NCBI GenBank assembly: GCA_017452885.1
Contig: JAFTLF010000121.1
Span: 1 to 44,986, forward strand
Direction of reading: 5' to 3'
Length of the DNA: 44,986 nucleotides
Origin: Alphaproteobacteria bacterium
GTDB lineage: Bacteria > Pseudomonadota > Alphaproteobacteria > RF32 > CAG-239
This document shows, piece by piece, positions 1 to 44,986 of the stretch. The notes under the pieces are model-generated. The model ran no database searches. It saw only the letters and a program-made list of their open reading frames with translations, and was not told the origin of the DNA. How positions within the stretch are numbered: the first letter of the stretch is position 1; every line of letters begins with the position of its first letter. The translations under genes and the position numbers were made by a program.

Positions 1-1062
1 GATGCTTCCGGTCCGAAACATCTTAATATTAAATTAAGCCGAGCTAAGTTGGAATCTATTGTTGAAGATTTGATTGAGCGTACTGTAGAGCCCTGCAAAA
101 AAGCAATGTCGGATGCCGGTGTTACTCCGTCAGATATTAGCGAAGTTATTTTAGTCGGTGGTATGACTCGTATGCCAAAGGTTCAAGAAAAGGTAAAAGA
201 AATCTTCGGTAAAGAACCACAGAAAGGTGTTAACCCTGACGAGGGTGTTGCTGTGGGTGCTGCTATTCAAGGTGGCGTTCTTATGGGTGATGTTAAAGAT
301 GTTTTGCTACTTGATGTTACTCCATTATCTTTGGGTATCGAAACGCTTGGTGGTGTTTTCACCAGATTAATTGACCGTAATACTACTATTCCAACTCGTA
401 AAAGTCAGGTTTTCTCTACTGCAGAAGATGGTCAAACGGCCGTAACCATTCGCGTATTCCAAGGTGAACGCGAAATGGCCGCTGATAATAAGTTGTTGGG
501 TCAATTTGATTTGGTTGGTATTCCGCCAGCACCTCGCGGTATGCCTCAAATTGAAGTTACCTTTGATATTGATGCTAACGGTATTGTTAACGTTTCTGCA
601 AAAGATAAAGCCACTAATAAAGAACAAGCTATTCGTATTCAAGCCAGCGGTGGTTTGTCGGATGCTGATATTGAAAAAATGGTTAAAGATGCAGAAGCCA
701 ATGCCGATGCCGATAAAAAGAAAAAAGAATTGGTTGAGGCTAAAAATCAAGGTGAATCTTTAGTTCATTCAACAGAAAAGACCTTGAAAGAACACGGTGA
801 TAAAATCAGTGCAACAGAAAAAGAGGCAATTGAAAACGAAATCAAAGCTCTCAAAACTGCTTTAGAAGCTGAAGATTTGTCGGTTATCAAAGAAAAAACA
901 GAAAGCTTAATGCAGGCTTCAATGAAACTTGGTGAAGCAATGTACAAAGCTCAGGCTCAAGCTGCCGGTGGTGCAGATGCGACAAGCGCAGATCAGCCGT
1001 CTGCCGACGCAACTTCGAATGATGAAAAAGTTGTTGATGCTGATTTTGAAGAAGTAAAATAA
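1..1062 (+). CDS. dnaK: Chaperone DnaK (Hsp70), C-terminal part; 5' end lies outside the window
   Basis: Frame 1 is open from base 1 ([24 protein letters not shown]...). Substrate-binding domain signatures [21 protein letters not shown] and [19 protein letters not shown] are present, with an acidic tail ending DADFEEVK. Track ORF 49..1062 just starts at an internal TTG. Confidence 0.97.
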
Positions 1063-1076
1063 GTATAAAAAACAGG

Positions 1077-1136
1077 AAAGCCCCTCATTGAACTGTTTGA
1101 ATTTTAGGGTACAGTTCATAAATGAGGGGCTTTTTT
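1077..1136. terminator. Long hairpin between convergent dnaK and the 1151..1597 gene; probable bidirectional intrinsic terminator
   Basis: gcccctcatt (1080-1089) pairs with aatgaggggc (1121-1130), with inner gaactgt/acagttc pairing. TTTTTT follows at 1131-1136 on the + strand. An A-run at 1067-1072 gives a U-tract for the - strand. Confidence 0.7.
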
Positions 1137-1150
1137 GATTGATAAGCAAA

Positions 1151-1597
1151 TTAATTTAGTTTGTTGCGTCTGGCATATTCAAGGCGCATCATATTCAACA
1201 AGTCGTCGTTTTGCGGCTTTTCGGCAATCAGCTGACAAAGCAACTCTCCTAACATCTCGTTATCAACGTCTTCAAACATTTGTTGCGCTATATCATGCGG
1301 ATGTGAGCGTAGCAGGTCTTCAGGAACAACGTGAACAATATTGATAAAATCATCAATATTCATGTCTATAACTTTGTAGCCAAGCATCTTAAGTCGTTCC
1401 TCTATCAGACGCAGTAATAAGTACCAGAAGTTGGTAACTATTGCCGGAGCTTCATTTTGTTGCAATACTGTCAAAATTGTTTTGACCGCATACTTTGTTT
1501 CGACAGCTTCTTGAACATCCATTTTGCTAACATCTTTCTTTGCAAAATAGTTCTTAACTTCCTCAAGAGAAGAAAATCTCAAATTTTTTTCGTTCAT
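1151..1597 (-). CDS. Hypothetical protein (148 aa), no family recognised
   Basis: It is the only long ORF in the interval and has a balanced, acidic, helical-looking composition. The overlapping + ORF 1135..1344 looks like antisense noise. Confidence 0.65.
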   Translation of the reverse strand: MNEKNLRFSSLEEVKNYFAKKDVSKMDVQEAVETKYAVKTILTVLQQNEAPAIVTNFWYLLLRLIEERLKMLGYKVIDMNIDDFINIVHVVPEDLLRSHPHDIAQQMFEDVDNEMLGELLCQLIAEKPQNDDLLNMMRLEYARRNKLN

Positions 1598-1701
1598 TTT
1601 TGTGATAATTTATTGGTTATTTAATATCTATAATTTCAATAAAGCGGGTAATACCTTATAATTTAACAAAAATCAACAAAATTTTATTTTGTTATTCATA
1701 C

Positions 1702-1736
1702 AAAAACGGCAATCCGATTAAGGATTGCCGTTTTTT
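1702..1736. terminator. Intrinsic terminator downstream of rpsA (symmetrical A-run/T-run)
   Basis: aaaaa-cggcaatcc (1707-1715), loop, ggattgccg (1722-1730), tttttt (1731-1736). On the - strand the hairpin is followed by TTTTTG, about 30 nt after the rpsA stop. Confidence 0.7.
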
Positions 1737-1764
1737 ATGAACGTTTTTACTTTACTGCGTAAAA

Positions 1765-3417
1765 TTAAGCGTTCTTTTTCAAAGCTGCACCTAAAGCATC
1801 ACCAAGAGCAGAGTTGCTGGTATCAGAAGCATATTCTTCTAAAGCCTTTTTCTCTTCTTCAATTTCTAATGCTTTAACAGACAGGCCGATTTTAGCGTTT
1901 TTCTTGTCTACAGAAGTAATTTTCGCTTCCAAAACATCACCGGCATTGTAATTTTCCGGATTCTGCTGAGCTTTATCTTTAGATAAGTCAGCTTTTTTGA
2001 TGTAAGCCGCAATACCATTTACTTCAACATTAACACCTTTGTCGTCGTTATCAACAACAGTGGCTTTAACAATATCGCCTTTTTTGAAGCCTTCCAAAGC
2101 AGAGGAAACAGTATCTTCTGTCAATTGTTTAATACCAAGGCTGATGCGTTCTTTTTCAACATCAACATCAATAATTTTAGCTTCAATATCTTGGCCTTTG
2201 GTGTAATCCTTAACAGCTTCTTCTCCTGATTTTTCCCAAGAAATATCAGATAAATGAATCATACCGTCAATTTCATCAGACAAACCGACAAACAAACCAA
2301 ATTCGGTAATATTTTTAATTTTGCCGCTGATAATAGAACCGACCGGATGCTCTTCAACATAAGCAGCCCAAGGATTCGGAGTGCATTGTTTAATTCCGAG
2401 ACTGATGCGGCGCTTGTCAGCATCAACTTCCAAAACTTTAACTTCAACTTCTTGTGAAGTAGAAACGATTTTGCCCGGATGAACATTTTTGCGAGTCCAG
2501 CTCATTTCAGAAACGTGAACAAGACCTTCAATGCCGTCTTCTAATTCAACAAAAGCACCATAATCGGTAATGTTAGTAACTTTACCGGTGTAAATTTCAC
2601 CAACATTATATTTGTCGGCAACAGCTTGCCATGGGTCAGATTCAAGTTGTTTCATGCCCAAAGAAATACGTTGGTTATCTTCATTGAATTTGATAACTTG
2701 AACTTTAACAGTTTGGCCAACAGACAAAACTTCTGCCGGATGATTGATGCGTTTCCAAGAAATATCGGTAACGTGCAACAAACCGTCAACACCACCCAAA
2801 TCAATGAATGCGCCATAATCGGTAATATTTTTAACAACACCTTCAAGAACAGAACCTTCTTTAAGGTCATTAATGAGCTCGGCACGAGCTTCAGCTCTGG
2901 TTTCTTCCAAAACAACGCGGCGAGAAACAACGATATTGCCACGAACCTTATCCATTTTTAAAATCTGGAAGGGTTGTGTAATGCCCATGAGCGGAGTAAT
3001 ATCGCGGATTGGACGAATATCAATTTGAGAACCAGGTAAGAATGCAATCGCACCATTAAGATCGACAGTGAAACCACCTTTAACACGACCAAAGATAATA
3101 CCATTAACTCTTTCACCTGAGTTAAGGCATTTTTCAAGATCTTGCCAAGCTTCTTCACGACGAGCTTTTTCACGAGATAAAACAATATTGCCGTCTTTGT
3201 CTTCATAGCGATCAACATAAACTTCAACCTGATCGCCGATTTTCAATTCTGTTTTTTGACCGAATTCACGCAAAGGAATGCGACCTTCAGATTTGAGGCC
3301 GACATCAACCATTGCAAAATCAGGGGTCAATTTGATAATGGTACCTTTAACAACCGAACCGGTGATTCCATCATCACCAAATTGCTCTTTGAGCAAATCT
3401 TCAAAATTTTCGGTCAT
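1765..3417 (-). CDS. rpsA: 30S ribosomal protein S1 (six S1/OB repeats)
   Basis: S1-domain units repeat (GTIIKLTPDFAMVDVGLKSEGRIP, GVVKNITDYGAFIDLGGVDGLLHVTDISW, GKVTNITDYGAFVELEDGIEGLVHVSEMSW, GKIKNITEFGLFVGL...). The start is set at MTENFEDLLKEQF (ATG 3415-3417). The track ORF extends to 3549 through an implausible hydrophobic leader. An ATG at 3447 is an alternative start. Confidence 0.94.
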   Translation of the reverse strand: MTENFEDLLKEQFGDDGITGSVVKGTIIKLTPDFAMVDVGLKSEGRIPLREFGQKTELKIGDQVEVYVDRYEDKDGNIVLSREKARREEAWQDLEKCLNSGERVNGIIFGRVKGGFTVDLNGAIAFLPGSQIDIRPIRDITPLMGITQPFQILKMDKVRGNIVVSRRVVLEETRAEARAELINDLKEGSVLEGVVKNITDYGAFIDLGGVDGLLHVTDISWKRINHPAEVLSVGQTVKVQVIKFNEDNQRISLGMKQLESDPWQAVADKYNVGEIYTGKVTNITDYGAFVELEDGIEGLVHVSEMSWTRKNVHPGKIVSTSQEVEVKVLEVDADKRRISLGIKQCTPNPWAAYVEEHPVGSIISGKIKNITEFGLFVGLSDEIDGMIHLSDISWEKSGEEAVKDYTKGQDIEAKIIDVDVEKERISLGIKQLTEDTVSSALEGFKKGDIVKATVVDNDDKGVNVEVNGIAAYIKKADLSKDKAQQNPENYNAGDVLEAKITSVDKKNAKIGLSVKALEIEEEKKALEEYASDTSNSALGDALGAALKKNA

Positions 3418-3576
3418 TTCAGGGATTTTAACTTCAGTATTAATCATAAATATAGATATTTCAAAAAATGCCATTCTCCAAAAATAAAAAAGCGGAGCGG
3501 ACTTGTGCGGGGTTGGTTTCTCAAAGCCAAGCGCACCCTTGATCTTCAAGAGTGCTTCATTTATACACGCAAATAT

Positions 3577-4242
3577 TTATTTTTCAAGAGTTTTTTGATA
3601 GTTTTCGATGATTTTGCAAGCTTTGGCAAAAACTTCTTCAATTGATAAGTAGGATGTGTCAAAAATAATTGCATCTTTAGCCGGATGGCTGCTGGGACGC
3701 GCAAAATCATTTTTATCGCGAGCAATTGTCTGTTCTAATACTTCTTGATAATCAGAAGCAATGCCTTTTTGCAAGTATTCTTTATAACGACGCTCAGCGC
3801 GTACCTCAGGTAATGCCGTAACAAAAAATTTAATATCGGCTTGCGGACAAACAACCGTTCCGGTATCTCGTCCGTCATAAATAGCACCCTTGGCGGAAGT
3901 ACCATCGGCAAAGACAGGCCTTTTTGAAAAATTTTGCTGCATTTGTAATAAAGCTTCACGCACCGGAATAATTGCCGCAACGGCAGATGCGGCTTTGCTT
4001 CCTTCCAATGAACGAAATATGGGATTTTGTGAGAGTTCTATCATGCGTGGAAAGGTAAGGTTTTTGGCAAAATCTTCAGCTATGGCGGCATCACTAGGCT
4101 CATATCCGCCCAATATCATTTCAAGTCCAACAGCCCGATAAACCATTCCGGTATCAAAATAAGCAAGGTTATATTTGTTAGCCAACTTTCCTGCCAGAGT
4201 TCCTTTTCCTGCCGCAGCGGGACCGTCAATTGTAATAATCAT
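3577..4242 (-). CDS. cmk: Cytidylate kinase
   Basis: P-loop IITIDGPAAAGKGTLA followed by YFDTGMVYRA and DGRDTGTVVCP. The gene lies immediately upstream of rpsA, the classical cmk-rpsA arrangement. Confidence 0.95.
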   Translation of the reverse strand: MIITIDGPAAAGKGTLAGKLANKYNLAYFDTGMVYRAVGLEMILGGYEPSDAAIAEDFAKNLTFPRMIELSQNPIFRSLEGSKAASAVAAIIPVREALLQMQQNFSKRPVFADGTSAKGAIYDGRDTGTVVCPQADIKFFVTALPEVRAERRYKEYLQKGIASDYQEVLEQTIARDKNDFARPSSHPAKDAIIFDTSYLSIEEVFAKACKIIENYQKTLEK

Positions 4243-4372
4243 CGCAAAACCTGAAAAATTTGATATGTTGTAACTAAAATTTTACTTCTATAAGGCTAAC
4301 ATATTCCATAAACTGAAGATGTGAAACTGCAAATTGGATTTTATGCCAAGAAATTTGGAATATATAAACAAA

Positions 4373-5119
4373 ATGAATCAACGAGCCAAAAACAAAATTC
4401 GCTTGTATGTAGAAGCCGCATTGTGTCCCAACGCTGTTGTAGAGCTTAGTCCTGACGATTCTCATTATTTGTGTAATGTAATGCGATTGACGGAAGGACA
4501 CGTTTTGGGCTGTTTTAATTCTACGGGCGAATATGAGTGTAGTATCGTTGAGGCACACAAGAAACATTGTCGAATTAAAGTGATTGGCAAAGTACGCGAA
4601 GCTCATGCTGTGCCGGATATTTGGTTATTGTTTGCCCCCCTAAAAAAAGATAAAACTGATTTTGTAATAGAAAAAGCCACAGAGCTTGGAGTTCGCACCA
4701 TTGTTCCCATAATTACCCGCAACACAATGTCAGATAAGCCGCGTATAGAGCGCTTTATTGCTCAAGCCAAAGAAGCATCAGAACAATGTGAGCGTACAGA
4801 TATTCCGCATATTGTTAAAGCAGAAACATTAGAAAAGATTTTATCGTCTTGGCCGGAAGAAAGGATTTTGTTTTTTATGGATGAAAGCTTGCAAGGAGCT
4901 GATTGTGTAAGCGTATTTAGTGATTTTTCCAAAAAAGCCGCTGCGATTTTGGTTGGTCCTGAAGGAGGTTTTACATCAGAAGAAAAAAAACTTTTAGACA
5001 GCTTGCCTTTTGTTCGTGGAATAAATTTAGGGCCAAGAATTTTACGAGCCGAAACGGCAGCTTGTGCGGCATTGGCGGTTTGGCAAGCGGTTGTCGGAGA
5101 TTGGATAAGAGGAGAATAA
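4373..5119 (+). CDS. rsmE: 16S rRNA (uracil1498-N3)-methyltransferase RsmE
   Basis: KIRLYVE...HYLCNVMRL N-terminal PUA-like region, then the C-terminal SPOUT knot ILVGPEGGFTSEE...LGPRILRAETAA. The start is uncertain: ATG 4373 is chosen, with ATG 4343 or TTG 4334 as alternatives. Confidence 0.88.
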   Translation: MNQRAKNKIRLYVEAALCPNAVVELSPDDSHYLCNVMRLTEGHVLGCFNSTGEYECSIVEAHKKHCRIKVIGKVREAHAVPDIWLLFAPLKKDKTDFVIEKATELGVRTIVPIITRNTMSDKPRIERFIAQAKEASEQCERTDIPHIVKAETLEKILSSWPEERILFFMDESLQGADCVSVFSDFSKKAAAILVGPEGGFTSEEKKLLDSLPFVRGINLGPRILRAETAACAALAVWQAVVGDWIRGE

Positions 5120-5120
5120 A

Positions 5121-5777
5121 ATGAAAGTATTAATTGCTGATGATCATGAATTGTTTCTTAAAGGATTGGAAATGATACTTCAAGCTTCTTTTCCTGAAAT
5201 GGAATTAAAAACAGCGAAAGATTATCAGGAAATTTTTAATATTATAGCGAACGAACACGATTTTGATCTTGTTTTGACAGATTTAGCAATGCCCGGAGCC
5301 AAATGGCTTGATGCTATTGAAAAAATACATACTGTATTGCCCAACACCCCAATTATCATTCTTTCTGCTGTTTTTGATAAAGAAATTGTGCAGAAGACCA
5401 TTGAGTTGGGAGCCGCCGGCTATGTGCCTAAAACATCATCAAATGCAGTAATTATCAGTGCGGTCAATCTGGTAATGTCAGGTGGTGTTTATATTCCTCC
5501 GGAGCTACTGCATCATTCCTCCAATAGTGAGTTTGCTTTGCTAAAACAGATTGAAGAAAAAAACATTATGTCAGGTGATGCTAAAGTTTTATCACCAAGA
5601 CAGATAGATGTTTTACGCTTGATAGCCAAAGGCCGGTCTAATAAGCAAATTGCTTATGATTTAGGTTTGACCGAAGGAACCGTAAAATTGCATGTAACGG
5701 CAATTCTCAAACTTTTAAACGTATATAATCGTACGGGTGCCGTTGCAGAAGCAAATCGACAGGGAATTTTAAAATGA
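5121..5777 (+). CDS. Response regulator, receiver domain + LuxR/FixJ-type HTH (NarL family)
   Basis: Receiver motifs [23 protein letters not shown] (phospho-Asp), IIILSA and PK. C-terminal [43 protein letters not shown]-type HTH. The start lies 1 nt after the rsmE stop. Confidence 0.92.
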   Translation: [218 protein letters not shown]

Positions 5778-6118
5778 TTGTTAATATAAAACAACTAAAC
5801 ACATATCAAAATATTTTCGGCCCCGAAAAAATGTTGTTTTTATGGCGTGAATATCTTGAGCAATCCTCGGCAGTTTGGGCTACGCTTGATGAAATGGAAT
5901 GGGATATAAAACGTAGTAAATTTCATAATTGGCGTTCAAACAGTCTTGTTTTTGGTATGGAAAATTTCGCCGGAATGTGTACGCGTATTGAGGAAAATAT
6001 CTTAAAAAAACGTTTCGAGCAATTGCCAAAACAAATAAAAGAATGTAAAGCTTGTTATGAAAACAGTGTCTTGCAAGTTAAGCAGATAATACAGCAAGTG
6101 GAGAACGGTCATGAATGA
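5774..6118 (+). CDS. Hpt-like histidine phosphotransfer protein (putative)
   Basis: 114 aa and helical. FHNWRSNSLVFGMENFAGMCTRIEENI lines up with the Hpt signature H-x-x-K-G-S-S-x-x-x-G-x-x-x-L-x-x-x-C-x-x-L-E. The ATGA overlap with the regulator stop suggests translational coupling. Confidence 0.55.
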   Translation: MIVNIKQLNTYQNIFGPEKMLFLWREYLEQSSAVWATLDEMEWDIKRSKFHNWRSNSLVFGMENFAGMCTRIEENILKKRFEQLPKQIKECKACYENSVLQVKQIIQQVENGHE

Positions 6119-6863
6119 AAAAAACGCTTCTAAAATTCCCGCATATAGTAGTTTTGTATACGGAGATCGTTATAATAGCGTTACTGAAAGTGAAGCTTTA
6201 GATTCTCGTTTTTCTGCCCGTCTTCGAACTTTTTTCCAGTATAACAAACTGGTTTCATCAGCACTGCGTAACATAAAAATGAATCAAAATGTTTTGCAAC
6301 TTGGAATGGTCTTTGGAGATGAAATAGATCAGGTTGCACAAACTGTTGGTGCTTACGGACAATTTGATGTTATTGATGTAAACCCTTTTCAGGTTGCACG
6401 CAATAAAGAAAAATATGGCTCGATTTATCCCTGTTTACATATTTTTGAGCAAGATGCCGCCACTTTAAAAATTCAGAAGCAGTATGATGTTGTGCTGTGT
6501 TTTCTGCTTTTGCAAGAATTACCGGTGGTTACCAAAATGAAAGTAATTAATAATGCTCTTAATGCCGTCAAAGACGGAGGATGTGCCATTTTTGTAGATT
6601 ATCATAATCCTCTTTATTGGCACCCGTTGCGATATGTTGTGCGGATGTACAATCGCCTGCGTCATCCCTTTGCAGAAAAATTATGGGATCGTGAAATAGA
6701 TACTTTTGCTAAGAATAAGTTAGATTTTGTTTGGCGCAAAAGTACTTATTTCGGGCGTATGTTCCAAAAAGTAGTTGCTACGCGCAAAAATAATGTCGAA
6801 GAAATTGCTTCTGCCGAATCACAAGATGCAACATTAGAAGATTATTTCTTACCTGATTTCTAA
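6111..6863 (+). CDS. Class I methyltransferase-fold protein with degenerate SAM motif I (RquA-like?)
   Basis: 250 aa. Motif I reads VLQLGMVFGDE instead of D-x-G-x-G-x-G, followed by FDVIDVNP and YDVVLCFLLLQELP (motif II/III-like). It overlaps the Hpt-like gene by 8 nt. Confidence 0.85.
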   Translation: MNEKNASKIPAYSSFVYGDRYNSVTESEALDSRFSARLRTFFQYNKLVSSALRNIKMNQNVLQLGMVFGDEIDQVAQTVGAYGQFDVIDVNPFQVARNKEKYGSIYPCLHIFEQDAATLKIQKQYDVVLCFLLLQELPVVTKMKVINNALNAVKDGGCAIFVDYHNPLYWHPLRYVVRMYNRLRHPFAEKLWDREIDTFAKNKLDFVWRKSTYFGRMFQKVVATRKNNVEEIASAESQDATLEDYFLPDF

Positions 6864-7826
6864 AATCTTTTCTGCAGTCTGTTTAGAACATTCAAGTCTT
6901 TTTGAAGGTTTAAAAGATAATGCGTTGTCGTCTTCAAGGGCAGTTGCGTAGCCTCCATCAAACAGTGATTGCACAAAGCGCAAATGTTTTTTGGTTAACC
7001 AATTATTGCCTCGAAAAACAAAAACCGGCTTTCCGGTACCACAAGCCTCGCTACACATCGATACGGTGTCTCCGGTAACGATAATATTATCTGCACAGGC
7101 CAAAAAACCCATGTAGGGGTTTTCCTTTTTCTCTCCCCATAAAAAAGTATAGGCAGGAATTTCTTTAAGATGTGACATAATTTCATCCTGAGCAGGCATT
7201 CCGGTGCGTCGTGATGTGGTAATTAAAATAGATCCGCCGCACTTTTGTTTGAAATCAAGAATTTCTTGAGCTAATGCTTGTGCATTTTCGAGGCTGAAAG
7301 GCTTTCCTTTAATAGCGCCACCAATAATCACTGTTGTCCACGGTTTAGGCAGATAAGAAAATTCCGGCATCCATTTTTTTTCTGCTTCAAGCAATACTTC
7401 CTTTGATGCCCGATGAGGGCAACCGGTAATATAAAAAAACTTATCAGAAGAGTTTTTTTTGCGATCATGTTCAGATAAAATGACCAACTCTGTTTCTTTC
7501 AAACCGGTTTTTCCCGGATACATTAATTGGATGATTTTAGTCTTGCCGTTTGATTTTTTGCGAACATAACGAGCTATCGGCATTGTGCGTCGACTGGTTG
7601 ATAAAATAAGATCAGGATAATTTTCTTCGTCAAGCAAAGAGCTTTTGGACCGGTTAACTCCAAGCAAACTTCTGCCACGAATAAAATTTGGCAAAGCAGC
7701 CCAGCAAGTATAAACGATATTTTTTTCGACAACATTTACTTTGTCGCCCATGGCCAGAATAATTCCCTTGGCTTGACCAACACTTCCGGTTCTGTCGTCA
7801 AAAAGCGCCCACATAGTTTTTTTCAT
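6849..7826 (-). CDS. ELM1/DUF1022 family protein (mitochondrial-fission-ELM1-like, glycosyltransferase-like fold)
   Basis: N-terminus MWALFDDRTGSVGQAKGIILAMG and C-terminal IIVTGDTVSMCSEACGTGKPVFVF are typical of the family. Its 3' end overlaps the convergent methyltransferase gene by 15 nt. Confidence 0.8.
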   Translation of the reverse strand: MKKTMWALFDDRTGSVGQAKGIILAMGDKVNVVEKNIVYTCWAALPNFIRGRSLLGVNRSKSSLLDEENYPDLILSTSRRTMPIARYVRKKSNGKTKIIQLMYPGKTGLKETELVILSEHDRKKNSSDKFFYITGCPHRASKEVLLEAEKKWMPEFSYLPKPWTTVIIGGAIKGKPFSLENAQALAQEILDFKQKCGGSILITTSRRTGMPAQDEIMSHLKEIPAYTFLWGEKKENPYMGFLACADNIIVTGDTVSMCSEACGTGKPVFVFRGNNWLTKKHLRFVQSLFDGGYATALEDDNALSFKPSKRLECSKQTAEKILEIR

Positions 7827-7921
7827 GTTTAATAACTTTCAAAAAGTCATAGCTAATCGATTCTAATATTTGTAGTATATTCTTTATAAACATTAAAACA
7901 ACCTTTTTATCGGAGGTTTCC

Positions 7922-8224
7922 ATGCGTATTGTTTTGCTATCTCTTGTTTTTTCAATGATGTATCCGTTTTTTGCATCGGCTCAATATGCTGCTCAAAATG
8001 ATGCAAAATATATTGCTACGCTAAAAGCGGTGGTAAACTATAAAATAGAAGATGAAGAAAATCTTAGTGCTGTAGAACATTTGCGTGAAGATCAGCGATT
8101 TAATAGGCAGCTGTTACGCATGCTTGATAAATTACAAAACACCCGCACCAAAAATTCAACCAACAAAAGAATATACGATATTTTGTTGCGAGCCGGAAAA
8201 GAAGTATATAACGAGTTGAAATAA
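7922..8224 (+). CDS. Small secreted hypothetical protein (100 aa)
   Basis: Signal peptide MRIVLLSLVFSMMYPFFASA|Q followed by a charged helical region. No family recognised. Confidence 0.6.
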   Translation: MRIVLLSLVFSMMYPFFASAQYAAQNDAKYIATLKAVVNYKIEDEENLSAVEHLREDQRFNRQLLRMLDKLQNTRTKNSTNKRIYDILLRAGKEVYNELK

Positions 8225-8285
8225 TTAAGCATTGTTTAATAAAAAACTGCTATTCTAAGAACATAAAAGCAGAAAGGTTAATCCA

Positions 8286-8450
8286 ATGACATACGATTTC
8301 AAAGCCGCAACATTACGCATGACCAACCGTCGTTTGGAAATTATTCGCCAAAAAGAAGGTAAAGAGGTTGAGGGGCTTACCCCAATTAATACCACAAAAA
8401 ATATTTCTGTTTCAGCGCGTAAAGTTAAAAGTCAGGAGAAAACCGAATGA
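8286..8450 (+). CDS. Unlisted small ORF (54 aa, basic), possibly coupled to the downstream lipoprotein gene
   Basis: Read by hand: [60 protein letters not shown] lies ~10 nt upstream of the ATG. Its TGA overlaps the next ATG (ATGA at 8447-8450). It is below the ORF-track length cutoff. Confidence 0.35.
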   Translation: MTYDFKAATLRMTNRRLEIIRQKEGKEVEGLTPINTTKNISVSARKVKSQEKTE

Positions 8451-8740
8451 AAAAAATGCTTTGCCTTGTGTTTTTGCTAAATGCTTGCGCTTGGGTTGAA
8501 AATTTATATTGGGAAGAGCCGGATTATAATCGTCTTGCGGCTCATATGAGTGTCGTTGATAAGTCACCGCGTTTTGTAACTTACGAATATCGCGATATTG
8601 GTGTTGATGAAGTTGCGCCGATTGCTGCGTTGTATTGTCAAGAGCGAGGCAATTTGCAAGCTGCATTATATGAAATTACAATGCACCGCAACAATGCTCG
8701 TCGAGCAACATTTGTATGCAAAAAAACTGATGAAATTTAA
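8447..8740 (+). CDS. Small putative lipoprotein (97 aa)
   Basis: [14 protein letters not shown] has a lipobox-like LNAC. The rest is hydrophilic with two further Cys. The opposite-strand ORF 8412..8666 has poorer composition. Confidence 0.6.
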
Positions 8741-8817
8741 GCTTGCTAAAACTTGCAAAGCCGGACAATTCTTCCTATATAGCAATACAGATAAAGAATT
8801 TTGCAAAAGGGTTTGAT

Positions 8818-9726
8818 ATGAACAAAAACCTATATCATATTTTAGGAATAAGCAAAACGGCAAGCGAAACTGAAATAAAATCAGCATACCGTAAATTGGC
8901 TCGTAAATACCATCCGGATCTTAATAAAGATAACAAAGATGCCGCCGAAAAGTTTAAAGAAATTTCTTGTGCTTATGATATTTTGGGTGATAAAGAAAAG
9001 CGCAAAAAATACGATAATAACGAAATTGACAGTGATGGCAAGCCGACAGGTTATGGTGCAAGTGGTGGTTATCAACAATATGGTTCCGGCAATCCTTTCG
9101 GCAGTAGAAGTTTTAACGGTGGTGATTTTGATTTTTCCTCAATTTTCGGTAGTGATATTTTTTCACAATTTACCGGTGGACGAGGTAATGACTTTTCCGG
9201 TTTTGGTGGAGCATCAAGACGACCGCGCAAGGGTGATGATATTAACTATACTATGCGCGTGGATTTTATTGCCGCAACGCGTGGAGAAGAAAAAACTGTC
9301 AATATTAACGGCAAAAACATTAATGTGAAAATTCCTGCAGGAACATTGTCAGGGCAGACGCTTCGCCTCAAAGGGTTGGGAAATCCCAGTCCTAATGGAG
9401 GCAGTGCCGGCGATGTATTGATTACTTTAACCGTTGATAAACATCCGTATTTTTCGCTTGAAGGCAACAATATTGTTCTTGATTTGCCGATTAGTATCAA
9501 AGAAGCAATTTTAGGAGCCAAAATAACTATTCCGACAATTAATGGAAAAGTTGCCGTCAATATTCCGCCTTATGCCTCAAGTGGTGAGAAGCTTCGCCTT
9601 AAAGGAAAAGGAATAAAGAACGGAGATCAAATTATAAATCTTAAAATTATTGCTCCCAAAACAGCCAATCCGGAGTTGGAAAAGGCTTTGCATCAGCTAC
9701 CTGATGAAAATATAAGGAAATTTTGA
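8818..9726 (+). CDS. cbpA: J-domain co-chaperone, class II (CbpA-like; no zinc-finger domain)
   Basis: J-domain [35 protein letters not shown], a G/F-rich linker ([17 protein letters not shown]...FSGFGG) and DnaJ C-terminal beta domains ([24 protein letters not shown]). No CxxCxGxG repeats. The start is set at ATG 8818 rather than the track start 8743. Confidence 0.9.
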
Positions 9727-10283
9727 TGCTATTGGACTCTCTCAAACATTATAATTGGTATAACGAGCCGTCCAATGTTCGTTTTGTTGAGGACGGAATG
9801 TTGGTTGAAACTGTTCCGCAGACAGATTTTTGGCAGGCTTCGCATCATGGGTTCAACAAAGATAATGGTCATTTTTTCTATACTGAAAAACAAGGTGATT
9901 TTAAAATGTGGCTAAATTGGCATTTTAGCTCAGCGGTAGCATCGGATCAGTGTGGGTTAATGATACGTGTTGATAATCATAATTGGGCTAAAATCGGCTT
10001 TTTGAGTCCAGATACATCAGTTCCCCAGAGTGGCTGTATCATTACTTCAAACGGATTTTCTGATTGGTCATCGCACAATTTATCGGCAAATAGTTCTGAT
10101 TTTTGGTTCAGGGTTGTTCGGCGAGGGGATGATTTTTTATTTTTTTATTCCGTTGATGGCGTAAAATATCATCAATGCCGCTTATTTCATCTTGAAAAAG
10201 CTTCATCCGTCATAAAAGCCGGCGCTTATTGTTGTTCGCCGCAAAATCATAAATTTGAATGTATTCTTCAAAATATCGGATAA
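9726..10283 (+). CDS. DUF1349-like protein (ConA-like lectin/glucanase fold, putative)
   Basis: WYNEPSNVRF...QTDFWQASHHGFNKDNGHFFY...GDF...SDQCGLMIRVDNHNWAKIGF fits the DUF1349 pattern. ATG 9726 overlaps the cbpA-like TGA (TGATG). The track start 9723 is a TTG. Confidence 0.75.
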   Translation: MLLDSLKHYNWYNEPSNVRFVEDGMLVETVPQTDFWQASHHGFNKDNGHFFYTEKQGDFKMWLNWHFSSAVASDQCGLMIRVDNHNWAKIGFLSPDTSVPQSGCIITSNGFSDWSSHNLSANSSDFWFRVVRRGDDFLFFYSVDGVKYHQCRLFHLEKASSVIKAGAYCCSPQNHKFECILQNIG

Positions 10284-10290
10284 AATTTAG

Positions 10291-10932
10291 CTAAACAAGA
10301 GAAGCAATTTCTGCTTGCAATTCCGCAATACCAAGATTTTTTTCTGAGCTGGTACACAAAACTCTGGTGAATGCTGCCGCATGATTCGCAACTTCTTTTT
10401 CTGTTTTTAATAGTGTATCCTGCAATTCTTTAGAGCTTATCTTGTCGATTTTGGTTAAAACAATTTGATAAGTCACCGCTGCCTTATCAAGCATATCCAT
10501 AATTTCGCTATCAACCTTTTTGATTCCGTGACGAGAATCAATCAGAAGAAATACGCGCTTAAGATTAACGCGTCCTTGCAAATAAGTAAAAATTAACCTT
10601 TGCCATTTTTTTACCAAGGCTTCCGGAGCTTGTGCATAGCCATAACCGGGAAGATCAACCAGATACAAAATATCTGCCAAACTAAAATAGTTAAGTTGCT
10701 GAGTGCGTCCGGGGGTGTTGGAAGTTTTGGCTAATCCTTTTTGTCCGGTAATAGCATTTATAATGCTTGATTTTCCGACATTAGATCTTCCGGCAAATGC
10801 AACCTCAGGCCACTCGGATAATGGTAATTGTTCTAGTCCGGCCACTCCGAGAACAAACCTTGTTCCTTGCTTAAACAGAGCGTTAGCGGCTCTTATCTCG
10901 GCTTCTGAAAATACTGCCGGCTCAAATTTCAT
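10291..10932 (-). CDS. engB: Ribosome biogenesis GTPase YihA/EngB
   Basis: G1 GRSNVGKSSIIN, G2 TPGRTQ, G3 DLPGYGYA, G4 LTKIDK. It lies immediately downstream of yidC with a 1-nt overlap. Confidence 0.94.
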   Translation of the reverse strand: MKFEPAVFSEAEIRAANALFKQGTRFVLGVAGLEQLPLSEWPEVAFAGRSNVGKSSIINAITGQKGLAKTSNTPGRTQQLNYFSLADILYLVDLPGYGYAQAPEALVKKWQRLIFTYLQGRVNLKRVFLLIDSRHGIKKVDSEIMDMLDKAAVTYQIVLTKIDKISSKELQDTLLKTEKEVANHAAAFTRVLCTSSEKNLGIAELQAEIASLV

Positions 10933-12596
10933 TAATCAACTCCAATCTTTTTCATGATAACTTTTTGCTGAATAATTGATAATATATTACTCAATGTCCA
11001 ATAAATTACCAAACCTGAAGCAAAATGTCCGAGCATAAACATGAAGATAACCGGCATCAAAGCAAACATTCTTGCTTGATCAGGATTAGACGGTTTGGGG
11101 TTTAGCTTTTGTTGTACATACATTGTTAGCCCCATGATAATCGGCCAAATACCAATATCCAAAAAGCTTGGAAGCGGAATGTGTGTTAATACGGAGATAG
11201 TCAGCGGATCCGGAGCAGAAAGATCTTTAATCCAACCGATAAACGGTGCATGGCGAATTTCAATCGCAATGTTTAACACTTTGTAGAGCGAGAAAAATAC
11301 CGGAATTTGAATCAACATTGGCAGACATCCGGAAGCCGGATTGATTTTCTCTTTGCGATAAAGTTCCATCATTTCCTGTTGTAACTTCATTTTGTCGTCT
11401 TTGTATTTTTCTTGCAAAGACTGAATCTTGGGCTGTACCTTTTTCATTTTAGACATACTTTCGTATGATTTGTTGGCAACAGGGAACATAGCCAAACGCA
11501 ATAAAGCTGCAAACAACAAGATAGCCCATCCCATATTGCCTATAATTTTATAAAGGAAGTTCAAAATATAGAAAAAGGGTTTAGTTAAGAAGTAATACCA
11601 GCCAAAATCAACTGCTAAATCAAATTTATCAATATGCAAATCTTTTGAATACTTATCAATCAAAGTAATCTCTTTAGCACCGGCAAAAAAGAGATGTTCG
11701 ATTGTGCCTACACTACCAGCTTCAACAATCAGTGGAGCATCAACAAAATCAACCTGATACATATTGTTACCAATGTTAGAAAATTTAACATTAGCCTTTT
11801 GATTATTGTTCAAAATCAAAGCAGAAAACCAATAGTGGTCAGAAAATCCTGCCCATCCGCCATTGCTTTTAAACTCTTCTTTTTTACCGTCTTTAAGTGA
11901 TGAATATTTGATTTCTTTTAAGGTTGTATCCAAAACACCATTCATTCCTTCATGTACCACACTGGTGGATTTTTCACCCTCAATATGCGTTTTATTAATT
12001 AATCCATAAGGATAAAGACTGATTTTTTGTTTTGAATTATTTTCAACCGACTGATAAATTTTGAACATATAATTGTTATCAATACTGATTTTACGTATAA
12101 ATTTTATTCCTTGTCCGTTATCCCATTCCAAAACAACCGGAGTTTGAGGAGTCAACTTTCCACCTTTAATCTGCCACAATGTTTCACTATTGGGCAAGCG
12201 TAGCTTATTTTCTGCATCAATAAAACCAAATTCGGCATAATATGGAGCTTTACTTTGAGCTGGAGTCAATAGTTCAACATTTGGGCTGTCAATATCCATG
12301 GTTTGATTGTATTTATTCAGGTATAATTCGTCCAAACGCGCACCTTTGATGCGGATTGAGCCGCGAACCGCATCGTTAACAATAGAGATACGCTTATCAG
12401 CTTTCAAAATTGCCTCAGTATTCGGAGCTGTTTCGGTCAAGGGATTCTGCGCAACTTCAGTCGTAACCTCTATTTTTGCCGGCGTATCCGAAACTTCTTG
12501 CCGAGCTGGATTTTTAGGAAACAACCAGTTTGTGGCAAAAATAACAACCATGGATAACAAAATAGCGGCATACAGCCCCTTCATATCTTCTTTCAT
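10932..12596 (-). CDS. yidC: Membrane protein insertase YidC
   Basis: N-terminal TM helix, a large periplasmic P1 domain, then the conserved core GWAILLFAALLRLAMFPV...GCLPMLIQIPVFFSLY...ALMPVIFMFMLGHFASGLVIYWTLSNILSIIQQ. Confidence 0.96.
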   Translation of the reverse strand: MKEDMKGLYAAILLSMVVIFATNWLFPKNPARQEVSDTPAKIEVTTEVAQNPLTETAPNTEAILKADKRISIVNDAVRGSIRIKGARLDELYLNKYNQTMDIDSPNVELLTPAQSKAPYYAEFGFIDAENKLRLPNSETLWQIKGGKLTPQTPVVLEWDNGQGIKFIRKISIDNNYMFKIYQSVENNSKQKISLYPYGLINKTHIEGEKSTSVVHEGMNGVLDTTLKEIKYSSLKDGKKEEFKSNGGWAGFSDHYWFSALILNNNQKANVKFSNIGNNMYQVDFVDAPLIVEAGSVGTIEHLFFAGAKEITLIDKYSKDLHIDKFDLAVDFGWYYFLTKPFFYILNFLYKIIGNMGWAILLFAALLRLAMFPVANKSYESMSKMKKVQPKIQSLQEKYKDDKMKLQQEMMELYRKEKINPASGCLPMLIQIPVFFSLYKVLNIAIEIRHAPFIGWIKDLSAPDPLTISVLTHIPLPSFLDIGIWPIIMGLTMYVQQKLNPKPSNPDQARMFALMPVIFMFMLGHFASGLVIYWTLSNILSIIQQKVIMKKIGVD

Positions 12597-12665
12597 TTAA
12601 CATTAACTCCTGATAAATACATCACTCTGCTATATTTATTATAAATTTTAGGGCAAAGCAAGCCC

Positions 12666-12905
12666 TTATGCAGATTTATTATTTGTAGAATCTTTAGGTG
12701 GAACCGGATCATATCCTTGTCCTCCCCAAGGATGACAACGCAGAATACGTTTAATTCCGAGATATGAACCTTTTACAATACCGTGAATCAATAGCGCCTG
12801 AATAAAATACTCCGAACAACTCGGACGATAACGACAAACATGTGGTAAAAAAGGAGATATTGCTTTTTGATAAAACCTAATTAGCAAAATCATGAGTTGC
12901 TTCAT
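12666..12905 (-). CDS. yidD: Membrane protein insertion efficiency factor YidD
   Basis: [62 protein letters not shown]. The start is set at the internal MKQLM (ATG 12903-12905); the track ORF is extended to 12983. Confidence 0.9.
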
Positions 12906-13281
12906 GTTTTTTCTCTTTTGGATTTGACAATTGCTGATTGATGTTGCGAATAGCTTTTTCCATATCAGCTTTAAGATTAGCAAAATCAGTGTCTGCGGTA
13001 TTATAACGTCCGATTAAAACATAATCTGTTTTTCCTCGTCCTAGTTGAGCAAATAAAGAAGTTGCCGCGGCTCTAAGTCGACGTTTAGTGCGATTGCGCA
13101 AATAAGCTTTGCCAATTTTTTTTGTGGCAGTATACCCCAGATAGCAACAATCTTGATTAATGATTTTGCCTTCTCTGTATAAACTTTGAGCCGCCTGAAG
13201 GATCAAAGACGGAGTAACCACCTTTAGTCCTTTGGCGACTCTGACAAATTCTTTTCTCTTTTTTAAGATAAGAACTTTCAT
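12877..13281 (-). CDS. rnpA: Ribonuclease P protein component
   Basis: KKRKEFVRV...[23 protein letters not shown] (RNR-motif region). The start is set at MKVLILKK (ATG 13279-13281), 5 nt downstream of the rpmH stop. Confidence 0.88.
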
Positions 13282-13285
13282 GATA

Positions 13286-13420
13286 TTAAGCAGAAAGTCT
13301 CTTACGACCTCTTGCACGGCGTGCGGCCAAAACCTTACGACCGCCAGCTGTAGCCATACGTGCGCGGAAGCCGTGACGGCGTGCTCTCACTAGCTTACTT
13401 GGTTGATAAGTACGTTTCAT
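13286..13420 (-). CDS. rpmH: 50S ribosomal protein L34 (unlisted, 44 aa)
   Basis: Hand translation of the - strand gives [44 protein letters not shown]. It is below the ORF-track cutoff. Confidence 0.96.
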
Positions 13421-13500
13421 TTTATTTCTCCGGTTAGACAGGCTTTTGCCTGATTATTATTAGTTAAAGTCCTATTTTTCGAGGACTCTCGGACACCACG

Positions 13501-13529
13501 CTTATAAAAGTAAAACACTGATATGTCAA
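13501..13529 (-). promoter_or_regulatory. Sigma70-type promoter for the rpmH-rnpA-yidD-yidC-engB operon
   Basis: On the - strand: TTGACA (13529-13524), a 17-nt spacer, then TATAAG (13506-13501), about 80 nt upstream of the rpmH ATG. Confidence 0.55.
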
Positions 13530-13538
13530 GTCTTAATT

Positions 13539-14273
13539 CTATACGGTTAAGGCTTTGCCTGCTCGCAAAATTGCTTCTGCTTCCGGCGTATGTCTTCCGT
13601 CATTCTCATGAATTATTAACGGAGGGCATATAACCAAAGGTGCTTTAGAATCTTTGCGTGCAGTCACAATTACACGTTTGGCATTTTGTCCGGATTTTGA
13701 AATCAAAGGCATAATATGAATATCACCAAGCTTCCCATGGATATGATATAATATTTCTTCCAACGCAGAAGCGCGATTAATCATATAAAAATATCCTTGA
13801 GGACGAATCATTTTAATGCAAAACCTTATCCACTCACCCAAATTAGGCACGGTCGAAAAATTATGGGCAGCTGCTTTGCTGTTTTGGGGTGAGGGAAGAT
13901 CTTTTTCGGCATAAGGAGGATTGCTGACAACATGATTAAAAGAGCAAAAAGGCAAGGGGCAATTTTTAATGTCTGCATTAATAAATTCGGCAAACTCAAA
14001 ATTATTGACTTTAGCACTATGATTTGCCAGTTCCGCCAATTGTGATTGTATTTCCAATCCTTTGACGCATATATTCTTGTCTTTAAATCTTTCACACAGG
14101 CATAAAGCAATGGCACCTGTGCCAGAGCCTACATCAAGAATACGGTCATTGTTCTTGACATCAATAACCGCAGATGCTAACAAAACAGCATCACTTGAAG
14201 CATGGTAGCCGTTGTTGGGCTGATATATTTTGACCTTGCGGTCAAGCAGATAATTTTCGCTGTAGTCATTCAT
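13539..14273 (-). CDS. SAM-dependent N6-adenine methyltransferase, TrmN6/YfiC-like
   Basis: Motif I ILDVGSGTGAIAL and catalytic VVSNPPYAEKD (NPPY). The overall layout matches the tRNA1(Val) m6A37 methyltransferase family. Confidence 0.82.
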   Translation of the reverse strand: MNDYSENYLLDRKVKIYQPNNGYHASSDAVLLASAVIDVKNNDRILDVGSGTGAIALCLCERFKDKNICVKGLEIQSQLAELANHSAKVNNFEFAEFINADIKNCPLPFCSFNHVVSNPPYAEKDLPSPQNSKAAAHNFSTVPNLGEWIRFCIKMIRPQGYFYMINRASALEEILYHIHGKLGDIHIMPLISKSGQNAKRVIVTARKDSKAPLVICPPLIIHENDGRHTPEAEAILRAGKALTV

Positions 14274-14346
14274 AATCTATTCCTTAATCCGAGTGCATTA
14301 TAATGAAATCAGCCTGAAAATCCAGTACTAATTAACGGAGTATGTC

Positions 14347-14907
14347 ATGACTTTGATAGATATTTTTTTATTAGCGATAGCTTTAGCTGTCGATGCGTTT
14401 GTTGTATCTTTTTCTTATGGTTTGGTTATTCGCAAGCAACGTATGACATCGGCGCTAAAATTAGCATTTTCAGTTGGTTTCGGGCAATTTATCATGCCGA
14501 TTTTGGGTTGGTATGGCGCTCGTAGTATATACAGCTTTATAGAACAGGTTGATCATTGGATTGCTTTTTTTGTTTTCCTAACACTCGGCACGAAGGTGAT
14601 TGCAGATTCTTCCCAAAACCGCGATTATCAGGAAAAAAATAAAAATTCTCTTTCCTTCAAGGTATTGCTTATAATTGGAGTAGCCACGTCAATAGATGCT
14701 TTTGTCAGCGGTTCAATGCTTTACTTTATTAAAACACCAATTTGTCTGCCCTCTGTTATAATCGGATTAACTGCATTTATTGGCTCTTTGATAGGTTTTA
14801 ATTTATGTTGTGTTTTCAAAAAATTCAAAACACGCTGGCTTGAACAAATCTCAGGTGTTATTCTGATTTTGTTGGGTTGCAAGATTCTTTATGAACACAT
14901 TGGCTAA
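14347..14907 (+). CDS. mntP: Manganese efflux pump MntP (DUF204 repeats)
   Basis: AIALAVDAFVVSFSYG in the first half is repeated as GVATSIDAFVSGSM in the second. There are about six TM segments. GGAG lies 8 nt upstream of the ATG. Confidence 0.9.
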   Translation: MTLIDIFLLAIALAVDAFVVSFSYGLVIRKQRMTSALKLAFSVGFGQFIMPILGWYGARSIYSFIEQVDHWIAFFVFLTLGTKVIADSSQNRDYQEKNKNSLSFKVLLIIGVATSIDAFVSGSMLYFIKTPICLPSVIIGLTAFIGSLIGFNLCCVFKKFKTRWLEQISGVILILLGCKILYEHIG

Positions 14908-15647
14908 CGTTCTTGCCAGACCACGATTGCTTTAGCCAGCTCACGATTGTTGTTGCCGTCATAAGTATTTATACTGTGTGTGGTTGTCATGTCATCAAAC
15001 TGAGTATTAACCATAATTTTTTCGCCAAGATAACCTTCTTTTTTAAAAGCAATTTCAATATAACGCGGAGTATGTTTCAGACGAAATCCTGAGTCCACCG
15101 ATTCGCAAGCCCACAGAGCATAAACAGCGTTGTTAACGTGACGATTAAGATCAATATCATCATAACGAACGCGGAATTTTGCCTGATAATCAATGTTTTT
15201 TACATCTTTGATTTTGGGAAAATCGGTATTTAATGCACGATTTTCAATTAATTCATATTCAGGGAGCTTTTCTTTAATTGCCACCGGACGATGTCTTGCA
15301 AAATCAATCATAACCCACTGGCTTGATGCACGAATAATACTTTTACCATCTTCACCAAACACTTCAAAATCGCGTATTACACTAACTTTTTTTTCAGCAG
15401 ATGGCCAAGTTTGGATACGTATATTTTCATCCATCTTAGGTAAGCGATCAATCTCAATTGCATAGTTAGAGCCAACCCATGTCACCTTATTTTTAAGGCA
15501 AAAACGCACGCCAAAACCCATTCTTGTGACATCGGCATAAGCCATGTCTTGAAAAATATTCATTAACGTAATAATTCTCATACGATTATTGCGATCGCAT
15601 TCATAACTGCGGACAATATAATCTTTGGTAAATTTGACAATATCCAT
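14904..15647 (-). CDS. Acyl-ACP thioesterase family protein (double hotdog), paralog B
   Basis: YIVRSYECDRNNRMRIITLMNIFQDMA, QTWPS and the catalytic block YDDIDLNRHVNNAVYALWACE (D-x-N-x-HVNN of FatA/FatB-type thioesterases). Confidence 0.85.
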   Translation of the reverse strand: MDIVKFTKDYIVRSYECDRNNRMRIITLMNIFQDMAYADVTRMGFGVRFCLKNKVTWVGSNYAIEIDRLPKMDENIRIQTWPSAEKKVSVIRDFEVFGEDGKSIIRASSQWVMIDFARHRPVAIKEKLPEYELIENRALNTDFPKIKDVKNIDYQAKFRVRYDDIDLNRHVNNAVYALWACESVDSGFRLKHTPRYIEIAFKKEGYLGEKIMVNTQFDDMTTTHSINTYDGNNNRELAKAIVVWQER

Positions 15648-15717
15648 TATTTTTTCCTTAGCCGTTTTTATGGATTAAACTTATAAAGGAACAAATTTAA
15701 TATTTGATGAATTTAAA

Positions 15718-16470
15718 TTATTTATAATTATTAGATACCCACTCAATACCAATTCGTGCCAATTCACGATCATTATTGTTGCCAAAAGCATATATGCTGT
15801 GAAAAGTATGAGTTTCATTTTGTTCGGTTACAACTCGAATTTTTTCACCCATATATCCCTCTTTCTTAAACGCAATATTAATTCGTTGAGGATTATGGCT
15901 TAAACGAAATTCTGGATCAACTGCTTCACATGCCCACAAAATGTAAACGGCATTATTAACGTGCTTATTAACATCTATATCATCAAAGCGAACTTTGAAT
16001 TCATAATTATTAATATTTTCCTTTGCTTCTGGAATTGGAGAAAAATCAGCAATTAAAGCGTGCTTATTAATTGTTGTATATTCAGGTAAATAATCTTTAA
16101 GGCTAACAGGACGTTTGCGATCAACGTCAATTAATATCCATTGGCTAGATGCGCGAATAATACTTTTACCGTCTTCGCCAAATACTTCAAAATCGCGAAT
16201 GGCTCCGATACGTCGTTGTTCTGACGGCCATGTTTGAATACATATATTTTCGTGTATGTGAGGTAGGCGATCAATTTCCAACAAATAATTGGAGCCAAAC
16301 CAAGCGAGTCTGTGCGATGATACATATTCAAAACCAACACCCATCTGCTGAGCGTGATTGTCTGCCATATCTTGAAATATATTCATCAGTGTTAAAATAC
16401 GCAAATTATTATTGCGATCGCATTCGTAACTGCGAATATGATATTGTCCGACAAATTTTGTAACGCTCAT
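15718..16470 (-). CDS. Acyl-ACP thioesterase family protein (double hotdog), paralog A
   Basis: HIRSYECDRNNNLRILTLMNIFQDMA and FDDIDVNKHVNNAVYILWACE. By eye it is about 60% identical to the downstream paralog. Its ATG overlaps the TGA of the upstream gene (ATGA at 16467-16470). Confidence 0.85.
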   Translation of the reverse strand: MSVTKFVGQYHIRSYECDRNNNLRILTLMNIFQDMADNHAQQMGVGFEYVSSHRLAWFGSNYLLEIDRLPHIHENICIQTWPSEQRRIGAIRDFEVFGEDGKSIIRASSQWILIDVDRKRPVSLKDYLPEYTTINKHALIADFSPIPEAKENINNYEFKVRFDDIDVNKHVNNAVYILWACEAVDPEFRLSHNPQRINIAFKKEGYMGEKIRVVTEQNETHTFHSIYAFGNNNDRELARIGIEWVSNNYK

Positions 16471-17963
16471 TGTTTATTCCCTTTTTTTCGTTGCAATAGC
16501 AACATTTTAAATTTATTTTTGCAACGCCGCGCGCTAAAGGTTCGCTTTAGAAAACCTTCTCCTGAAGTTGGTTTTTGCCAAACTTCATTAAATGTAGCAC
16601 AGTTATTGCTGTAACTGACAACTAACCAAGTCGCCGGAGATTCATCTGTTAAGATACATTTTCCGGATTCCAAACGATATGTTTGGTTATTTTTGGGTGT
16701 ATTTTCAATCATATTTAATCCCAGATATGTCATTAAGCTCCGACAACTATCGGAAATATATTCAGGGCAATGTGTAGGAATAAAAATGGGATTTTTAAGC
16801 AAAGAATTAAGATGCTCCAAATCACCGATAAATCCGTGCCCATAGCCTTGTAGTTCTGGGTAATCATCAACTGTTACAAATTTTATATTGCGAGAATTTA
16901 GCTGTCCTTTTAGCGGATTAAAAAACGTTTTTGCCGTAATAATACCGATACTGTTATCTTTGCATTCGCCAAAAAAATTACCAACATCATTATAATCGCC
17001 GATAACCACAAAAGATTTGCCGAGTTTTTCAATGTCATGAATTTGCCCGCTAAATACTTTAATTCGTTTTTTTGCGATTTTAGTAAACGAAATGCCATAT
17101 TTTTCAATTAAGTTAAGATACTCATAAAAATTATCACTACCATAAAACACTACGTTTTTGCGCAATTTGAGCGCCGCCAAAAAGGCTGTCAGATACATTT
17201 CCGGATGTGTCGGATAAACGGGAATGAAAATCTTATCTTTGTGGGATTTGCGGATTATCTGAACAATTTTTTTGAAGGTGTCAACTTCGCGAATGGCAAA
17301 TCCATCTTCAGTAATGCCGCAAAAGTCAGCGACGACATGTGTGATTTTGTGTGCTAAGCGGCGGATAGTCTTCAGGTTTGTCGGTTTACGAAAGTAAGTA
17401 CTATTATCTATCTTCATGTCGCCAGTATGATAAACTGTAGCCTCAGAACTTTTTATGATAAATCCAAAACTGTCAAAACATGTATGTGATGAGGCGACAA
17501 CCTCAATTTCTAACGTACCGATTTTAATTCTGTCTCCGTCGTTAATACAATAAAAATCCGGTTGTTGGTATTTGGAAACATTAAATCTCACATAAAGGTC
17601 TTCCAAAATCATTTTGGTATACTTTCCGCCATAAAGCGGTGGCAGTAAATAGCCGGCTTTTAAATAATGTACAATGCCGTTAAGATGATCGGGATGAGAA
17701 TGAGTCAAAAAAATAGCTCTCGGGTTAAGAAATGGCGTTTTTAGCAAGTTCCTTACATCCGGAACGGCTGCCGCCGAGTTCTTAATCCCGAGAGCTTGAT
17801 GATTATCAAATTTTCCCAAATCTACAATAATTGTGGTGGCTAATGCCCCAGATTTTGTTGATACTATATCTGTATATTGATAACAATGACCGCTAATCTG
17901 ATCAATATTATTACCGCCGATGGGGTGCCAGTAAAAGCCGGTTTCTGCAAAACAGTTTGTCAT
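16467..17963 (-). CDS. Divergent RNase J-like metallo-beta-lactamase/beta-CASP hydrolase
   Basis: HPIGGNN...TTIIVDLGKF, RAIFLTHSHPDHLNGIVHYL (H-x-H-x-D-H) and GDRIKIGTLEIEVVASSHTCFDSFGFIIKSSEATVYHTGDMKID parallel the RNase J N-terminal core (THxHEDH ... HSIPxx ... HTGDxKxD). Confidence 0.7.
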   Translation of the reverse strand: MTNCFAETGFYWHPIGGNNIDQISGHCYQYTDIVSTKSGALATTIIVDLGKFDNHQALGIKNSAAAVPDVRNLLKTPFLNPRAIFLTHSHPDHLNGIVHYLKAGYLLPPLYGGKYTKMILEDLYVRFNVSKYQQPDFYCINDGDRIKIGTLEIEVVASSHTCFDSFGFIIKSSEATVYHTGDMKIDNSTYFRKPTNLKTIRRLAHKITHVVADFCGITEDGFAIREVDTFKKIVQIIRKSHKDKIFIPVYPTHPEMYLTAFLAALKLRKNVVFYGSDNFYEYLNLIEKYGISFTKIAKKRIKVFSGQIHDIEKLGKSFVVIGDYNDVGNFFGECKDNSIGIITAKTFFNPLKGQLNSRNIKFVTVDDYPELQGYGHGFIGDLEHLNSLLKNPIFIPTHCPEYISDSCRSLMTYLGLNMIENTPKNNQTYRLESGKCILTDESPATWLVVSYSNNCATFNEVWQKPTSGEGFLKRTFSARRCKNKFKMLLLQRKKGNKQ

Positions 17964-17977
17964 AATATCCAGTTAAG

Positions 17978-18718
17978 TTATCTGCGAGCCTCTTGCCATG
18001 CGGCTAATTTTGCTTCGCGCCAAGCATTGGCTTTTTTCGCTGTTATTGTTCTGTCAATGCTCTTATTTTTAGCGATAACACGTTTTTTTTCAAGCTTTTT
18101 TACTTCGCTTTGCCCAGCTTTTGCAAACAGTGACGCACCTTTGATTTTTTGCGTTTGTCGAATTGTTTCATAAACCGAAGCTAATTTATTTTTATATCTC
18201 TTTGCTTTGAAAGGAACGCTTGAATGATAAGCCATTGCGGCTTTAATCCAATCGCCCTTTTTGTTTTTGTAAAGTTTCTTTAAAAACTTAGCCCCGTATT
18301 CAACATTCTTTTGTGGATCTAAAGCGTCTTCAATACTGGCAAATGCGTTAGGATGATAAGCGAGATTAATTTGCATACATCCGACATCGATGCTTTTAAC
18401 ACCTTTGGCTTGAAGTCTTTTGACTTCGCGTACTGCTTCAGCCTTTGTTGCAAAAAAGCGACCTTTTCCTTGGGCATTGATAGTCCAAGGCCAAGCCATG
18501 CTTTGCTGCCTTTGCTCATTCCAACGTCCTGTTTCAACTTTGGAAATGGTGGTTAATAGGTGTTCTTTGATTTGATATTCTTTTTCAAATTTTTGTGTTG
18601 CATCCATACAAACCAGAGCGTCATCTCTAAATTCAGTGTAAGCCCGAGCCTGTACTGGCTGAATAAACATCAGCAATATTAACAAAAACATCAAATATTT
18701 TGATACGAAAAGTCGCAT
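17978..18718 (-). CDS. Lytic transglycosylase (SLT domain), secreted
   Basis: Signal peptide MRLFVSKYLMFLLILLMFIQPVQA, then ISKVETGRW...WPWTINAQGKG...SIDVGCMQINLAYH...AAMAYHS. The stop lies 14 nt upstream of the RNase J-like start. Confidence 0.85.
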   Translation of the reverse strand: MRLFVSKYLMFLLILLMFIQPVQARAYTEFRDDALVCMDATQKFEKEYQIKEHLLTTISKVETGRWNEQRQQSMAWPWTINAQGKGRFFATKAEAVREVKRLQAKGVKSIDVGCMQINLAYHPNAFASIEDALDPQKNVEYGAKFLKKLYKNKKGDWIKAAMAYHSSVPFKAKRYKNKLASVYETIRQTQKIKGASLFAKAGQSEVKKLEKKRVIAKNKSIDRTITAKKANAWREAKLAAWQEARR

Positions 18719-18920
18719 CCCTCTGTTCCCTTAAACTAGCCACAAGTATCCCTCATGCAACAAATATGCCAATTTCAACTTGCTTAACGGCACAACAAAA
18801 AATAAAAATAGTTTAAGGTTGGTTTACCAAATTCTGCAGAGCGTTATGGCTCTCAGAAACAAGACTGCTCATGTAAATATTTATGAAACAGCCACAAATC
18901 AAGGGCGACTTATAACATAT

Positions 18921-19808
18921 TTATTTTTTAAAATCCAGCAAAAAATTGCCAAGAGCTAATATGGAGTTGCAAATGTCGTTGCTAATATTTTGAAAATGCG
19001 GGCTTTTATTATAATTTTTTTCATCCATATATAACGAGCGATTGACTTCGATTTGCAAAGTGTAGATATTTTTTCGAGGCTGGCAGTAATTAAAAGCAAT
19101 ATATGCTCCGGCATAAGGGCGATTAAATTCAACGCGATAATCTCGAGCTTCTAGCGTGCGGCTTAAAAATTCGGACATATCAGTCGGGCAACTTTCATCA
19201 AATAGCGTGCATAAACAAAAATCAAGCGCTTTTTCATCATTCATTATATTACAAATTAGCGAAGGCATGGAATGACAGTCAATGAGCAAACAAAAGCCGA
19301 ATTTGCGAGCGCATTTGTCAACCAATTGCTTAAGGCGTTTATGATATGGATCATAAACATTTTTAATTCTTTCCATGGCTTCAGTGTATGATAATTTTCC
19401 ACCATATATGTTTTTGTTAGGATAAACGATACGATGTAAAACGCCAAGTCCGACTCTGCAACGACGACTTCCTGTATTACCAAGAGTTTGCGGAGCATCA
19501 AAAAACATATTTTCATCAAGTTCTATTTTATCTCGATTAACATCTATAAATGTTCTCGGAATATTCATGCTCAGCAATGGGATACCGGCATCAGATGCTT
19601 TTCTGACAATTTCGGTCATATAACAATCTTCTGAGGTTCGTAGTTCTTCTGCTGTTAAAAGAGAATTATCAAGAAATTCCTGCGGGAACAAATTTCCGCT
19701 GTGTGGGGATGATAAAACAATCGGAAAAGCCGGATCTTTTGTATTGTATTCGTCAAAAATACGTAATTTTTTATAATTAATACGAAAATCTAAATTTTTA
19801 TCAGTCAC
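18921..19808 (-). CDS. N-formylglutamate amidohydrolase family protein
   Basis: PIVLSSPHSGNLFP, FIDVNRD and LLIDCHSMPS are signatures of the FGase family (metal ligands H/D/H). Confidence 0.82.
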   Translation of the reverse strand: MTDKNLDFRINYKKLRIFDEYNTKDPAFPIVLSSPHSGNLFPQEFLDNSLLTAEELRTSEDCYMTEIVRKASDAGIPLLSMNIPRTFIDVNRDKIELDENMFFDAPQTLGNTGSRRCRVGLGVLHRIVYPNKNIYGGKLSYTEAMERIKNVYDPYHKRLKQLVDKCARKFGFCLLIDCHSMPSLICNIMNDEKALDFCLCTLFDESCPTDMSEFLSRTLEARDYRVEFNRPYAGAYIAFNYCQPRKNIYTLQIEVNRSLYMDEKNYNKSPHFQNISNDICNSILALGNFLLDFKK

Positions 19809-19861
19809 TGCGCCTCTCCACTACATTGGAACAATTGTGACACCAAAAACTTAAATAATCG

Positions 19862-20542
19862 CTAATTTGTCGTTCTTTTATTAATAAGTAAATACTGAAA
19901 CAATATAAACGCCGCAATTAGCGGTAGCAAGATTTCCGATGTTTCTTCTATGATGTTGATATGTTGACGTAGCTGTTCAGGCAACGGAAAGCCGTGACTG
20001 CGTTTATAATTAGAAGGGAATCTGTCAAAAAATTTTCCCAAAACACCAATTGTGCAAAGCGTTGCTATTGACCACGTTGTGGGATTCATTTGAAAAAATG
20101 ATAATACTAAATGTTTTGTGTATTTAACGGCAAGATAGACAACCAATCCGAAGAAGGCGAGCAAAATAACACCGGCTACGATTTTTTCGCTTAATGGATT
20201 GTTGGGATTAAGGAAAAATCGCGATTTAAATGCTGTCGTATCATGGGTTGTCAGCCAATGCTGAATACCTAATTCACGCAGGAAAAGAGAGATTCCCAGC
20301 AAAACAAAAACAATAAAATCAATCTGATGATTTTTATTTTTTAAGAAGAACTGTGCTGAAAAGATATAAGCAATCAACAAAGGAATATATGCAAAATTAG
20401 TCAACTGTTCCAAAATTCCTTTTTCGCTCAACAATAAAGGCAGATTATCATACTGAAAGGCAAAAACATAACACATTGCCGATAACCAAATCAGCGAAAA
20501 CAATATTGGAGTGAATAAGGGGGAAACAAGATATTTTTTCAT
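19862..20542 (-). CDS. Integral membrane protein, unknown function (226 aa, ~6 TM)
   Basis: It is the only long ORF here, with repeated hydrophobic spans (LFTPILFSLIWLSAMCYVFAF, FAYIPLLIAYIFSAQFF, VAGVILLAFFGLVVYLAV...). Confidence 0.65.
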   Translation of the reverse strand: MKKYLVSPLFTPILFSLIWLSAMCYVFAFQYDNLPLLLSEKGILEQLTNFAYIPLLIAYIFSAQFFLKNKNHQIDFIVFVLLGISLFLRELGIQHWLTTHDTTAFKSRFFLNPNNPLSEKIVAGVILLAFFGLVVYLAVKYTKHLVLSFFQMNPTTWSIATLCTIGVLGKFFDRFPSNYKRSHGFPLPEQLRQHINIIEETSEILLPLIAAFILFQYLLINKRTTN

Positions 20543-20647
20543 AAATGTTTAGTCCAGTTATAAAAAATTAGTTCTGTGCAACAAATATAAGGTATATCAA
20601 TTTATGCCAAATTTTAAACAAATGTAAGTTAAGGTGTAAAAAAATGC

Positions 20648-20676
20648 TTGTCAAACTAAAAATATTCGTATAAATA
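20648..20676 (+). promoter_or_regulatory. Possible promoter for tRNA-Val
   Basis: TTGTCA (20648-20653) is followed 15-17 nt later by the overlapping TATAAA/TAAATA (20669-20676). It lies about 60 nt upstream of the tRNA. Confidence 0.3.
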
Positions 20677-20733
20677 AAATTTTCGTAGCAAGTAGGCAAT
20701 TGCTTGCTTATATCAAATAATAAATATTTTTAT

Positions 20734-20810
20734 GGGTGTGTAGCTCAGGTGGTTAGAGCGCTACGTTGACATCGTAGAGGTCGCAAGTTCGAGTCTTGCC
20801 ACTCCCACCA
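20734..20810 (+). tRNA. tRNA-Val (anticodon GAC), CCA encoded
   Basis: Cloverleaf folded by hand: acceptor GGGTGTG/CACTCCC, D-arm GCTC..GAGC, anticodon stem CTACG/CGTAG with loop TTGACAT, T-arm GCAAG-TTCGAGT-CTTGC, 3' ACCA. Confidence 0.93.
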
Positions 20811-20811
20811 T

Positions 20812-20844
20812 AAACCCCTCTCCGTTTGCGGAGAGGGGTTTATT
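20812..20844 (+). terminator. Intrinsic terminator after tRNA-Val
   Basis: cccctctccg (20815-20824), loop tttg, cggagagggg (20829-20838), then TTTATT. Confidence 0.75.
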
Positions 20845-20893
20845 ATGATAAGTAACTAATCAAACTTGTGAAAATAGAACTATAAGACTAACT

Positions 20894-21400
20894 TTAATCT
20901 ATGATTTCATCAGCATAAATACCGTATAAATTTTGCCGAGATACCCACCCTTCTATATTACCAAACTGAATTAAACAAAAATTATTTCTGGGAGGGCATT
21001 TTTTTATTTCTCCGACAACGTCATCTTCAACCTTAGCAACGATTCGAGATTGATAATCATCTTTGGCATAAACGTTATTTTCTCCAGGAGTGATTATTTT
21101 AACAGAGCGCTTGCCGCTGAGAGTTATTTTATGAACCCAGCTTTCTGCGCCTTGCCAGTCTTTAATTTTACGCCACAATTCAAATTCGGCAATAATTTCA
21201 ACCGGAGCACCTTTTTGTAAATAAATCCATTCTATCGGATAACGTGACCCCGGACCGGAGCGAGCATTTGTACGATCGGAGTGCAGAGAAACAAAACGAG
21301 GAATAGCCAAACCTGTTTCGCCTTTATAATTTTCTTCTTGAGCATTAACGGTACCGCTAAAAAAAGCCAAACTCATCAGTACTGTAAATATGATTCTCAT
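20894..21400 (-). CDS. Periplasmic SH3-like domain protein (DUF1058 type)
   Basis: Signal peptide MRIIFTVLMSLAFFSGTVNA, then PRFVSLHSDRTNARSGPGSRYPIEWIYLQKGAPVEIIAEFELWRKIKDWQGAESWVH and a second SH3-like half. Confidence 0.8.
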   Translation of the reverse strand: MRIIFTVLMSLAFFSGTVNAQEENYKGETGLAIPRFVSLHSDRTNARSGPGSRYPIEWIYLQKGAPVEIIAEFELWRKIKDWQGAESWVHKITLSGKRSVKIITPGENNVYAKDDYQSRIVAKVEDDVVGEIKKCPPRNNFCLIQFGNIEGWVSRQNLYGIYADEIID

Positions 21401-21498
21401 TTTATTCCCCTTTGAATTTTTTCTTCTTTCATTTATCAGATATTATGACTAAATTAGATGAATAAATTGTAAAAATATACGCAGAAAAGGATTTTTTC

Positions 21499-22611
21499 AT
21501 GAATATTATTGAAACCGCTCAAAACCTTATTAAATTTCGCACCGAAACAGGCAATTATGAAGAAATAAAAAAATGTATGACTTATATGAAAAACTTATCA
21601 GGTTTGCAAAGCTCCAAAATCGACATTTTTCAGAAGGATAATCTGGCACCGGTTTTTTTTGCCAGAAATACCGATAGCCTTGATTTTGATGTGTTGATTC
21701 TTGGCCATATAGATGTTGTTCCTGCAGTTGATAAAATGTTTCTTCCTGAAATCCGTGATGGTAAAATGTTTGGTCGCGGTACGCTTGATATGAAGTCTTT
21801 TGCCGCTGTCGCGCTTAACTCTTTGGAGTATGTTCTGAAAAACAAATTATCATTAAAGTTTGGTGTAATTCTTTCGTCAGATGAAGAAAAGGGTTCGCAA
21901 GGATTAGAGGCATTTTTAGATGCACATCCTGAAATCAAATCAGAAATTGTATTGGACAATGATGTTGGTGGTAATATTTTTGAAATCATTCTCAAATGCA
22001 AAAATCCTGTATTTGTTAAAATCATGGCGCATGGCAAAGCTGTTCACGGTTCGACCCCTTGGAATGGAATTGATGCTAATGAAATACTTATGCAAACATT
22101 GTTTAACATAAGAAAGATTTATCCTTATTATTCTCAAAATGGGGTTGTGCCGGATAATAAATGGGTTGATACTGTACATTTTGCTAAAATAAGTGGCGGA
22201 GATGTTGCTAATGTAGTATCTCACTACGCTGAAGCTCTTTGCGATTTTCGTTTAATTGAAACCGGTAGCGTGGATGAACTATGCACCAATCTTGACAAAG
22301 CGATGCTTCCAGGTGTTGAGTACAAAATAATTTCGTCGTCTACTCCGGTGGTTATGGATGAAAAAAATCAGCATATTCTGGAATATAAACAATTTGCAGA
22401 AGATATTCTCGGACAAGAGTTGCGTTTTGAATATATGGGAGGGGCAACAGATTCTCGTTCATTTGCTATCCGAGGGTCTACCGTAATTATGCACTCGGGT
22501 AGTGGCGAAGGTATGCACGCTGATGATGAATATGTTGAAATTGAATCAATCGAAAAAATTGCAGAAATTCAAACTCGCTTTCTTGATAAATTAGCCCTTG
22601 AAAAAAAATAG
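21499..22611 (+). CDS. M20 family metallopeptidase (ArgE/DapE/ACY1/CPG2-like)
   Basis: LILGHIDVVP, GRGTLDMKS, SSDEEKGS and GGATDSR are consistent with the M20 metal-binding and dimerisation-domain layout. Confidence 0.88.
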   Translation: MNIIETAQNLIKFRTETGNYEEIKKCMTYMKNLSGLQSSKIDIFQKDNLAPVFFARNTDSLDFDVLILGHIDVVPAVDKMFLPEIRDGKMFGRGTLDMKSFAAVALNSLEYVLKNKLSLKFGVILSSDEEKGSQGLEAFLDAHPEIKSEIVLDNDVGGNIFEIILKCKNPVFVKIMAHGKAVHGSTPWNGIDANEILMQTLFNIRKIYPYYSQNGVVPDNKWVDTVHFAKISGGDVANVVSHYAEALCDFRLIETGSVDELCTNLDKAMLPGVEYKIISSSTPVVMDEKNQHILEYKQFAEDILGQELRFEYMGGATDSRSFAIRGSTVIMHSGSGEGMHADDEYVEIESIEKIAEIQTRFLDKLALEKK

Positions 22612-22635
22612 GCTCTACGCTATAAATCAAAGCAC

Positions 22636-22712
22636 GCCGGCGTAGCTCATCAGGATAGAGCAACAGTTTCCTAAACTGTGGGTAGGAGGTTCGAGTCCTC
22701 TCGCTGGCGCCA
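22636..22712 (+). tRNA. tRNA-Arg (anticodon CCT), CCA encoded
   Basis: Acceptor GCCGGCG/CGCTGGC (one G-U), D-arm GCTC..GAGC, anticodon stem ACAGT/ACTGT with loop TTCCTAA, T-arm GGAGG-TTCGAGT-CCTCT, 3' GCCA. Confidence 0.93.
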
Positions 22713-22770
22713 TTTTATATGGCAAGCTTTTTTAGATAAACTATGTTCGGTTTTTATCAAGCATAAAAGT

Positions 22771-22792
22771 AGGCTCCTCAGTTGAGGAGCCT
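22771..22792 (-). terminator. Intrinsic terminator after the 22797..23135 gene
   Basis: aggctcctc / gaggagcct 9-bp stem with a 4-nt loop, starting 5 nt past the stop. It is followed on the - strand by ACTTTTAT. Confidence 0.6.
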
Positions 22793-22796
22793 TAAT

Positions 22797-23135
22797 TTAA
22801 TCAACGTATAAGACCTGATTTTCACCATTGTAATTACTTACGCAACGCTGTGTTACATTTCCGGTTGAGCGTGATACGACGGCAAAACATTGCTGTGTAT
22901 TCATTGGAAGCGTATAAGTGGTTGTTTGTTTTATCGGTGCGGCAGTTGCAGAACCAATGGCAAAACCAACCAAACCTGATGCTAATGCAACCAATGGTGC
23001 GACAGAATGATTATGAGATTTATAAACAATTTTGGAAAATGGACGATGATGTCCGCTACTATGATGAAAAGGTCTTGCTTGTGCCGGAACACTTATCATT
23101 GAAGCCAGCAACAAAACTACCAATAATTTTTTCAT
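22797..23135 (-). CDS. Small exported His-rich protein (112 aa)
   Basis: Signal peptide MKKLLVVLLLASMISVPAQA, a His-rich stretch RPFHHSSGHHRPFSKIVYKSHNH, a Gly/Ala-rich hydrophobic segment and two Cys near the C-terminus. Confidence 0.6.
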   Translation of the reverse strand: MKKLLVVLLLASMISVPAQARPFHHSSGHHRPFSKIVYKSHNHSVAPLVALASGLVGFAIGSATAAPIKQTTTYTLPMNTQQCFAVVSRSTGNVTQRCVSNYNGENQVLYVD

Positions 23136-23170
23136 CTCTTTTCTCCTGAGTATAATCTCTATTACGAAAT

Positions 23171-23572
23171 CTATTTTTTGTCACGACGATGACGACGATT
23201 TTTAAATTCATCTTTCTTTTCGGCCTTTATTTTGGATAATTCCGATTTTTGTTCATCAGTCAAAATATTCTCAAATTCTTTCATGTTTTCATGACGAACT
23301 TTATCCATCTTTTGACGAATTTCTTTCATTTCTTTCATTAATGGTTTTATTTTTTCGTGTCCTGATTTGCGAATATCTTCAGCTTTGGTTTTCTGCTCAT
23401 CCGTCAGTTTGAGGCGTTCGGCAAGCTTTTGGTGCATTTGTTCCATTTTTTCATGATGAGCCGAACGATTATCGAAATTAATTTCGTGATGCGGATTATG
23501 TGCATAAACATTGTCAACGCCGATAAGAAGTGCAGTGCTAAATATTCCTGCTAATAAAAATTTCTTGTTCAT
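23171..23572 (-). CDS. Periplasmic Spy/CpxP/ZraP-type LTXXQ protein (heavy-metal-sensor-like)
   Basis: Signal peptide, a His-rich N-terminus HNPHHEINFDNRSAHHEKMEQMH, and two LTXXQ motifs (LKLTDEQKTKAE, ILTDEQKSEL). The protein is highly charged and helical. Confidence 0.8.
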   Translation of the reverse strand: MNKKFLLAGIFSTALLIGVDNVYAHNPHHEINFDNRSAHHEKMEQMHQKLAERLKLTDEQKTKAEDIRKSGHEKIKPLMKEMKEIRQKMDKVRHENMKEFENILTDEQKSELSKIKAEKKDEFKNRRHRRDKK

Positions 23573-23574
23573 AT

Positions 23575-24069
23575 TTATTCTCCTCTCAAAAATTTTAATT
23601 GTTCAGCCAAAATTTTGCGGGCCGTTGATAATCTTGATTTAACCGTGCCTTCCGGTATGTCTAGGCGGCGGGCAATTTCAGCATATGGCATTTCTTCAAA
23701 TTCATACCATACGACGACTTTGCGTAATGGTGCAGGTAACGCATCGACCGCTTTTAATATAATCTTTTGTCGGGTTTTAGCATCAAGACGTTCCTCTTGT
23801 TTGCCTTGTACAACAATTTTTTCCAATAATTCATCTCCGCCGATTTTATTCTTGTCTTCGCGAAAAAAACGAGATTTGAAATAATCACGGCAAAGATTGG
23901 CTGTCAACGTGCTAAGCCATGCTCTAACCTTGCCTTTGTCCTGATATTTGTCGCGATTTTGCCATGCTCTCAAATAAACCTCTTGCTCTAAATCCTCATT
24001 ATAAGAGCCGGTCAGTTTTTTGATAACGGCACGAATCAAATTGCGATGTTCGGTTTGTTCTGCGGTCAT
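23575..24069 (-). CDS. ECF (group 4) sigma-70 family RNA polymerase sigma factor
   Basis: Region 2 (DLEQEVYLRAWQNRDKYQ...RAWLSTLTANLCRDYF) and region 4 HTH (VVWYEFEEMPYAEIARRLDIPEGTVKSRLSTARKIL). Confidence 0.9.
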   Translation of the reverse strand: MTAEQTEHRNLIRAVIKKLTGSYNEDLEQEVYLRAWQNRDKYQDKGKVRAWLSTLTANLCRDYFKSRFFREDKNKIGGDELLEKIVVQGKQEERLDAKTRQKIILKAVDALPAPLRKVVVWYEFEEMPYAEIARRLDIPEGTVKSRLSTARKILAEQLKFLRGE

Positions 24070-24323
24070 TAAACCACCTTTAACAGTCCGAACTCATCAG
24101 TCGGAAGTCCCATATCATCGATAACCGAACCGTCTGCCATTTGATTTATCTGACTGTCCATATTATCAAAATTATAGAAGTAAGGCGATGGCACAGAAGC
24201 AAACTGTCCTATTCCCCAAGCGCAAACAATTACGGCAAGCAAAGCTTTTAGTTGATTGCGGCGACGTTTGCGTTGAAAATAAAGAGGTTTTGCTTCTTGC
24301 AATAAATCAGAAATATCTTCCAT
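24069..24323 (-). CDS. Small single-pass membrane protein, candidate anti-sigma factor (84 aa)
   Basis: Basic RKRRRNQ followed by the TM helix LKALLAVIVCAWGIGQFASV. Its stop overlaps the ECF sigma ATG (TAATG). Confidence 0.5.
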   Translation of the reverse strand: MEDISDLLQEAKPLYFQRKRRRNQLKALLAVIVCAWGIGQFASVPSPYFYNFDNMDSQINQMADGSVIDDMGLPTDEFGLLKVV

Positions 24324-24436
24324 TTTTATTCACCTGTTTTTTGGCCTTTCAATTATTATAACGAAGCATAGTCACAAAAAGTTCATTTGAATATAAAAAA
24401 TTTTTACTTAATTTAAAAAATTATCAATAAAAACTC

Positions 24437-24465
24437 TTGCGAAAATATTTTTAATAGGCTAAGTT
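24437..24465 (+). promoter_or_regulatory. Possible promoter for tRNA-Ser
   Basis: TTGCGA (24437-24442), a 17-nt spacer, then TAAGTT (24460-24465), about 15 nt before the tRNA 5' end. Confidence 0.35.
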
Positions 24466-24479
24466 CGGCACTGAGATAC

Positions 24480-24570
24480 GGATAGATGGCCGAGTGGTCG
24501 AAGGCGCACGATTGGAAATCGTGTGTACCCCTAAAGGGTACCGTGGGTTCGAATCCCACTCTATCCGCCA
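24480..24570 (+). tRNA. tRNA-Ser (anticodon GGA), long variable arm, CCA encoded
   Basis: Acceptor GGATAGA/TCTATCC, anticodon stem CACGA/TCGTG with loop TTGGAAA, variable arm GTACCCCTAAAGGGTAC, T-arm GTGGG-TTCGAAT-CCCAC, 3' GCCA. Confidence 0.93.
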
Positions 24571-24581
24571 TTAACAAAAGA

Positions 24582-24603
24582 AGCGCCGAGAGGTGCTTTT
24601 TTT
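24582..24603. terminator. Hairpin + T-run after tRNA-Ser, between convergent genes
   Basis: agcgcc (24582-24587), loop gaga, ggtgct (24592-24597), then TTTTTTT. The convergent MazG-like gene ends at 24626. Confidence 0.6.
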
Positions 24604-24625
24604 GTTAATGATGAGGATAGACGGA

Positions 24626-24952
24626 TTAGAGACGTTCCCACGTGCGAGTTTTGTTAATTTCTTCTTTGTTGCGAAAAGCCTGCTCCAAATCAATGCCGTG
24701 CATATTGGCCAATGAACATATATAAATAAATACATCCGCCAATTCTTCAGCAACATTGCCAATCTGCGAACCACTGCCGACAGAACCTTTTTTGTTATTC
24801 TTGCGAACAGCGGAAATAAGTTCGCCGCATTCTTCCGCCAACAAACAACATTCGTAAAATTTATCGGTTGTATTAAAGCCTCGCTCTTGCTTCATTTCCA
24901 TAACATATCTTTGAAAATCACTTAATGTTGGTGACGATCTTAGTTCTTGCAT
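24626..24952 (-). CDS. MazG-like nucleotide pyrophosphohydrolase domain protein (108 aa)
   Basis: LLAEECGELISAVRK and VAEELADVFIYICSLANMHGIDLEQAF match the EExxE / ExxD metal-binding helices of the MazG fold. Confidence 0.82.
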   Translation of the reverse strand: MQELRSSPTLSDFQRYVMEMKQERGFNTTDKFYECCLLAEECGELISAVRKNNKKGSVGSGSQIGNVAEELADVFIYICSLANMHGIDLEQAFRNKEEINKTRTWERL

Positions 24953-25175
24953 ATTTTTTCCTTTATAGATTTTATAATAACATCATGACATATAATTTTT
25001 TGTTTTCAAAACATTTTGGCAATTCTTTGTTATTAAATTGTATTCGATAGTTGAAATTAACCTTCCGTTAAACTAATTTATATACTATAAAATAAGAGGT
25101 GAACCTTAGAAAACTATTGCAAATCCTCTGATTTTGTGCTAGACAATTGCTAAATTTTGGCTATGGATTTCTGAA

Positions 25176-25535
25176 ATGATAATTGATAGTAACAATAAGA
25201 AGCAAAAGAGTATACTTACTAATAAGTGCTTTTACCAAACAACAGCACGAATTATGCGCGACTTTGAAGAGAAAGGTTATGCTAATTCGGCTGATGAGAC
25301 GGCAAAAGTGATTGCTGCTTATCATGACATTGTGAAGAAAAAAGCCAAAAATACTTTCAATCAAGACTATAATTCCGCTTTTAAGCGAATTGACGGAGCA
25401 ATTCAATCTCTGGCTAATCAGGTTTTTTATGATTGTGATAAAAAGAGTTTGGACTATGCTTATCATTCGTTTGAAGAATTTGATCATATCGGCGCTATTG
25501 TAACTCGTCAAAGAGCTAAAAAGAGCGCTTTATGA
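25176..25535 (+). CDS. Hypothetical protein (119 aa)
   Basis: Hydrophilic, balanced composition. It is preferred over the fully overlapping - ORF 25161..25511, which is Ile/Leu/Phe/Ser-rich as expected for an antisense frame in AT-rich DNA. Confidence 0.5.
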   Translation: MIIDSNNKKQKSILTNKCFYQTTARIMRDFEEKGYANSADETAKVIAAYHDIVKKKAKNTFNQDYNSAFKRIDGAIQSLANQVFYDCDKKSLDYAYHSFEEFDHIGAIVTRQRAKKSAL

Positions 25536-25638
25536 TCTTGCACTTTATTTCCGTGTATTTCCCAAAAACTTTGGTTGCCAAATCAGCTTTTATGTTCTAA
25601 TGATAATTTATTGTTAAAACTACAAAGGAATGTTTGTT

Positions 25639-26610
25639 ATGTCTAGAATTTCTTTAATAGGTTGTGGTCGTTGGGGTACTTTTTTGGGGTGGTACGCTGC
25701 CAATTATAAAAATTTTGACGTTGATATGTATGATATTCCCACTTCGCCAAACTTTATTGAACTGCGCGATACTCGCAAAAATTCTTATCTTACACTCAGC
25801 GATAACATGTTTTTAACAGACAAGCTTGCGGATGTTCTTCAAAACAACATTGTCATAATTTCTGTAGGGTGCCAATATTTTCGCGGTCTATGCAAAGAGC
25901 TTAGCTCGTATGACTTGAAAGGTAAAACCTTTTTATTGGCGATGAAAGGGTTGGAAGAGTCTAGCGCTACAACGATGCTTGATATTATGCGTCAAGAAAT
26001 CAAGCAAGAGATTCATATTGGTACCTTAGGCGGTCCCGGACATGTTCAGGATTATATGAAAAAAGTTCCTTCTTGCGCAGTAATTGACAGCGATGAAGAA
26101 GAAACTAAAGACTTTTTGATTAAAACTTTTTCTAGTGAGCTTATTCGTTTTTATTACGGTTCTGACCTTATCGGAAATCAAATAGGCGCTGCACTTAAAA
26201 ATGTTATAGGAATTGCTGCCGGTATTCTTGATGGCTTGGAATGGTATGGACTTAAAGGTGCTTTGATGGCTCGTGCGCCTGTAGAAGTAAGCCGTTTTAT
26301 TAAGTTTTTTGGCGGCAATCCAATGACTGCGTACGGTTTATCACATCTTGGAGATTATGAGGCAACGCTATTTTCTTCACACAGTCATAACCGGACATTC
26401 GGCGAGAAATTTGCTCGCGGAGAAAATTTTGGTAAGCCGGCGGAAGGCGTGGCAACACTCAAGGCCGTTAAACTCATTGCCGATGAAAAAGGTATTGATA
26501 TGCCTATTTGTCAGGCTTTGTATGCCGTCGTTTATGAAAAAGCAGATATAAAAAACACCATTCAAGGAATGTTTGAGCGCAATTTAAAACAAGAATTTGA
26601 AAAATATTAA
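25639..26610 (+). CDS. gpsA: NAD(P)H-dependent glycerol-3-phosphate dehydrogenase-like protein (divergent GpsA)
   Basis: ISLIGCGRWGTFLG (Rossmann), GGPGHVQD, GAALKNVIGIAAGILDGL, LGDYEATLFSSHSHNRTFG and EGVATLKAV follow the GpsA motif order. ATG 25639 is preferred because AAAGGA lies 9 nt upstream. Confidence 0.82.
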   Translation: MSRISLIGCGRWGTFLGWYAANYKNFDVDMYDIPTSPNFIELRDTRKNSYLTLSDNMFLTDKLADVLQNNIVIISVGCQYFRGLCKELSSYDLKGKTFLLAMKGLEESSATTMLDIMRQEIKQEIHIGTLGGPGHVQDYMKKVPSCAVIDSDEEETKDFLIKTFSSELIRFYYGSDLIGNQIGAALKNVIGIAAGILDGLEWYGLKGALMARAPVEVSRFIKFFGGNPMTAYGLSHLGDYEATLFSSHSHNRTFGEKFARGENFGKPAEGVATLKAVKLIADEKGIDMPICQALYAVVYEKADIKNTIQGMFERNLKQEFEKY

Positions 26611-26613
26611 TGT

Positions 26614-26638
26614 AAAAAGCGCCTTATGGCGCTTTTTT
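26614..26638. terminator. Bidirectional intrinsic terminator between convergent gpsA-like and phosphatase genes
   Basis: aaaa-agcgcc-ttat-ggcgct-ttttt (stem 26618-26623 / 26628-26633), with an A-run and a T-run on either side. Confidence 0.75.
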
Positions 26639-26659
26639 AATGTTTTACAAACGCAAGTA

Positions 26660-27232
26660 TTATTCGCTCAAACGCCAATCACCGTCTTCGTATATAATAT
26701 GATATAAGGCAGTATTTTCCATACGATGTGGAGGCAAACCAAATTTATATAACAAGTAACGAATTGCGCCGCCGTGTGAAGCAATACCTATTGTTTTGTA
26801 AGTTTGTTTTAATAAGTTTTCTAATACAGCAAACATTCGTGTCTGAGCTTCCTCTTTGCTTTCTCCATTAGGAAAACGTACATTCATATTTTCTTTTTCA
26901 TTATACCAATCTTCAAAAATTTGAGCATATTTGACCGCAACTTCACTTTTAAGCAAGCCTTCGGCTTTTCCCAAACAAACCTCTCGCAAATCAGGTATAA
27001 CGTCTACGCCAATATGCAATTGAGATGCAACTATTTGAGCCGTGTGCAAAGCTCGTTGTAAATTGCTTGAATAAATATACTCCAGGCCACAATGCTCAAG
27101 TTTCATTGCCAATCGTTTTGCCTGAGCCACCCCTTCTTCATTCAGATCAATATCTATTCCACTACCTTGCCAACGACGTTCTTTGTTATAATCAGTTTGT
27201 CCATGGCGAAAAATATAAAAATCTTTACGCAT
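26660..27232 (-). CDS. Histidine phosphatase family protein (phosphoglycerate mutase-like)
   Basis: FYIFRHGQTDYN (RHG catalytic motif), SSNLQRALHTA and ASHGGAIR. Confidence 0.88.
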   Translation of the reverse strand: MRKDFYIFRHGQTDYNKERRWQGSGIDIDLNEEGVAQAKRLAMKLEHCGLEYIYSSNLQRALHTAQIVASQLHIGVDVIPDLREVCLGKAEGLLKSEVAVKYAQIFEDWYNEKENMNVRFPNGESKEEAQTRMFAVLENLLKQTYKTIGIASHGGAIRYLLYKFGLPPHRMENTALYHIIYEDGDWRLSE

Positions 27233-27746
27233 TGCTTAAATCAATCCAATAAAAACATTCACCATAATCGTTGCAAGGCTCTATTTTTTCAAGTACACCG
27301 CCATTGTTTTCGCAAACTTTACGTGAACGAATGTTGTAATCGCGTATTGTTATCAAAACCTTATCCAGACCTTTAGCTTTGGCAAAGCTTAAAACTTCTG
27401 CTAAAATACGATTCCCCCATTTATTTCCTCGACAAGAAGGGCGTATTCCATAACCTATATTGCCTCCGTGTTGACGTAAAAAATCATTAAGAAAATGGCG
27501 TAATTTGATTAATCCCACCGGTTTGTTGTCAACAAACAGCAGATAATATGTTCCTGGAACATATCCTTCTTTAAGATTTTTGCCGAAACTATGATCTACT
27601 TCCTTTTGGCAAAATTCCGTAAATTCATCACGACTTAAACCGTGTGCCGGATTTTCAAAACCGTCTTCCTCTGCCGGAATTTCTTGAAACATTTGATAAA
27701 CCTCTTCATCCTCAAAAGGCCTAATAGGACGCAATTCAAATTTCAT
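27225..27746 (-). CDS. GNAT family N-acetyltransferase
   Basis: IGYGIRPSCRGNKWGNRILAEVLSFAKAKGLDKVLITIRDYNIRSRKVCENNGG matches the acetyl-CoA binding R/Q-x-x-G-x-G/A region and the downstream N-x-x-S motif. Confidence 0.85.
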   Translation of the reverse strand: MKFELRPIRPFEDEEVYQMFQEIPAEEDGFENPAHGLSRDEFTEFCQKEVDHSFGKNLKEGYVPGTYYLLFVDNKPVGLIKLRHFLNDFLRQHGGNIGYGIRPSCRGNKWGNRILAEVLSFAKAKGLDKVLITIRDYNIRSRKVCENNGGVLEKIEPCNDYGECFYWIDLSNA

Positions 27747-27748
27747 AT

Positions 27749-28534
27749 TTAGTTCTCCACTTGACAGATTGAAATATCAGGAAACATTTTTTCTGCAACA
27801 TCCCTATAATGCTCATTTAAAGAGCTTACCAAAAATTTATAATTGTGATTACGACTGAGGCAAATATCTATTTCAATATGACGATTCAAATAATCTTTAA
27901 GTTTATTTCCCATAAATTCATCTTGAGAAATAATTCTTACTTTGGGCAAAGCTTGGCGAAAATATGTTTTAAGTAACGGGTAGTGTGTACATCCCAAAAT
28001 TAAAGAATCCATATCAACAAAATGAGAGGCATATTCTTTTACTGCCGTAGATGCCGTTTCAAAATCGTTATTTTCTATAGCCGGAACCAGATCCGGTGCT
28101 GCAATTTCTTTAATTTCCAACTTTGGTTTAATTTTGTGCAGTTCTGCGGTGTAAATTTTTGAAGCAACTGTTGCATTGGTCGCAATAACGCCAACTTTTG
28201 AAGCGTTACCCAACAAAGCTTCTTCCACTGTAGGTATAACCACGCCCAATACTTTGACATCAGGGGCATAAGCCGGAATAAATTTTTGTTGAATATAGCG
28301 CAAAGCAATTGATGTTGCCGTATTGCAGGCAATAATAATGATACCGCATTTTTGAGTTATCAAATATTTTATTGCTTCAAGCGTATAAGACAAAATTTGT
28401 GCTGAACTTTTCTCACCATAGGGCAAATTAGCAGTATCTCCGTAATACACATAATCATATTCCGGCATAACATGAATCAATGATTTGGTAATAACCAAAC
28501 CACCCAATCCGGAATCAAAAACGCCTATTTTCAT
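27749..28534 (-). CDS. murI: Glutamate racemase
   Basis: IGVFDSGLGGL, YYGDTANLPYG, IIIACNTAT (first catalytic Cys) and LGCTHYPLL (second catalytic Cys). ATG 28532-28534 with AGGA upstream is preferred over the track GTG at 28552. Confidence 0.93.
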   Translation of the reverse strand: MKIGVFDSGLGGLVITKSLIHVMPEYDYVYYGDTANLPYGEKSSAQILSYTLEAIKYLITQKCGIIIIACNTATSIALRYIQQKFIPAYAPDVKVLGVVIPTVEEALLGNASKVGVIATNATVASKIYTAELHKIKPKLEIKEIAAPDLVPAIENNDFETASTAVKEYASHFVDMDSLILGCTHYPLLKTYFRQALPKVRIISQDEFMGNKLKDYLNRHIEIDICLSRNHNYKFLVSSLNEHYRDVAEKMFPDISICQVEN

Positions 28535-28598
28535 TTTTATCCTGCCCGACACAACTGCCCCAAAATTTTGGGGCAGTTTTTTGCAAAATGGTTATTTA

Positions 28599-29987
28599 CT
28601 AATATCCAGCTTTGATTTTTTCAATTAATTCCTTAACTGACGGAACGCCATTGCGGTACAAGGGATCCGTTGCAAAGCGATAAACCTGATGACCGGCAAA
28701 CAGCAAATTATCCATAATGCTACCGTTATGACTTACATCATACAATGTTTTATGAATGCAATAAGAGCGTGGATCAGGAAGTCTGCCGCTTGAGCCGTTT
28801 GCTTGTGACCATGAAGAAAACTGGCACTGTGACAAACAACCGACGCAATTTTTACGATCTTCTTTCATCTGAATCCACTCATTCGGAGTAAGAAAGACAA
28901 CCGTATTATCCGGCGTTTCTTTAATTTCTGTAGATCCTTTTTCAATTTGAGATTTGGCTTTTCCGCTGTCTTCTGGCTTAATATAAACTACTTTGGTTTC
29001 ACTTATTTTCAAAATATCGGAAAATTCTTCATTTTTTTCTCGTGAAAAAGCAATTTCACCGTCTTTACGCTCAATCAATCGTTCCAAAAAAGTATTTTTG
29101 ATAGCTGATGAAAAAAATCCGGTAGGGCTGAATTTCTGAAGAATAACATCGCCCTTTTTCAGCTGAAGCATCAGTTTTTTCCACGCATCACTGATAGGAC
29201 TTTCTTTAGTAATCATCGGGCGTGTACCGAACTGAAAAGCAATTTTACCAATATCCGGATTATCAATATAATCTTCCCAGTCATTAAGTGACCACACACC
29301 ACCGGCCAAAATAATCGGCTTTTCGGATAGACCGAGTTCATTCATTGTTTTGCGCAATTCAACCAAACGCATATAAGGTGTTTGAGGTTCATTGGGATTC
29401 TCTGCATTAGACAAACCGTTATGCCCGCCGGCCAACCACGGGTCTTCATAAACAACACCGCCCAAAAATTCAACAAAATTTTTGTATGCGCGTTTCCAAA
29501 GCACCTGAAAAGCTCGTGCAGAAGATACGATTGGGTAATAATATGTGCTGAAACGAGATGCTATCTCTCCAAGATTATAGGGCAATCCTGCACCACATGT
29601 TACACCATGAATTAAACCTTTTGCCTGCTCCAAAACACTGGTTAAAATTCTTTGTGACCCAGCAAGTTCCCACAACATATTCATATGAATGCGACCTTGA
29701 CCGTCAGAAACCTCATGAGCTATTTTTGCTTGTGCTAAACATCCTTTGATAGATTGCTCGACCATTTCTTCATGGCGAGATTTACGATCTTTGCTAAAAT
29801 ATCTTTCAAAAAGGACAGTTCCTTTTTCATCATAATAGTCCGGACTGACACCAGAAAATGTTCCAACACAATTTTCGTGAGCCCACGCTCCGGAGGATCG
29901 TCCATCACTGGCATTAATACCTTTACCACCTTCAATCAGTGGCAAAACTTCTCTTCCGGATATTAAAATCGGATTTAATGTTTTCAA
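28599..29987 (-). CDS. Nitronate monooxygenase / NAD(P)H-dependent flavin oxidoreductase family protein (long form)
   Basis: PLIEGGKGINAS, VTCGAGLPYN and PIILAGGVWSL...FQFGTRPMITKESP suggest a TIM-barrel FMN-binding layout. There is a C-terminal Cys-rich extension CVGCLSQC. Confidence 0.75.
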   Translation of the reverse strand: MKTLNPILISGREVLPLIEGGKGINASDGRSSGAWAHENCVGTFSGVSPDYYDEKGTVLFERYFSKDRKSRHEEMVEQSIKGCLAQAKIAHEVSDGQGRIHMNMLWELAGSQRILTSVLEQAKGLIHGVTCGAGLPYNLGEIASRFSTYYYPIVSSARAFQVLWKRAYKNFVEFLGGVVYEDPWLAGGHNGLSNAENPNEPQTPYMRLVELRKTMNELGLSEKPIILAGGVWSLNDWEDYIDNPDIGKIAFQFGTRPMITKESPISDAWKKLMLQLKKGDVILQKFSPTGFFSSAIKNTFLERLIERKDGEIAFSREKNEEFSDILKISETKVVYIKPEDSGKAKSQIEKGSTEIKETPDNTVVFLTPNEWIQMKEDRKNCVGCLSQCQFSSWSQANGSSGRLPDPRSYCIHKTLYDVSHNGSIMDNLLFAGHQVYRFATDPLYRNGVPSVKELIEKIKAGY

Positions 29988-30057
29988 GTTTTATTTCCTT
30001 TAGCATAATCTGTTTGAAACAGATCAAATTATTATACAACGCCTAAATATAATAAAA

Positions 30058-31512
30058 TTATAATGCTAAATCAAGGATGTTCTTCGGAATATCATTCACC
30101 GATACCAGAGCGACAATTATGCAAATAAGAGCATATACTTGCAACATATTGGTAATTTCTTTGTTTTGCAGCAACGGAAAAATGTTTCCGTATTTGTGTA
30201 TAAAACGATTGACACCCAACATAATTAGTGTAACCGCAATAGCTTGCAATCCCAATCCTATCGTATTGAGCCATTTTTTTAACGGCAAGATAATTGGATA
30301 CAAAAAGCTGAAAAACAGCATATAAACAGCCAAAATGCCATAAGAAATTTTTTGCATTTTATGGCTAAAGGCTTGCTTTTCCGCTTTATCTTTTTTGATT
30401 TTTTCATCAGATAAATCAGCAATTTCGATTCCGCGAATTGTTTCAGGTGTTTGTTTTTGTTTTTTTATATTGCGTATTTCTTGATAAAATTTATCTTCTG
30501 TCATACACAATCCGCACCCCTTATTGGTAAAATAAACATGGTTAGGATTGTTTTTGCATTGTCGCAAGCTATGCATTAATGTCCATAAATGTTCTTGCCA
30601 TTCATAGGCGGTTGGGCGCTCTCCTCCTTTGGCAAAAGCACGTTCAAACATCTCCAACGTGGTTTTATCAAAATATTCATGCAGGGTGTAAGGGTGTGGA
30701 GCCTGATATTTATCCGGCCACAGACCATAGGCATAATGATAAGCTTCAATACGATTTTGTATGGTCAGCATTTCTTCGTCATTTTTGCGAGGAGTGCCGG
30801 AAAATGGATGTATTCCATTATTCAGTAGCTTAAAGATGATTACAGCCAATGCAAATTTATCCTGTTCTTCTCCCATTTCCTCGCAAGACAAGTTCATTCC
30901 TTCCGGATAAATATATTCTTCAGTTACAAACTCTGCCGGATAGCGAGCGCGCTCTCCTTTGATTGAAAAACCATCGCAATCAACCATTGCAACCAACATA
31001 TTTGATTTATATACAGACACATTTGACGGCTTCAAGTCCACAATATAATGTCCGCATTTGTGCAATGCCGTTACCATGGATGCAACATTATAAGCAGCAA
31101 AAATCCGATAAGCATATTTATCAGATAGTCCGAGTTTTTTGCGAATTGCTTTTTGCATAAGATGATCAAGCGAAACCGCTTCGCTCATATTTATAAGCGG
31201 CATCATATATCCGACACAAAATCCTTTTTCATCTTCCAAAATCGCTTCTGGCCAAGCAATTTGTGTATATTGCACACCATCGGTTTCCACCGGAGCAAAA
31301 TTGGGTTTATTAAGTAACATTGCCTCAAGTTTTTGCCTATTGGTGCGGCTTTTATCGGTATTGTGAAAAATTTTTGCTACTAATTCGGGGCGATTTTTTA
31401 CACTAAAAATTCGACCTGATGCCCCGCCGCGATTAAGAAGCTTATCAAGAGTAACTTTTCCGAAAGAACCGTCGGCATAGACGGCATTATAAATTGAGCT
31501 GTCATTTGTCAT
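30058..31512 (-). CDS. Ser/Thr protein kinase-like protein with C-terminal Cys cluster and three TM helices (YegI / TerY-P triad kinase type)
   Basis: GGASGRIF (Gly-loop-like), VAKIFH (VAIK Lys), GHYIVDLKPSNV (catalytic loop), VDCDGF (DFG equivalent), QDKFALAVIIFKLL. Then CKNNPNHVYFTNKGCGLC and the TM spans ISYGILAVYMLFFSFLYPIILPL, IGLGLQAIAVTLIMLGV, MLQVYALICIIVALVSV. ATG 31510-31512 overlaps the upstream TGA (ATGA). Confidence 0.8.
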   Translation of the reverse strand: MTNDSSIYNAVYADGSFGKVTLDKLLNRGGASGRIFSVKNRPELVAKIFHNTDKSRTNRQKLEAMLLNKPNFAPVETDGVQYTQIAWPEAILEDEKGFCVGYMMPLINMSEAVSLDHLMQKAIRKKLGLSDKYAYRIFAAYNVASMVTALHKCGHYIVDLKPSNVSVYKSNMLVAMVDCDGFSIKGERARYPAEFVTEEYIYPEGMNLSCEEMGEEQDKFALAVIIFKLLNNGIHPFSGTPRKNDEEMLTIQNRIEAYHYAYGLWPDKYQAPHPYTLHEYFDKTTLEMFERAFAKGGERPTAYEWQEHLWTLMHSLRQCKNNPNHVYFTNKGCGLCMTEDKFYQEIRNIKKQKQTPETIRGIEIADLSDEKIKKDKAEKQAFSHKMQKISYGILAVYMLFFSFLYPIILPLKKWLNTIGLGLQAIAVTLIMLGVNRFIHKYGNIFPLLQNKEITNMLQVYALICIIVALVSVNDIPKNILDLAL

Positions 31513-32261
31513 TTTGCCAACCTTATCCATACTAAAGTTTTGTCATCCGAATTAATCCGCTGAGCTTTGGGCATATCCAGAGTATTGTTAAGCGCTCGCA
31601 AAGCTTTTTGTTTGTTTTTTTCATTGATAAGATATGTATTAATCGGAGAAGTAAAGCCTTTTTCAATTTTCATAAAGTCCGGACTAAACGAAAAATTACT
31701 TACTCCGTCACTCATCAAAAAGACACTTTTGGCATTTTCAAAATTTAAGAAACGCAGATTTTCCAACCAAGCTTGTTGAGTGTAAAAAAATGTTTCGCAG
31801 GCAAATAACCCATTTTCGGGACGAGAAGCAATAAATTGCTCATGTTCATCATCCAAAAAAGCGATTCCGGCACCATCTCCGATATGGAAGAACAGTCCTT
31901 TTCCTTTATAATATACCATTCCGATAATTGTTGCGCTAAAATCCGCCAATCCTTGTTCGTTTTTAAATTTATTAAAGCGGTGGCGACATAATTTTTCGCG
32001 ACTGATACGTACGGCATGAATAACAGCATCTCGTATTTTGTTCCACGGCGCATTTTTCAAAAGGTCACACAGAGTTTCGCAAGCCGTTTTGGCACCGATT
32101 TTGCTGAATTTGGCGGATCCTGCGCCGTCAGAAACCACGGCCACAAAATTTTTGCCTTGCGCATGTTTGAAATAATCCTGACACGGTATATTATTACGAC
32201 GGTGCAAAACACCGCGTACGCTGGTTGCTACAATGCGTATGTTTGAACAACAACTATTCAT
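31509..32261 (-). CDS. PP2C-family Ser/Thr phosphatase-like protein
   Basis: SVRGVLHRRNNIPCQDYF, FVAVVSDGAGSAKFS, FHIGDGAGIAF and VFLMSDGVSNF are PP2C-like metal-binding Asp/Gly motifs. ATG 32259-32261 is preferred; the track start 32282 is a TTG. Confidence 0.8.
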   Translation of the reverse strand: MNSCCSNIRIVATSVRGVLHRRNNIPCQDYFKHAQGKNFVAVVSDGAGSAKFSKIGAKTACETLCDLLKNAPWNKIRDAVIHAVRISREKLCRHRFNKFKNEQGLADFSATIIGMVYYKGKGLFFHIGDGAGIAFLDDEHEQFIASRPENGLFACETFFYTQQAWLENLRFLNFENAKSVFLMSDGVSNFSFSPDFMKIEKGFTSPINTYLINEKNKQKALRALNNTLDMPKAQRINSDDKTLVWIRLAK

Positions 32262-32934
32262 CCCATTCGCCGGTATCTTCAATCAAATCGGGAGCATTTG
32301 GCGCTGCGCGAGAAACACAAGAAACACTGCGGCTTAACCACAGGAAAAATTCTGTAAACTTTAAGCCAGTCAAACGTTTGGGCGTGATTGTCGAAAACTT
32401 AGCCAATTTATCAAGATTAGCTCCTTGAGTGCCGACGGCGTGAATAACTACTTTTTTGTTATTTTGTGCCGCAATACATTTTTTGGCAACAATTTCCCAG
32501 TCATAGTCAGTAGGTTCGCCGTCACTGATAAGGAATATCCATGGCCGCTTAGAGGTAATTCCGCAACTGTCATAAAGACATTTTTGCTCTTCAATTTTTT
32601 TCAGGGCAAGTTCCATTGCTTTGCCCAAAGGTGTCAAACCGGAAGCTTCCATGGTGGGAGCTTCAAAATTCATCGCGTCTACCCAATCCGAAGATATTAC
32701 GGCTTCATCTTTGCCAAACGCTTTAATAATCAACAGTTGTACACGTGAGCTTGCATCAATATCTTCTTTCAGCTCTTGTTCCAAGGCTTTAAGTCCGGCA
32801 TTGAGTTGTTTAATAGGCTCTCCGCGCATTGAGCCGGAACAGTCCAACACTAACACACAAGGTGTACGTTCATTGGCATTATCTGCAAATTCCACATAGG
32901 GAATTAAATCATTTTCAATATCGCTTACAGCCAT
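32254..32934 (-). CDS. Cytoplasmic von Willebrand factor A domain protein with intact MIDAS (TerY/YegL-like)
   Basis: PCVLVLDCSGSMRG (D-x-S-x-S), SGLTPLG (Thr) and FLISDGEPTD (Asp). There is no signal peptide. AAGGA lies 8-9 nt upstream of the ATG. Confidence 0.85.
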   Translation of the reverse strand: MAVSDIENDLIPYVEFADNANERTPCVLVLDCSGSMRGEPIKQLNAGLKALEQELKEDIDASSRVQLLIIKAFGKDEAVISSDWVDAMNFEAPTMEASGLTPLGKAMELALKKIEEQKCLYDSCGITSKRPWIFLISDGEPTDYDWEIVAKKCIAAQNNKKVVIHAVGTQGANLDKLAKFSTITPKRLTGLKFTEFFLWLSRSVSCVSRAAPNAPDLIEDTGEWDE

Positions 32935-32951
32935 TATAACATCCTTTTTGT

Positions 32952-33074
32952 TTAGTATTTTGGATAGGTATGAGGATAACCACTTCCTTCAAAAGGTTCA
33001 GGAGCGGACATTTTGCCGCATGCGCTTAGAGTAACCGCAGATAATATCAAAAATATTAATAAACCTTTTTTCAT
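32952..33074 (-). CDS. Unlisted 40-aa lipoprotein ORF heading the vWA operon
   Basis: Hand translation: MKKGLLIFLILSAVTLSACGKMSAPEPFEGSGYPHTYPKY*. The lipobox is LSAC. AAGGA lies ~9 nt upstream. The stop is 17 nt before the vWA ATG. Confidence 0.45.
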   Translation of the reverse strand: MKKGLLIFLILSAVTLSACGKMSAPEPFEGSGYPHTYPKY

Positions 33075-33159
33075 ATACCATTCCTTTACCAGTTTGCACT
33101 ATACTACATCTTATAGCAGTTAAGGGTTAAGCAAAAATTAAGTTATACAGATAAAATCC

Positions 33160-33705
33160 ATGTTAAAAAAGACACTATTAATATTTTGTTGTTTGCTTTT
33201 CAGTTTCAATGCAGAGGCCAAGAAGGGTGTAAATATTTTTGCATATTCACGACCTGCGCCGGAAACCGCATTTTATAATAAATATGGACAACGAACAACC
33301 ATAAGCGACTTCAAGGGCGATTTTGTATTGTTAAATTTCTGGTCACGGCATTGCGTACCTTGTATTAAAGAATTGGATGACCTCAACAATTTTGTGCTAA
33401 AAACAAAAGATACCGGTATTCGTGTTTTAATTATCAGTAAAGATGACGAATGGGTTTCTGCCCGCGAGCAAAAGGAATTGCTTGAAAAATATCGCGCTCC
33501 TGATTTAGATTTTTACATTGATAAAGGCGGTAAACTCGCCGGCGATTTTGGTATTTTCGCTTCTCCGCATACGGTTCTGATAAACAAGTTTGGAGATGAA
33601 TTCGGACGTATCAGTGGTTCTGTGGATTGGGATGACGAAGATATTATCGAAAAAATTTATAGCATAAAAGTAAAATACGGAGAAGGATTACCGCATAATG
33701 ACTAA
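33160..33705 (+). CDS. Periplasmic thiol:disulfide oxidoreductase, TlpA/ResA/DsbE-like thioredoxin fold
   Basis: Signal peptide MLKKTLLIFCCLLFSFNAEA and the active site FWSRHCVPCIKE (CxxC). Confidence 0.85.
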   Translation: MLKKTLLIFCCLLFSFNAEAKKGVNIFAYSRPAPETAFYNKYGQRTTISDFKGDFVLLNFWSRHCVPCIKELDDLNNFVLKTKDTGIRVLIISKDDEWVSAREQKELLEKYRAPDLDFYIDKGGKLAGDFGIFASPHTVLINKFGDEFGRISGSVDWDDEDIIEKIYSIKVKYGEGLPHND

Positions 33706-34132
33706 TAAAATCTATCTGACTTGGGATGAATTTTATTCCCATGCTAAGCTTCTTGTATCTAAGATAAAGTCTTCCGGAACAGAGTATAATCGCATTGTTG
33801 CCGTTAGCCGCGGAGGTTTAATTCCAGCCGGAATATTAGCATACGAGCTGGATATTCGCAATTGTGATACGATTAATATGGCAAGCTATGACGGAACTAA
33901 AAAACGCAATGATGATGAAATAAAAATTGCCGAAACATTGCAAAACATTGATGACAAGACACTGATTGTTGATGATTTATCTGACAGTGGACGAACTTTT
34001 AGAATCTTGCGTAAATTATATCCTCAGGCTTGTTTTGTTGCTGTTTACAGCAAAGAAAAAGGCAAAGATGTTGTAGACATCTTTGCCTCGGAAATGCCAG
34101 ACAATTGGATTGTTTTCCCGTGGGATTTGTGA
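33698..34132 (+). CDS. gpt: Xanthine-guanine phosphoribosyltransferase
   Basis: YLTWDEFYSHAKLL...IVAVSRGGLIPAGILAYEL...LIVDDLSDSGRT (PRPP loop)...WIVFPWD closely parallels E. coli Gpt. Confidence 0.93.
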   Translation: MTNKIYLTWDEFYSHAKLLVSKIKSSGTEYNRIVAVSRGGLIPAGILAYELDIRNCDTINMASYDGTKKRNDDEIKIAETLQNIDDKTLIVDDLSDSGRTFRILRKLYPQACFVAVYSKEKGKDVVDIFASEMPDNWIVFPWDL

Positions 34133-35110
34133 TTATTCATCACGAATTTTAATATCAGGAAACATTGCTAAACCTCTGGACATACGCGTCATTTGAGTTT
34201 CAATAGAGGTTGCCAGATTAAGTCGTCCGGTCTTAATAATACCACGAACTTGATCGCCTTTAGTTGTATCCGGATTAGCAAATAAGAATGAAATTTGCGG
34301 TTTTTTAACTGTTGTGCCCTCAAGTGATTGATGAATAACGCCCAACAGTCCGCGAGACAACAGATCATAAGCCAAATCCTCGCTCATGCCGCCGGAAGAA
34401 GCATATTTAACAACCGAGGCAATTGCATCAGTTACATTATTGGCGTGAATGGTTGATAAAACCATATGTCCCGATGTTGCCGCACGCAAAACTTCACTGG
34501 CGGTATCAGGAGTACGAATTTCTCCAACCATAATATAACGAGGTTTCGATCGAAGAGCAGATTTGAGCGATTCTCCCCACTTGCCGCCAATAGGCAAGGT
34601 TTGTTTACACAATCCTAGTCCTCCGGTTGATACCGGATAAATTCCGTCCAATGGTTGCTCGGTCGGGTCTTCAATTGTATAAGCAAATCCACCTTCAGTT
34701 GATAAAAATTCTTTTAAAAGGCTGGATATAGATGTTGTTTTACCCGAACCGGTTGGTCCTGCCCACAAAATCAAGCCGGAAGATTTGCGCAAACTCATCA
34801 AATAGGTTGATAACTCCTTTGGATAACCCAAAACGCTAAACGGAGCAACTTTCGCCGGCATTTTACGGGCGCAATACTGAACACCGCCGATTGTAATTGA
34901 ACGTTCAACACGATAATAAACATTGTGGTAAGAAACCGAATAGCTGGGATTTTCACCATCCCAAGAGTTTTTTACTAATTCATAAAACTCTTCAAAATCA
35001 TCCGGTTTAAACTCGATTAGAGCATTGGCGGTTCTTTTGTCGGGAATATATGCTACTTTTTCGGGAGTAATATAAATATCGGAAAATTTAGTTTCAGTAA
35101 TATTTGCCAT
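34133..35110 (-). CDS. PilT-like secretion ATPase (T2SSE family, short form)
   Basis: Walker A LWAGPTGSGKTTS, Asp box YTIEDPTE, Walker B RYIMVGEIRT and His box SGHMVLSTIHANN. At 325 aa it lacks the long N-domains and the Zn tetracysteine of the assembly ATPase. Confidence 0.85.
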   Translation of the reverse strand: MANITETKFSDIYITPEKVAYIPDKRTANALIEFKPDDFEEFYELVKNSWDGENPSYSVSYHNVYYRVERSITIGGVQYCARKMPAKVAPFSVLGYPKELSTYLMSLRKSSGLILWAGPTGSGKTTSISSLLKEFLSTEGGFAYTIEDPTEQPLDGIYPVSTGGLGLCKQTLPIGGKWGESLKSALRSKPRYIMVGEIRTPDTASEVLRAATSGHMVLSTIHANNVTDAIASVVKYASSGGMSEDLAYDLLSRGLLGVIHQSLEGTTVKKPQISFLFANPDTTKGDQVRGIIKTGRLNLATSIETQMTRMSRGLAMFPDIKIRDE

Positions 35111-35169
35111 TTTCTGCCTCTTTATATTGAGTTATAATAACGCATTGTAACATTTAGATGTTAATTTTT

Positions 35170-35207
35170 TACAAAGAAAGCCCCGTTTCCGGTCAGAAAC
35201 GGGGTTT
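35170..35207 (-). terminator. Intrinsic terminator after the distal pilin gene
   Basis: ccccgtttc (35181-35189) pairs with gaaacgggg (35196-35204), extendable by A-U/G-U pairs. The - strand then continues with CTTTCTTTGT. Confidence 0.6.
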
Positions 35208-35224
35208 CAATAACTCAAGAGAAA

Positions 35225-35803
35225 TTAGTAGTAAATCCAAGTAATTGAGTTTGTTGCGGTTGGACCGGAACATTCGCTGTAAGCTTGAGGTAATGACACC
35301 GGTAAAGCTTTAGCGGCAGCGTCAGAAGATCCATCATGGCTTGCTGTAAAGCTGGGCGTATCAACTTTAGCTCCGCTGATATTAATGCCGACTAAACCAT
35401 CTGTACCCCAATCGGTACTAGCCAAGCTGGCGCAGGTATCCTTGCCTAATCCGTTGAATGTTATGGCAAAATTTGTATTATTTGCTCCACCGGCAGCAAC
35501 CACAACATCTCCGCCAAAGGCATTATGAAGCGTGGTGCCCGTAATCATGTCACTGGGAGCCAGATTATAATCTACGGCATTGGAGGCGCTTAATCCATCA
35601 TAAGACGGAGAAGTTGCATAAGCCGTACGAATATTCATAAGCAACATTGTCAATTGGTCTTGTGCTTTGGTCAACTTAAATTTTGCCATAGCTTTTGAAT
35701 AACCGGAAATACCGCCAACTGACAAAACACCGATAATTGCAAGCACACCAAGCATTTCGACCATGGAACGCCCGCTTTGTTCACTATTAAATATCTTTTT
35801 CAT
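35225..35803 (-). CDS. Type IV prepilin, paralog 2 (192 aa)
   Basis: Class III signal MKKIFNSEQSG|RSMVEMLGVLAIIGVLSVGG with Gly-1 and Glu+5. A C-terminal Cys pair (KDTCASL...YSECSG) fits a disulfide-bonded D-region. GGGAGAAAG SD. Confidence 0.82.
   Translation of the reverse strand: MKKIFNSEQSGRSMVEMLGVLAIIGVLSVGGISGYSKAMAKFKLTKAQDQLTMLLMNIRTAYATSPSYDGLSASNAVDYNLAPSDMITGTTLHNAFGGDVVVAAGGANNTNFAITFNGLGKDTCASLASTDWGTDGLVGINISGAKVDTPSFTASHDGSSDAAAKALPVSLPQAYSECSGPTATNSITWIYY
35507..35803 (-). repeat. Copy 1 of a ~300-bp direct repeat (5' halves of the two pilin genes)
   Basis: It matches 36206..36502 at a constant 699-bp offset. I see only 4 mismatches across roughly 35616..35790. The encoded first 99 aa differ at 6 positions. 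Confidence 0.85.
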
Positions 35804-35927
35804 TGTCTTTCTCCCAAGTTCTGTGGTCCTATGAGTTCAGAATAACAAGAATAGCGAGATCAAACAATCTTATCTTTAGTCATAAAAGAGATATAAAAAG
35901 TAAGTTTAATATGCCTTTAGTTATAAC

Positions 35928-35956
35928 AAAAAAAGCCACCGAATGGTGGCTTTTTT
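35928..35956 (-). terminator. Intrinsic terminator between the two pilin genes
   Basis: aaaaaaa-gccacc-gaat-ggtggc-tttttt. On the - strand the hairpin is followed by TTTTTTTG, ~20 nt after the paralog-1 stop. Confidence 0.75.
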
Positions 35957-35971
35957 AAGAATTTTTTCTTC

Positions 35972-36502
35972 TTAGTAATAAGTCCATGTAATTGTGTTGC
36001 TGGCAGTAGCCGCAGAACATCCGGAAAAAGCATCCGGCAAAGAAATTGGAAGCTTATCAACAGTATGAGAACCGGATGTCAAAGCAATACTAACCAAACC
36101 ATCTGTACCCCAGTCTGTGCTACCTAAGCTAGCGCAAGTTTCTTTACCTAAGCCTTCAAATTTGATTGAAAAGTTCAAATCATTATTGCTGGTTTCCAGA
36201 GTAACGCCACCACCAAAGGCATTATGAAGCGTGGTACCTGTAATCATATCGCTTGGAGCCAGATTATAACTTACGGCACTGGAAGCACTCAATCCCTTAT
36301 AAGACGGAGAAGTCGCATAAGCCGTACGAATATTCATAAGCAACATTGTCAATTGGTCTTGCGCTTTGGTCAACTTAAATTTTGCCATAGCTTTTGAATA
36401 ACCGGAAATACCGCCAACTGACAAAACACCGATAATTGCAAGCACACCAAGCATTTCGACCATCGAGCGTCCGCTTTGTTCACTATTGAAAAAATTCTTC
36501 AT
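35972..36502 (-). CDS. Type IV prepilin, paralog 1 (176 aa)
   Basis: MKNFFNSEQSG|RSMVEMLGVLAIIGVLSVGG, with a Cys pair (KETCASL...FSGCSA). The start is set at ATG 36500-36502 (GGAG 8 nt upstream) rather than the track start 36544. Confidence 0.82.
   Translation of the reverse strand: MKNFFNSEQSGRSMVEMLGVLAIIGVLSVGGISGYSKAMAKFKLTKAQDQLTMLLMNIRTAYATSPSYKGLSASSAVSYNLAPSDMITGTTLHNAFGGGVTLETSNNDLNFSIKFEGLGKETCASLGSTDWGTDGLVSIALTSGSHTVDKLPISLPDAFSGCSAATASNTITWTYY
36206..36502 (-). repeat. Copy 2 of the ~300-bp direct repeat (5' half of pilin paralog 1)
   Basis: See copy 1 (35507..35803). Confidence 0.85.
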
Positions 36503-36573
36503 TTTCAAACTCCAAAAAAATCGTTCTGTACGTAGTCTACACACAATAGATTAAAAAATTATGAATAATTGCT

Positions 36574-36603
36574 ATTCTAAACACTATATAACAAATTTTT
36601 CAA
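36574..36603 (-). promoter_or_regulatory. Possible sigma70-type promoter for pilin paralog 1
   Basis: On the - strand: TTGAAA (36603-36598), an 18-nt spacer, then TAGAAT (36579-36574), about 70 nt upstream of the ATG. Confidence 0.3.
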
Positions 36604-36792
36604 CATTTTTTTCGGAATGTTCATAAAAACAAACTAAATACCTTAATAAATGCGTTTGTTTTACTCGCAATGCCACATCAACGTGCTAGAACTTTTACAT
36701 ATATTCTTTGCCAAATCCTTTTTTATCGGCAATGCAAATTCCTTATCACTCCATGTGAAATATTGCAGATTGCTACCATTGATAATAGTTAC

Positions 36793-37245
36793 TCAGGTAA
36801 CTCCAAACCAAAATTTTTCATCAAATTTATGGCTGGCAAGCTCTTCGCATTGCTTTTTATTAAGACCTTTATAAATGATGTCAAAGCCTCTTGCTCCTGG
36901 CATCAAGACCTCTGCATTTTCTCCGTTTCCGACCAGAATCTGATTACCAAAAAAACCGATTAATTGTTCTTTTTGCAACATTTTTTGCGGATATAGTTTA
37001 TTTTTAATCACTGTATTGGTGCTTAATCCCCAAAAATCAGGTCGATTTTGATAATAACGACGAATGTTATTGCTCAAGGTAACAATTTCATCAGCCGCCT
37101 GTTGTGTTCCGACATCAGCCTCGCGCGTAAATAACCATACACACAAAGCAACAACAATGATAATTGCTACACCAATCCATATTTTGAAATTATAAATCAG
37201 AGCACTTTGTAACAATATAACAAACTTTCTCAATTTTTCTGTCAT
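36793..37245 (-). CDS. Membrane-anchored pilin-fold paralog lacking a prepilin cleavage motif (150 aa)
   Basis: The start is set at MTEKLRKF (ATG 37243-37245), 1 nt after the platform-gene stop. There is one TM helix (IWIGVAIIIVVALCVWLF). NIRRYYQNRPDFWGLSTNTVIKNKLYPQKML and FDIIYKGLNKKQCEELASHKF align with the pilins' NIRTAYATSPSYDGLSASNAVDYNLAPSDMI and FAITFNGLGKDTCASLASTDW. Confidence 0.55.
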   Translation of the reverse strand: MTEKLRKFVILLQSALIYNFKIWIGVAIIIVVALCVWLFTREADVGTQQAADEIVTLSNNIRRYYQNRPDFWGLSTNTVIKNKLYPQKMLQKEQLIGFFGNQILVGNGENAEVLMPGARGFDIIYKGLNKKQCEELASHKFDEKFWFGVT

Positions 37246-37246
37246 C

Positions 37247-38383
37247 TTAACCTGCTCCCATACCACTGGTAATCTGATCTTGCATTTCAAACGTACCCAT
37301 AACCGCCCAAGCAATAACCGCACCGATGGCAAGCAAAGCCACCATGTTCAAAACGCCGGCTTTTTCTTCAATCATGTGTACGGATTCATCAAGCCAATCA
37401 TTAGCAAGATTATCCAATGCTTCTTCAAAGTTATCAAGCTCGGAATAGATTTTCAAATCACTGATGATTTCTTTATCTGGAAAATCTAAATGCGTCTTAC
37501 CCAATGCTTGTCCGAGGTTTTCACCATTATTAATAAAGACAAGAGTTTTATCAATGCGTTCTTTCAAATAACGGCTTGCATCACGACGCAAAGCTCGCAA
37601 AGCTGTCGAAACCGGTGTTCCGCCTTTGACCAAGGCCGATAAAGCCAACAGCCAACTAATACCTGTAAATACCTTGTACAAAGACCATGGCGGAATGTTG
37701 TCAAAAATGGCGCGAATTCTTCCGGTCCAAATTCCGATGGTGAAATATATGATAGACATAACTATCGGCAAAGCAGAAAAAGCGAACAACCAATTGTCTT
37801 TAATCCACCCTGACAAATCAACCAAATCTCGTGCCAATCCGCGCCATCTAACACCGGGAGCAGCATCAATCATTGGTGGCACCATATAAACACCGATAGC
37901 ATAAATAATCAAAACCGCCATCATCAACAGAAAACTCGGGTAGGTAATTGCGCCGACAATCGGTCGTATCATTTTGGTTGAACCTTCGGTAACTTTAATC
38001 AAGTTTAATAAAGCTCCTTCCAAGTCCGAAACGTCACCCACCGAAAGCATAAGTCTTTCACGATCCGGAGCCCAGCCCTTTAGTGCATCGGAAAATGTTT
38101 TACCATTATTAAGTGATTTCCCCCAAGCGGCAATGGCAATTGCCAACGGTTCTCCTGGATTCTTACCGCCGTTACTGGCTCCGTCATATAACATATCCAG
38201 TGCATCCATAAGCGAAAATCGGTTTTTCATTAATGATGCGATTTTTCGATAAAGCTTTAGGCGTACTTTGTTGGAAAACTGCATAACAAGACGGGCATAA
38301 TATTCTTCAACCAAGTTGAAATTATGCATAGCCTTTGCTAGTGATTTCGATTTCTTTTTCTTTGCTATTACTTCTTCTGCCAT
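37247..38383 (-). CDS. Type IV pilus inner-membrane platform protein (GspF/PilC family; R64 PilR-like)
   Basis: 378 aa with two GspF-type repeats and three TM blocks (ITYPSFLLMMAVLIIYAIGVYMV, WLFAFSALPIVMSIIYFTIGIW, LNMVALLAIGAVIAWAVMG). It sits directly after the assembly ATPase. Confidence 0.88.
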   Translation of the reverse strand: MAEEVIAKKKKSKSLAKAMHNFNLVEEYYARLVMQFSNKVRLKLYRKIASLMKNRFSLMDALDMLYDGASNGGKNPGEPLAIAIAAWGKSLNNGKTFSDALKGWAPDRERLMLSVGDVSDLEGALLNLIKVTEGSTKMIRPIVGAITYPSFLLMMAVLIIYAIGVYMVPPMIDAAPGVRWRGLARDLVDLSGWIKDNWLFAFSALPIVMSIIYFTIGIWTGRIRAIFDNIPPWSLYKVFTGISWLLALSALVKGGTPVSTALRALRRDASRYLKERIDKTLVFINNGENLGQALGKTHLDFPDKEIISDLKIYSELDNFEEALDNLANDWLDESVHMIEEKAGVLNMVALLAIGAVIAWAVMGTFEMQDQITSGMGAG

Positions 38384-38395
38384 GTCTTATCTGCC

Positions 38396-40084
38396 TTAAT
38401 ATACCGGACGTTGATCCATAAGTCCGCACCAACGTTCCACTTCATCTAAATCAATAAACCCTTTAAGCATACGTTCTATTGCTGCTTCTTTCAGTGTTCT
38501 GCCGTTAAGGTCGCTGGTCCAGTAGTCGATTGCTTTACGAGTTTCGCCGTCAACCATCAATTTTAAGAATACGGCATCGGGCAAAATAATTTCAGGAACA
38601 CACATACGACCTTTCACCCCTGTGCCACCACAAAATTTGCATCCGGCACCGCGAACAAAAGTATTTTCCACCCCAAAATCACCCAAAGCCGTGCGCAAAC
38701 GCTGAAAAGACGGATCATTTTGACGCTCTTTGACCGGCATTCGACAGTGTGGGCATAATTTACGAAACAAACGTTGAGAAACCAACCCTTTGATTAATTC
38801 GGGGTCTAATAACTTAAATGTTTCAACACCCATATCGCGAAAACGGTTAAGAATAGCCGGAGCCGAGTTGGCGTGCAGGGTTGACCACATACCGTGTCCT
38901 GATAACGCCCCCTGAAAGGTTAATTGTGCCGAGGCCAAAGCTCGAATTTCGCCCACCATAATAACGTCAGGGTCGGATCGCAAAGCCGCTGACAAAGCTT
39001 TGGTAAATTGTTCTGCTTTTTCTTCTTCTGTATTGGCATTGGTCACCGGCATTTGTCTGGCTCCGGGAATCGGATACTCAGGAGGATCTTCCACTGTCAA
39101 AAGGTTTAGTTCATAGTTTTTTTCTTGCAATAGCTTAATCATGTTTCTTTGCAAGGTGGTAGATTTTCCGGATCCTGTGGGGCCGGCTACAATACTCAAG
39201 CCAACCGGTACTGCTCGCAAACGATAAAATAAATCTTCTTCAAATTGTCCAAACCCCAAAGAAGCCAAATCGCCGGAGCCATCCGGATTATCATCGGCAT
39301 ACAATAGTCGCATGACCAAATATTGCGAACCAAAGGCAATTGGATTAAATTGCAAACGAATAGCCAACACATTATGTGGCAACATTAACTTACCTTTGGA
39401 ACCGCGCAACGGTGTAGAGCCAAGTTTTTGCGCTCCCTGAAATTCATTTTGCGTATAGTTTGAGTCAGAAATATCTGCCGAGGCAAATGCTGCACGAACA
39501 AACGCCTCTCCCCATTCTTTATTATACTCCATTTCGGTATGCATCATACCATTAACACGAAACATAATAACCGTATTATCAGCCACAACAATATGAATAT
39601 CCGACACTTTCTTGGCGGCGGCTTGTGCAACCACATTCACAAAGTCTTTTTGCATTTGCAGTTGATCAAGCTCTGTATCTGCGCTGACTTCTGCGGCTGC
39701 TTGTGCGCGTTCGCCGATGCTGTAAATAGCATTCAGCTCATTCTGCGAAATATAAATAGGCTTAGTAATGTTTAGCTTTTTCTTGCGAGCTAATACTTCA
39801 AAACTGAGTACGCGACCGTCAAACTTATGGGTTTCAACTACCAAAAAACGTCCATCGGCAAATAATGCCAACAAACGTCGCGTGTCATCGTTAACCACCA
39901 AAGAAGAACCGGGCAAAGTTAACAATCTATTGCCATTAGAAAAGTAAGTATCAATAATTGAAGATTTTTTTTCAGGTTCCTTTTCATCATTAGGCTTGCG
40001 AATATCGGATACGGCAGCATCTGTGTCTGCCGCATCTTCCGTCTTTCCTAATTTGATGTCATCCTCATCTTCAGCTTCAGCCAT
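38396..40084 (-). CDS. Type IV pilus assembly ATPase (GspE/PilB family; R64 PilQ-like)
   Basis: Walker A VAGPTGSGKSTT, Asp box LLTVEDPPEYPIPG, Walker B DVIMVGEIR, His box GHGMWSTLHANS and the tetracysteine CPHC...CKFCGGTG. Confidence 0.94.
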   Translation of the reverse strand: MAEAEDEDDIKLGKTEDAADTDAAVSDIRKPNDEKEPEKKSSIIDTYFSNGNRLLTLPGSSLVVNDDTRRLLALFADGRFLVVETHKFDGRVLSFEVLARKKKLNITKPIYISQNELNAIYSIGERAQAAAEVSADTELDQLQMQKDFVNVVAQAAAKKVSDIHIVVADNTVIMFRVNGMMHTEMEYNKEWGEAFVRAAFASADISDSNYTQNEFQGAQKLGSTPLRGSKGKLMLPHNVLAIRLQFNPIAFGSQYLVMRLLYADDNPDGSGDLASLGFGQFEEDLFYRLRAVPVGLSIVAGPTGSGKSTTLQRNMIKLLQEKNYELNLLTVEDPPEYPIPGARQMPVTNANTEEEKAEQFTKALSAALRSDPDVIMVGEIRALASAQLTFQGALSGHGMWSTLHANSAPAILNRFRDMGVETFKLLDPELIKGLVSQRLFRKLCPHCRMPVKERQNDPSFQRLRTALGDFGVENTFVRGAGCKFCGGTGVKGRMCVPEIILPDAVFLKLMVDGETRKAIDYWTSDLNGRTLKEAAIERMLKGFIDLDEVERWCGLMDQRPVY

Positions 40085-40086
40085 TT

Positions 40087-41442
40087 TTATCTGACCATCA
40101 TTGCAGATCCAACGCCGGGAATGCCGACACTGCTCACAAAATTAGAGCTTTCTTCTTGATCTTCCGCTTGTGCTGCCAAAGCATTGTTCAGAGAACTGGC
40201 CGGTTGCTCCAAAGGCAAAATTCCACCGGCAGCAAAGTACAGATAATCCTTCACACCACCTTTATCAGCACGCACATAGGTCGATGTAATTTCATCAATA
40301 GTATGCCCGCTTTGAAGAGCAGTTCCTTTCTTAACATAGAAAGATGTACCGTCCTGATTAACAAGCTTAGCAATCAACTCACCACCCTGTCCGCGAATTT
40401 CCATTACTGCGTACATATTCGGCAATTTTAACTCAGGCATGGGGGCAACTTGCGTTTCGGCACTTTGCTCGGTTTTCTCCGCTCCGCTATCGGCAGAGGC
40501 AACATCTTCAAACGGATTCTGTCTGCTAGCTTCCAGTTCTTTTTCTTGCGCGATAATTCTTGATTTCAAAACTCCGATTTGGGCATTCAAATCATCAACT
40601 CTTTGTTTGTGCTTACTGATAAGATTGGCTGCCTTGGTATTAGAAGCTGCAATATCATTTTTCAACTGCAAAAATTTGTCTTTGGAATCATCCAAAAGTT
40701 TTTGATTTTCTTTTTTTGTATCTTCAATTTGCTTATACAAGTCAGCATCATGAGCAATCCATTTTTGAACATCTTCCAAATATTTGTTCTTATAAGCATT
40801 CAAAATACGTTCTTGACGCAGTTTTTCAAACTCAATATCCAGTTCACGCAATTTTTGTTGCTCTTGCAGAACTTTCTGTTCTTGAGCTTTTTCCCATTCT
40901 ATTTTTTGTTTTTCTTGCGCTTCTTTCTTTTCTTGTTCTTGAATCAAGGCTTGTCGACGTTGATTTTTGATAGCCTCTATCTCATTTTTTATTTTTTCAC
41001 GGCGCAACTCCAGATTTAACAATGCGGTTTGTTTTTCTATATCAGACATTTGCGAAAACAAACCATCATCCATAGCCGGTTCGTCATCAATATCATTAAA
41101 TGCTGAAGCAACATTTGTTTTTGGAGCAACAAAAGAAGGTTCTTTTTCGGCGCTAACATTATCGGAAGTTGCCGGAACACCTGTTTTGGGGATGATTTTT
41201 TCGGGGGCGAAAATTTCATCGGTTGTTTCTGATTTTTTATTTGCCAAAACCGGAGCAGGAGCAGATTTACTGTCATCATCATCGTTAAACATGGCAAATT
41301 CATCAGGAATATCCTTGTTTATATCGTCATTAGCAGCTTCCTCACTCAAAGTCACCAAAGCCCGAGCATCAAAACTGATGCCGATACCCAATAACAATGC
41401 CAAAGCCGATACGGATAAAATATTTCTTATTTTATAAAACAT
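40087..41442 (-). CDS. PilP-like pilus assembly protein with a long charged coiled-coil insert (451 aa)
   Basis: The start is set at MFYKIRNIL (ATG 41440-41442, GAGGGGG 7 nt upstream). It has an N-terminal signal/anchor SVSALALLLGIGISF, an acidic region and an E/K/Q-rich coiled coil (QEQEKKEAQEKQKIEWEKAQEQKVLQEQQKLRELDIEFEKLRQE). The C-terminal beta domain is MYAVMEIRGQGGELIAKLVNQDGTSFYVKKGTALQSGHTIDEI. Confidence 0.55.
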   Translation of the reverse strand: MFYKIRNILSVSALALLLGIGISFDARALVTLSEEAANDDINKDIPDEFAMFNDDDDSKSAPAPVLANKKSETTDEIFAPEKIIPKTGVPATSDNVSAEKEPSFVAPKTNVASAFNDIDDEPAMDDGLFSQMSDIEKQTALLNLELRREKIKNEIEAIKNQRRQALIQEQEKKEAQEKQKIEWEKAQEQKVLQEQQKLRELDIEFEKLRQERILNAYKNKYLEDVQKWIAHDADLYKQIEDTKKENQKLLDDSKDKFLQLKNDIAASNTKAANLISKHKQRVDDLNAQIGVLKSRIIAQEKELEASRQNPFEDVASADSGAEKTEQSAETQVAPMPELKLPNMYAVMEIRGQGGELIAKLVNQDGTSFYVKKGTALQSGHTIDEITSTYVRADKGGVKDYLYFAAGGILPLEQPASSLNNALAAQAEDQEESSNFVSSVGIPGVGSAMMVR

Positions 41443-42709
41443 AGATAGCCCCCTCATAATGCCATGTTTTGTCAACCGGAGAATATGTTATCATATTAAT
41501 CTGAAGTCCTGAATATTTTGTTAACATCTCATTCCAAGTTGCCGGATTATAATCTGATGTAAATGAAAATTTTATCTTGCGATAAATTTTTCCGGTTGCG
41601 CTGGTTTCTACTTCCACGGCTTGAGATATTTTAAGCCCCAGAGCTTGAAATTCATCATTTAATTGGTTTTGCAAATCCATCATATTTTTTTCCGGTGGAG
41701 ATGCAATCATTTCCCCGGTGGAAATCGGCAAAGTAGCAGATAATGTTTCGCCATCGCCAGAAAAAGAAAATCCCGAAAATGGCAATTCTGATTCTTCCAT
41801 GGCTTTTTTTGCCCAAGACAACCGTCCGATACTGCGTCGCCAAGATGTTGCCACACTTCCTTGAGCGCATGCAATCATACCAATATCCCATCCCGGCGGC
41901 ATAATTTTAACCAAATCCATGGCCTTTTTATAGCATTCTATCATCACGGTTTTCGGATTAGTCATTTGTTCCCATGGTTTTGCCTCAACAACCGGAGCTG
42001 CTGTCTGAACGATTTTGGGCTTTACCGGCACCACCACCGGAGCCACCGTCGGTGTTAAAAACAGACGATCAATCAAACTTGAAACCAACCACAACCCGAC
42101 TACGGCAGAAATTCCAATAACTAAAAACAGCTTAGCGCCACGCAAGCCTTTAATTTTTTGCAGTTTAGACTTTGCGCCGCGAGCCAAAATTTCACCGAGA
42201 TCCATTTCCTCGGTATCTTCAATTTCCCACTCCTTAGGGGCAATTTTTTTGCCCCAGTCCGGCACGGCCAGCATTGATGTAAACTGACTTTTTGCTTCTT
42301 CTTCGCTAAGAAACAGCATATCGCCGTCAGACAAGATAATGTCATTACGAATACAAGTATACCACCAACCTTCGGTCGTTTTAAATACAGCTACATAAGA
42401 AGAAACATTAGACAACGCGGTTGCAAGTGCCACAGCACCAACCGTTTCTCCACTGTGATAACCTTCGTGAGATACACAAATACCAAACTGTGGAGCCTTA
42501 CCGCTCTTGATGCAGAAAAGGTCAGCACCTTCAAGCACACCGGCAGAAGCCTCTTCAACTTCTTGGAAAGGATCACTGGAATTTTGCAGCGGTTGCCAAA
42601 ACAAGCTGGTTGCATAAACGGTTCCATCTACATTAATAGACGTTCCCCACGACCGCTTGCCGGAATCGCTGTCATAATCCTCATCTAACAATTTGGCTTC
42701 TTCAAGCAC
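41432..42709 (-). CDS. PilO-like type IVb pilus accessory protein (R64/PAPI-1 PilO family, putative)
   Basis: At 425 aa it is of similar size to my recollection of R64 PilO. The N-terminal VYATSLFWQPL motif resembles the family's GLFWQ signature. There is a central TM helix LFLVIGISAVVGLWLVSSLI. The GTG start has AAGGGAG upstream. The gene lies between the secretin and PilP-like genes. Confidence 0.55.
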   Translation of the reverse strand: MLEEAKLLDEDYDSDSGKRSWGTSINVDGTVYATSLFWQPLQNSSDPFQEVEEASAGVLEGADLFCIKSGKAPQFGICVSHEGYHSGETVGAVALATALSNVSSYVAVFKTTEGWWYTCIRNDIILSDGDMLFLSEEEAKSQFTSMLAVPDWGKKIAPKEWEIEDTEEMDLGEILARGAKSKLQKIKGLRGAKLFLVIGISAVVGLWLVSSLIDRLFLTPTVAPVVVPVKPKIVQTAAPVVEAKPWEQMTNPKTVMIECYKKAMDLVKIMPPGWDIGMIACAQGSVATSWRRSIGRLSWAKKAMEESELPFSGFSFSGDGETLSATLPISTGEMIASPPEKNMMDLQNQLNDEFQALGLKISQAVEVETSATGKIYRKIKFSFTSDYNPATWNEMLTKYSGLQINMITYSPVDKTWHYEGAIYVL

Positions 42710-42732
42710 TGGTTTTCTCCCTTAGGCGTTTT

Positions 42733-44343
42733 TTAGTTCATTGACATTCTGGTTTCCGGCATCAACGGTGATTCCAAAACAACCGGTGTCAAAATAATAA
42801 CCAGAACACTACGTTCTTTAGAGGCATTAGCATATCCGCCAAGCAAAGAATTGTCAGCCGAACCTGTTCCTTCTTTTTGTGTTTGTGAAGAAACTTTTTC
42901 ATAGCCGGTCAGAATCAACGATTCACCGGAGGTCATAGCTAACTCTTGAGAAAAGGCGCGTGACTCAATTTTCGGGTTCTGAATATATTGGTTTGATTCT
43001 GCGTCACCAAATTCAACCTTTTCCAATGCGGTCAAATCAGACAGTGTCATGTTAAACAAAACCAGCATCCGACCATGCTCCAGAATACGCGGCAATACAT
43101 CTAAGGTAAAGCCTGTTTCAACTTCTTCTGTTGTGACAGAAATATCATAGTTATTTCCGTCTGTACCGCTGTTGGTCTTGGTCATCTCCGCAATATAATT
43201 TTGCTTTTGAGTAACCTGAATCGGTGCCGGTTTATTGTTCAAAGTAGTAACTGTACCACTGGTAACCAGACTGGTATTATTGCGCTGTGACAAAGCCTTA
43301 ATCGCAGCATCTGCATTCCAGTTCTTTTTGGTGATACCCCATGATAATCCGTTTGTCAGGCCGGATTCTCCTCCGGTTGCCGCGGAAGAACCGATAACAC
43401 CGATAGATGTAACTCCATCATCAAAAGCAGCCTTCAAATCCAAACCATAATTGTCTGTATCTGTTGACGTAACTTGCAAAACTTTAACGCTGATAGCAAC
43501 TTGACGCGACAAACGAGCGTTTTGCTCATTAACATATTTAGCGACTTTTTTGATATCGGTCGGTGTTCCGGTCAGGGTAATTGTACCATCAGCCGGTGAC
43601 ATTGATAATTTAGCACCTTCACTAATCATTGAGGTTATACTTTTTTCAAAGTTTGCCCACAATTCAACTTCTGCCGAGTTGGCAAGACTGACGGATGAAC
43701 TTCCACTACCGTCAGAAGACGAACCACCGACATTAATTGACAAAGTCGGCTTAGTTGGCAAACTATAAATCACAAAAGTTTTGGTAATATATTTATAGAA
43801 ATGAATTTCTTTTCTTTCATACTTCCACCAAATTCCAAAACGACTGGCAATTTCATCCAACAATCCGCTTAAAGGTCCCTGATAAGATACCAACATTTTA
43901 TCAGGATCTGCCCAGTCTTTATTTATTGAATCCGGTTTAGGTTCGTTAGAAGCTCCTTTGCTTAAAATATCAGCTTCCATTTGTGCCGCATAACGAACAC
44001 CGAGTGATGTTGTCTTATTAATCATATCGCCAATTTCAAATAATGTAATTGCACGGTTAGATACCAACGTAATGCCGTCTTTACCTTCCAGATACGAAGG
44101 TAAAGGTTCTCCTTCATATTCAATTGTACTGCTGTCGCCCAGCCATATATCATCTTTAACCTTAATCAAATCATGGTTAGCAACGGTTGTAGGCTCTTTA
44201 GCGGCTTCGGTTAATTTGATGGCCGCTTCGGTCTGGCGCTTGATTGTTGCATCCATACTTGTTGAAATAGAGCATGAGGCCGCAAAAGTTAAAACCAAAG
44301 CTCCTAAACTGAATTTTTGTAAATTAGTTAAACGCATTCTCAT
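42733..44343 (-). CDS. Type IVb pilus secretin, lipoprotein form (PilN/TcpC/BfpB-like)
   Basis: Lipobox-like signal LGALVLTFAASC. The secretin C-domain reads LDVLPRILEHGRMLVLFNMTLSDL...QNPKIESRAFSQELAMTSGESLILTGYEK...LLGG...ERSVLVIILTPVVL. Confidence 0.88.
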   Translation of the reverse strand: MRMRLTNLQKFSLGALVLTFAASCSISTSMDATIKRQTEAAIKLTEAAKEPTTVANHDLIKVKDDIWLGDSSTIEYEGEPLPSYLEGKDGITLVSNRAITLFEIGDMINKTTSLGVRYAAQMEADILSKGASNEPKPDSINKDWADPDKMLVSYQGPLSGLLDEIASRFGIWWKYERKEIHFYKYITKTFVIYSLPTKPTLSINVGGSSSDGSGSSSVSLANSAEVELWANFEKSITSMISEGAKLSMSPADGTITLTGTPTDIKKVAKYVNEQNARLSRQVAISVKVLQVTSTDTDNYGLDLKAAFDDGVTSIGVIGSSAATGGESGLTNGLSWGITKKNWNADAAIKALSQRNNTSLVTSGTVTTLNNKPAPIQVTQKQNYIAEMTKTNSGTDGNNYDISVTTEEVETGFTLDVLPRILEHGRMLVLFNMTLSDLTALEKVEFGDAESNQYIQNPKIESRAFSQELAMTSGESLILTGYEKVSSQTQKEGTGSADNSLLGGYANASKERSVLVIILTPVVLESPLMPETRMSMN

Positions 44344-44986
44344 CCTCCATGGTTTCTACAACCAAGACTCTGTTACCTTTATAAAATGTTGCAATCGGAG
44401 CAGGGCGCGCTCTGGCAAACGTGCGTATTAATGCCGAGCTTACATCGGCAAAGCGTCCGCGGAACATTGCCCCTGCCGCCAATGTATAGTTACGATTGGT
44501 ATTCCAAATTAATCTCCAGCCGGATCTCTCGCTCCATTCGCTGAGCAAGCCTTTTAGAGTACTACCTTCCTCGGCTAACCAATCTTCAACCGGATCATCT
44601 CCGGAGCCAAGACTACGGCTCTCAGCATCATTTTCATCGGAAGCGTCCATGGCTGAGTTAATTTCATCTTCATAATCCATGACTTCTTCTTCGATTGTCG
44701 GCGGAATAGAGGCCGCCATACTGCTTCCGGCACCAGCGGTGACAATTCTTTGGTCACGAGGATTGCGCTCGCCAAATTCGCGATAATCGGCAGCAACTTC
44801 GCGATAGTTAATAAAATCATTATCGGCCGGCTCCGTTGGTGGAACGATTACAGGTTCAACGGGGGCTTGCTCGGCACAAGGAGCTTGCGCAACGGGAGCT
44901 TGCTCTGCCGTAGCTACCGGAATCAATCTGGTTTCGGTTACGGTTGTTGTTTCGTCTTCAGCATAGGTGTTTCCTGCACCGAAATA
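44324..44986 (-). CDS. TcpQ/PilL-like secretin-associated protein, C-terminal part; 5' end outside window
   Basis: The reading frame stays open to the window edge, since the codons upstream of the track TTG at 44926 have no stop. It has an Ala/Pro/Gln-rich linker (AEQAPVAQAPCAEQAPVEP). The C-terminal LKGLLSEWSERSGWRLIWNTNRNYTLAAGAMFRGRFADVSSALIRTF...ATFYKGNRVLVV resembles the TcpQ-type domain. It overlaps the secretin start by ~20 nt. Confidence 0.6.
   Translation of the reverse strand, partial: YFGAGNTYAEDETTTVTETRLIPVATAEQAPVAQAPCAEQAPVEPVIVPPTEPADNDFINYREVAADYREFGERNPRDQRIVTAGAGSSMAASIPPTIEEEVMDYEDEINSAMDASDENDAESRSLGSGDDPVEDWLAEEGSTLKGLLSEWSERSGWRLIWNTNRNYTLAAGAMFRGRFADVSSALIRTFARARPAPIATFYKGNRVLVVETMEDENAFN

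What the first reader, a model, noticed from the sequence alone, without database searches (positions are those of the whole stretch)
30058..33074. Tightly coupled lipoprotein / vWA-MIDAS / PP2C phosphatase / membrane kinase operon (TerY-P-type triad of unknown function)
Seen in the sequence: four minus-strand genes with almost no spacing. A 40-aa lipobox ORF is followed 17 nt later by a signal-less vWA protein with an intact MIDAS (DCSGS, T, SDGEPTD). An 8-nt overlap leads into a PP2C-like protein. An ATGA overlap then leads into a kinase-like protein that ends in three TM helices. Established knowledge: this vWA + PP2C + Ser/Thr kinase architecture is the 'TerY-P triad' proposed from comparative genomics. 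It corresponds to E. coli yegL / pphC(yegK) / yegI, where kinase and phosphatase activities were shown in vitro but no physiological role or substrate is known. Inference: the module is a self-contained phospho-switch. The MIDAS protein is the likely substrate or scaffold, and the membrane-embedded kinase tail is the likely input. The extra leader lipoprotein is not something I recall being noted for this triad. The module sits only ~1.2 kb from a type IVb pilus cluster, so an envelope, pilus or phage-stress link is conceivable.
Basis: partly seen in the sequence, partly recalled or inferred. Interest (0 to 1): 0.75.

Follow-up and report, generated by a model that had tools for sequence, protein, structure and literature searches.

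The report
Kinase–phosphatase–vWA operon with mini-lipoprotein
This is a gut-bacterial version of a known three-gene phosphorylation switch (E. coli yegL–pphC–yegI type, "TerY-P triad") that is inherited vertically, has lost the kinase's DNA-binding tail, and has gained a strictly co-occurring 22-residue lipoprotein, which suggests it senses the cell envelope.

Summary
Four tightly packed minus-strand genes encode a 40-aa lipoprotein, a signal-less vWA/MIDAS protein, a PP2C phosphatase and a Hanks-type kinase with a Zn ribbon and three C-terminal TM helices. The last three are homologues of E. coli YegL (42% identity), PphC and YegI, so the TerY-P reading holds.

New findings:
1. The module lies in the same chromosomal place in at least 80 species-level genomes of uncultured gut and rumen Alphaproteobacteria. 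Its divergence tracks that of flanking housekeeping genes. The vWA is the most conserved gene of the neighbourhood (88% mean identity).
2. The mini-lipoprotein is a real gene (mature CGKxSxPxPxxxSGYPHxYP, pN/pS 0.27). In 74 of 75 testable metagenome loci it lies directly upstream of the vWA. It is absent from ten distant triads.
3. Compared with YegI, the kinase keeps the TM hairpin but replaces the roughly 210-aa HhH tail with a third TM and a short tail.
4. A TlpA-like redoxin is adjacent in 74 of 74 loci. Linkage to the pilus cluster is only partial.

Best reading: a domesticated envelope-to-cytoplasm Ser/Thr switch, not a mobile defence cassette. It is a new variant of a known kind, and the mechanism is inferred.

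The parts
33075..33159 (.). Compact divergent intergenic region between the lipoprotein operon (minus strand) and the TlpA-like gene (plus strand). It presumably holds both promoters.
   Evidence: It is 85 nt in the window and 63-119 nt (median 85) in 75 related loci. The RBS AAGGAA lies before the lipoprotein ATG. The consensus promoter scan was not above shuffles.
32952..33074 (-). 40-aa prolipoprotein: signal peptide, lipobox LSAC, and a 22-aa mature peptide CGKMSAPEPFEGSGYPHTYPKY.
   Evidence: The motif C-G-K-x-[SA]-x-P-x-P-x-x-x-S-G-Y-P-H-x-Y-P occurs in 77 of 81 clade sequences. Invariant residues use all synonymous codons, with pS 0.74 and pN 0.20. It lies 81-122 nt (Cys codon to vWA start) upstream of the vWA in 74 of 75 testable metagenome loci. 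No curated family matches beyond the signal peptide.
32254..32934 (-). Cytoplasmic YegL/TerY-like vWA protein with an intact MIDAS and a conserved C-terminal Ser cluster (S201, S203, S208).
   Evidence: Pfam VWA. 42% identity to YegL. The AF2 model has pLDDT 80 and its top Foldseek hits are vWA domains. MIDAS residues D31, S33, S35, T101, D138 and serines S201, S203, S208 are invariant in the clade and in 8 distant triads. Mean pairwise identity is 0.88, the highest in the neighbourhood.
31509..32261 (-). PP2C-type Ser/Thr phosphatase (PphC-like), translationally coupled to the vWA by an 8-nt overlap.
   Evidence: Pfam PP2C_2 1.7e-36. PphC match E 2e-11. The metal-binding Asp motifs D29, D45-G46, D129-G130, D185-G186 and D239-D240 are invariant in the clade and in outgroups. 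The overlap is seen.
30583..31512 (-). Kinase gene, N-terminal part: cytoplasmic Hanks-type kinase domain (about aa 1-310), joined to the PP2C gene by an ATGA overlap.
   Evidence: Pfam Pkinase. YegI match E 6e-30. Foldseek top hit is PknB. The P-loop G29-G33, K47, D159/K161/N164 (DLKPSN) and D178/D180 are invariant in 41 homologues.
30505..30558 (-). Post-kinase CHCC zinc-ribbon-like motif (C319, H325, C333, C336).
   Evidence: It is invariant in the clade. It is present at the same position in YegI and in 7 distant triad kinases.
30058..30336 (-). Membrane tail: TM hairpin (aa 393-411 and 416-434), 18-aa loop, TM3 (453-471), 13-aa C-terminal tail and stop codon.
   Evidence: Hydropathy and AF2 helices agree. 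The hairpin coincides with the YegI TMs at 393-411 and 417-435. TM3 and the C-tail are the best conserved membrane parts, at 0.73 and 0.64 against 0.31-0.60 for the rest.
33160..33705 (+). Divergently transcribed TlpA/ResA-like periplasmic thiol:disulfide oxidoreductase (signal peptide, CVPC). It is an invariant neighbour and a possible fifth component.
   Evidence: Pfam AhpC-TSA/Redoxin. NCBIfam TlpA 9.6e-19 and ResA 5e-17, both below cut-off. It is adjacent in 74 of 74 loci that have enough upstream sequence.

Best explanation
The locus is a chromosomal, vertically inherited member of the YegL-PphC-YegI branch of TerY-P triads. It has been remodelled into a four-gene operon that probably signals from the envelope.

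Shown by sequence and structure:
- an apparently active Hanks-type kinase with a CHCC zinc ribbon, anchored in the inner membrane;
- a PP2C phosphatase with all metal-binding aspartates;
- a cytoplasmic vWA with an intact MIDAS;
- a lipoprotein of which only 22 residues remain after processing.

Shown for the E. coli homologues: YegI autophosphorylates and PphC dephosphorylates it.

Inferred mechanism:
1. The kinase domain is cytoplasmic. The TM1-TM2 hairpin returns the chain to the cytoplasm, as in YegI. The clade-specific TM3 puts the conserved 13-residue C-tail in the periplasm.
2. There the lipid-anchored peptide (SGYPHxYP motif) acts as ligand or co-sensor and changes the kinase's oligomeric state and autophosphorylation.
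3. The active kinase phosphorylates itself and most likely the conserved Ser cluster (S201, S203, S208) at the end of the vWA.
4. The vWA uses its MIDAS to bind an acidic or phosphorylated partner and carries the output. Its extreme conservation suggests a conserved cellular partner.
5. PP2C resets the switch.

The loss of the HhH DNA-binding tail and the gain of TM3 plus the lipoprotein shift the input from DNA-linked to envelope-linked.
For: Identity:
- Pfam, BLASTP and fold evidence for all three enzymes.
- Catalytic and MIDAS residues are invariant.

Operon:
- 17-nt gap, 8-nt overlap and ATGA overlap.
- Spacing is conserved in relatives.

Vertical, core-like inheritance:
- At least 114 species-level genomes encode the kinase. 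The 80 fetched share the order TlpA | lipo-vWA-PP2C-kinase.
- Kinase divergence correlates with the flanking NMO-like and PilT-like genes (rho 0.82 and 0.80).
- GC content does not stand out from the flanks.
- vWA mean identity is 0.88.

Lipoprotein as a dedicated partner:
- It is under purifying selection.
- In 74 of 75 testable loci it is followed by the vWA.
- It is absent from ten distant triads.

Remodelled tail:
- Outgroup kinases are 630-680 aa with an HhH, Zn-finger or WD40 C-terminus.
- The window kinase ends after TM3, and TM3 plus the C-tail are the best conserved membrane parts.

Precedents:
- A vWA protein (ArnB) is phosphorylated at its C-terminus by a Hanks-type kinase (PMC6509490). 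ArnB is among the top fold matches of the vWA model.
Against: - No experiment or transcript data exist for this clade, which is known only from MAGs.
- Topology rests on hydropathy and a medium-confidence model (pLDDT 69.7). The TM1-TM2 loop carries two lysines (KKW).
- Contact between the lipoprotein and the kinase tail is untested. The periplasmic surface of the kinase would be only about 17 residues.
- One divergent homologue of the lipoprotein (L105) lies next to an HU gene and a tRNA, with no vWA within about 100 nt. The peptide may therefore have a triad-independent role.
- The invariant TlpA neighbour could be the lipoprotein's real partner.
- Phosphorylation of the vWA has not been shown even in E. 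coli.
- Whether the module is 'core' for the whole order could not be measured, because no genome-wide presence/absence data were available.
Confidence: 0.5

Rival explanations
1. It is an anti-phage defence system of the TerY-P type. The kinase senses infection, for example phage attachment or injection at the envelope, and the triad triggers abortive infection or blocks the phage.
For: - A TerY-P triad was reported to protect against T7-like phages (Gao et al. 2020 as summarised in PMC7699616 and PMC11090510).
- Distant YegL-type triads sit on plasmids beside AbiEii, HipA, SOS-peptidase and GIY-YIG genes.
- The kinase weakly matches the PD-T4-6 defence kinases (about 1e-5).
- A type IVb pilus, a common phage receptor, is often nearby.
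Against: - The locus is in a fixed chromosomal position with housekeeping flanks in all 80 genomes and co-diverges with them. Defence cassettes are usually patchy and mobile.
- The vWA is under unusually strong purifying selection.
- No effector-like domain remains. The validated system has an OB fold and YegI has HhH, whereas here the kinase simply ends after TM3.
- PADLOC gives only a weak TerY hit at 0.043 and nothing for the PP2C. That negative is weak, because PADLOC also misses E. coli YegL/PphC/YegI.
- The single hit in the phage collection is a mis-filed bacterial contig.
Confidence: 0.15
2. The mini-lipoprotein is functionally independent of the triad. It would be an envelope-biogenesis or redox helper that works with the adjacent TlpA-like oxidoreductase, or an LptM-like factor, and merely shares a promoter region and transcript with the vWA operon.
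For: - TlpA is adjacent in 74 of 74 loci across a 63-119-nt divergent region.
- Both products are periplasmic.
- The best, sub-threshold NCBIfam hit is LptM, in 12 of 25 members, best E 2.3e-5.
- A divergent homologue (L105) occurs without a vWA immediately downstream.
Against: - For the window's lipoprotein, where the matched residues were reported, the LptM match covers only the signal peptide and CG (residues 1-20) and is below cut-off. Other lipoprotein families score similarly.
- The gene is co-directional with the vWA and 3-31 nt from it (a 1-nt overlap in one locus). It points away from TlpA.
- The mature peptide has no Cys other than the lipidated one, so it is not a thiol-exchange substrate.
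- Gain of the lipoprotein coincides with the clade-specific TM3 and C-tail of the kinase.
Confidence: 0.15
3. The module is a regulator of the neighbouring type IVb pilus, working like the archaeal Arn network. There a vWA protein (ArnB) phosphorylated by Hanks-type kinases controls expression of a type-IV-pilus-like machine. This is a specific output for the best explanation rather than an exclusive alternative.
For: - In the window the module lies 1.2 kb from a PilT-like ATPase, two tandem pilins, PilB/PilC-like genes and PilO.
- A pilus ATPase is within the flanks in 28 of 39 well-covered loci, on either side of the module.
- There is an ArnB fold match and a literature precedent.
Against: - In 11 of 39 well-covered loci no pilus gene lies within about 4.5-8 kb. 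Linkage is weaker than for TlpA (100%) or the NMO-like gene (56 of 71).
- No FHA partner (ArnA equivalent) was seen next to the module.
- E. coli yegLKI is not next to pilus genes.
Confidence: 0.12
4. It is a metal- or tellurite-type stress sensor, as originally proposed for TerY-P triads. The MIDAS protein, and perhaps the His/Tyr-rich lipopeptide, would sense a metal (for example Cu, given the TlpA neighbour) and switch the kinase/phosphatase pair.
For: - The vWA is about 33% identical to the plasmid ter-operon TerY proteins.
- Anantharaman et al. 2012 proposed a metal-sensing switch (quoted in PMC11090510).
- The mature lipopeptide has an invariant His and two Tyr.
- The neighbouring redoxin's best NCBIfam match is TlpA, a thiol:disulfide interchange protein.
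Against: - No other ter genes (terZABCDE) are present in the window, where the neighbours are housekeeping and pilus genes.
- A single His in 22 residues is a poor metal site.
- MIDAS sites normally hold Mg/Mn as a structural cofactor for ligand binding rather than sensing metal levels.
Confidence: 0.08

Closest known systems
E. coli YegL - PphC (YegK) - YegI
   Same: - Same three proteins in the same order: vWA, then PP2C, then kinase.
- vWA is 42% identical over the full length. The PP2C_2 phosphatase and the kinase share the post-kinase CHCC motif.
- The TM hairpin is at the same residues (393-435).
- The biochemistry is known: YegI autophosphorylates on Ser and is a two-pass inner-membrane protein, and PphC is Mn-dependent and dephosphorylates YegI.
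   Different: - YegI is 648 aa with a roughly 210-aa cytoplasmic C-terminal region containing an HhH motif. The window kinase is 484 aa and ends with a third TM plus 13 residues.
- E. coli has no lipoprotein upstream. Instead ibsA/sibA lie there.
- There is no TlpA neighbour in E. coli.
- The window kinase has a more canonical catalytic loop (DLKPSN against DVNQNS in YegI).
- In E. coli no condition was found in which the operon is robustly expressed. Here it is a strongly conserved chromosomal operon.
TerY-P triad (Anantharaman et al. 2012), including the copies embedded in CoCoNuT systems
   Same: It combines a TerY-like vWA, a PP2C and a Ser/Thr kinase with a C-terminal zinc ribbon, and was proposed to be a phosphorylation switch (PMC11090510).
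   Different: Those triads are associated with DNA/RNA restriction and processing systems and with mobile elements. This one has housekeeping neighbours, a membrane tail and an added lipoprotein.
TerY-P anti-phage system (Gao et al. 2020; PADLOC TerY-P)
   Same: It has the same three domain types and was reported to be active against T7-like phages (PMC7699616).
   Different: - The kinase of the validated system carries a C-terminal OB fold. Here there is none.
- PADLOC gives only a weak TerY hit (0.043) for the vWA and nothing for the PP2C. It equally misses E. coli YegLKI.
- The distribution here is vertical, not patchy.
Sulfolobus ArnB (vWA) / ArnC, ArnD (kinases) / PP2A archaellum regulatory network
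   Same: A MIDAS-containing vWA protein is a direct substrate of Hanks-type kinases at its C-terminus. A Ser/Thr phosphatase counteracts them, and the output controls a type-IV-pilus-like machine (PMC6509490). ArnB (8s05) is among the top fold matches of the vWA model.
   Different: - There is no detectable sequence relationship beyond the vWA fold (19-20% identity in the structural alignment).
- ArnB has extra beta-sandwich and helix-bundle domains and works with the FHA protein ArnA.
- The phosphatase is PP2A, not PP2C.
- It is a functional analogy only.
Small lipoproteins and peptides that feed envelope signals to membrane kinases (RcsF to IgaA/Rcs, NlpE to CpxA, MgrB/SafA to PhoQ), recalled from general knowledge
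   Same: The concept is the same: a short envelope-anchored polypeptide acts as co-sensor for a membrane kinase that has little periplasmic domain of its own.
   Different: Those systems use histidine kinases and unrelated sequences. No such partner is known to me for a bacterial Hanks-type kinase of the YegI family. None of these families matched the lipoprotein except one stray SafA hit at E 0.055 in 1 of 25 members.

Membership tests
TerY-P triad (vWA + PP2C + Ser/Thr kinase; Anantharaman 2012) | TerY/YegL-like vWA protein with an intact MIDAS | tested here: met
   Pfam VWA 7.7e-6. About 33% identity to plasmid TerY proteins and 42% to YegL. DxSxS, T and D are invariant. The fold is confirmed.
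TerY-P triad (vWA + PP2C + Ser/Thr kinase; Anantharaman 2012) | PP2C-family phosphatase encoded next to the vWA | tested here: met
   PP2C_2 1.7e-36. 8-nt overlap with the vWA gene. The metal-binding Asp residues are conserved.
TerY-P triad (vWA + PP2C + Ser/Thr kinase; Anantharaman 2012) | Hanks-type Ser/Thr kinase with a C-terminal zinc ribbon as the third gene | tested here: met
   Pkinase 2.6e-11. PknB-like fold. The CHCC motif at 319-336 is invariant and shared with 8 distant triad kinases.
YegL-PphC-YegI branch (E. coli type) | Full-length similarity of all three proteins to the E. coli proteins, in the same gene order | tested here: met
   BLASTP E-values 3e-49, 2e-11 and 6e-30. Gene order vWA, PP2C, kinase.
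YegL-PphC-YegI branch (E. coli type) | Two-pass TM hairpin after the zinc ribbon | tested here: met
   Hydropathy peaks at 393-411 and 416-434, against 393-411 and 417-435 in YegI. The model has helices there. Topology itself was not tested.
YegL-PphC-YegI branch (E. coli type) | Long cytoplasmic C-terminal region with an HhH (DNA-binding) motif after the TM hairpin | tested here: not met
   The window kinase ends at residue 484, after a third TM. HHH_5 is found in YegI and in the Sphingomonas and Mesorhizobium homologues, but there is no such hit here.
YegL-PphC-YegI branch (E. coli type) | Kinase autophosphorylation and its reversal by the PP2C | not testable with these tools
   Only sequence-level support is available: the catalytic residues are intact. 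The activities were shown for the E. coli proteins.
TerY-P anti-phage defence system (Gao 2020 / PADLOC) | Match to the defence-system profile HMMs | tested here: not met
   The PADLOC TerY hit is only E 0.043. There is no hit for the PP2C, and the kinase hits PD-T4-6 and MkoA instead. The same negative is seen for E. coli YegLKI, so the models cover a different branch.
TerY-P anti-phage defence system (Gao 2020 / PADLOC) | Kinase fused to a C-terminal OB fold | tested here: not met
   The C-terminus consists of three TM helices. The OB-fold criterion comes from PMC11090510.
TerY-P anti-phage defence system (Gao 2020 / PADLOC) | Patchy, island-like or mobile genomic distribution | tested here: not met
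   Synteny is fixed in 80 genomes, and the module co-diverges with its flanks.
TerY-P anti-phage defence system (Gao 2020 / PADLOC) | Protection against phage | not testable with these tools
   This needs a phage challenge in a heterologous host.
LptM (YifL) small lipoprotein | Match above the NCBIfam cut-off that includes the mature-peptide motif | tested here: not met
   The best score is 20.2 bits against a cut-off of 27.7, and only residues 1-20 (signal peptide plus CG) align. Other lipoprotein families score similarly. There is no Pfam family hit.

The most novel reading that the evidence does not exclude
A TerY-P triad, elsewhere a mobile module linked to DNA processing or defence, has been domesticated in a whole lineage of gut Alphaproteobacteria into a housekeeping trans-envelope signalling device. 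A 22-residue lipid-anchored peptide (SGYPHxYP) would be the dedicated periplasmic ligand or co-sensor of a Hanks-type kinase whose only periplasmic element is a newly acquired TM3 plus a 13-residue tail. The ultra-conserved MIDAS protein would be the phospho-regulated output adaptor, possibly controlling the type IVb pilus in the manner of ArnB. This would be the first lipopeptide co-sensor described for a bacterial eukaryote-like kinase. It would also give a physiological handle on the orphan YegLKI family.
Probability: 0.3. Interest if true: 0.6.

Novelty: new variant of a known kind. Interest (0 to 1): 0.42.

Why it matters
The YegL-PphC-YegI / TerY-P triad is widespread: the kinase alone has 5344 50%-identity cluster representatives at E <= 1e-10. 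Yet it has no established physiological role outside one phage-defence report. In E. coli no condition was found in which the operon is robustly expressed.

This clade offers a natural experiment. Here the triad is fixed, under strong purifying selection, stripped of its DNA-binding tail and coupled to a tiny lipoprotein and a periplasmic redoxin. That points to an envelope input and a conserved cytoplasmic partner of the vWA, and it gives concrete, testable residues: GYPHxYP, the kinase C-tail, and vWA S201/S203/S208 and the MIDAS.

It is also a clear example of how a conflict or mobile module can be domesticated into core signalling. The limits are that the hosts are uncultured and that every mechanistic step beyond domain identity is inferred.

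Tried and rejected
1. A protein search with the 40-aa lipoprotein returned only 8 close relatives, too few to define its range. I replaced it with a degenerate DNA pattern scan of metagenomes.
2. The vWA and kinase searches of the 90%-clustered database were saturated by the clade itself. Outgroups therefore came from plasmid tblastn and from the 50%-representative search plus contig look-ups.
3. LptM identity for the lipoprotein was rejected. The hits are sub-threshold and cover only the signal peptide.
4. Phage origin was rejected. The single hit in the phage collection (MT836238.1, 'UNVERIFIED') has the full bacterial synteny.
5. The consensus promoter and terminator scans were not above shuffles, and no clear terminator follows the kinase. 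The operon boundaries therefore rest on spacing and conservation only. The NMO-like gene 70 nt downstream could be co-transcribed, but it is adjacent in only 56 of 71 loci.
6. Rfam found nothing but three distant tRNAs.
7. A PDB sequence search with the vWA found nothing, so fold search was used instead.
8. I did not attempt residue co-variation between the lipopeptide and the kinase tail. With about 70 closely related species, phylogenetic confounding would dominate.
9. No complex prediction was possible, because the structure tool takes single chains of window or database sequences only.

Full report
**1. Observation**

The four minus-strand ORFs exist as described.
- Lipoprotein, 32952-33074: 40 aa, MKKGLLIFLILSAVTLSAC|GKMSAPEPFEGSGYPHTYPKY.
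- vWA, 32254-32934: 226 aa.
- PP2C, 31509-32261: 250 aa from the ATG at 32261.
- Kinase, 30058-31512: 484 aa.

The junctions are a 17-nt spacer with an AAGGA ribosome-binding site, an ATGAATAG (8-nt) overlap and an ATGA overlap. Pfam gives VWA (7.7e-6), PP2C_2 (1.7e-36) and Pkinase (2.6e-11).

AlphaFold2 models support the folds. The kinase model has pLDDT 69.7 and its top Foldseek hit is PknB at 1.7e-8. The vWA model has pLDDT 80 and its top hits are CMG2/ANTXR vWA domains at 5e-10. Hydropathy and the model agree on three TM helices at 393-411, 416-434 and 453-471.

**2. Identity**

Against E. coli K-12:
- The vWA is 42% identical to YegL over the full length (E 3e-49).
- The PP2C matches PphC (24%, E 2e-11).
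- The kinase matches YegI over residues 20-341 (27%, E 6e-30).

The kinase match runs through a C-x5-H-x7-C-x2-C motif. That motif is invariant in the clade (C319, H325, C333, C336) and is present in YegI and in seven other distant triad kinases.

Catalytic signatures are intact and invariant.
- Kinase: P-loop G29-G33, K47, D159-L-K-P-S-N164, D178/D180.
- PP2C: D29, D45-G, D129-G, D185-G, D239-D240.
- vWA MIDAS: D31-x-S33-x-S35, T101, D138.

So this is a YegL-PphC-YegI-type TerY-P triad.

The literature held here gives the following.
- YegI is an active Ser/Thr kinase and a two-pass inner-membrane protein with both termini in the cytoplasm.
- PphC is a Mn-dependent PP2C that dephosphorylates YegI.
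- No condition was found in which the E. coli genes are robustly expressed (bioRxiv 10.1101/819920 and 10.1101/303594, PMC13232886).
- TerY-P triads were defined by comparative genomics as a putative metal-sensing phospho-switch. A variant with an OB-fold kinase was reported to defend against T7-like phages (PMC11090510, PMC7699616).

**3. Where it occurs**

The scan of one genome per species found 114 relatives of the kinase. All 80 that were fetched are uncultured gut or rumen Alphaproteobacteria MAGs (CAG:495, Candidatus Scatocola and others). In every locus with enough sequence, the order is TlpA-like gene (divergent) | lipoprotein - vWA - PP2C - kinase.

Linkage to the neighbours, counted in loci with enough flanking sequence:

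| Neighbour | Adjacent in |
|---|---|
| TlpA-like redoxin | 74 of 74 |
| NMO-like gene | 56 of 71 |
| gpt | 48 of 73 |
| PilT-like pilus ATPase (within flanks, loci with at least 4.5 kb on both sides) | 28 of 39 |

Identity of the kinase to the window's copy correlates with that of the flanking NMO-like and PilT-like genes (Spearman rho 0.82 and 0.80). GC content does not stand out from the flanks.

Mean pairwise identity across 66 species (fewer for the flanking genes):

| Gene | Mean pairwise identity |
|---|---|
| vWA | 0.88 |
| NMO-like | 0.80 |
| PilT-like | 0.73 |
| kinase | 0.68 |
| PP2C | 0.60 |
| lipoprotein (whole precursor) | 0.52 |
| TlpA | 0.51 |

The module is therefore inherited vertically and is under strong constraint, the vWA most of all. 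This is unlike a typical mobile defence cassette.

**4. The lipoprotein**

Seventy-seven of 81 clade sequences contain C-G-K-x-[S/A]-x-P-x-P-x-x-x-S-G-Y-P-H-x-Y-P, usually followed by two basic residues and a stop. The signal peptide is variable. Invariant residues are encoded by all synonymous codons: Gly2 and Gly14 by four codons each, Pro16 and Pro20 by four each. Over this block pS is 0.74 and pN is 0.20. This is protein-level purifying selection, so the gene is real.

An independent DNA pattern scan of metagenomes (TGY GGN AAR - N30 - GGN TAY CCN CAY NNN TAY CC) gave 106 matching stretches, of which the 80 returned as loci were analysed. In 74 of the 75 loci with enough downstream sequence, the vWA starts 81-122 nt after the Cys codon. 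The one exception is an out-of-frame chance match.

One short contig, L105, carries a divergent homologue (…CGKRSAPEQLEPNGYPHVYPAPTAG…). It lies after an HU gene and a tRNA, with no vWA start in the roughly 100 nt before the contig ends. The peptide family may therefore exist outside the triad.

No curated family explains the peptide. NCBIfam LptM hits are sub-threshold. For the window's lipoprotein, the one member whose matched residues were reported, the hit is 20.2 against 27.7 bits and covers only residues 1-20. Other lipoprotein families score alike, and Pfam finds nothing.

**5. Comparison with triads elsewhere**

I examined eight YegL-type triads: E. coli plus plasmid-borne copies in Sphingomonas, Mesorhizobium, Cupriavidus, Pseudomonas, Azospirillum, Methylocystis and Trichormus, with vWA proteins 40-45% identical to the window's. 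All have vWA-PP2C-kinase. Their kinases are 632-682 aa and carry HhH, topoisomerase Zn-finger or WD40 C-termini. Many lie next to AbiEii, HipA, SOS-peptidase, Y-family polymerase or GIY-YIG genes. None has a lipobox ORF within 500 nt upstream of the vWA.

The two nearest non-clade kinases with usable context are P0253 (45% identity) and P0273 (37%), both from organisms with 63% GC. They likewise have vWA-PP2C-kinase and no lipoprotein.

Among the 150 best 50%-identity representatives, similarity to the window kinase stops at about residue 345 for almost all, and the tails vary. By a simple hydropathy rule, 105 have one TM after the Zn ribbon, 13 have two, 21 have none and about 10 have three or more. 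A membrane anchor is therefore the family norm. What is clade-specific is the short tail that ends after TM3.

The first two TMs coincide with the YegI hairpin (393-411 and 417-435). After it, YegI continues with about 210 cytoplasmic residues, whereas the window kinase has an 18-residue loop, TM3 and 13 residues. Within the membrane region, TM3 (0.73) and the C-tail (0.64) are the best conserved parts. TM1 scores 0.60, TM2 0.54 and the loops 0.31-0.48.

**6. Mechanism**

Shown:
- domain identities and intact active sites;
- tight translational coupling;
- strict co-occurrence of the four genes plus TlpA;
- vertical inheritance;
- loss of HhH and gain of TM3.

Known for homologues: kinase autophosphorylation and reversal by PP2C.

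Inferred:
- The kinase domain must be cytoplasmic, and the hairpin returns the chain to the cytoplasm as in YegI. TM3 therefore exposes the conserved C-tail to the periplasm.
- The lipid-anchored 22-mer is the only other periplasmic product of the operon. It appeared in the same lineage as TM3, so it is the best candidate for a ligand or co-sensor.
- The vWA carries a Ser cluster (S201, S203, S208). These serines are invariant in the clade and in all eight distant triads. They sit at the end of the last helix, where the model becomes disordered. This is the best candidate phospho-acceptor.
- A precedent exists in Sulfolobus ArnB, a MIDAS vWA protein phosphorylated at its C-terminus by the Hanks-type kinase ArnC to control the archaellum (PMC6509490). 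ArnB is among the top fold matches of the model.
- The very high conservation of the vWA suggests that it docks through its MIDAS onto a conserved cellular partner, which would be the output.

**7. Rivals**

- *Phage defence (confidence 0.15).* It is supported by the published TerY-P result and by the mobile contexts of distant triads. It is weakened by fixed synteny, co-divergence with the flanks, the lack of any effector-like domain and the lack of PADLOC support. The PADLOC negative is weak, because the models also miss E. coli YegLKI.
- *Lipoprotein belongs with TlpA or envelope biogenesis (0.15).* It is supported by the 100% TlpA adjacency and by L105. It is weakened by the gene's orientation, by the spacing of 31 nt or less to the vWA, and by the lack of any Cys other than the lipidated one.
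- *Arn-like pilus regulator (0.12).* This is a possible output. Linkage to the pilus cluster is only partial.
- *Metal sensing (0.08).* No ter genes are present and the metal site would be poor.

**8. Novelty and score**

The triad is known, and the E. coli homologues have been characterised biochemically. What I did not find described:
- a conserved, dedicated mini-lipoprotein as the first gene of the operon;
- the HhH-less, three-TM kinase;
- fixed, vertically inherited status with an invariant TlpA neighbour in a gut alphaproteobacterial lineage.

I rate it a new variant of a known kind, with interest 0.42. It gives a concrete envelope-sensing hypothesis for an orphan signalling family. However, the hosts are uncultured and every step beyond domain identity is inferred.

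Noticed in passing
window 35225-35803 (-) and 35972-36544 (-): Two tandem type IVb pilin paralogues (Pfam PilS/Bundlin). Their first 60 residues are identical apart from residues 3-4. Overall identity is 72%, and the C-terminal part is divergent with indels. They could be antigenic or functional pilin variants.
   Followed up: partly
L105 (Ga0209958_1043687), mini-lipoprotein ORF on the minus strand, about 254-102: A divergent homologue of the mini-lipoprotein (MNIKTSLIFLLFSALLASCGKRSAPEQLEPNGYPHVYPAPTAGTINAQGQ) lies after an HU gene and a tRNA. No vWA start occurs in the roughly 100 nt before the contig ends. The peptide family may therefore occur outside the triad context.
   Followed up: partly
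L195 = GenBank MT836238.1 (1-11670): This record is filed as 'UNVERIFIED: Bacteriophage sp.' from human faeces. It carries PilT-like ATPase - TlpA - lipoprotein - vWA - PP2C - kinase - NMO-like gene in the same order as the bacterial MAGs. It is most likely a bacterial contig mis-filed as phage.
   Followed up: yes
window 33160-33705 (+) and intergenic 33075-33159: A TlpA/ResA-like periplasmic thiol:disulfide oxidoreductase is transcribed divergently from the lipoprotein across only 85 nt. It is adjacent in 74 of 74 related loci, a stronger linkage than for any other neighbour. A partly conserved ATAACTTAATTTTT(A/G)CTTAACCCTT stretch is seen in the closer relatives.
   Followed up: partly
window 32254-32934 (-), residues 199-208 of the vWA: The W-L-S-x-S-x-x-x-x-S cluster (W199, L200, S201, S203, S208) is invariant in the clade and in eight distant YegL-type vWA proteins. 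It sits at the end of the last helix, just before a disordered tail, and is a candidate phospho-acceptor site.
   Followed up: partly
window 28599-29987 (-): A 462-aa gene lies 70 nt downstream of the kinase. It has only a weak Pfam NMO hit (5.6e-7) and no NCBIfam family, yet mean identity in the clade is 80%. No clear terminator separates it from the kinase, so it could be co-transcribed in this genome.
   Followed up: partly
window 40087-41475 (-): A 462-aa ORF inside the type IVb pilus cluster, between the PilB-like ATPase and the PilO-like gene, has no Pfam hit.
   Followed up: no
L001 (E. coli K-12), L085 (Pseudomonas fulva plasmid): PADLOC v2 profiles do not recognise E. coli YegL or PphC, nor a plasmid YegL-type triad. 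Only the kinases give weak PD-T4-6 hits. Defence-finder style annotation is therefore blind to this whole branch of TerY-P-like triads.
   Followed up: yes
L084 (Cupriavidus plasmid) 7851-9621; L001 (E. coli) 3675-5027: Distant YegL-type triads are followed by chaperone-type genes. In Cupriavidus there is a J-domain protein plus a hypothetical gene, and in E. coli the Hsp70-family yegD. No such gene accompanies the triad in the window's clade.
   Followed up: no
window 20734-20810, 22636-22712, 24480-24570 (+): Three tRNA genes (Val-GAC, Arg-CCT, Ser-GGA) lie 5-10 kb from the module. Nothing seen there suggests an integration site.
   Followed up: no

Follow-up and report, generated by a model that had tools for sequence, protein, structure and literature searches.

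A bundle-forming-pilus-like type IVb pilus cluster in the chromosomes of uncultured gut Alphaproteobacteria

The best-known type IVb pili (T4bP) are virulence factors of enteric Gammaproteobacteria (BFP, TCP, CFA/III and Longus) and the pili that serve mating in IncI plasmids and PAPI-1-type islands. According to a 2019 survey, which added Acidithiobacillia and Nitrospirae, earlier descriptions of T4bP had been confined to Gammaproteobacteria (PMC6668835). What kind of pilus is encoded by a T4bP-like cluster in an alphaproteobacterial genome, does it travel on a mobile element, and what might it do? The cluster lies at one end of the window, by which we mean the whole 44,986-nucleotide stretch of contig JAFTLF010000121.1 (assembly GCA_017452885.1) that was analyzed. 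An initial annotation described it as a chromosomal, R64/PAPI-1-style cluster with no conjugation genes in view, possibly domesticated for adhesion or DNA uptake.

Ten co-oriented minus-strand ORFs occupy positions 34133-44986 as annotated, and each carries the family signal claimed for it in Pfam or NCBIfam (Table 1). Profile searches bore out the assignment to a T4bP cluster with a lipoprotein secretin and a TcpQ-type partner, with matches to TcpQ, PAP_PilO and Bundlin, the T4b-specific parts, exceeding the Pfam cutoffs. The T4bP model of Denise et al. 2019 (PMC6668835) brings together an assembly ATPase, an inner-membrane platform, a secretin and a major pilin; here T2SSE, T2SSF, Secretin and PilS/Bundlin pilin matches are found in one co-oriented cluster. 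Identity as a type II secretion system (T2SS) or T4a pilus, the alternative raised in the initial annotation, finds no support in the same searches: the best NCBIfam model for the secretin is TIGR02520 (PilN-family T4b secretin; 270.4 bits, below the cutoff of 287.65), while MshL, GspD and T4a PilQ models score 113, 43 and 30 bits, respectively. Judged from sequence, the locus probably holds a real, complete-looking gene set for a retractable, BFP-like type IVb adhesion pilus.

Table 1. Genes and associated sites of the type IVb pilus cluster (positions in the window).
Feature	Position	Strand	Family signal	ORF and start
PilL/BfpG-like lipoprotein, C-terminal TcpQ domain	44324..44986	-	Pfam TcpQ, E 2e-15	continues past window end
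Lipoprotein secretin, PilN/BfpB type	42733..44343	-	Pfam Secretin; TIGR02520	
PilO/BfpC-like inner-membrane assembly protein	41432..42709	-	Pfam PAP_PilO, 51 bits, full length	
PilP-like protein (weak assignment)	40087..41442	-	TIGR03021, 31.7 bits, E 3e-7 (cutoff 34.65)	ORF 40087-41475; start most likely 41442
Extension (assembly) ATPase, PilQ/BfpD type	38396..40084	-	Pfam T2SSE, 219 bits	
Inner-membrane platform, PilR/BfpE (GspF family)	37247..38383	-	Pfam T2SSF, two repeats	
Pilin-fold bitopic membrane protein	36793..37245	-	Pfam Bundlin, 26.6 bits	ORF 36793-37332; start most likely 37245
Promoter-like site listed with pilin 1	36603-36574			
Bundlin-type major pilin paralog 1, 176 aa	35972..36502	-	Pfam PilS, 47 bits; Bundlin, 42.6 bits	ORF 35972-36544; start most likely 36502 (ATG with GGAG ribosome-binding site)
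Hairpin listed with pilin 1	35929-35956			
Bundlin-type major pilin paralog 2, 192 aa	35225..35803	-	Pfam PilS and Bundlin	ORF 35225-35803
Terminator-like hairpin listed with pilin 2	35204-35181			
BfpF/PilT-like putative retraction ATPase, 325 aa	34133..35110	-	short T2SSE/PilT-like	

The proteins were compared with BFP of EPEC (bfpA-L, EAF plasmid pMAR2; L087), the IncI R64-type pil operon (L088) and an uncharacterised alphaproteobacterial T4b cluster on chromid pANAM02 of Bosea sp. ANAM02 (L086). The first ~24 codons of the PilL-like gene lie beyond the window end, and the N-terminus was recovered from two near-identical contigs (L001 and L002, 98.95% identical to the window); the full product is a lipoprotein of 244 aa whose signal reads MNKKALQRISVLSAFLVAG-C (lipobox LVAG-C in L001). 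By hhalign it matches Bosea TcpQ at 99%, BfpG at 98.5% and IncI PilL at 72%. The secretin signal ends in FAAS-C, with S23 and C24 invariant in 13 homologs, and the protein is 28-29% identical to BfpB, IncI PilN and Bosea PilN alike. The PilO-like protein matched no NCBIfam family; hhalign aligned it with Bosea PilO2 (99.7%), with BfpC over the full length (98.1%) and with IncI PilO over the C-terminal half (92%). The PilP-like protein combines an N-terminal signal or anchor, a long acidic and coiled-coil region and a C-terminal beta domain; its BLAST match to IncI PilP covers 53 residues only, hhalign gave nothing at 50% or above, and a single-sequence AlphaFold model was of low confidence.

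The extension ATPase carries two CxxC motifs, is 70-95% identical among 74 species, and scores 316 bits against its Bosea counterpart, 305 bits against BfpD (35% identity) and 193 bits against IncI PilQ; the corresponding values for the platform protein are 232 (Bosea), 211 (BfpE) and 107 bits (IncI PilR). The shorter ATPase is without the N-terminal GspE domain and has a readable Walker A (GPTGSGKT), Asp box, Walker B and His box. It is 32% identical to BfpF over residues 1-313 (E 1e-44), and PilT retraction ATPases are its best matches among solved structures.

Three of the ORFs have a Bundlin/PilS fold. The two major pilin paralogs are 78% identical, with differences concentrated in the C-terminal region. 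Pilin 1 has the leader MKNFFNSEQSG-RSMVE and aligns with BfpA at G(-1), E(+5), the NxFGG motif and two conserved Cys; pilin 2 is 29% identical to BfpA over its full length, and hhalign matches the bundlin-type pilin to BfpA at 98%. The third, the sole extra pilin-fold protein, matches the BfpA globular domain (hhalign, 96%) and has no prepilin cleavage motif; a prepilin leader (G/x4/E) is present in none of its 70 homologs (182-214 aa).

Several parts of the reference systems are missing. PilM, the PilT transglycosylase, PilU, PilV and the Rci shufflon, all present in the IncI operon, were found neither in the cluster nor in its flanks, in agreement with the earlier reading that the cluster contains no transglycosylase, PilV, shufflon or peptidase. 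BFP includes BfpP, BfpH, the cleavable minor pilins BfpI/J/K, BfpU and BfpL, for which no counterpart was recognised by blastp, tblastn or hhalign. Pfam and NCBIfam profiles found no prepilin peptidase in the window, nor did tblastn with BfpP and IncI PilU queries in 80 species, across the DNA lying up to 10 kb from the secretin. The T4bP model treats this enzyme as mandatory, yet permits it apart from the cluster as a ‘loner’ (PMC6668835). It would have to be encoded elsewhere in the genome, and pilin processing is an assumption, as no peptidase lies near the cluster.

The R64/PAPI-1 style first proposed holds for gene order; sequence similarity points elsewhere. The L-N-O-P-Q-R-S order, a PilN-type lipoprotein secretin, a TcpQ-domain PilL and linkage to a type IV secretion system (T4SS) are shared with the IncI/R64 thin pilus and PAPI-1 pil2, although the neighbouring T4SS is VirB-type here and I-type in IncI (the comparison sequence being IncI, not PAPI-1). 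However, seven of the ten proteins score higher against EPEC BFP than against the IncI operon, including the BfpF-like ATPase and the bundlin-like pilins; PilL, PilO, PilQ, PilR and the pilin all score lower against IncI. The R64-family NCBIfam models TIGR02520 and TIGR03021 fall short of their equivalog cutoffs, and the PilO2 family gives no match. The IncI operon also has no equivalent of the PilT-type retraction ATPase. In pairwise and profile comparisons the cluster is therefore nearer to BFP and to the Bosea chromid cluster.

With BFP it shares homologs of BfpG, BfpB, BfpC, BfpD, BfpE, BfpF and BfpA, the core order G-B-C-x-D-E, a lipoprotein secretin, a dedicated retraction ATPase and a bundlin-like pilin with a short leader, E+5 and a conserved disulfide. 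A bundle-forming-type system is a kind of machine already known, not a new one. The differences concern setting and composition: BFP is plasmid-borne in a pathogen and has its pilin gene first, whereas this cluster is chromosomal, core to an alphaproteobacterial clade and paired with a VirB-type T4SS, and has two pilin paralogs after the platform gene. It also encodes three extra proteins, namely a 550-aa exported protein, the coiled-coil PilP-like protein and the uncleaved pilin-like anchor protein. For PilN, PilO, PilQ, PilR and PilL, scores are highest, or close to it, against the Bosea cluster (identities 25-43%). That cluster too has a second short ATPase (32.5% identical), located directly after the platform gene, unlike in the window; no homolog of the 550-aa protein was detected in it. 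It lies on a 692-kb non-mobilisable replicon, with no T4SS annotated in the 30 kb examined.

Relatives of the secretin occur in 217 species genomes, and the best 80 of these, on which the gene-order and locus counts rest, are all gut or rumen alphaproteobacterial MAGs. The order 550-aa protein, L, N, O, P, Q, R, pilin-like protein, pilins recurs in essentially all 80 loci; in 81 of 83 loci (duplicate strain contigs included) the operon starts with the gene for the 550-aa protein, which bears an N-terminal signal or anchor. Median identity is 83% for PilQ and PilR, compared with 60% and 50% for the neighbours gpt and tlpA, and pilus-protein identity co-varies with that of tlpA (Spearman rho 0.81-0.95) and gpt (rho 0.5-0.63). 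One contig of this gut group looks complete, at about 1.8 Mb.

Elsewhere the window consists of core chromosome (dnaK, rpsA, cmk, rpmH-rnpA-yidD-yidC and similar genes), which upholds the description of the cluster as chromosomal with housekeeping flanks; where the flanks vary in other species, they too are made up of housekeeping genes. Because the order recurs in 80 species, the proteins co-diverge with their flanks and the window is core chromosome, these data show that the cluster is not cargo of a recently acquired mobile element. They show that the system is core to the chromosome, and passed down vertically, in a large clade of uncultured gut Alphaproteobacteria of low GC content (the CAG:495, ‘Ca. 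Scatocola’ kind). Its ‘domesticated’ look was well judged, in the sense of a long-resident system, since gene order is conserved and the proteins co-diverge with tlpA and gpt. The cluster does not look like ICE cargo: no boundary integrase or tRNA was seen in the DNA examined (the nearest tRNA genes are >9 kb from the cluster), the flanks are housekeeping, and in place of a patchy distribution and host-decoupled phylogeny the same order is found across the 80 species loci with identity tracking tlpA and gpt. The sole recombinase seen is XerC/D-like, beside aroK, in a subset of species. GC content is 42.1% in the T4bP genes and 38.2% in the remainder of the window, a difference of ~4 points that is compatible with an ancient foreign origin.

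The claim that no conjugation genes are in view is correct inside the window, where no relaxase, T4SS, integrase, shufflon, PilV or peptidase is found, but is an artefact of where the window stops. In near-identical contigs a divergent VirB-type T4SS operon begins ~2.2 kb past position 44986. Of 75 loci that were informative, most have the divergent T4SS (38 through directly called ORFs, about 53 on reading), and the operon is itself conserved and syntenic across species. Among these relatives it encodes several VirB2 paralogs (giant ones included), a VirB3-like protein, VirB4, two VirB8 proteins and VirB9, with a small VirB7-like lipoprotein also in the region. The nearest plasmid-borne homolog of its VirB4 (39% identity) is in a classical MobA/VirB/VirD4 conjugation module on Microvirga pMVF16-3. 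In its gene features the operon resembles the Rickettsiales rvh T4SS (PMC2653234) in being vertically conserved with a duplicated VirB8, a small VirB7-like lipoprotein and expanded paralog families; it differs in that the expanded family is VirB2 and the genes form a single operon rather than scattered islets.

By homology, the lipoprotein secretin and its TcpQ/BfpG-type partner would form the outer-membrane part of the machine, and PilO/BfpC, the PilP-like protein and the GspF-type platform the inner-membrane part. The BfpD-like ATPase would extend, and the BfpF-like ATPase retract, a fibre of two bundlin-like major pilins; the set also includes a membrane-anchored pilin-like protein. Our analysis favours, as the probable reading, a vertically inherited BFP-like machine with retractile adhesion or aggregation as its likeliest role, possibly in cooperation with the T4SS. 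By analogy with BFP, the pilus would mediate attachment and cell-cell or cell-host aggregation, retraction pulling the partners together; since most species have the pilus operon divergently paired with that of a conserved VirB-type T4SS, a target cell may also be drawn by retraction into the range of that system. Against this reading stand the unseen prepilin peptidase, the sub-cutoff PilP assignment, the stop in the window's pilin-like gene, the raised GC content and a BfpF-like gene that adjoins the pilins in just 35 of 80 loci.

The T4SS also opens an unlikely alternative, in which the pilus stabilises mating pairs in the manner of IncI plasmids or PAPI-1-type ICEs while the adjacent T4SS moves DNA in liquid, the whole being either an element that integrated long ago or a conjugation apparatus of the chromosome itself. 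T4bP-T4SS pairing is the rule in IncI plasmids, most species have a divergent T4SS operon right next to the pilus genes, and the Microvirga VirB4 belongs to a conjugation module. The conjugative module or ICE boundary that the initial annotation had named as a refutation of its reading is, however, only half there: no ICE boundary was found in the DNA examined, no relaxase or coupling protein is encoded up to VirB9 in the two contigs read (the operon runs on past it), and no element-type integrase occurs in the DNA examined around the T4SS and flanks. The block sits at the same place in 80 species loci, co-diverging with housekeeping neighbours, and has no PilV adhesin or shufflon. Several VirB2 proteins, giant ones among them, and a duplicated VirB8 are more typical of host-interaction systems such as rvh (PMC2653234).

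A competence pilus, with a retracting fibre that would capture DNA from outside the cell and draw it in by way of the secretin, is very unlikely. The minimal parts (secretin, pilins and retraction ATPase) are present, but ComEA, ComEC and DprA genes were not found in the window or the flanks examined, and the closest characterised relative is an adhesion pilus. Characterised competence pili are of T4a or Com types and are not known to be T4b.

It is highly improbable that the system is decaying and non-functional in this strain. A window-specific TGA (36795-36793) cuts the pilin-fold product to 150 aa, removing the invariant F163, W165 and C183, and if real could disable the system; the peptidase, too, is out of view. 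However, the other nine genes are all intact, the codon reads GGA in L001, L002 and L003, which match the window at 98.9-99.4% identity, and the stop may be an assembly or consensus error, as it is a single-base difference in a probably metagenome-derived sequence.

TCP exports TcpF and CFA/III exports CofJ. A device mainly for secretion is the least credible reading here: the conserved, exported 550-aa protein could be its substrate, but a highly conserved C-terminal domain with a weak Pal/OmpA-like register better fits a structural or anchoring part, and Pfam gives no TcpF or CofJ-type homology.

The BFP-like system, with its own putative retraction motor and a paired T4SS, is a conserved chromosomal trait across a widespread group of uncultured Alphaproteobacteria of the gut and rumen, and is more strongly constrained than the housekeeping genes beside it. 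It offers a specific and testable starting point for working out how these organisms, so far unstudied, adhere and interact within the gut, and non-pathogen relatives in which to study BFP-type assembly and retraction. More speculatively, and with the odds against it, the pilus and the VirB2-expanded T4SS may be one co-regulated, vertically inherited contact apparatus, in which the pilus reels a partner in and the T4SS injects. If that were true, and core to the whole order, these ‘commensals’ would not be free-living in the lumen but attached, whether as epibionts or as parasites, to host cells, protists or other bacteria.

At window positions 34133-44986 there are ten co-oriented minus-strand ORFs, each with a type IV filament identity in Pfam and NCBIfam searches, which bears out the ten-gene pilus cluster proposed in the initial annotation. 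Since the best secretin model is the T4b-specific TIGR02520, and in view of the Pfam/NCBIfam profiles of the ten ORFs, readings of the cluster as a T2SS or a T4a system are ruled out. The PilP-like protein carries an acidic, coiled-coil insertion (~300 residues); its C-terminal part reached a pLDDT of only 55 in a single-sequence AlphaFold model, too low for a fold comparison.

Features of the pilus cluster, its surroundings and related loci (window positions unless a contig or locus is named)
Feature	Position	Strand	Evidence or remark
TcpQ-domain protein (PilL)	extends past window end	minus	Pfam/NCBIfam
Secretin (PilN)		minus	top model TIGR02520 (PilN-family T4b), 270 bits vs GspD 43, T4a PilQ 30
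PAP_PilO protein (PilO)		minus	match over full length
PilP-like protein	start corrected to 41442	minus	weak, 31.7 bits (cutoff 34.65)
GspE-type ATPase (PilQ)		minus	two CxxC motifs
GspF-type platform (PilR)		minus	Pfam/NCBIfam
Pilin-fold gene	36793-37245 (start corrected)	minus	Bundlin/PilS fold, Pfam/NCBIfam
Pilin 1	35972-36502 (start corrected)	minus	Bundlin/PilS fold, Pfam/NCBIfam; GGAG site ahead of start
Pilin 2	35225-35803	minus	Bundlin/PilS fold, Pfam/NCBIfam
Short PilT-like ATPase	34133-35110	minus	Pfam/NCBIfam
Strong terminator-like hairpins with T-run	35181-35204; 35929-35956		directly 3' of each pilin gene
TGA in pilin-fold gene	36793-36795	minus	GGA in L001, L002 and L003
vWA protein, PP2C phosphatase, Ser/Thr kinase	30058-32934	minus	adjoins cluster
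SLT-domain lytic transglycosylase	17978-18718	minus	16 kb from cluster
Acyl-ACP thioesterase paralogs	14904-16470	minus	two in tandem
550-aa exported protein	L001 3288-4940		same orientation as PilL
Giant VirB2-family proteins	L005 1485-5957; L001 1-1733; L022 158-5845		600-1895 aa
Two VirB8 genes around small lipoprotein (62 aa as called), then CagX/VirB9	L092 19282-21464; L089 19731-21476		

The window proteins were compared with three annotated clusters: bfp of EPEC (plasmid pMAR2), the IncI R64-type pil operon of Serratia pKM0260a, which served as a stand-in reference for R64 (AP005147), and the cluster on the Bosea chromid pANAM02. Scores lean toward the bundle-forming pilus (BFP) for the PilQ ATPase (BfpD, 305 bits vs. 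193 for IncI pil), the PilR platform (BfpE, 211 vs. 107), PilL (BfpG, 69 vs. 34), PilO (BfpC, 98% by hhalign over the full length vs. 92% over half the length), the pilin (29% identical to full-length BfpA, and 98% by hhalign vs. 94%) and the secretin (186 vs. 179). As in BFP, there is a small ATPase; aligned along its full length, it shares 32% identity with BfpF, the retraction ATPase (E = 1e-44), and its top solved-structure matches are PilT proteins. Unlike R64/IncI operons, the cluster has no PilM, PilT-type transglycosylase, PilU, PilV or shufflon, and the comparisons with the IncI reference agree with the initial report that the last four are missing; unlike BFP, it has no BfpP, BfpH, BfpI/J/K, BfpU or BfpL. 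Because of the BFP-ward scores and the missing R64-type and Bfp accessory genes, the system is, as judged from its sequences, a T4b pilus of BFP-like type whose gene set is its own, outside the R64/PAPI-1 family: of the original label “R64/PAPI-1-style T4b pilus”, the T4b part holds and the R64/PAPI-1 part is not supported. BFP-like T4b pili are already known as a kind, and this cluster is a further member. The SLT-domain transglycosylase is the window's sole candidate for the peptidoglycan-opening role of BfpH or R64 PilT, with no link to the pilus shown.

In alignment with bundlin, the pilins share its G(-1) cleavage site, E+5, NxFGG motif and both cysteines. The tandem paralogs have near-identical N-terminal halves and variable C-terminal regions, and pilins diverge fast across species (median identity 46%), a combination that fits the pattern of a surface-exposed, diversifying adhesin. 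A promoter-like site lies upstream of pilin 1; the hairpin between the two pilin genes is symmetrical and could work on both strands. The pilin-fold gene, 3' of the platform gene, encodes a bitopic protein, and a cleavable leader was found in none of 70 species. In this window alone, a one-base difference from three near-identical contigs creates a TGA that shortens this conserved protein from 194 to 150 aa, with loss of invariant residues; the change may be a nonsense mutation of this strain or else a mistake in the assembly; the remaining cluster genes all terminate in TAA.

Two ENA metagenome contigs (L001, L002) with 98.95% identity to the window across 16.6 kb reach past its end. They contain the PilL N-terminus and lipobox that had been expected beyond position 44986: the complete gene encodes a 244-aa lipoprotein (signal MNKKALQRISVLSAFLVAG, cleavage before C), ~24 codons of which are missing from the window. 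Upstream of PilL is a gene for a 550-aa exported protein, and this gene opens the pilus operon in 81 of 83 loci (duplicate strain contigs counted). This protein has a low-complexity middle and a highly conserved C-terminus (~110 residues); it has no Pfam or NCBIfam match, and a profile of the conserved C-terminal domain matched no solved structure. The Pal-like register is faint and the hhalign probability to Pal is only 11%, which leaves an OmpA/Pal-like nature as a tentative lead for this protein.

About 0.4 kb past the 550-aa gene, on the opposite strand, a VirB-type T4SS operon opens with two TrbC/VirB2-like genes, followed by a gene for a 1430-aa protein that combines a signal peptide and long coiled coils with a VirB2-like hairpin embedded in the chain. 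Such giant VirB2-family proteins, each with one mid-protein TrbC-like hydrophobic hairpin, differ greatly in length across species, and their genes have the small VirB2 genes on one side and the VirB3-like gene on the other; a homolog search with the N-terminus of the giant protein yielded fragments only. The next genes of the operon, in relatives both close and distant, are the VirB3-like gene (96 aa), VirB4 (TIGR00929, 376 bits; 72-94% identity between species) and several without assignment. A homolog search with the VirB4 N-terminus gave partial proteins, three of which led to further loci (L089, L092, L093); in L089 and L092 the operon goes on to a VirB8 duplication pattern reminiscent of the Rickettsiales rvh system. 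The T4SS is the divergent neighbor of the pilus operon in most of 75 informative loci (38 by direct ORF call, ~53 by reading), and 16 further loci have a weakly TrbL-like protein in this position. The initial statement that no conjugation genes are in view is correct within the window and is an edge effect, since the T4SS operon begins beyond the window end. In the operon as read up to VirB9, neither a relaxase nor a coupling protein nor an integrase of the element type was found near the T4SS, and a VirB8 scan of viral contigs gave no match. DNA transfer may nevertheless be its role, because the nearest plasmid-borne VirB4 belongs to a classical MobA/VirB/VirD4 module and the operon was read to VirB9.

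Secretin relatives number at least 834 at 90% clustering and occur in 217 species-representative genomes, the best 80 of which all come from uncultured Alphaproteobacteria of gut, faeces or rumen, among them ‘Proteobacteria bacterium CAG:495’ and ‘Ca. Scatocola’. Gene order (550-aa protein, L, N, O, P, Q, R, pilin-like, pilin(s)) is all but constant across these 80 loci. Median identities for PilQ and PilR (83%) exceed those of the neighbors gpt (60%) and tlpA (50%), and pilus-protein identities co-vary with those of tlpA (rho 0.81-0.95), gpt (0.5-0.63) and VirB2a (0.64-0.82). Outside the cluster, the window consists of core chromosomal genes (among them dnaK, rpsA, cmk, rpmH-rnpA-yidD-yidC-engB and one for a sigma factor), flanks that vary by species consist of housekeeping genes, and there is no tRNA within 9 kb of the cluster. 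An ordinary mating pilus carried by an ICE is therefore unlikely, given this synteny, co-divergence and chromosomal context. The GC content of the pilus genes exceeds that of the 27 other window genes at 1-34132 by about 4 points (42.1% vs. 38.2%; GC3 36% vs. 31%; Mann-Whitney p ~0.001), too small and too old a signal for recent transfer; despite this modest excess, recent horizontal acquisition is ruled out by synteny and co-divergence. An exhaustive ATPase search with cluster look-up returned mostly metagenomic relatives, whose taxonomy supplied no usable outgroup. The vWA/PP2C/kinase module beside the cluster, whose kinase has C-terminal membrane segments, is kept in several relatives and presumably resembles the ‘TerY-P triad’.

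All structural parts for assembly of a T4b fibre, along with a candidate retraction motor, are present among the predicted proteins. Prepilins with the leader M-K-x-x-F-N-S-E-Q-S-G would be cleaved by an A24 peptidase encoded elsewhere in the genome; the BfpD-like ATPase, acting via the platform, would polymerize pilin through the lipoprotein secretin, which is partnered by the TcpQ-type protein, and the BfpF-like ATPase would depolymerize the fibre. BFP mediates reversible aggregation and attachment in EPEC, and by analogy the outcome here would probably be the same. In literature searches, neither this system nor any pilus or T4SS of the clade was found described. The pilus belongs to the core of an unstudied gut lineage and has a T4SS as its partner locus, and the conserved head-to-head arrangement of the pilus with this VirB2-expanded T4SS hints at their possible joint use in contact-dependent transfer.
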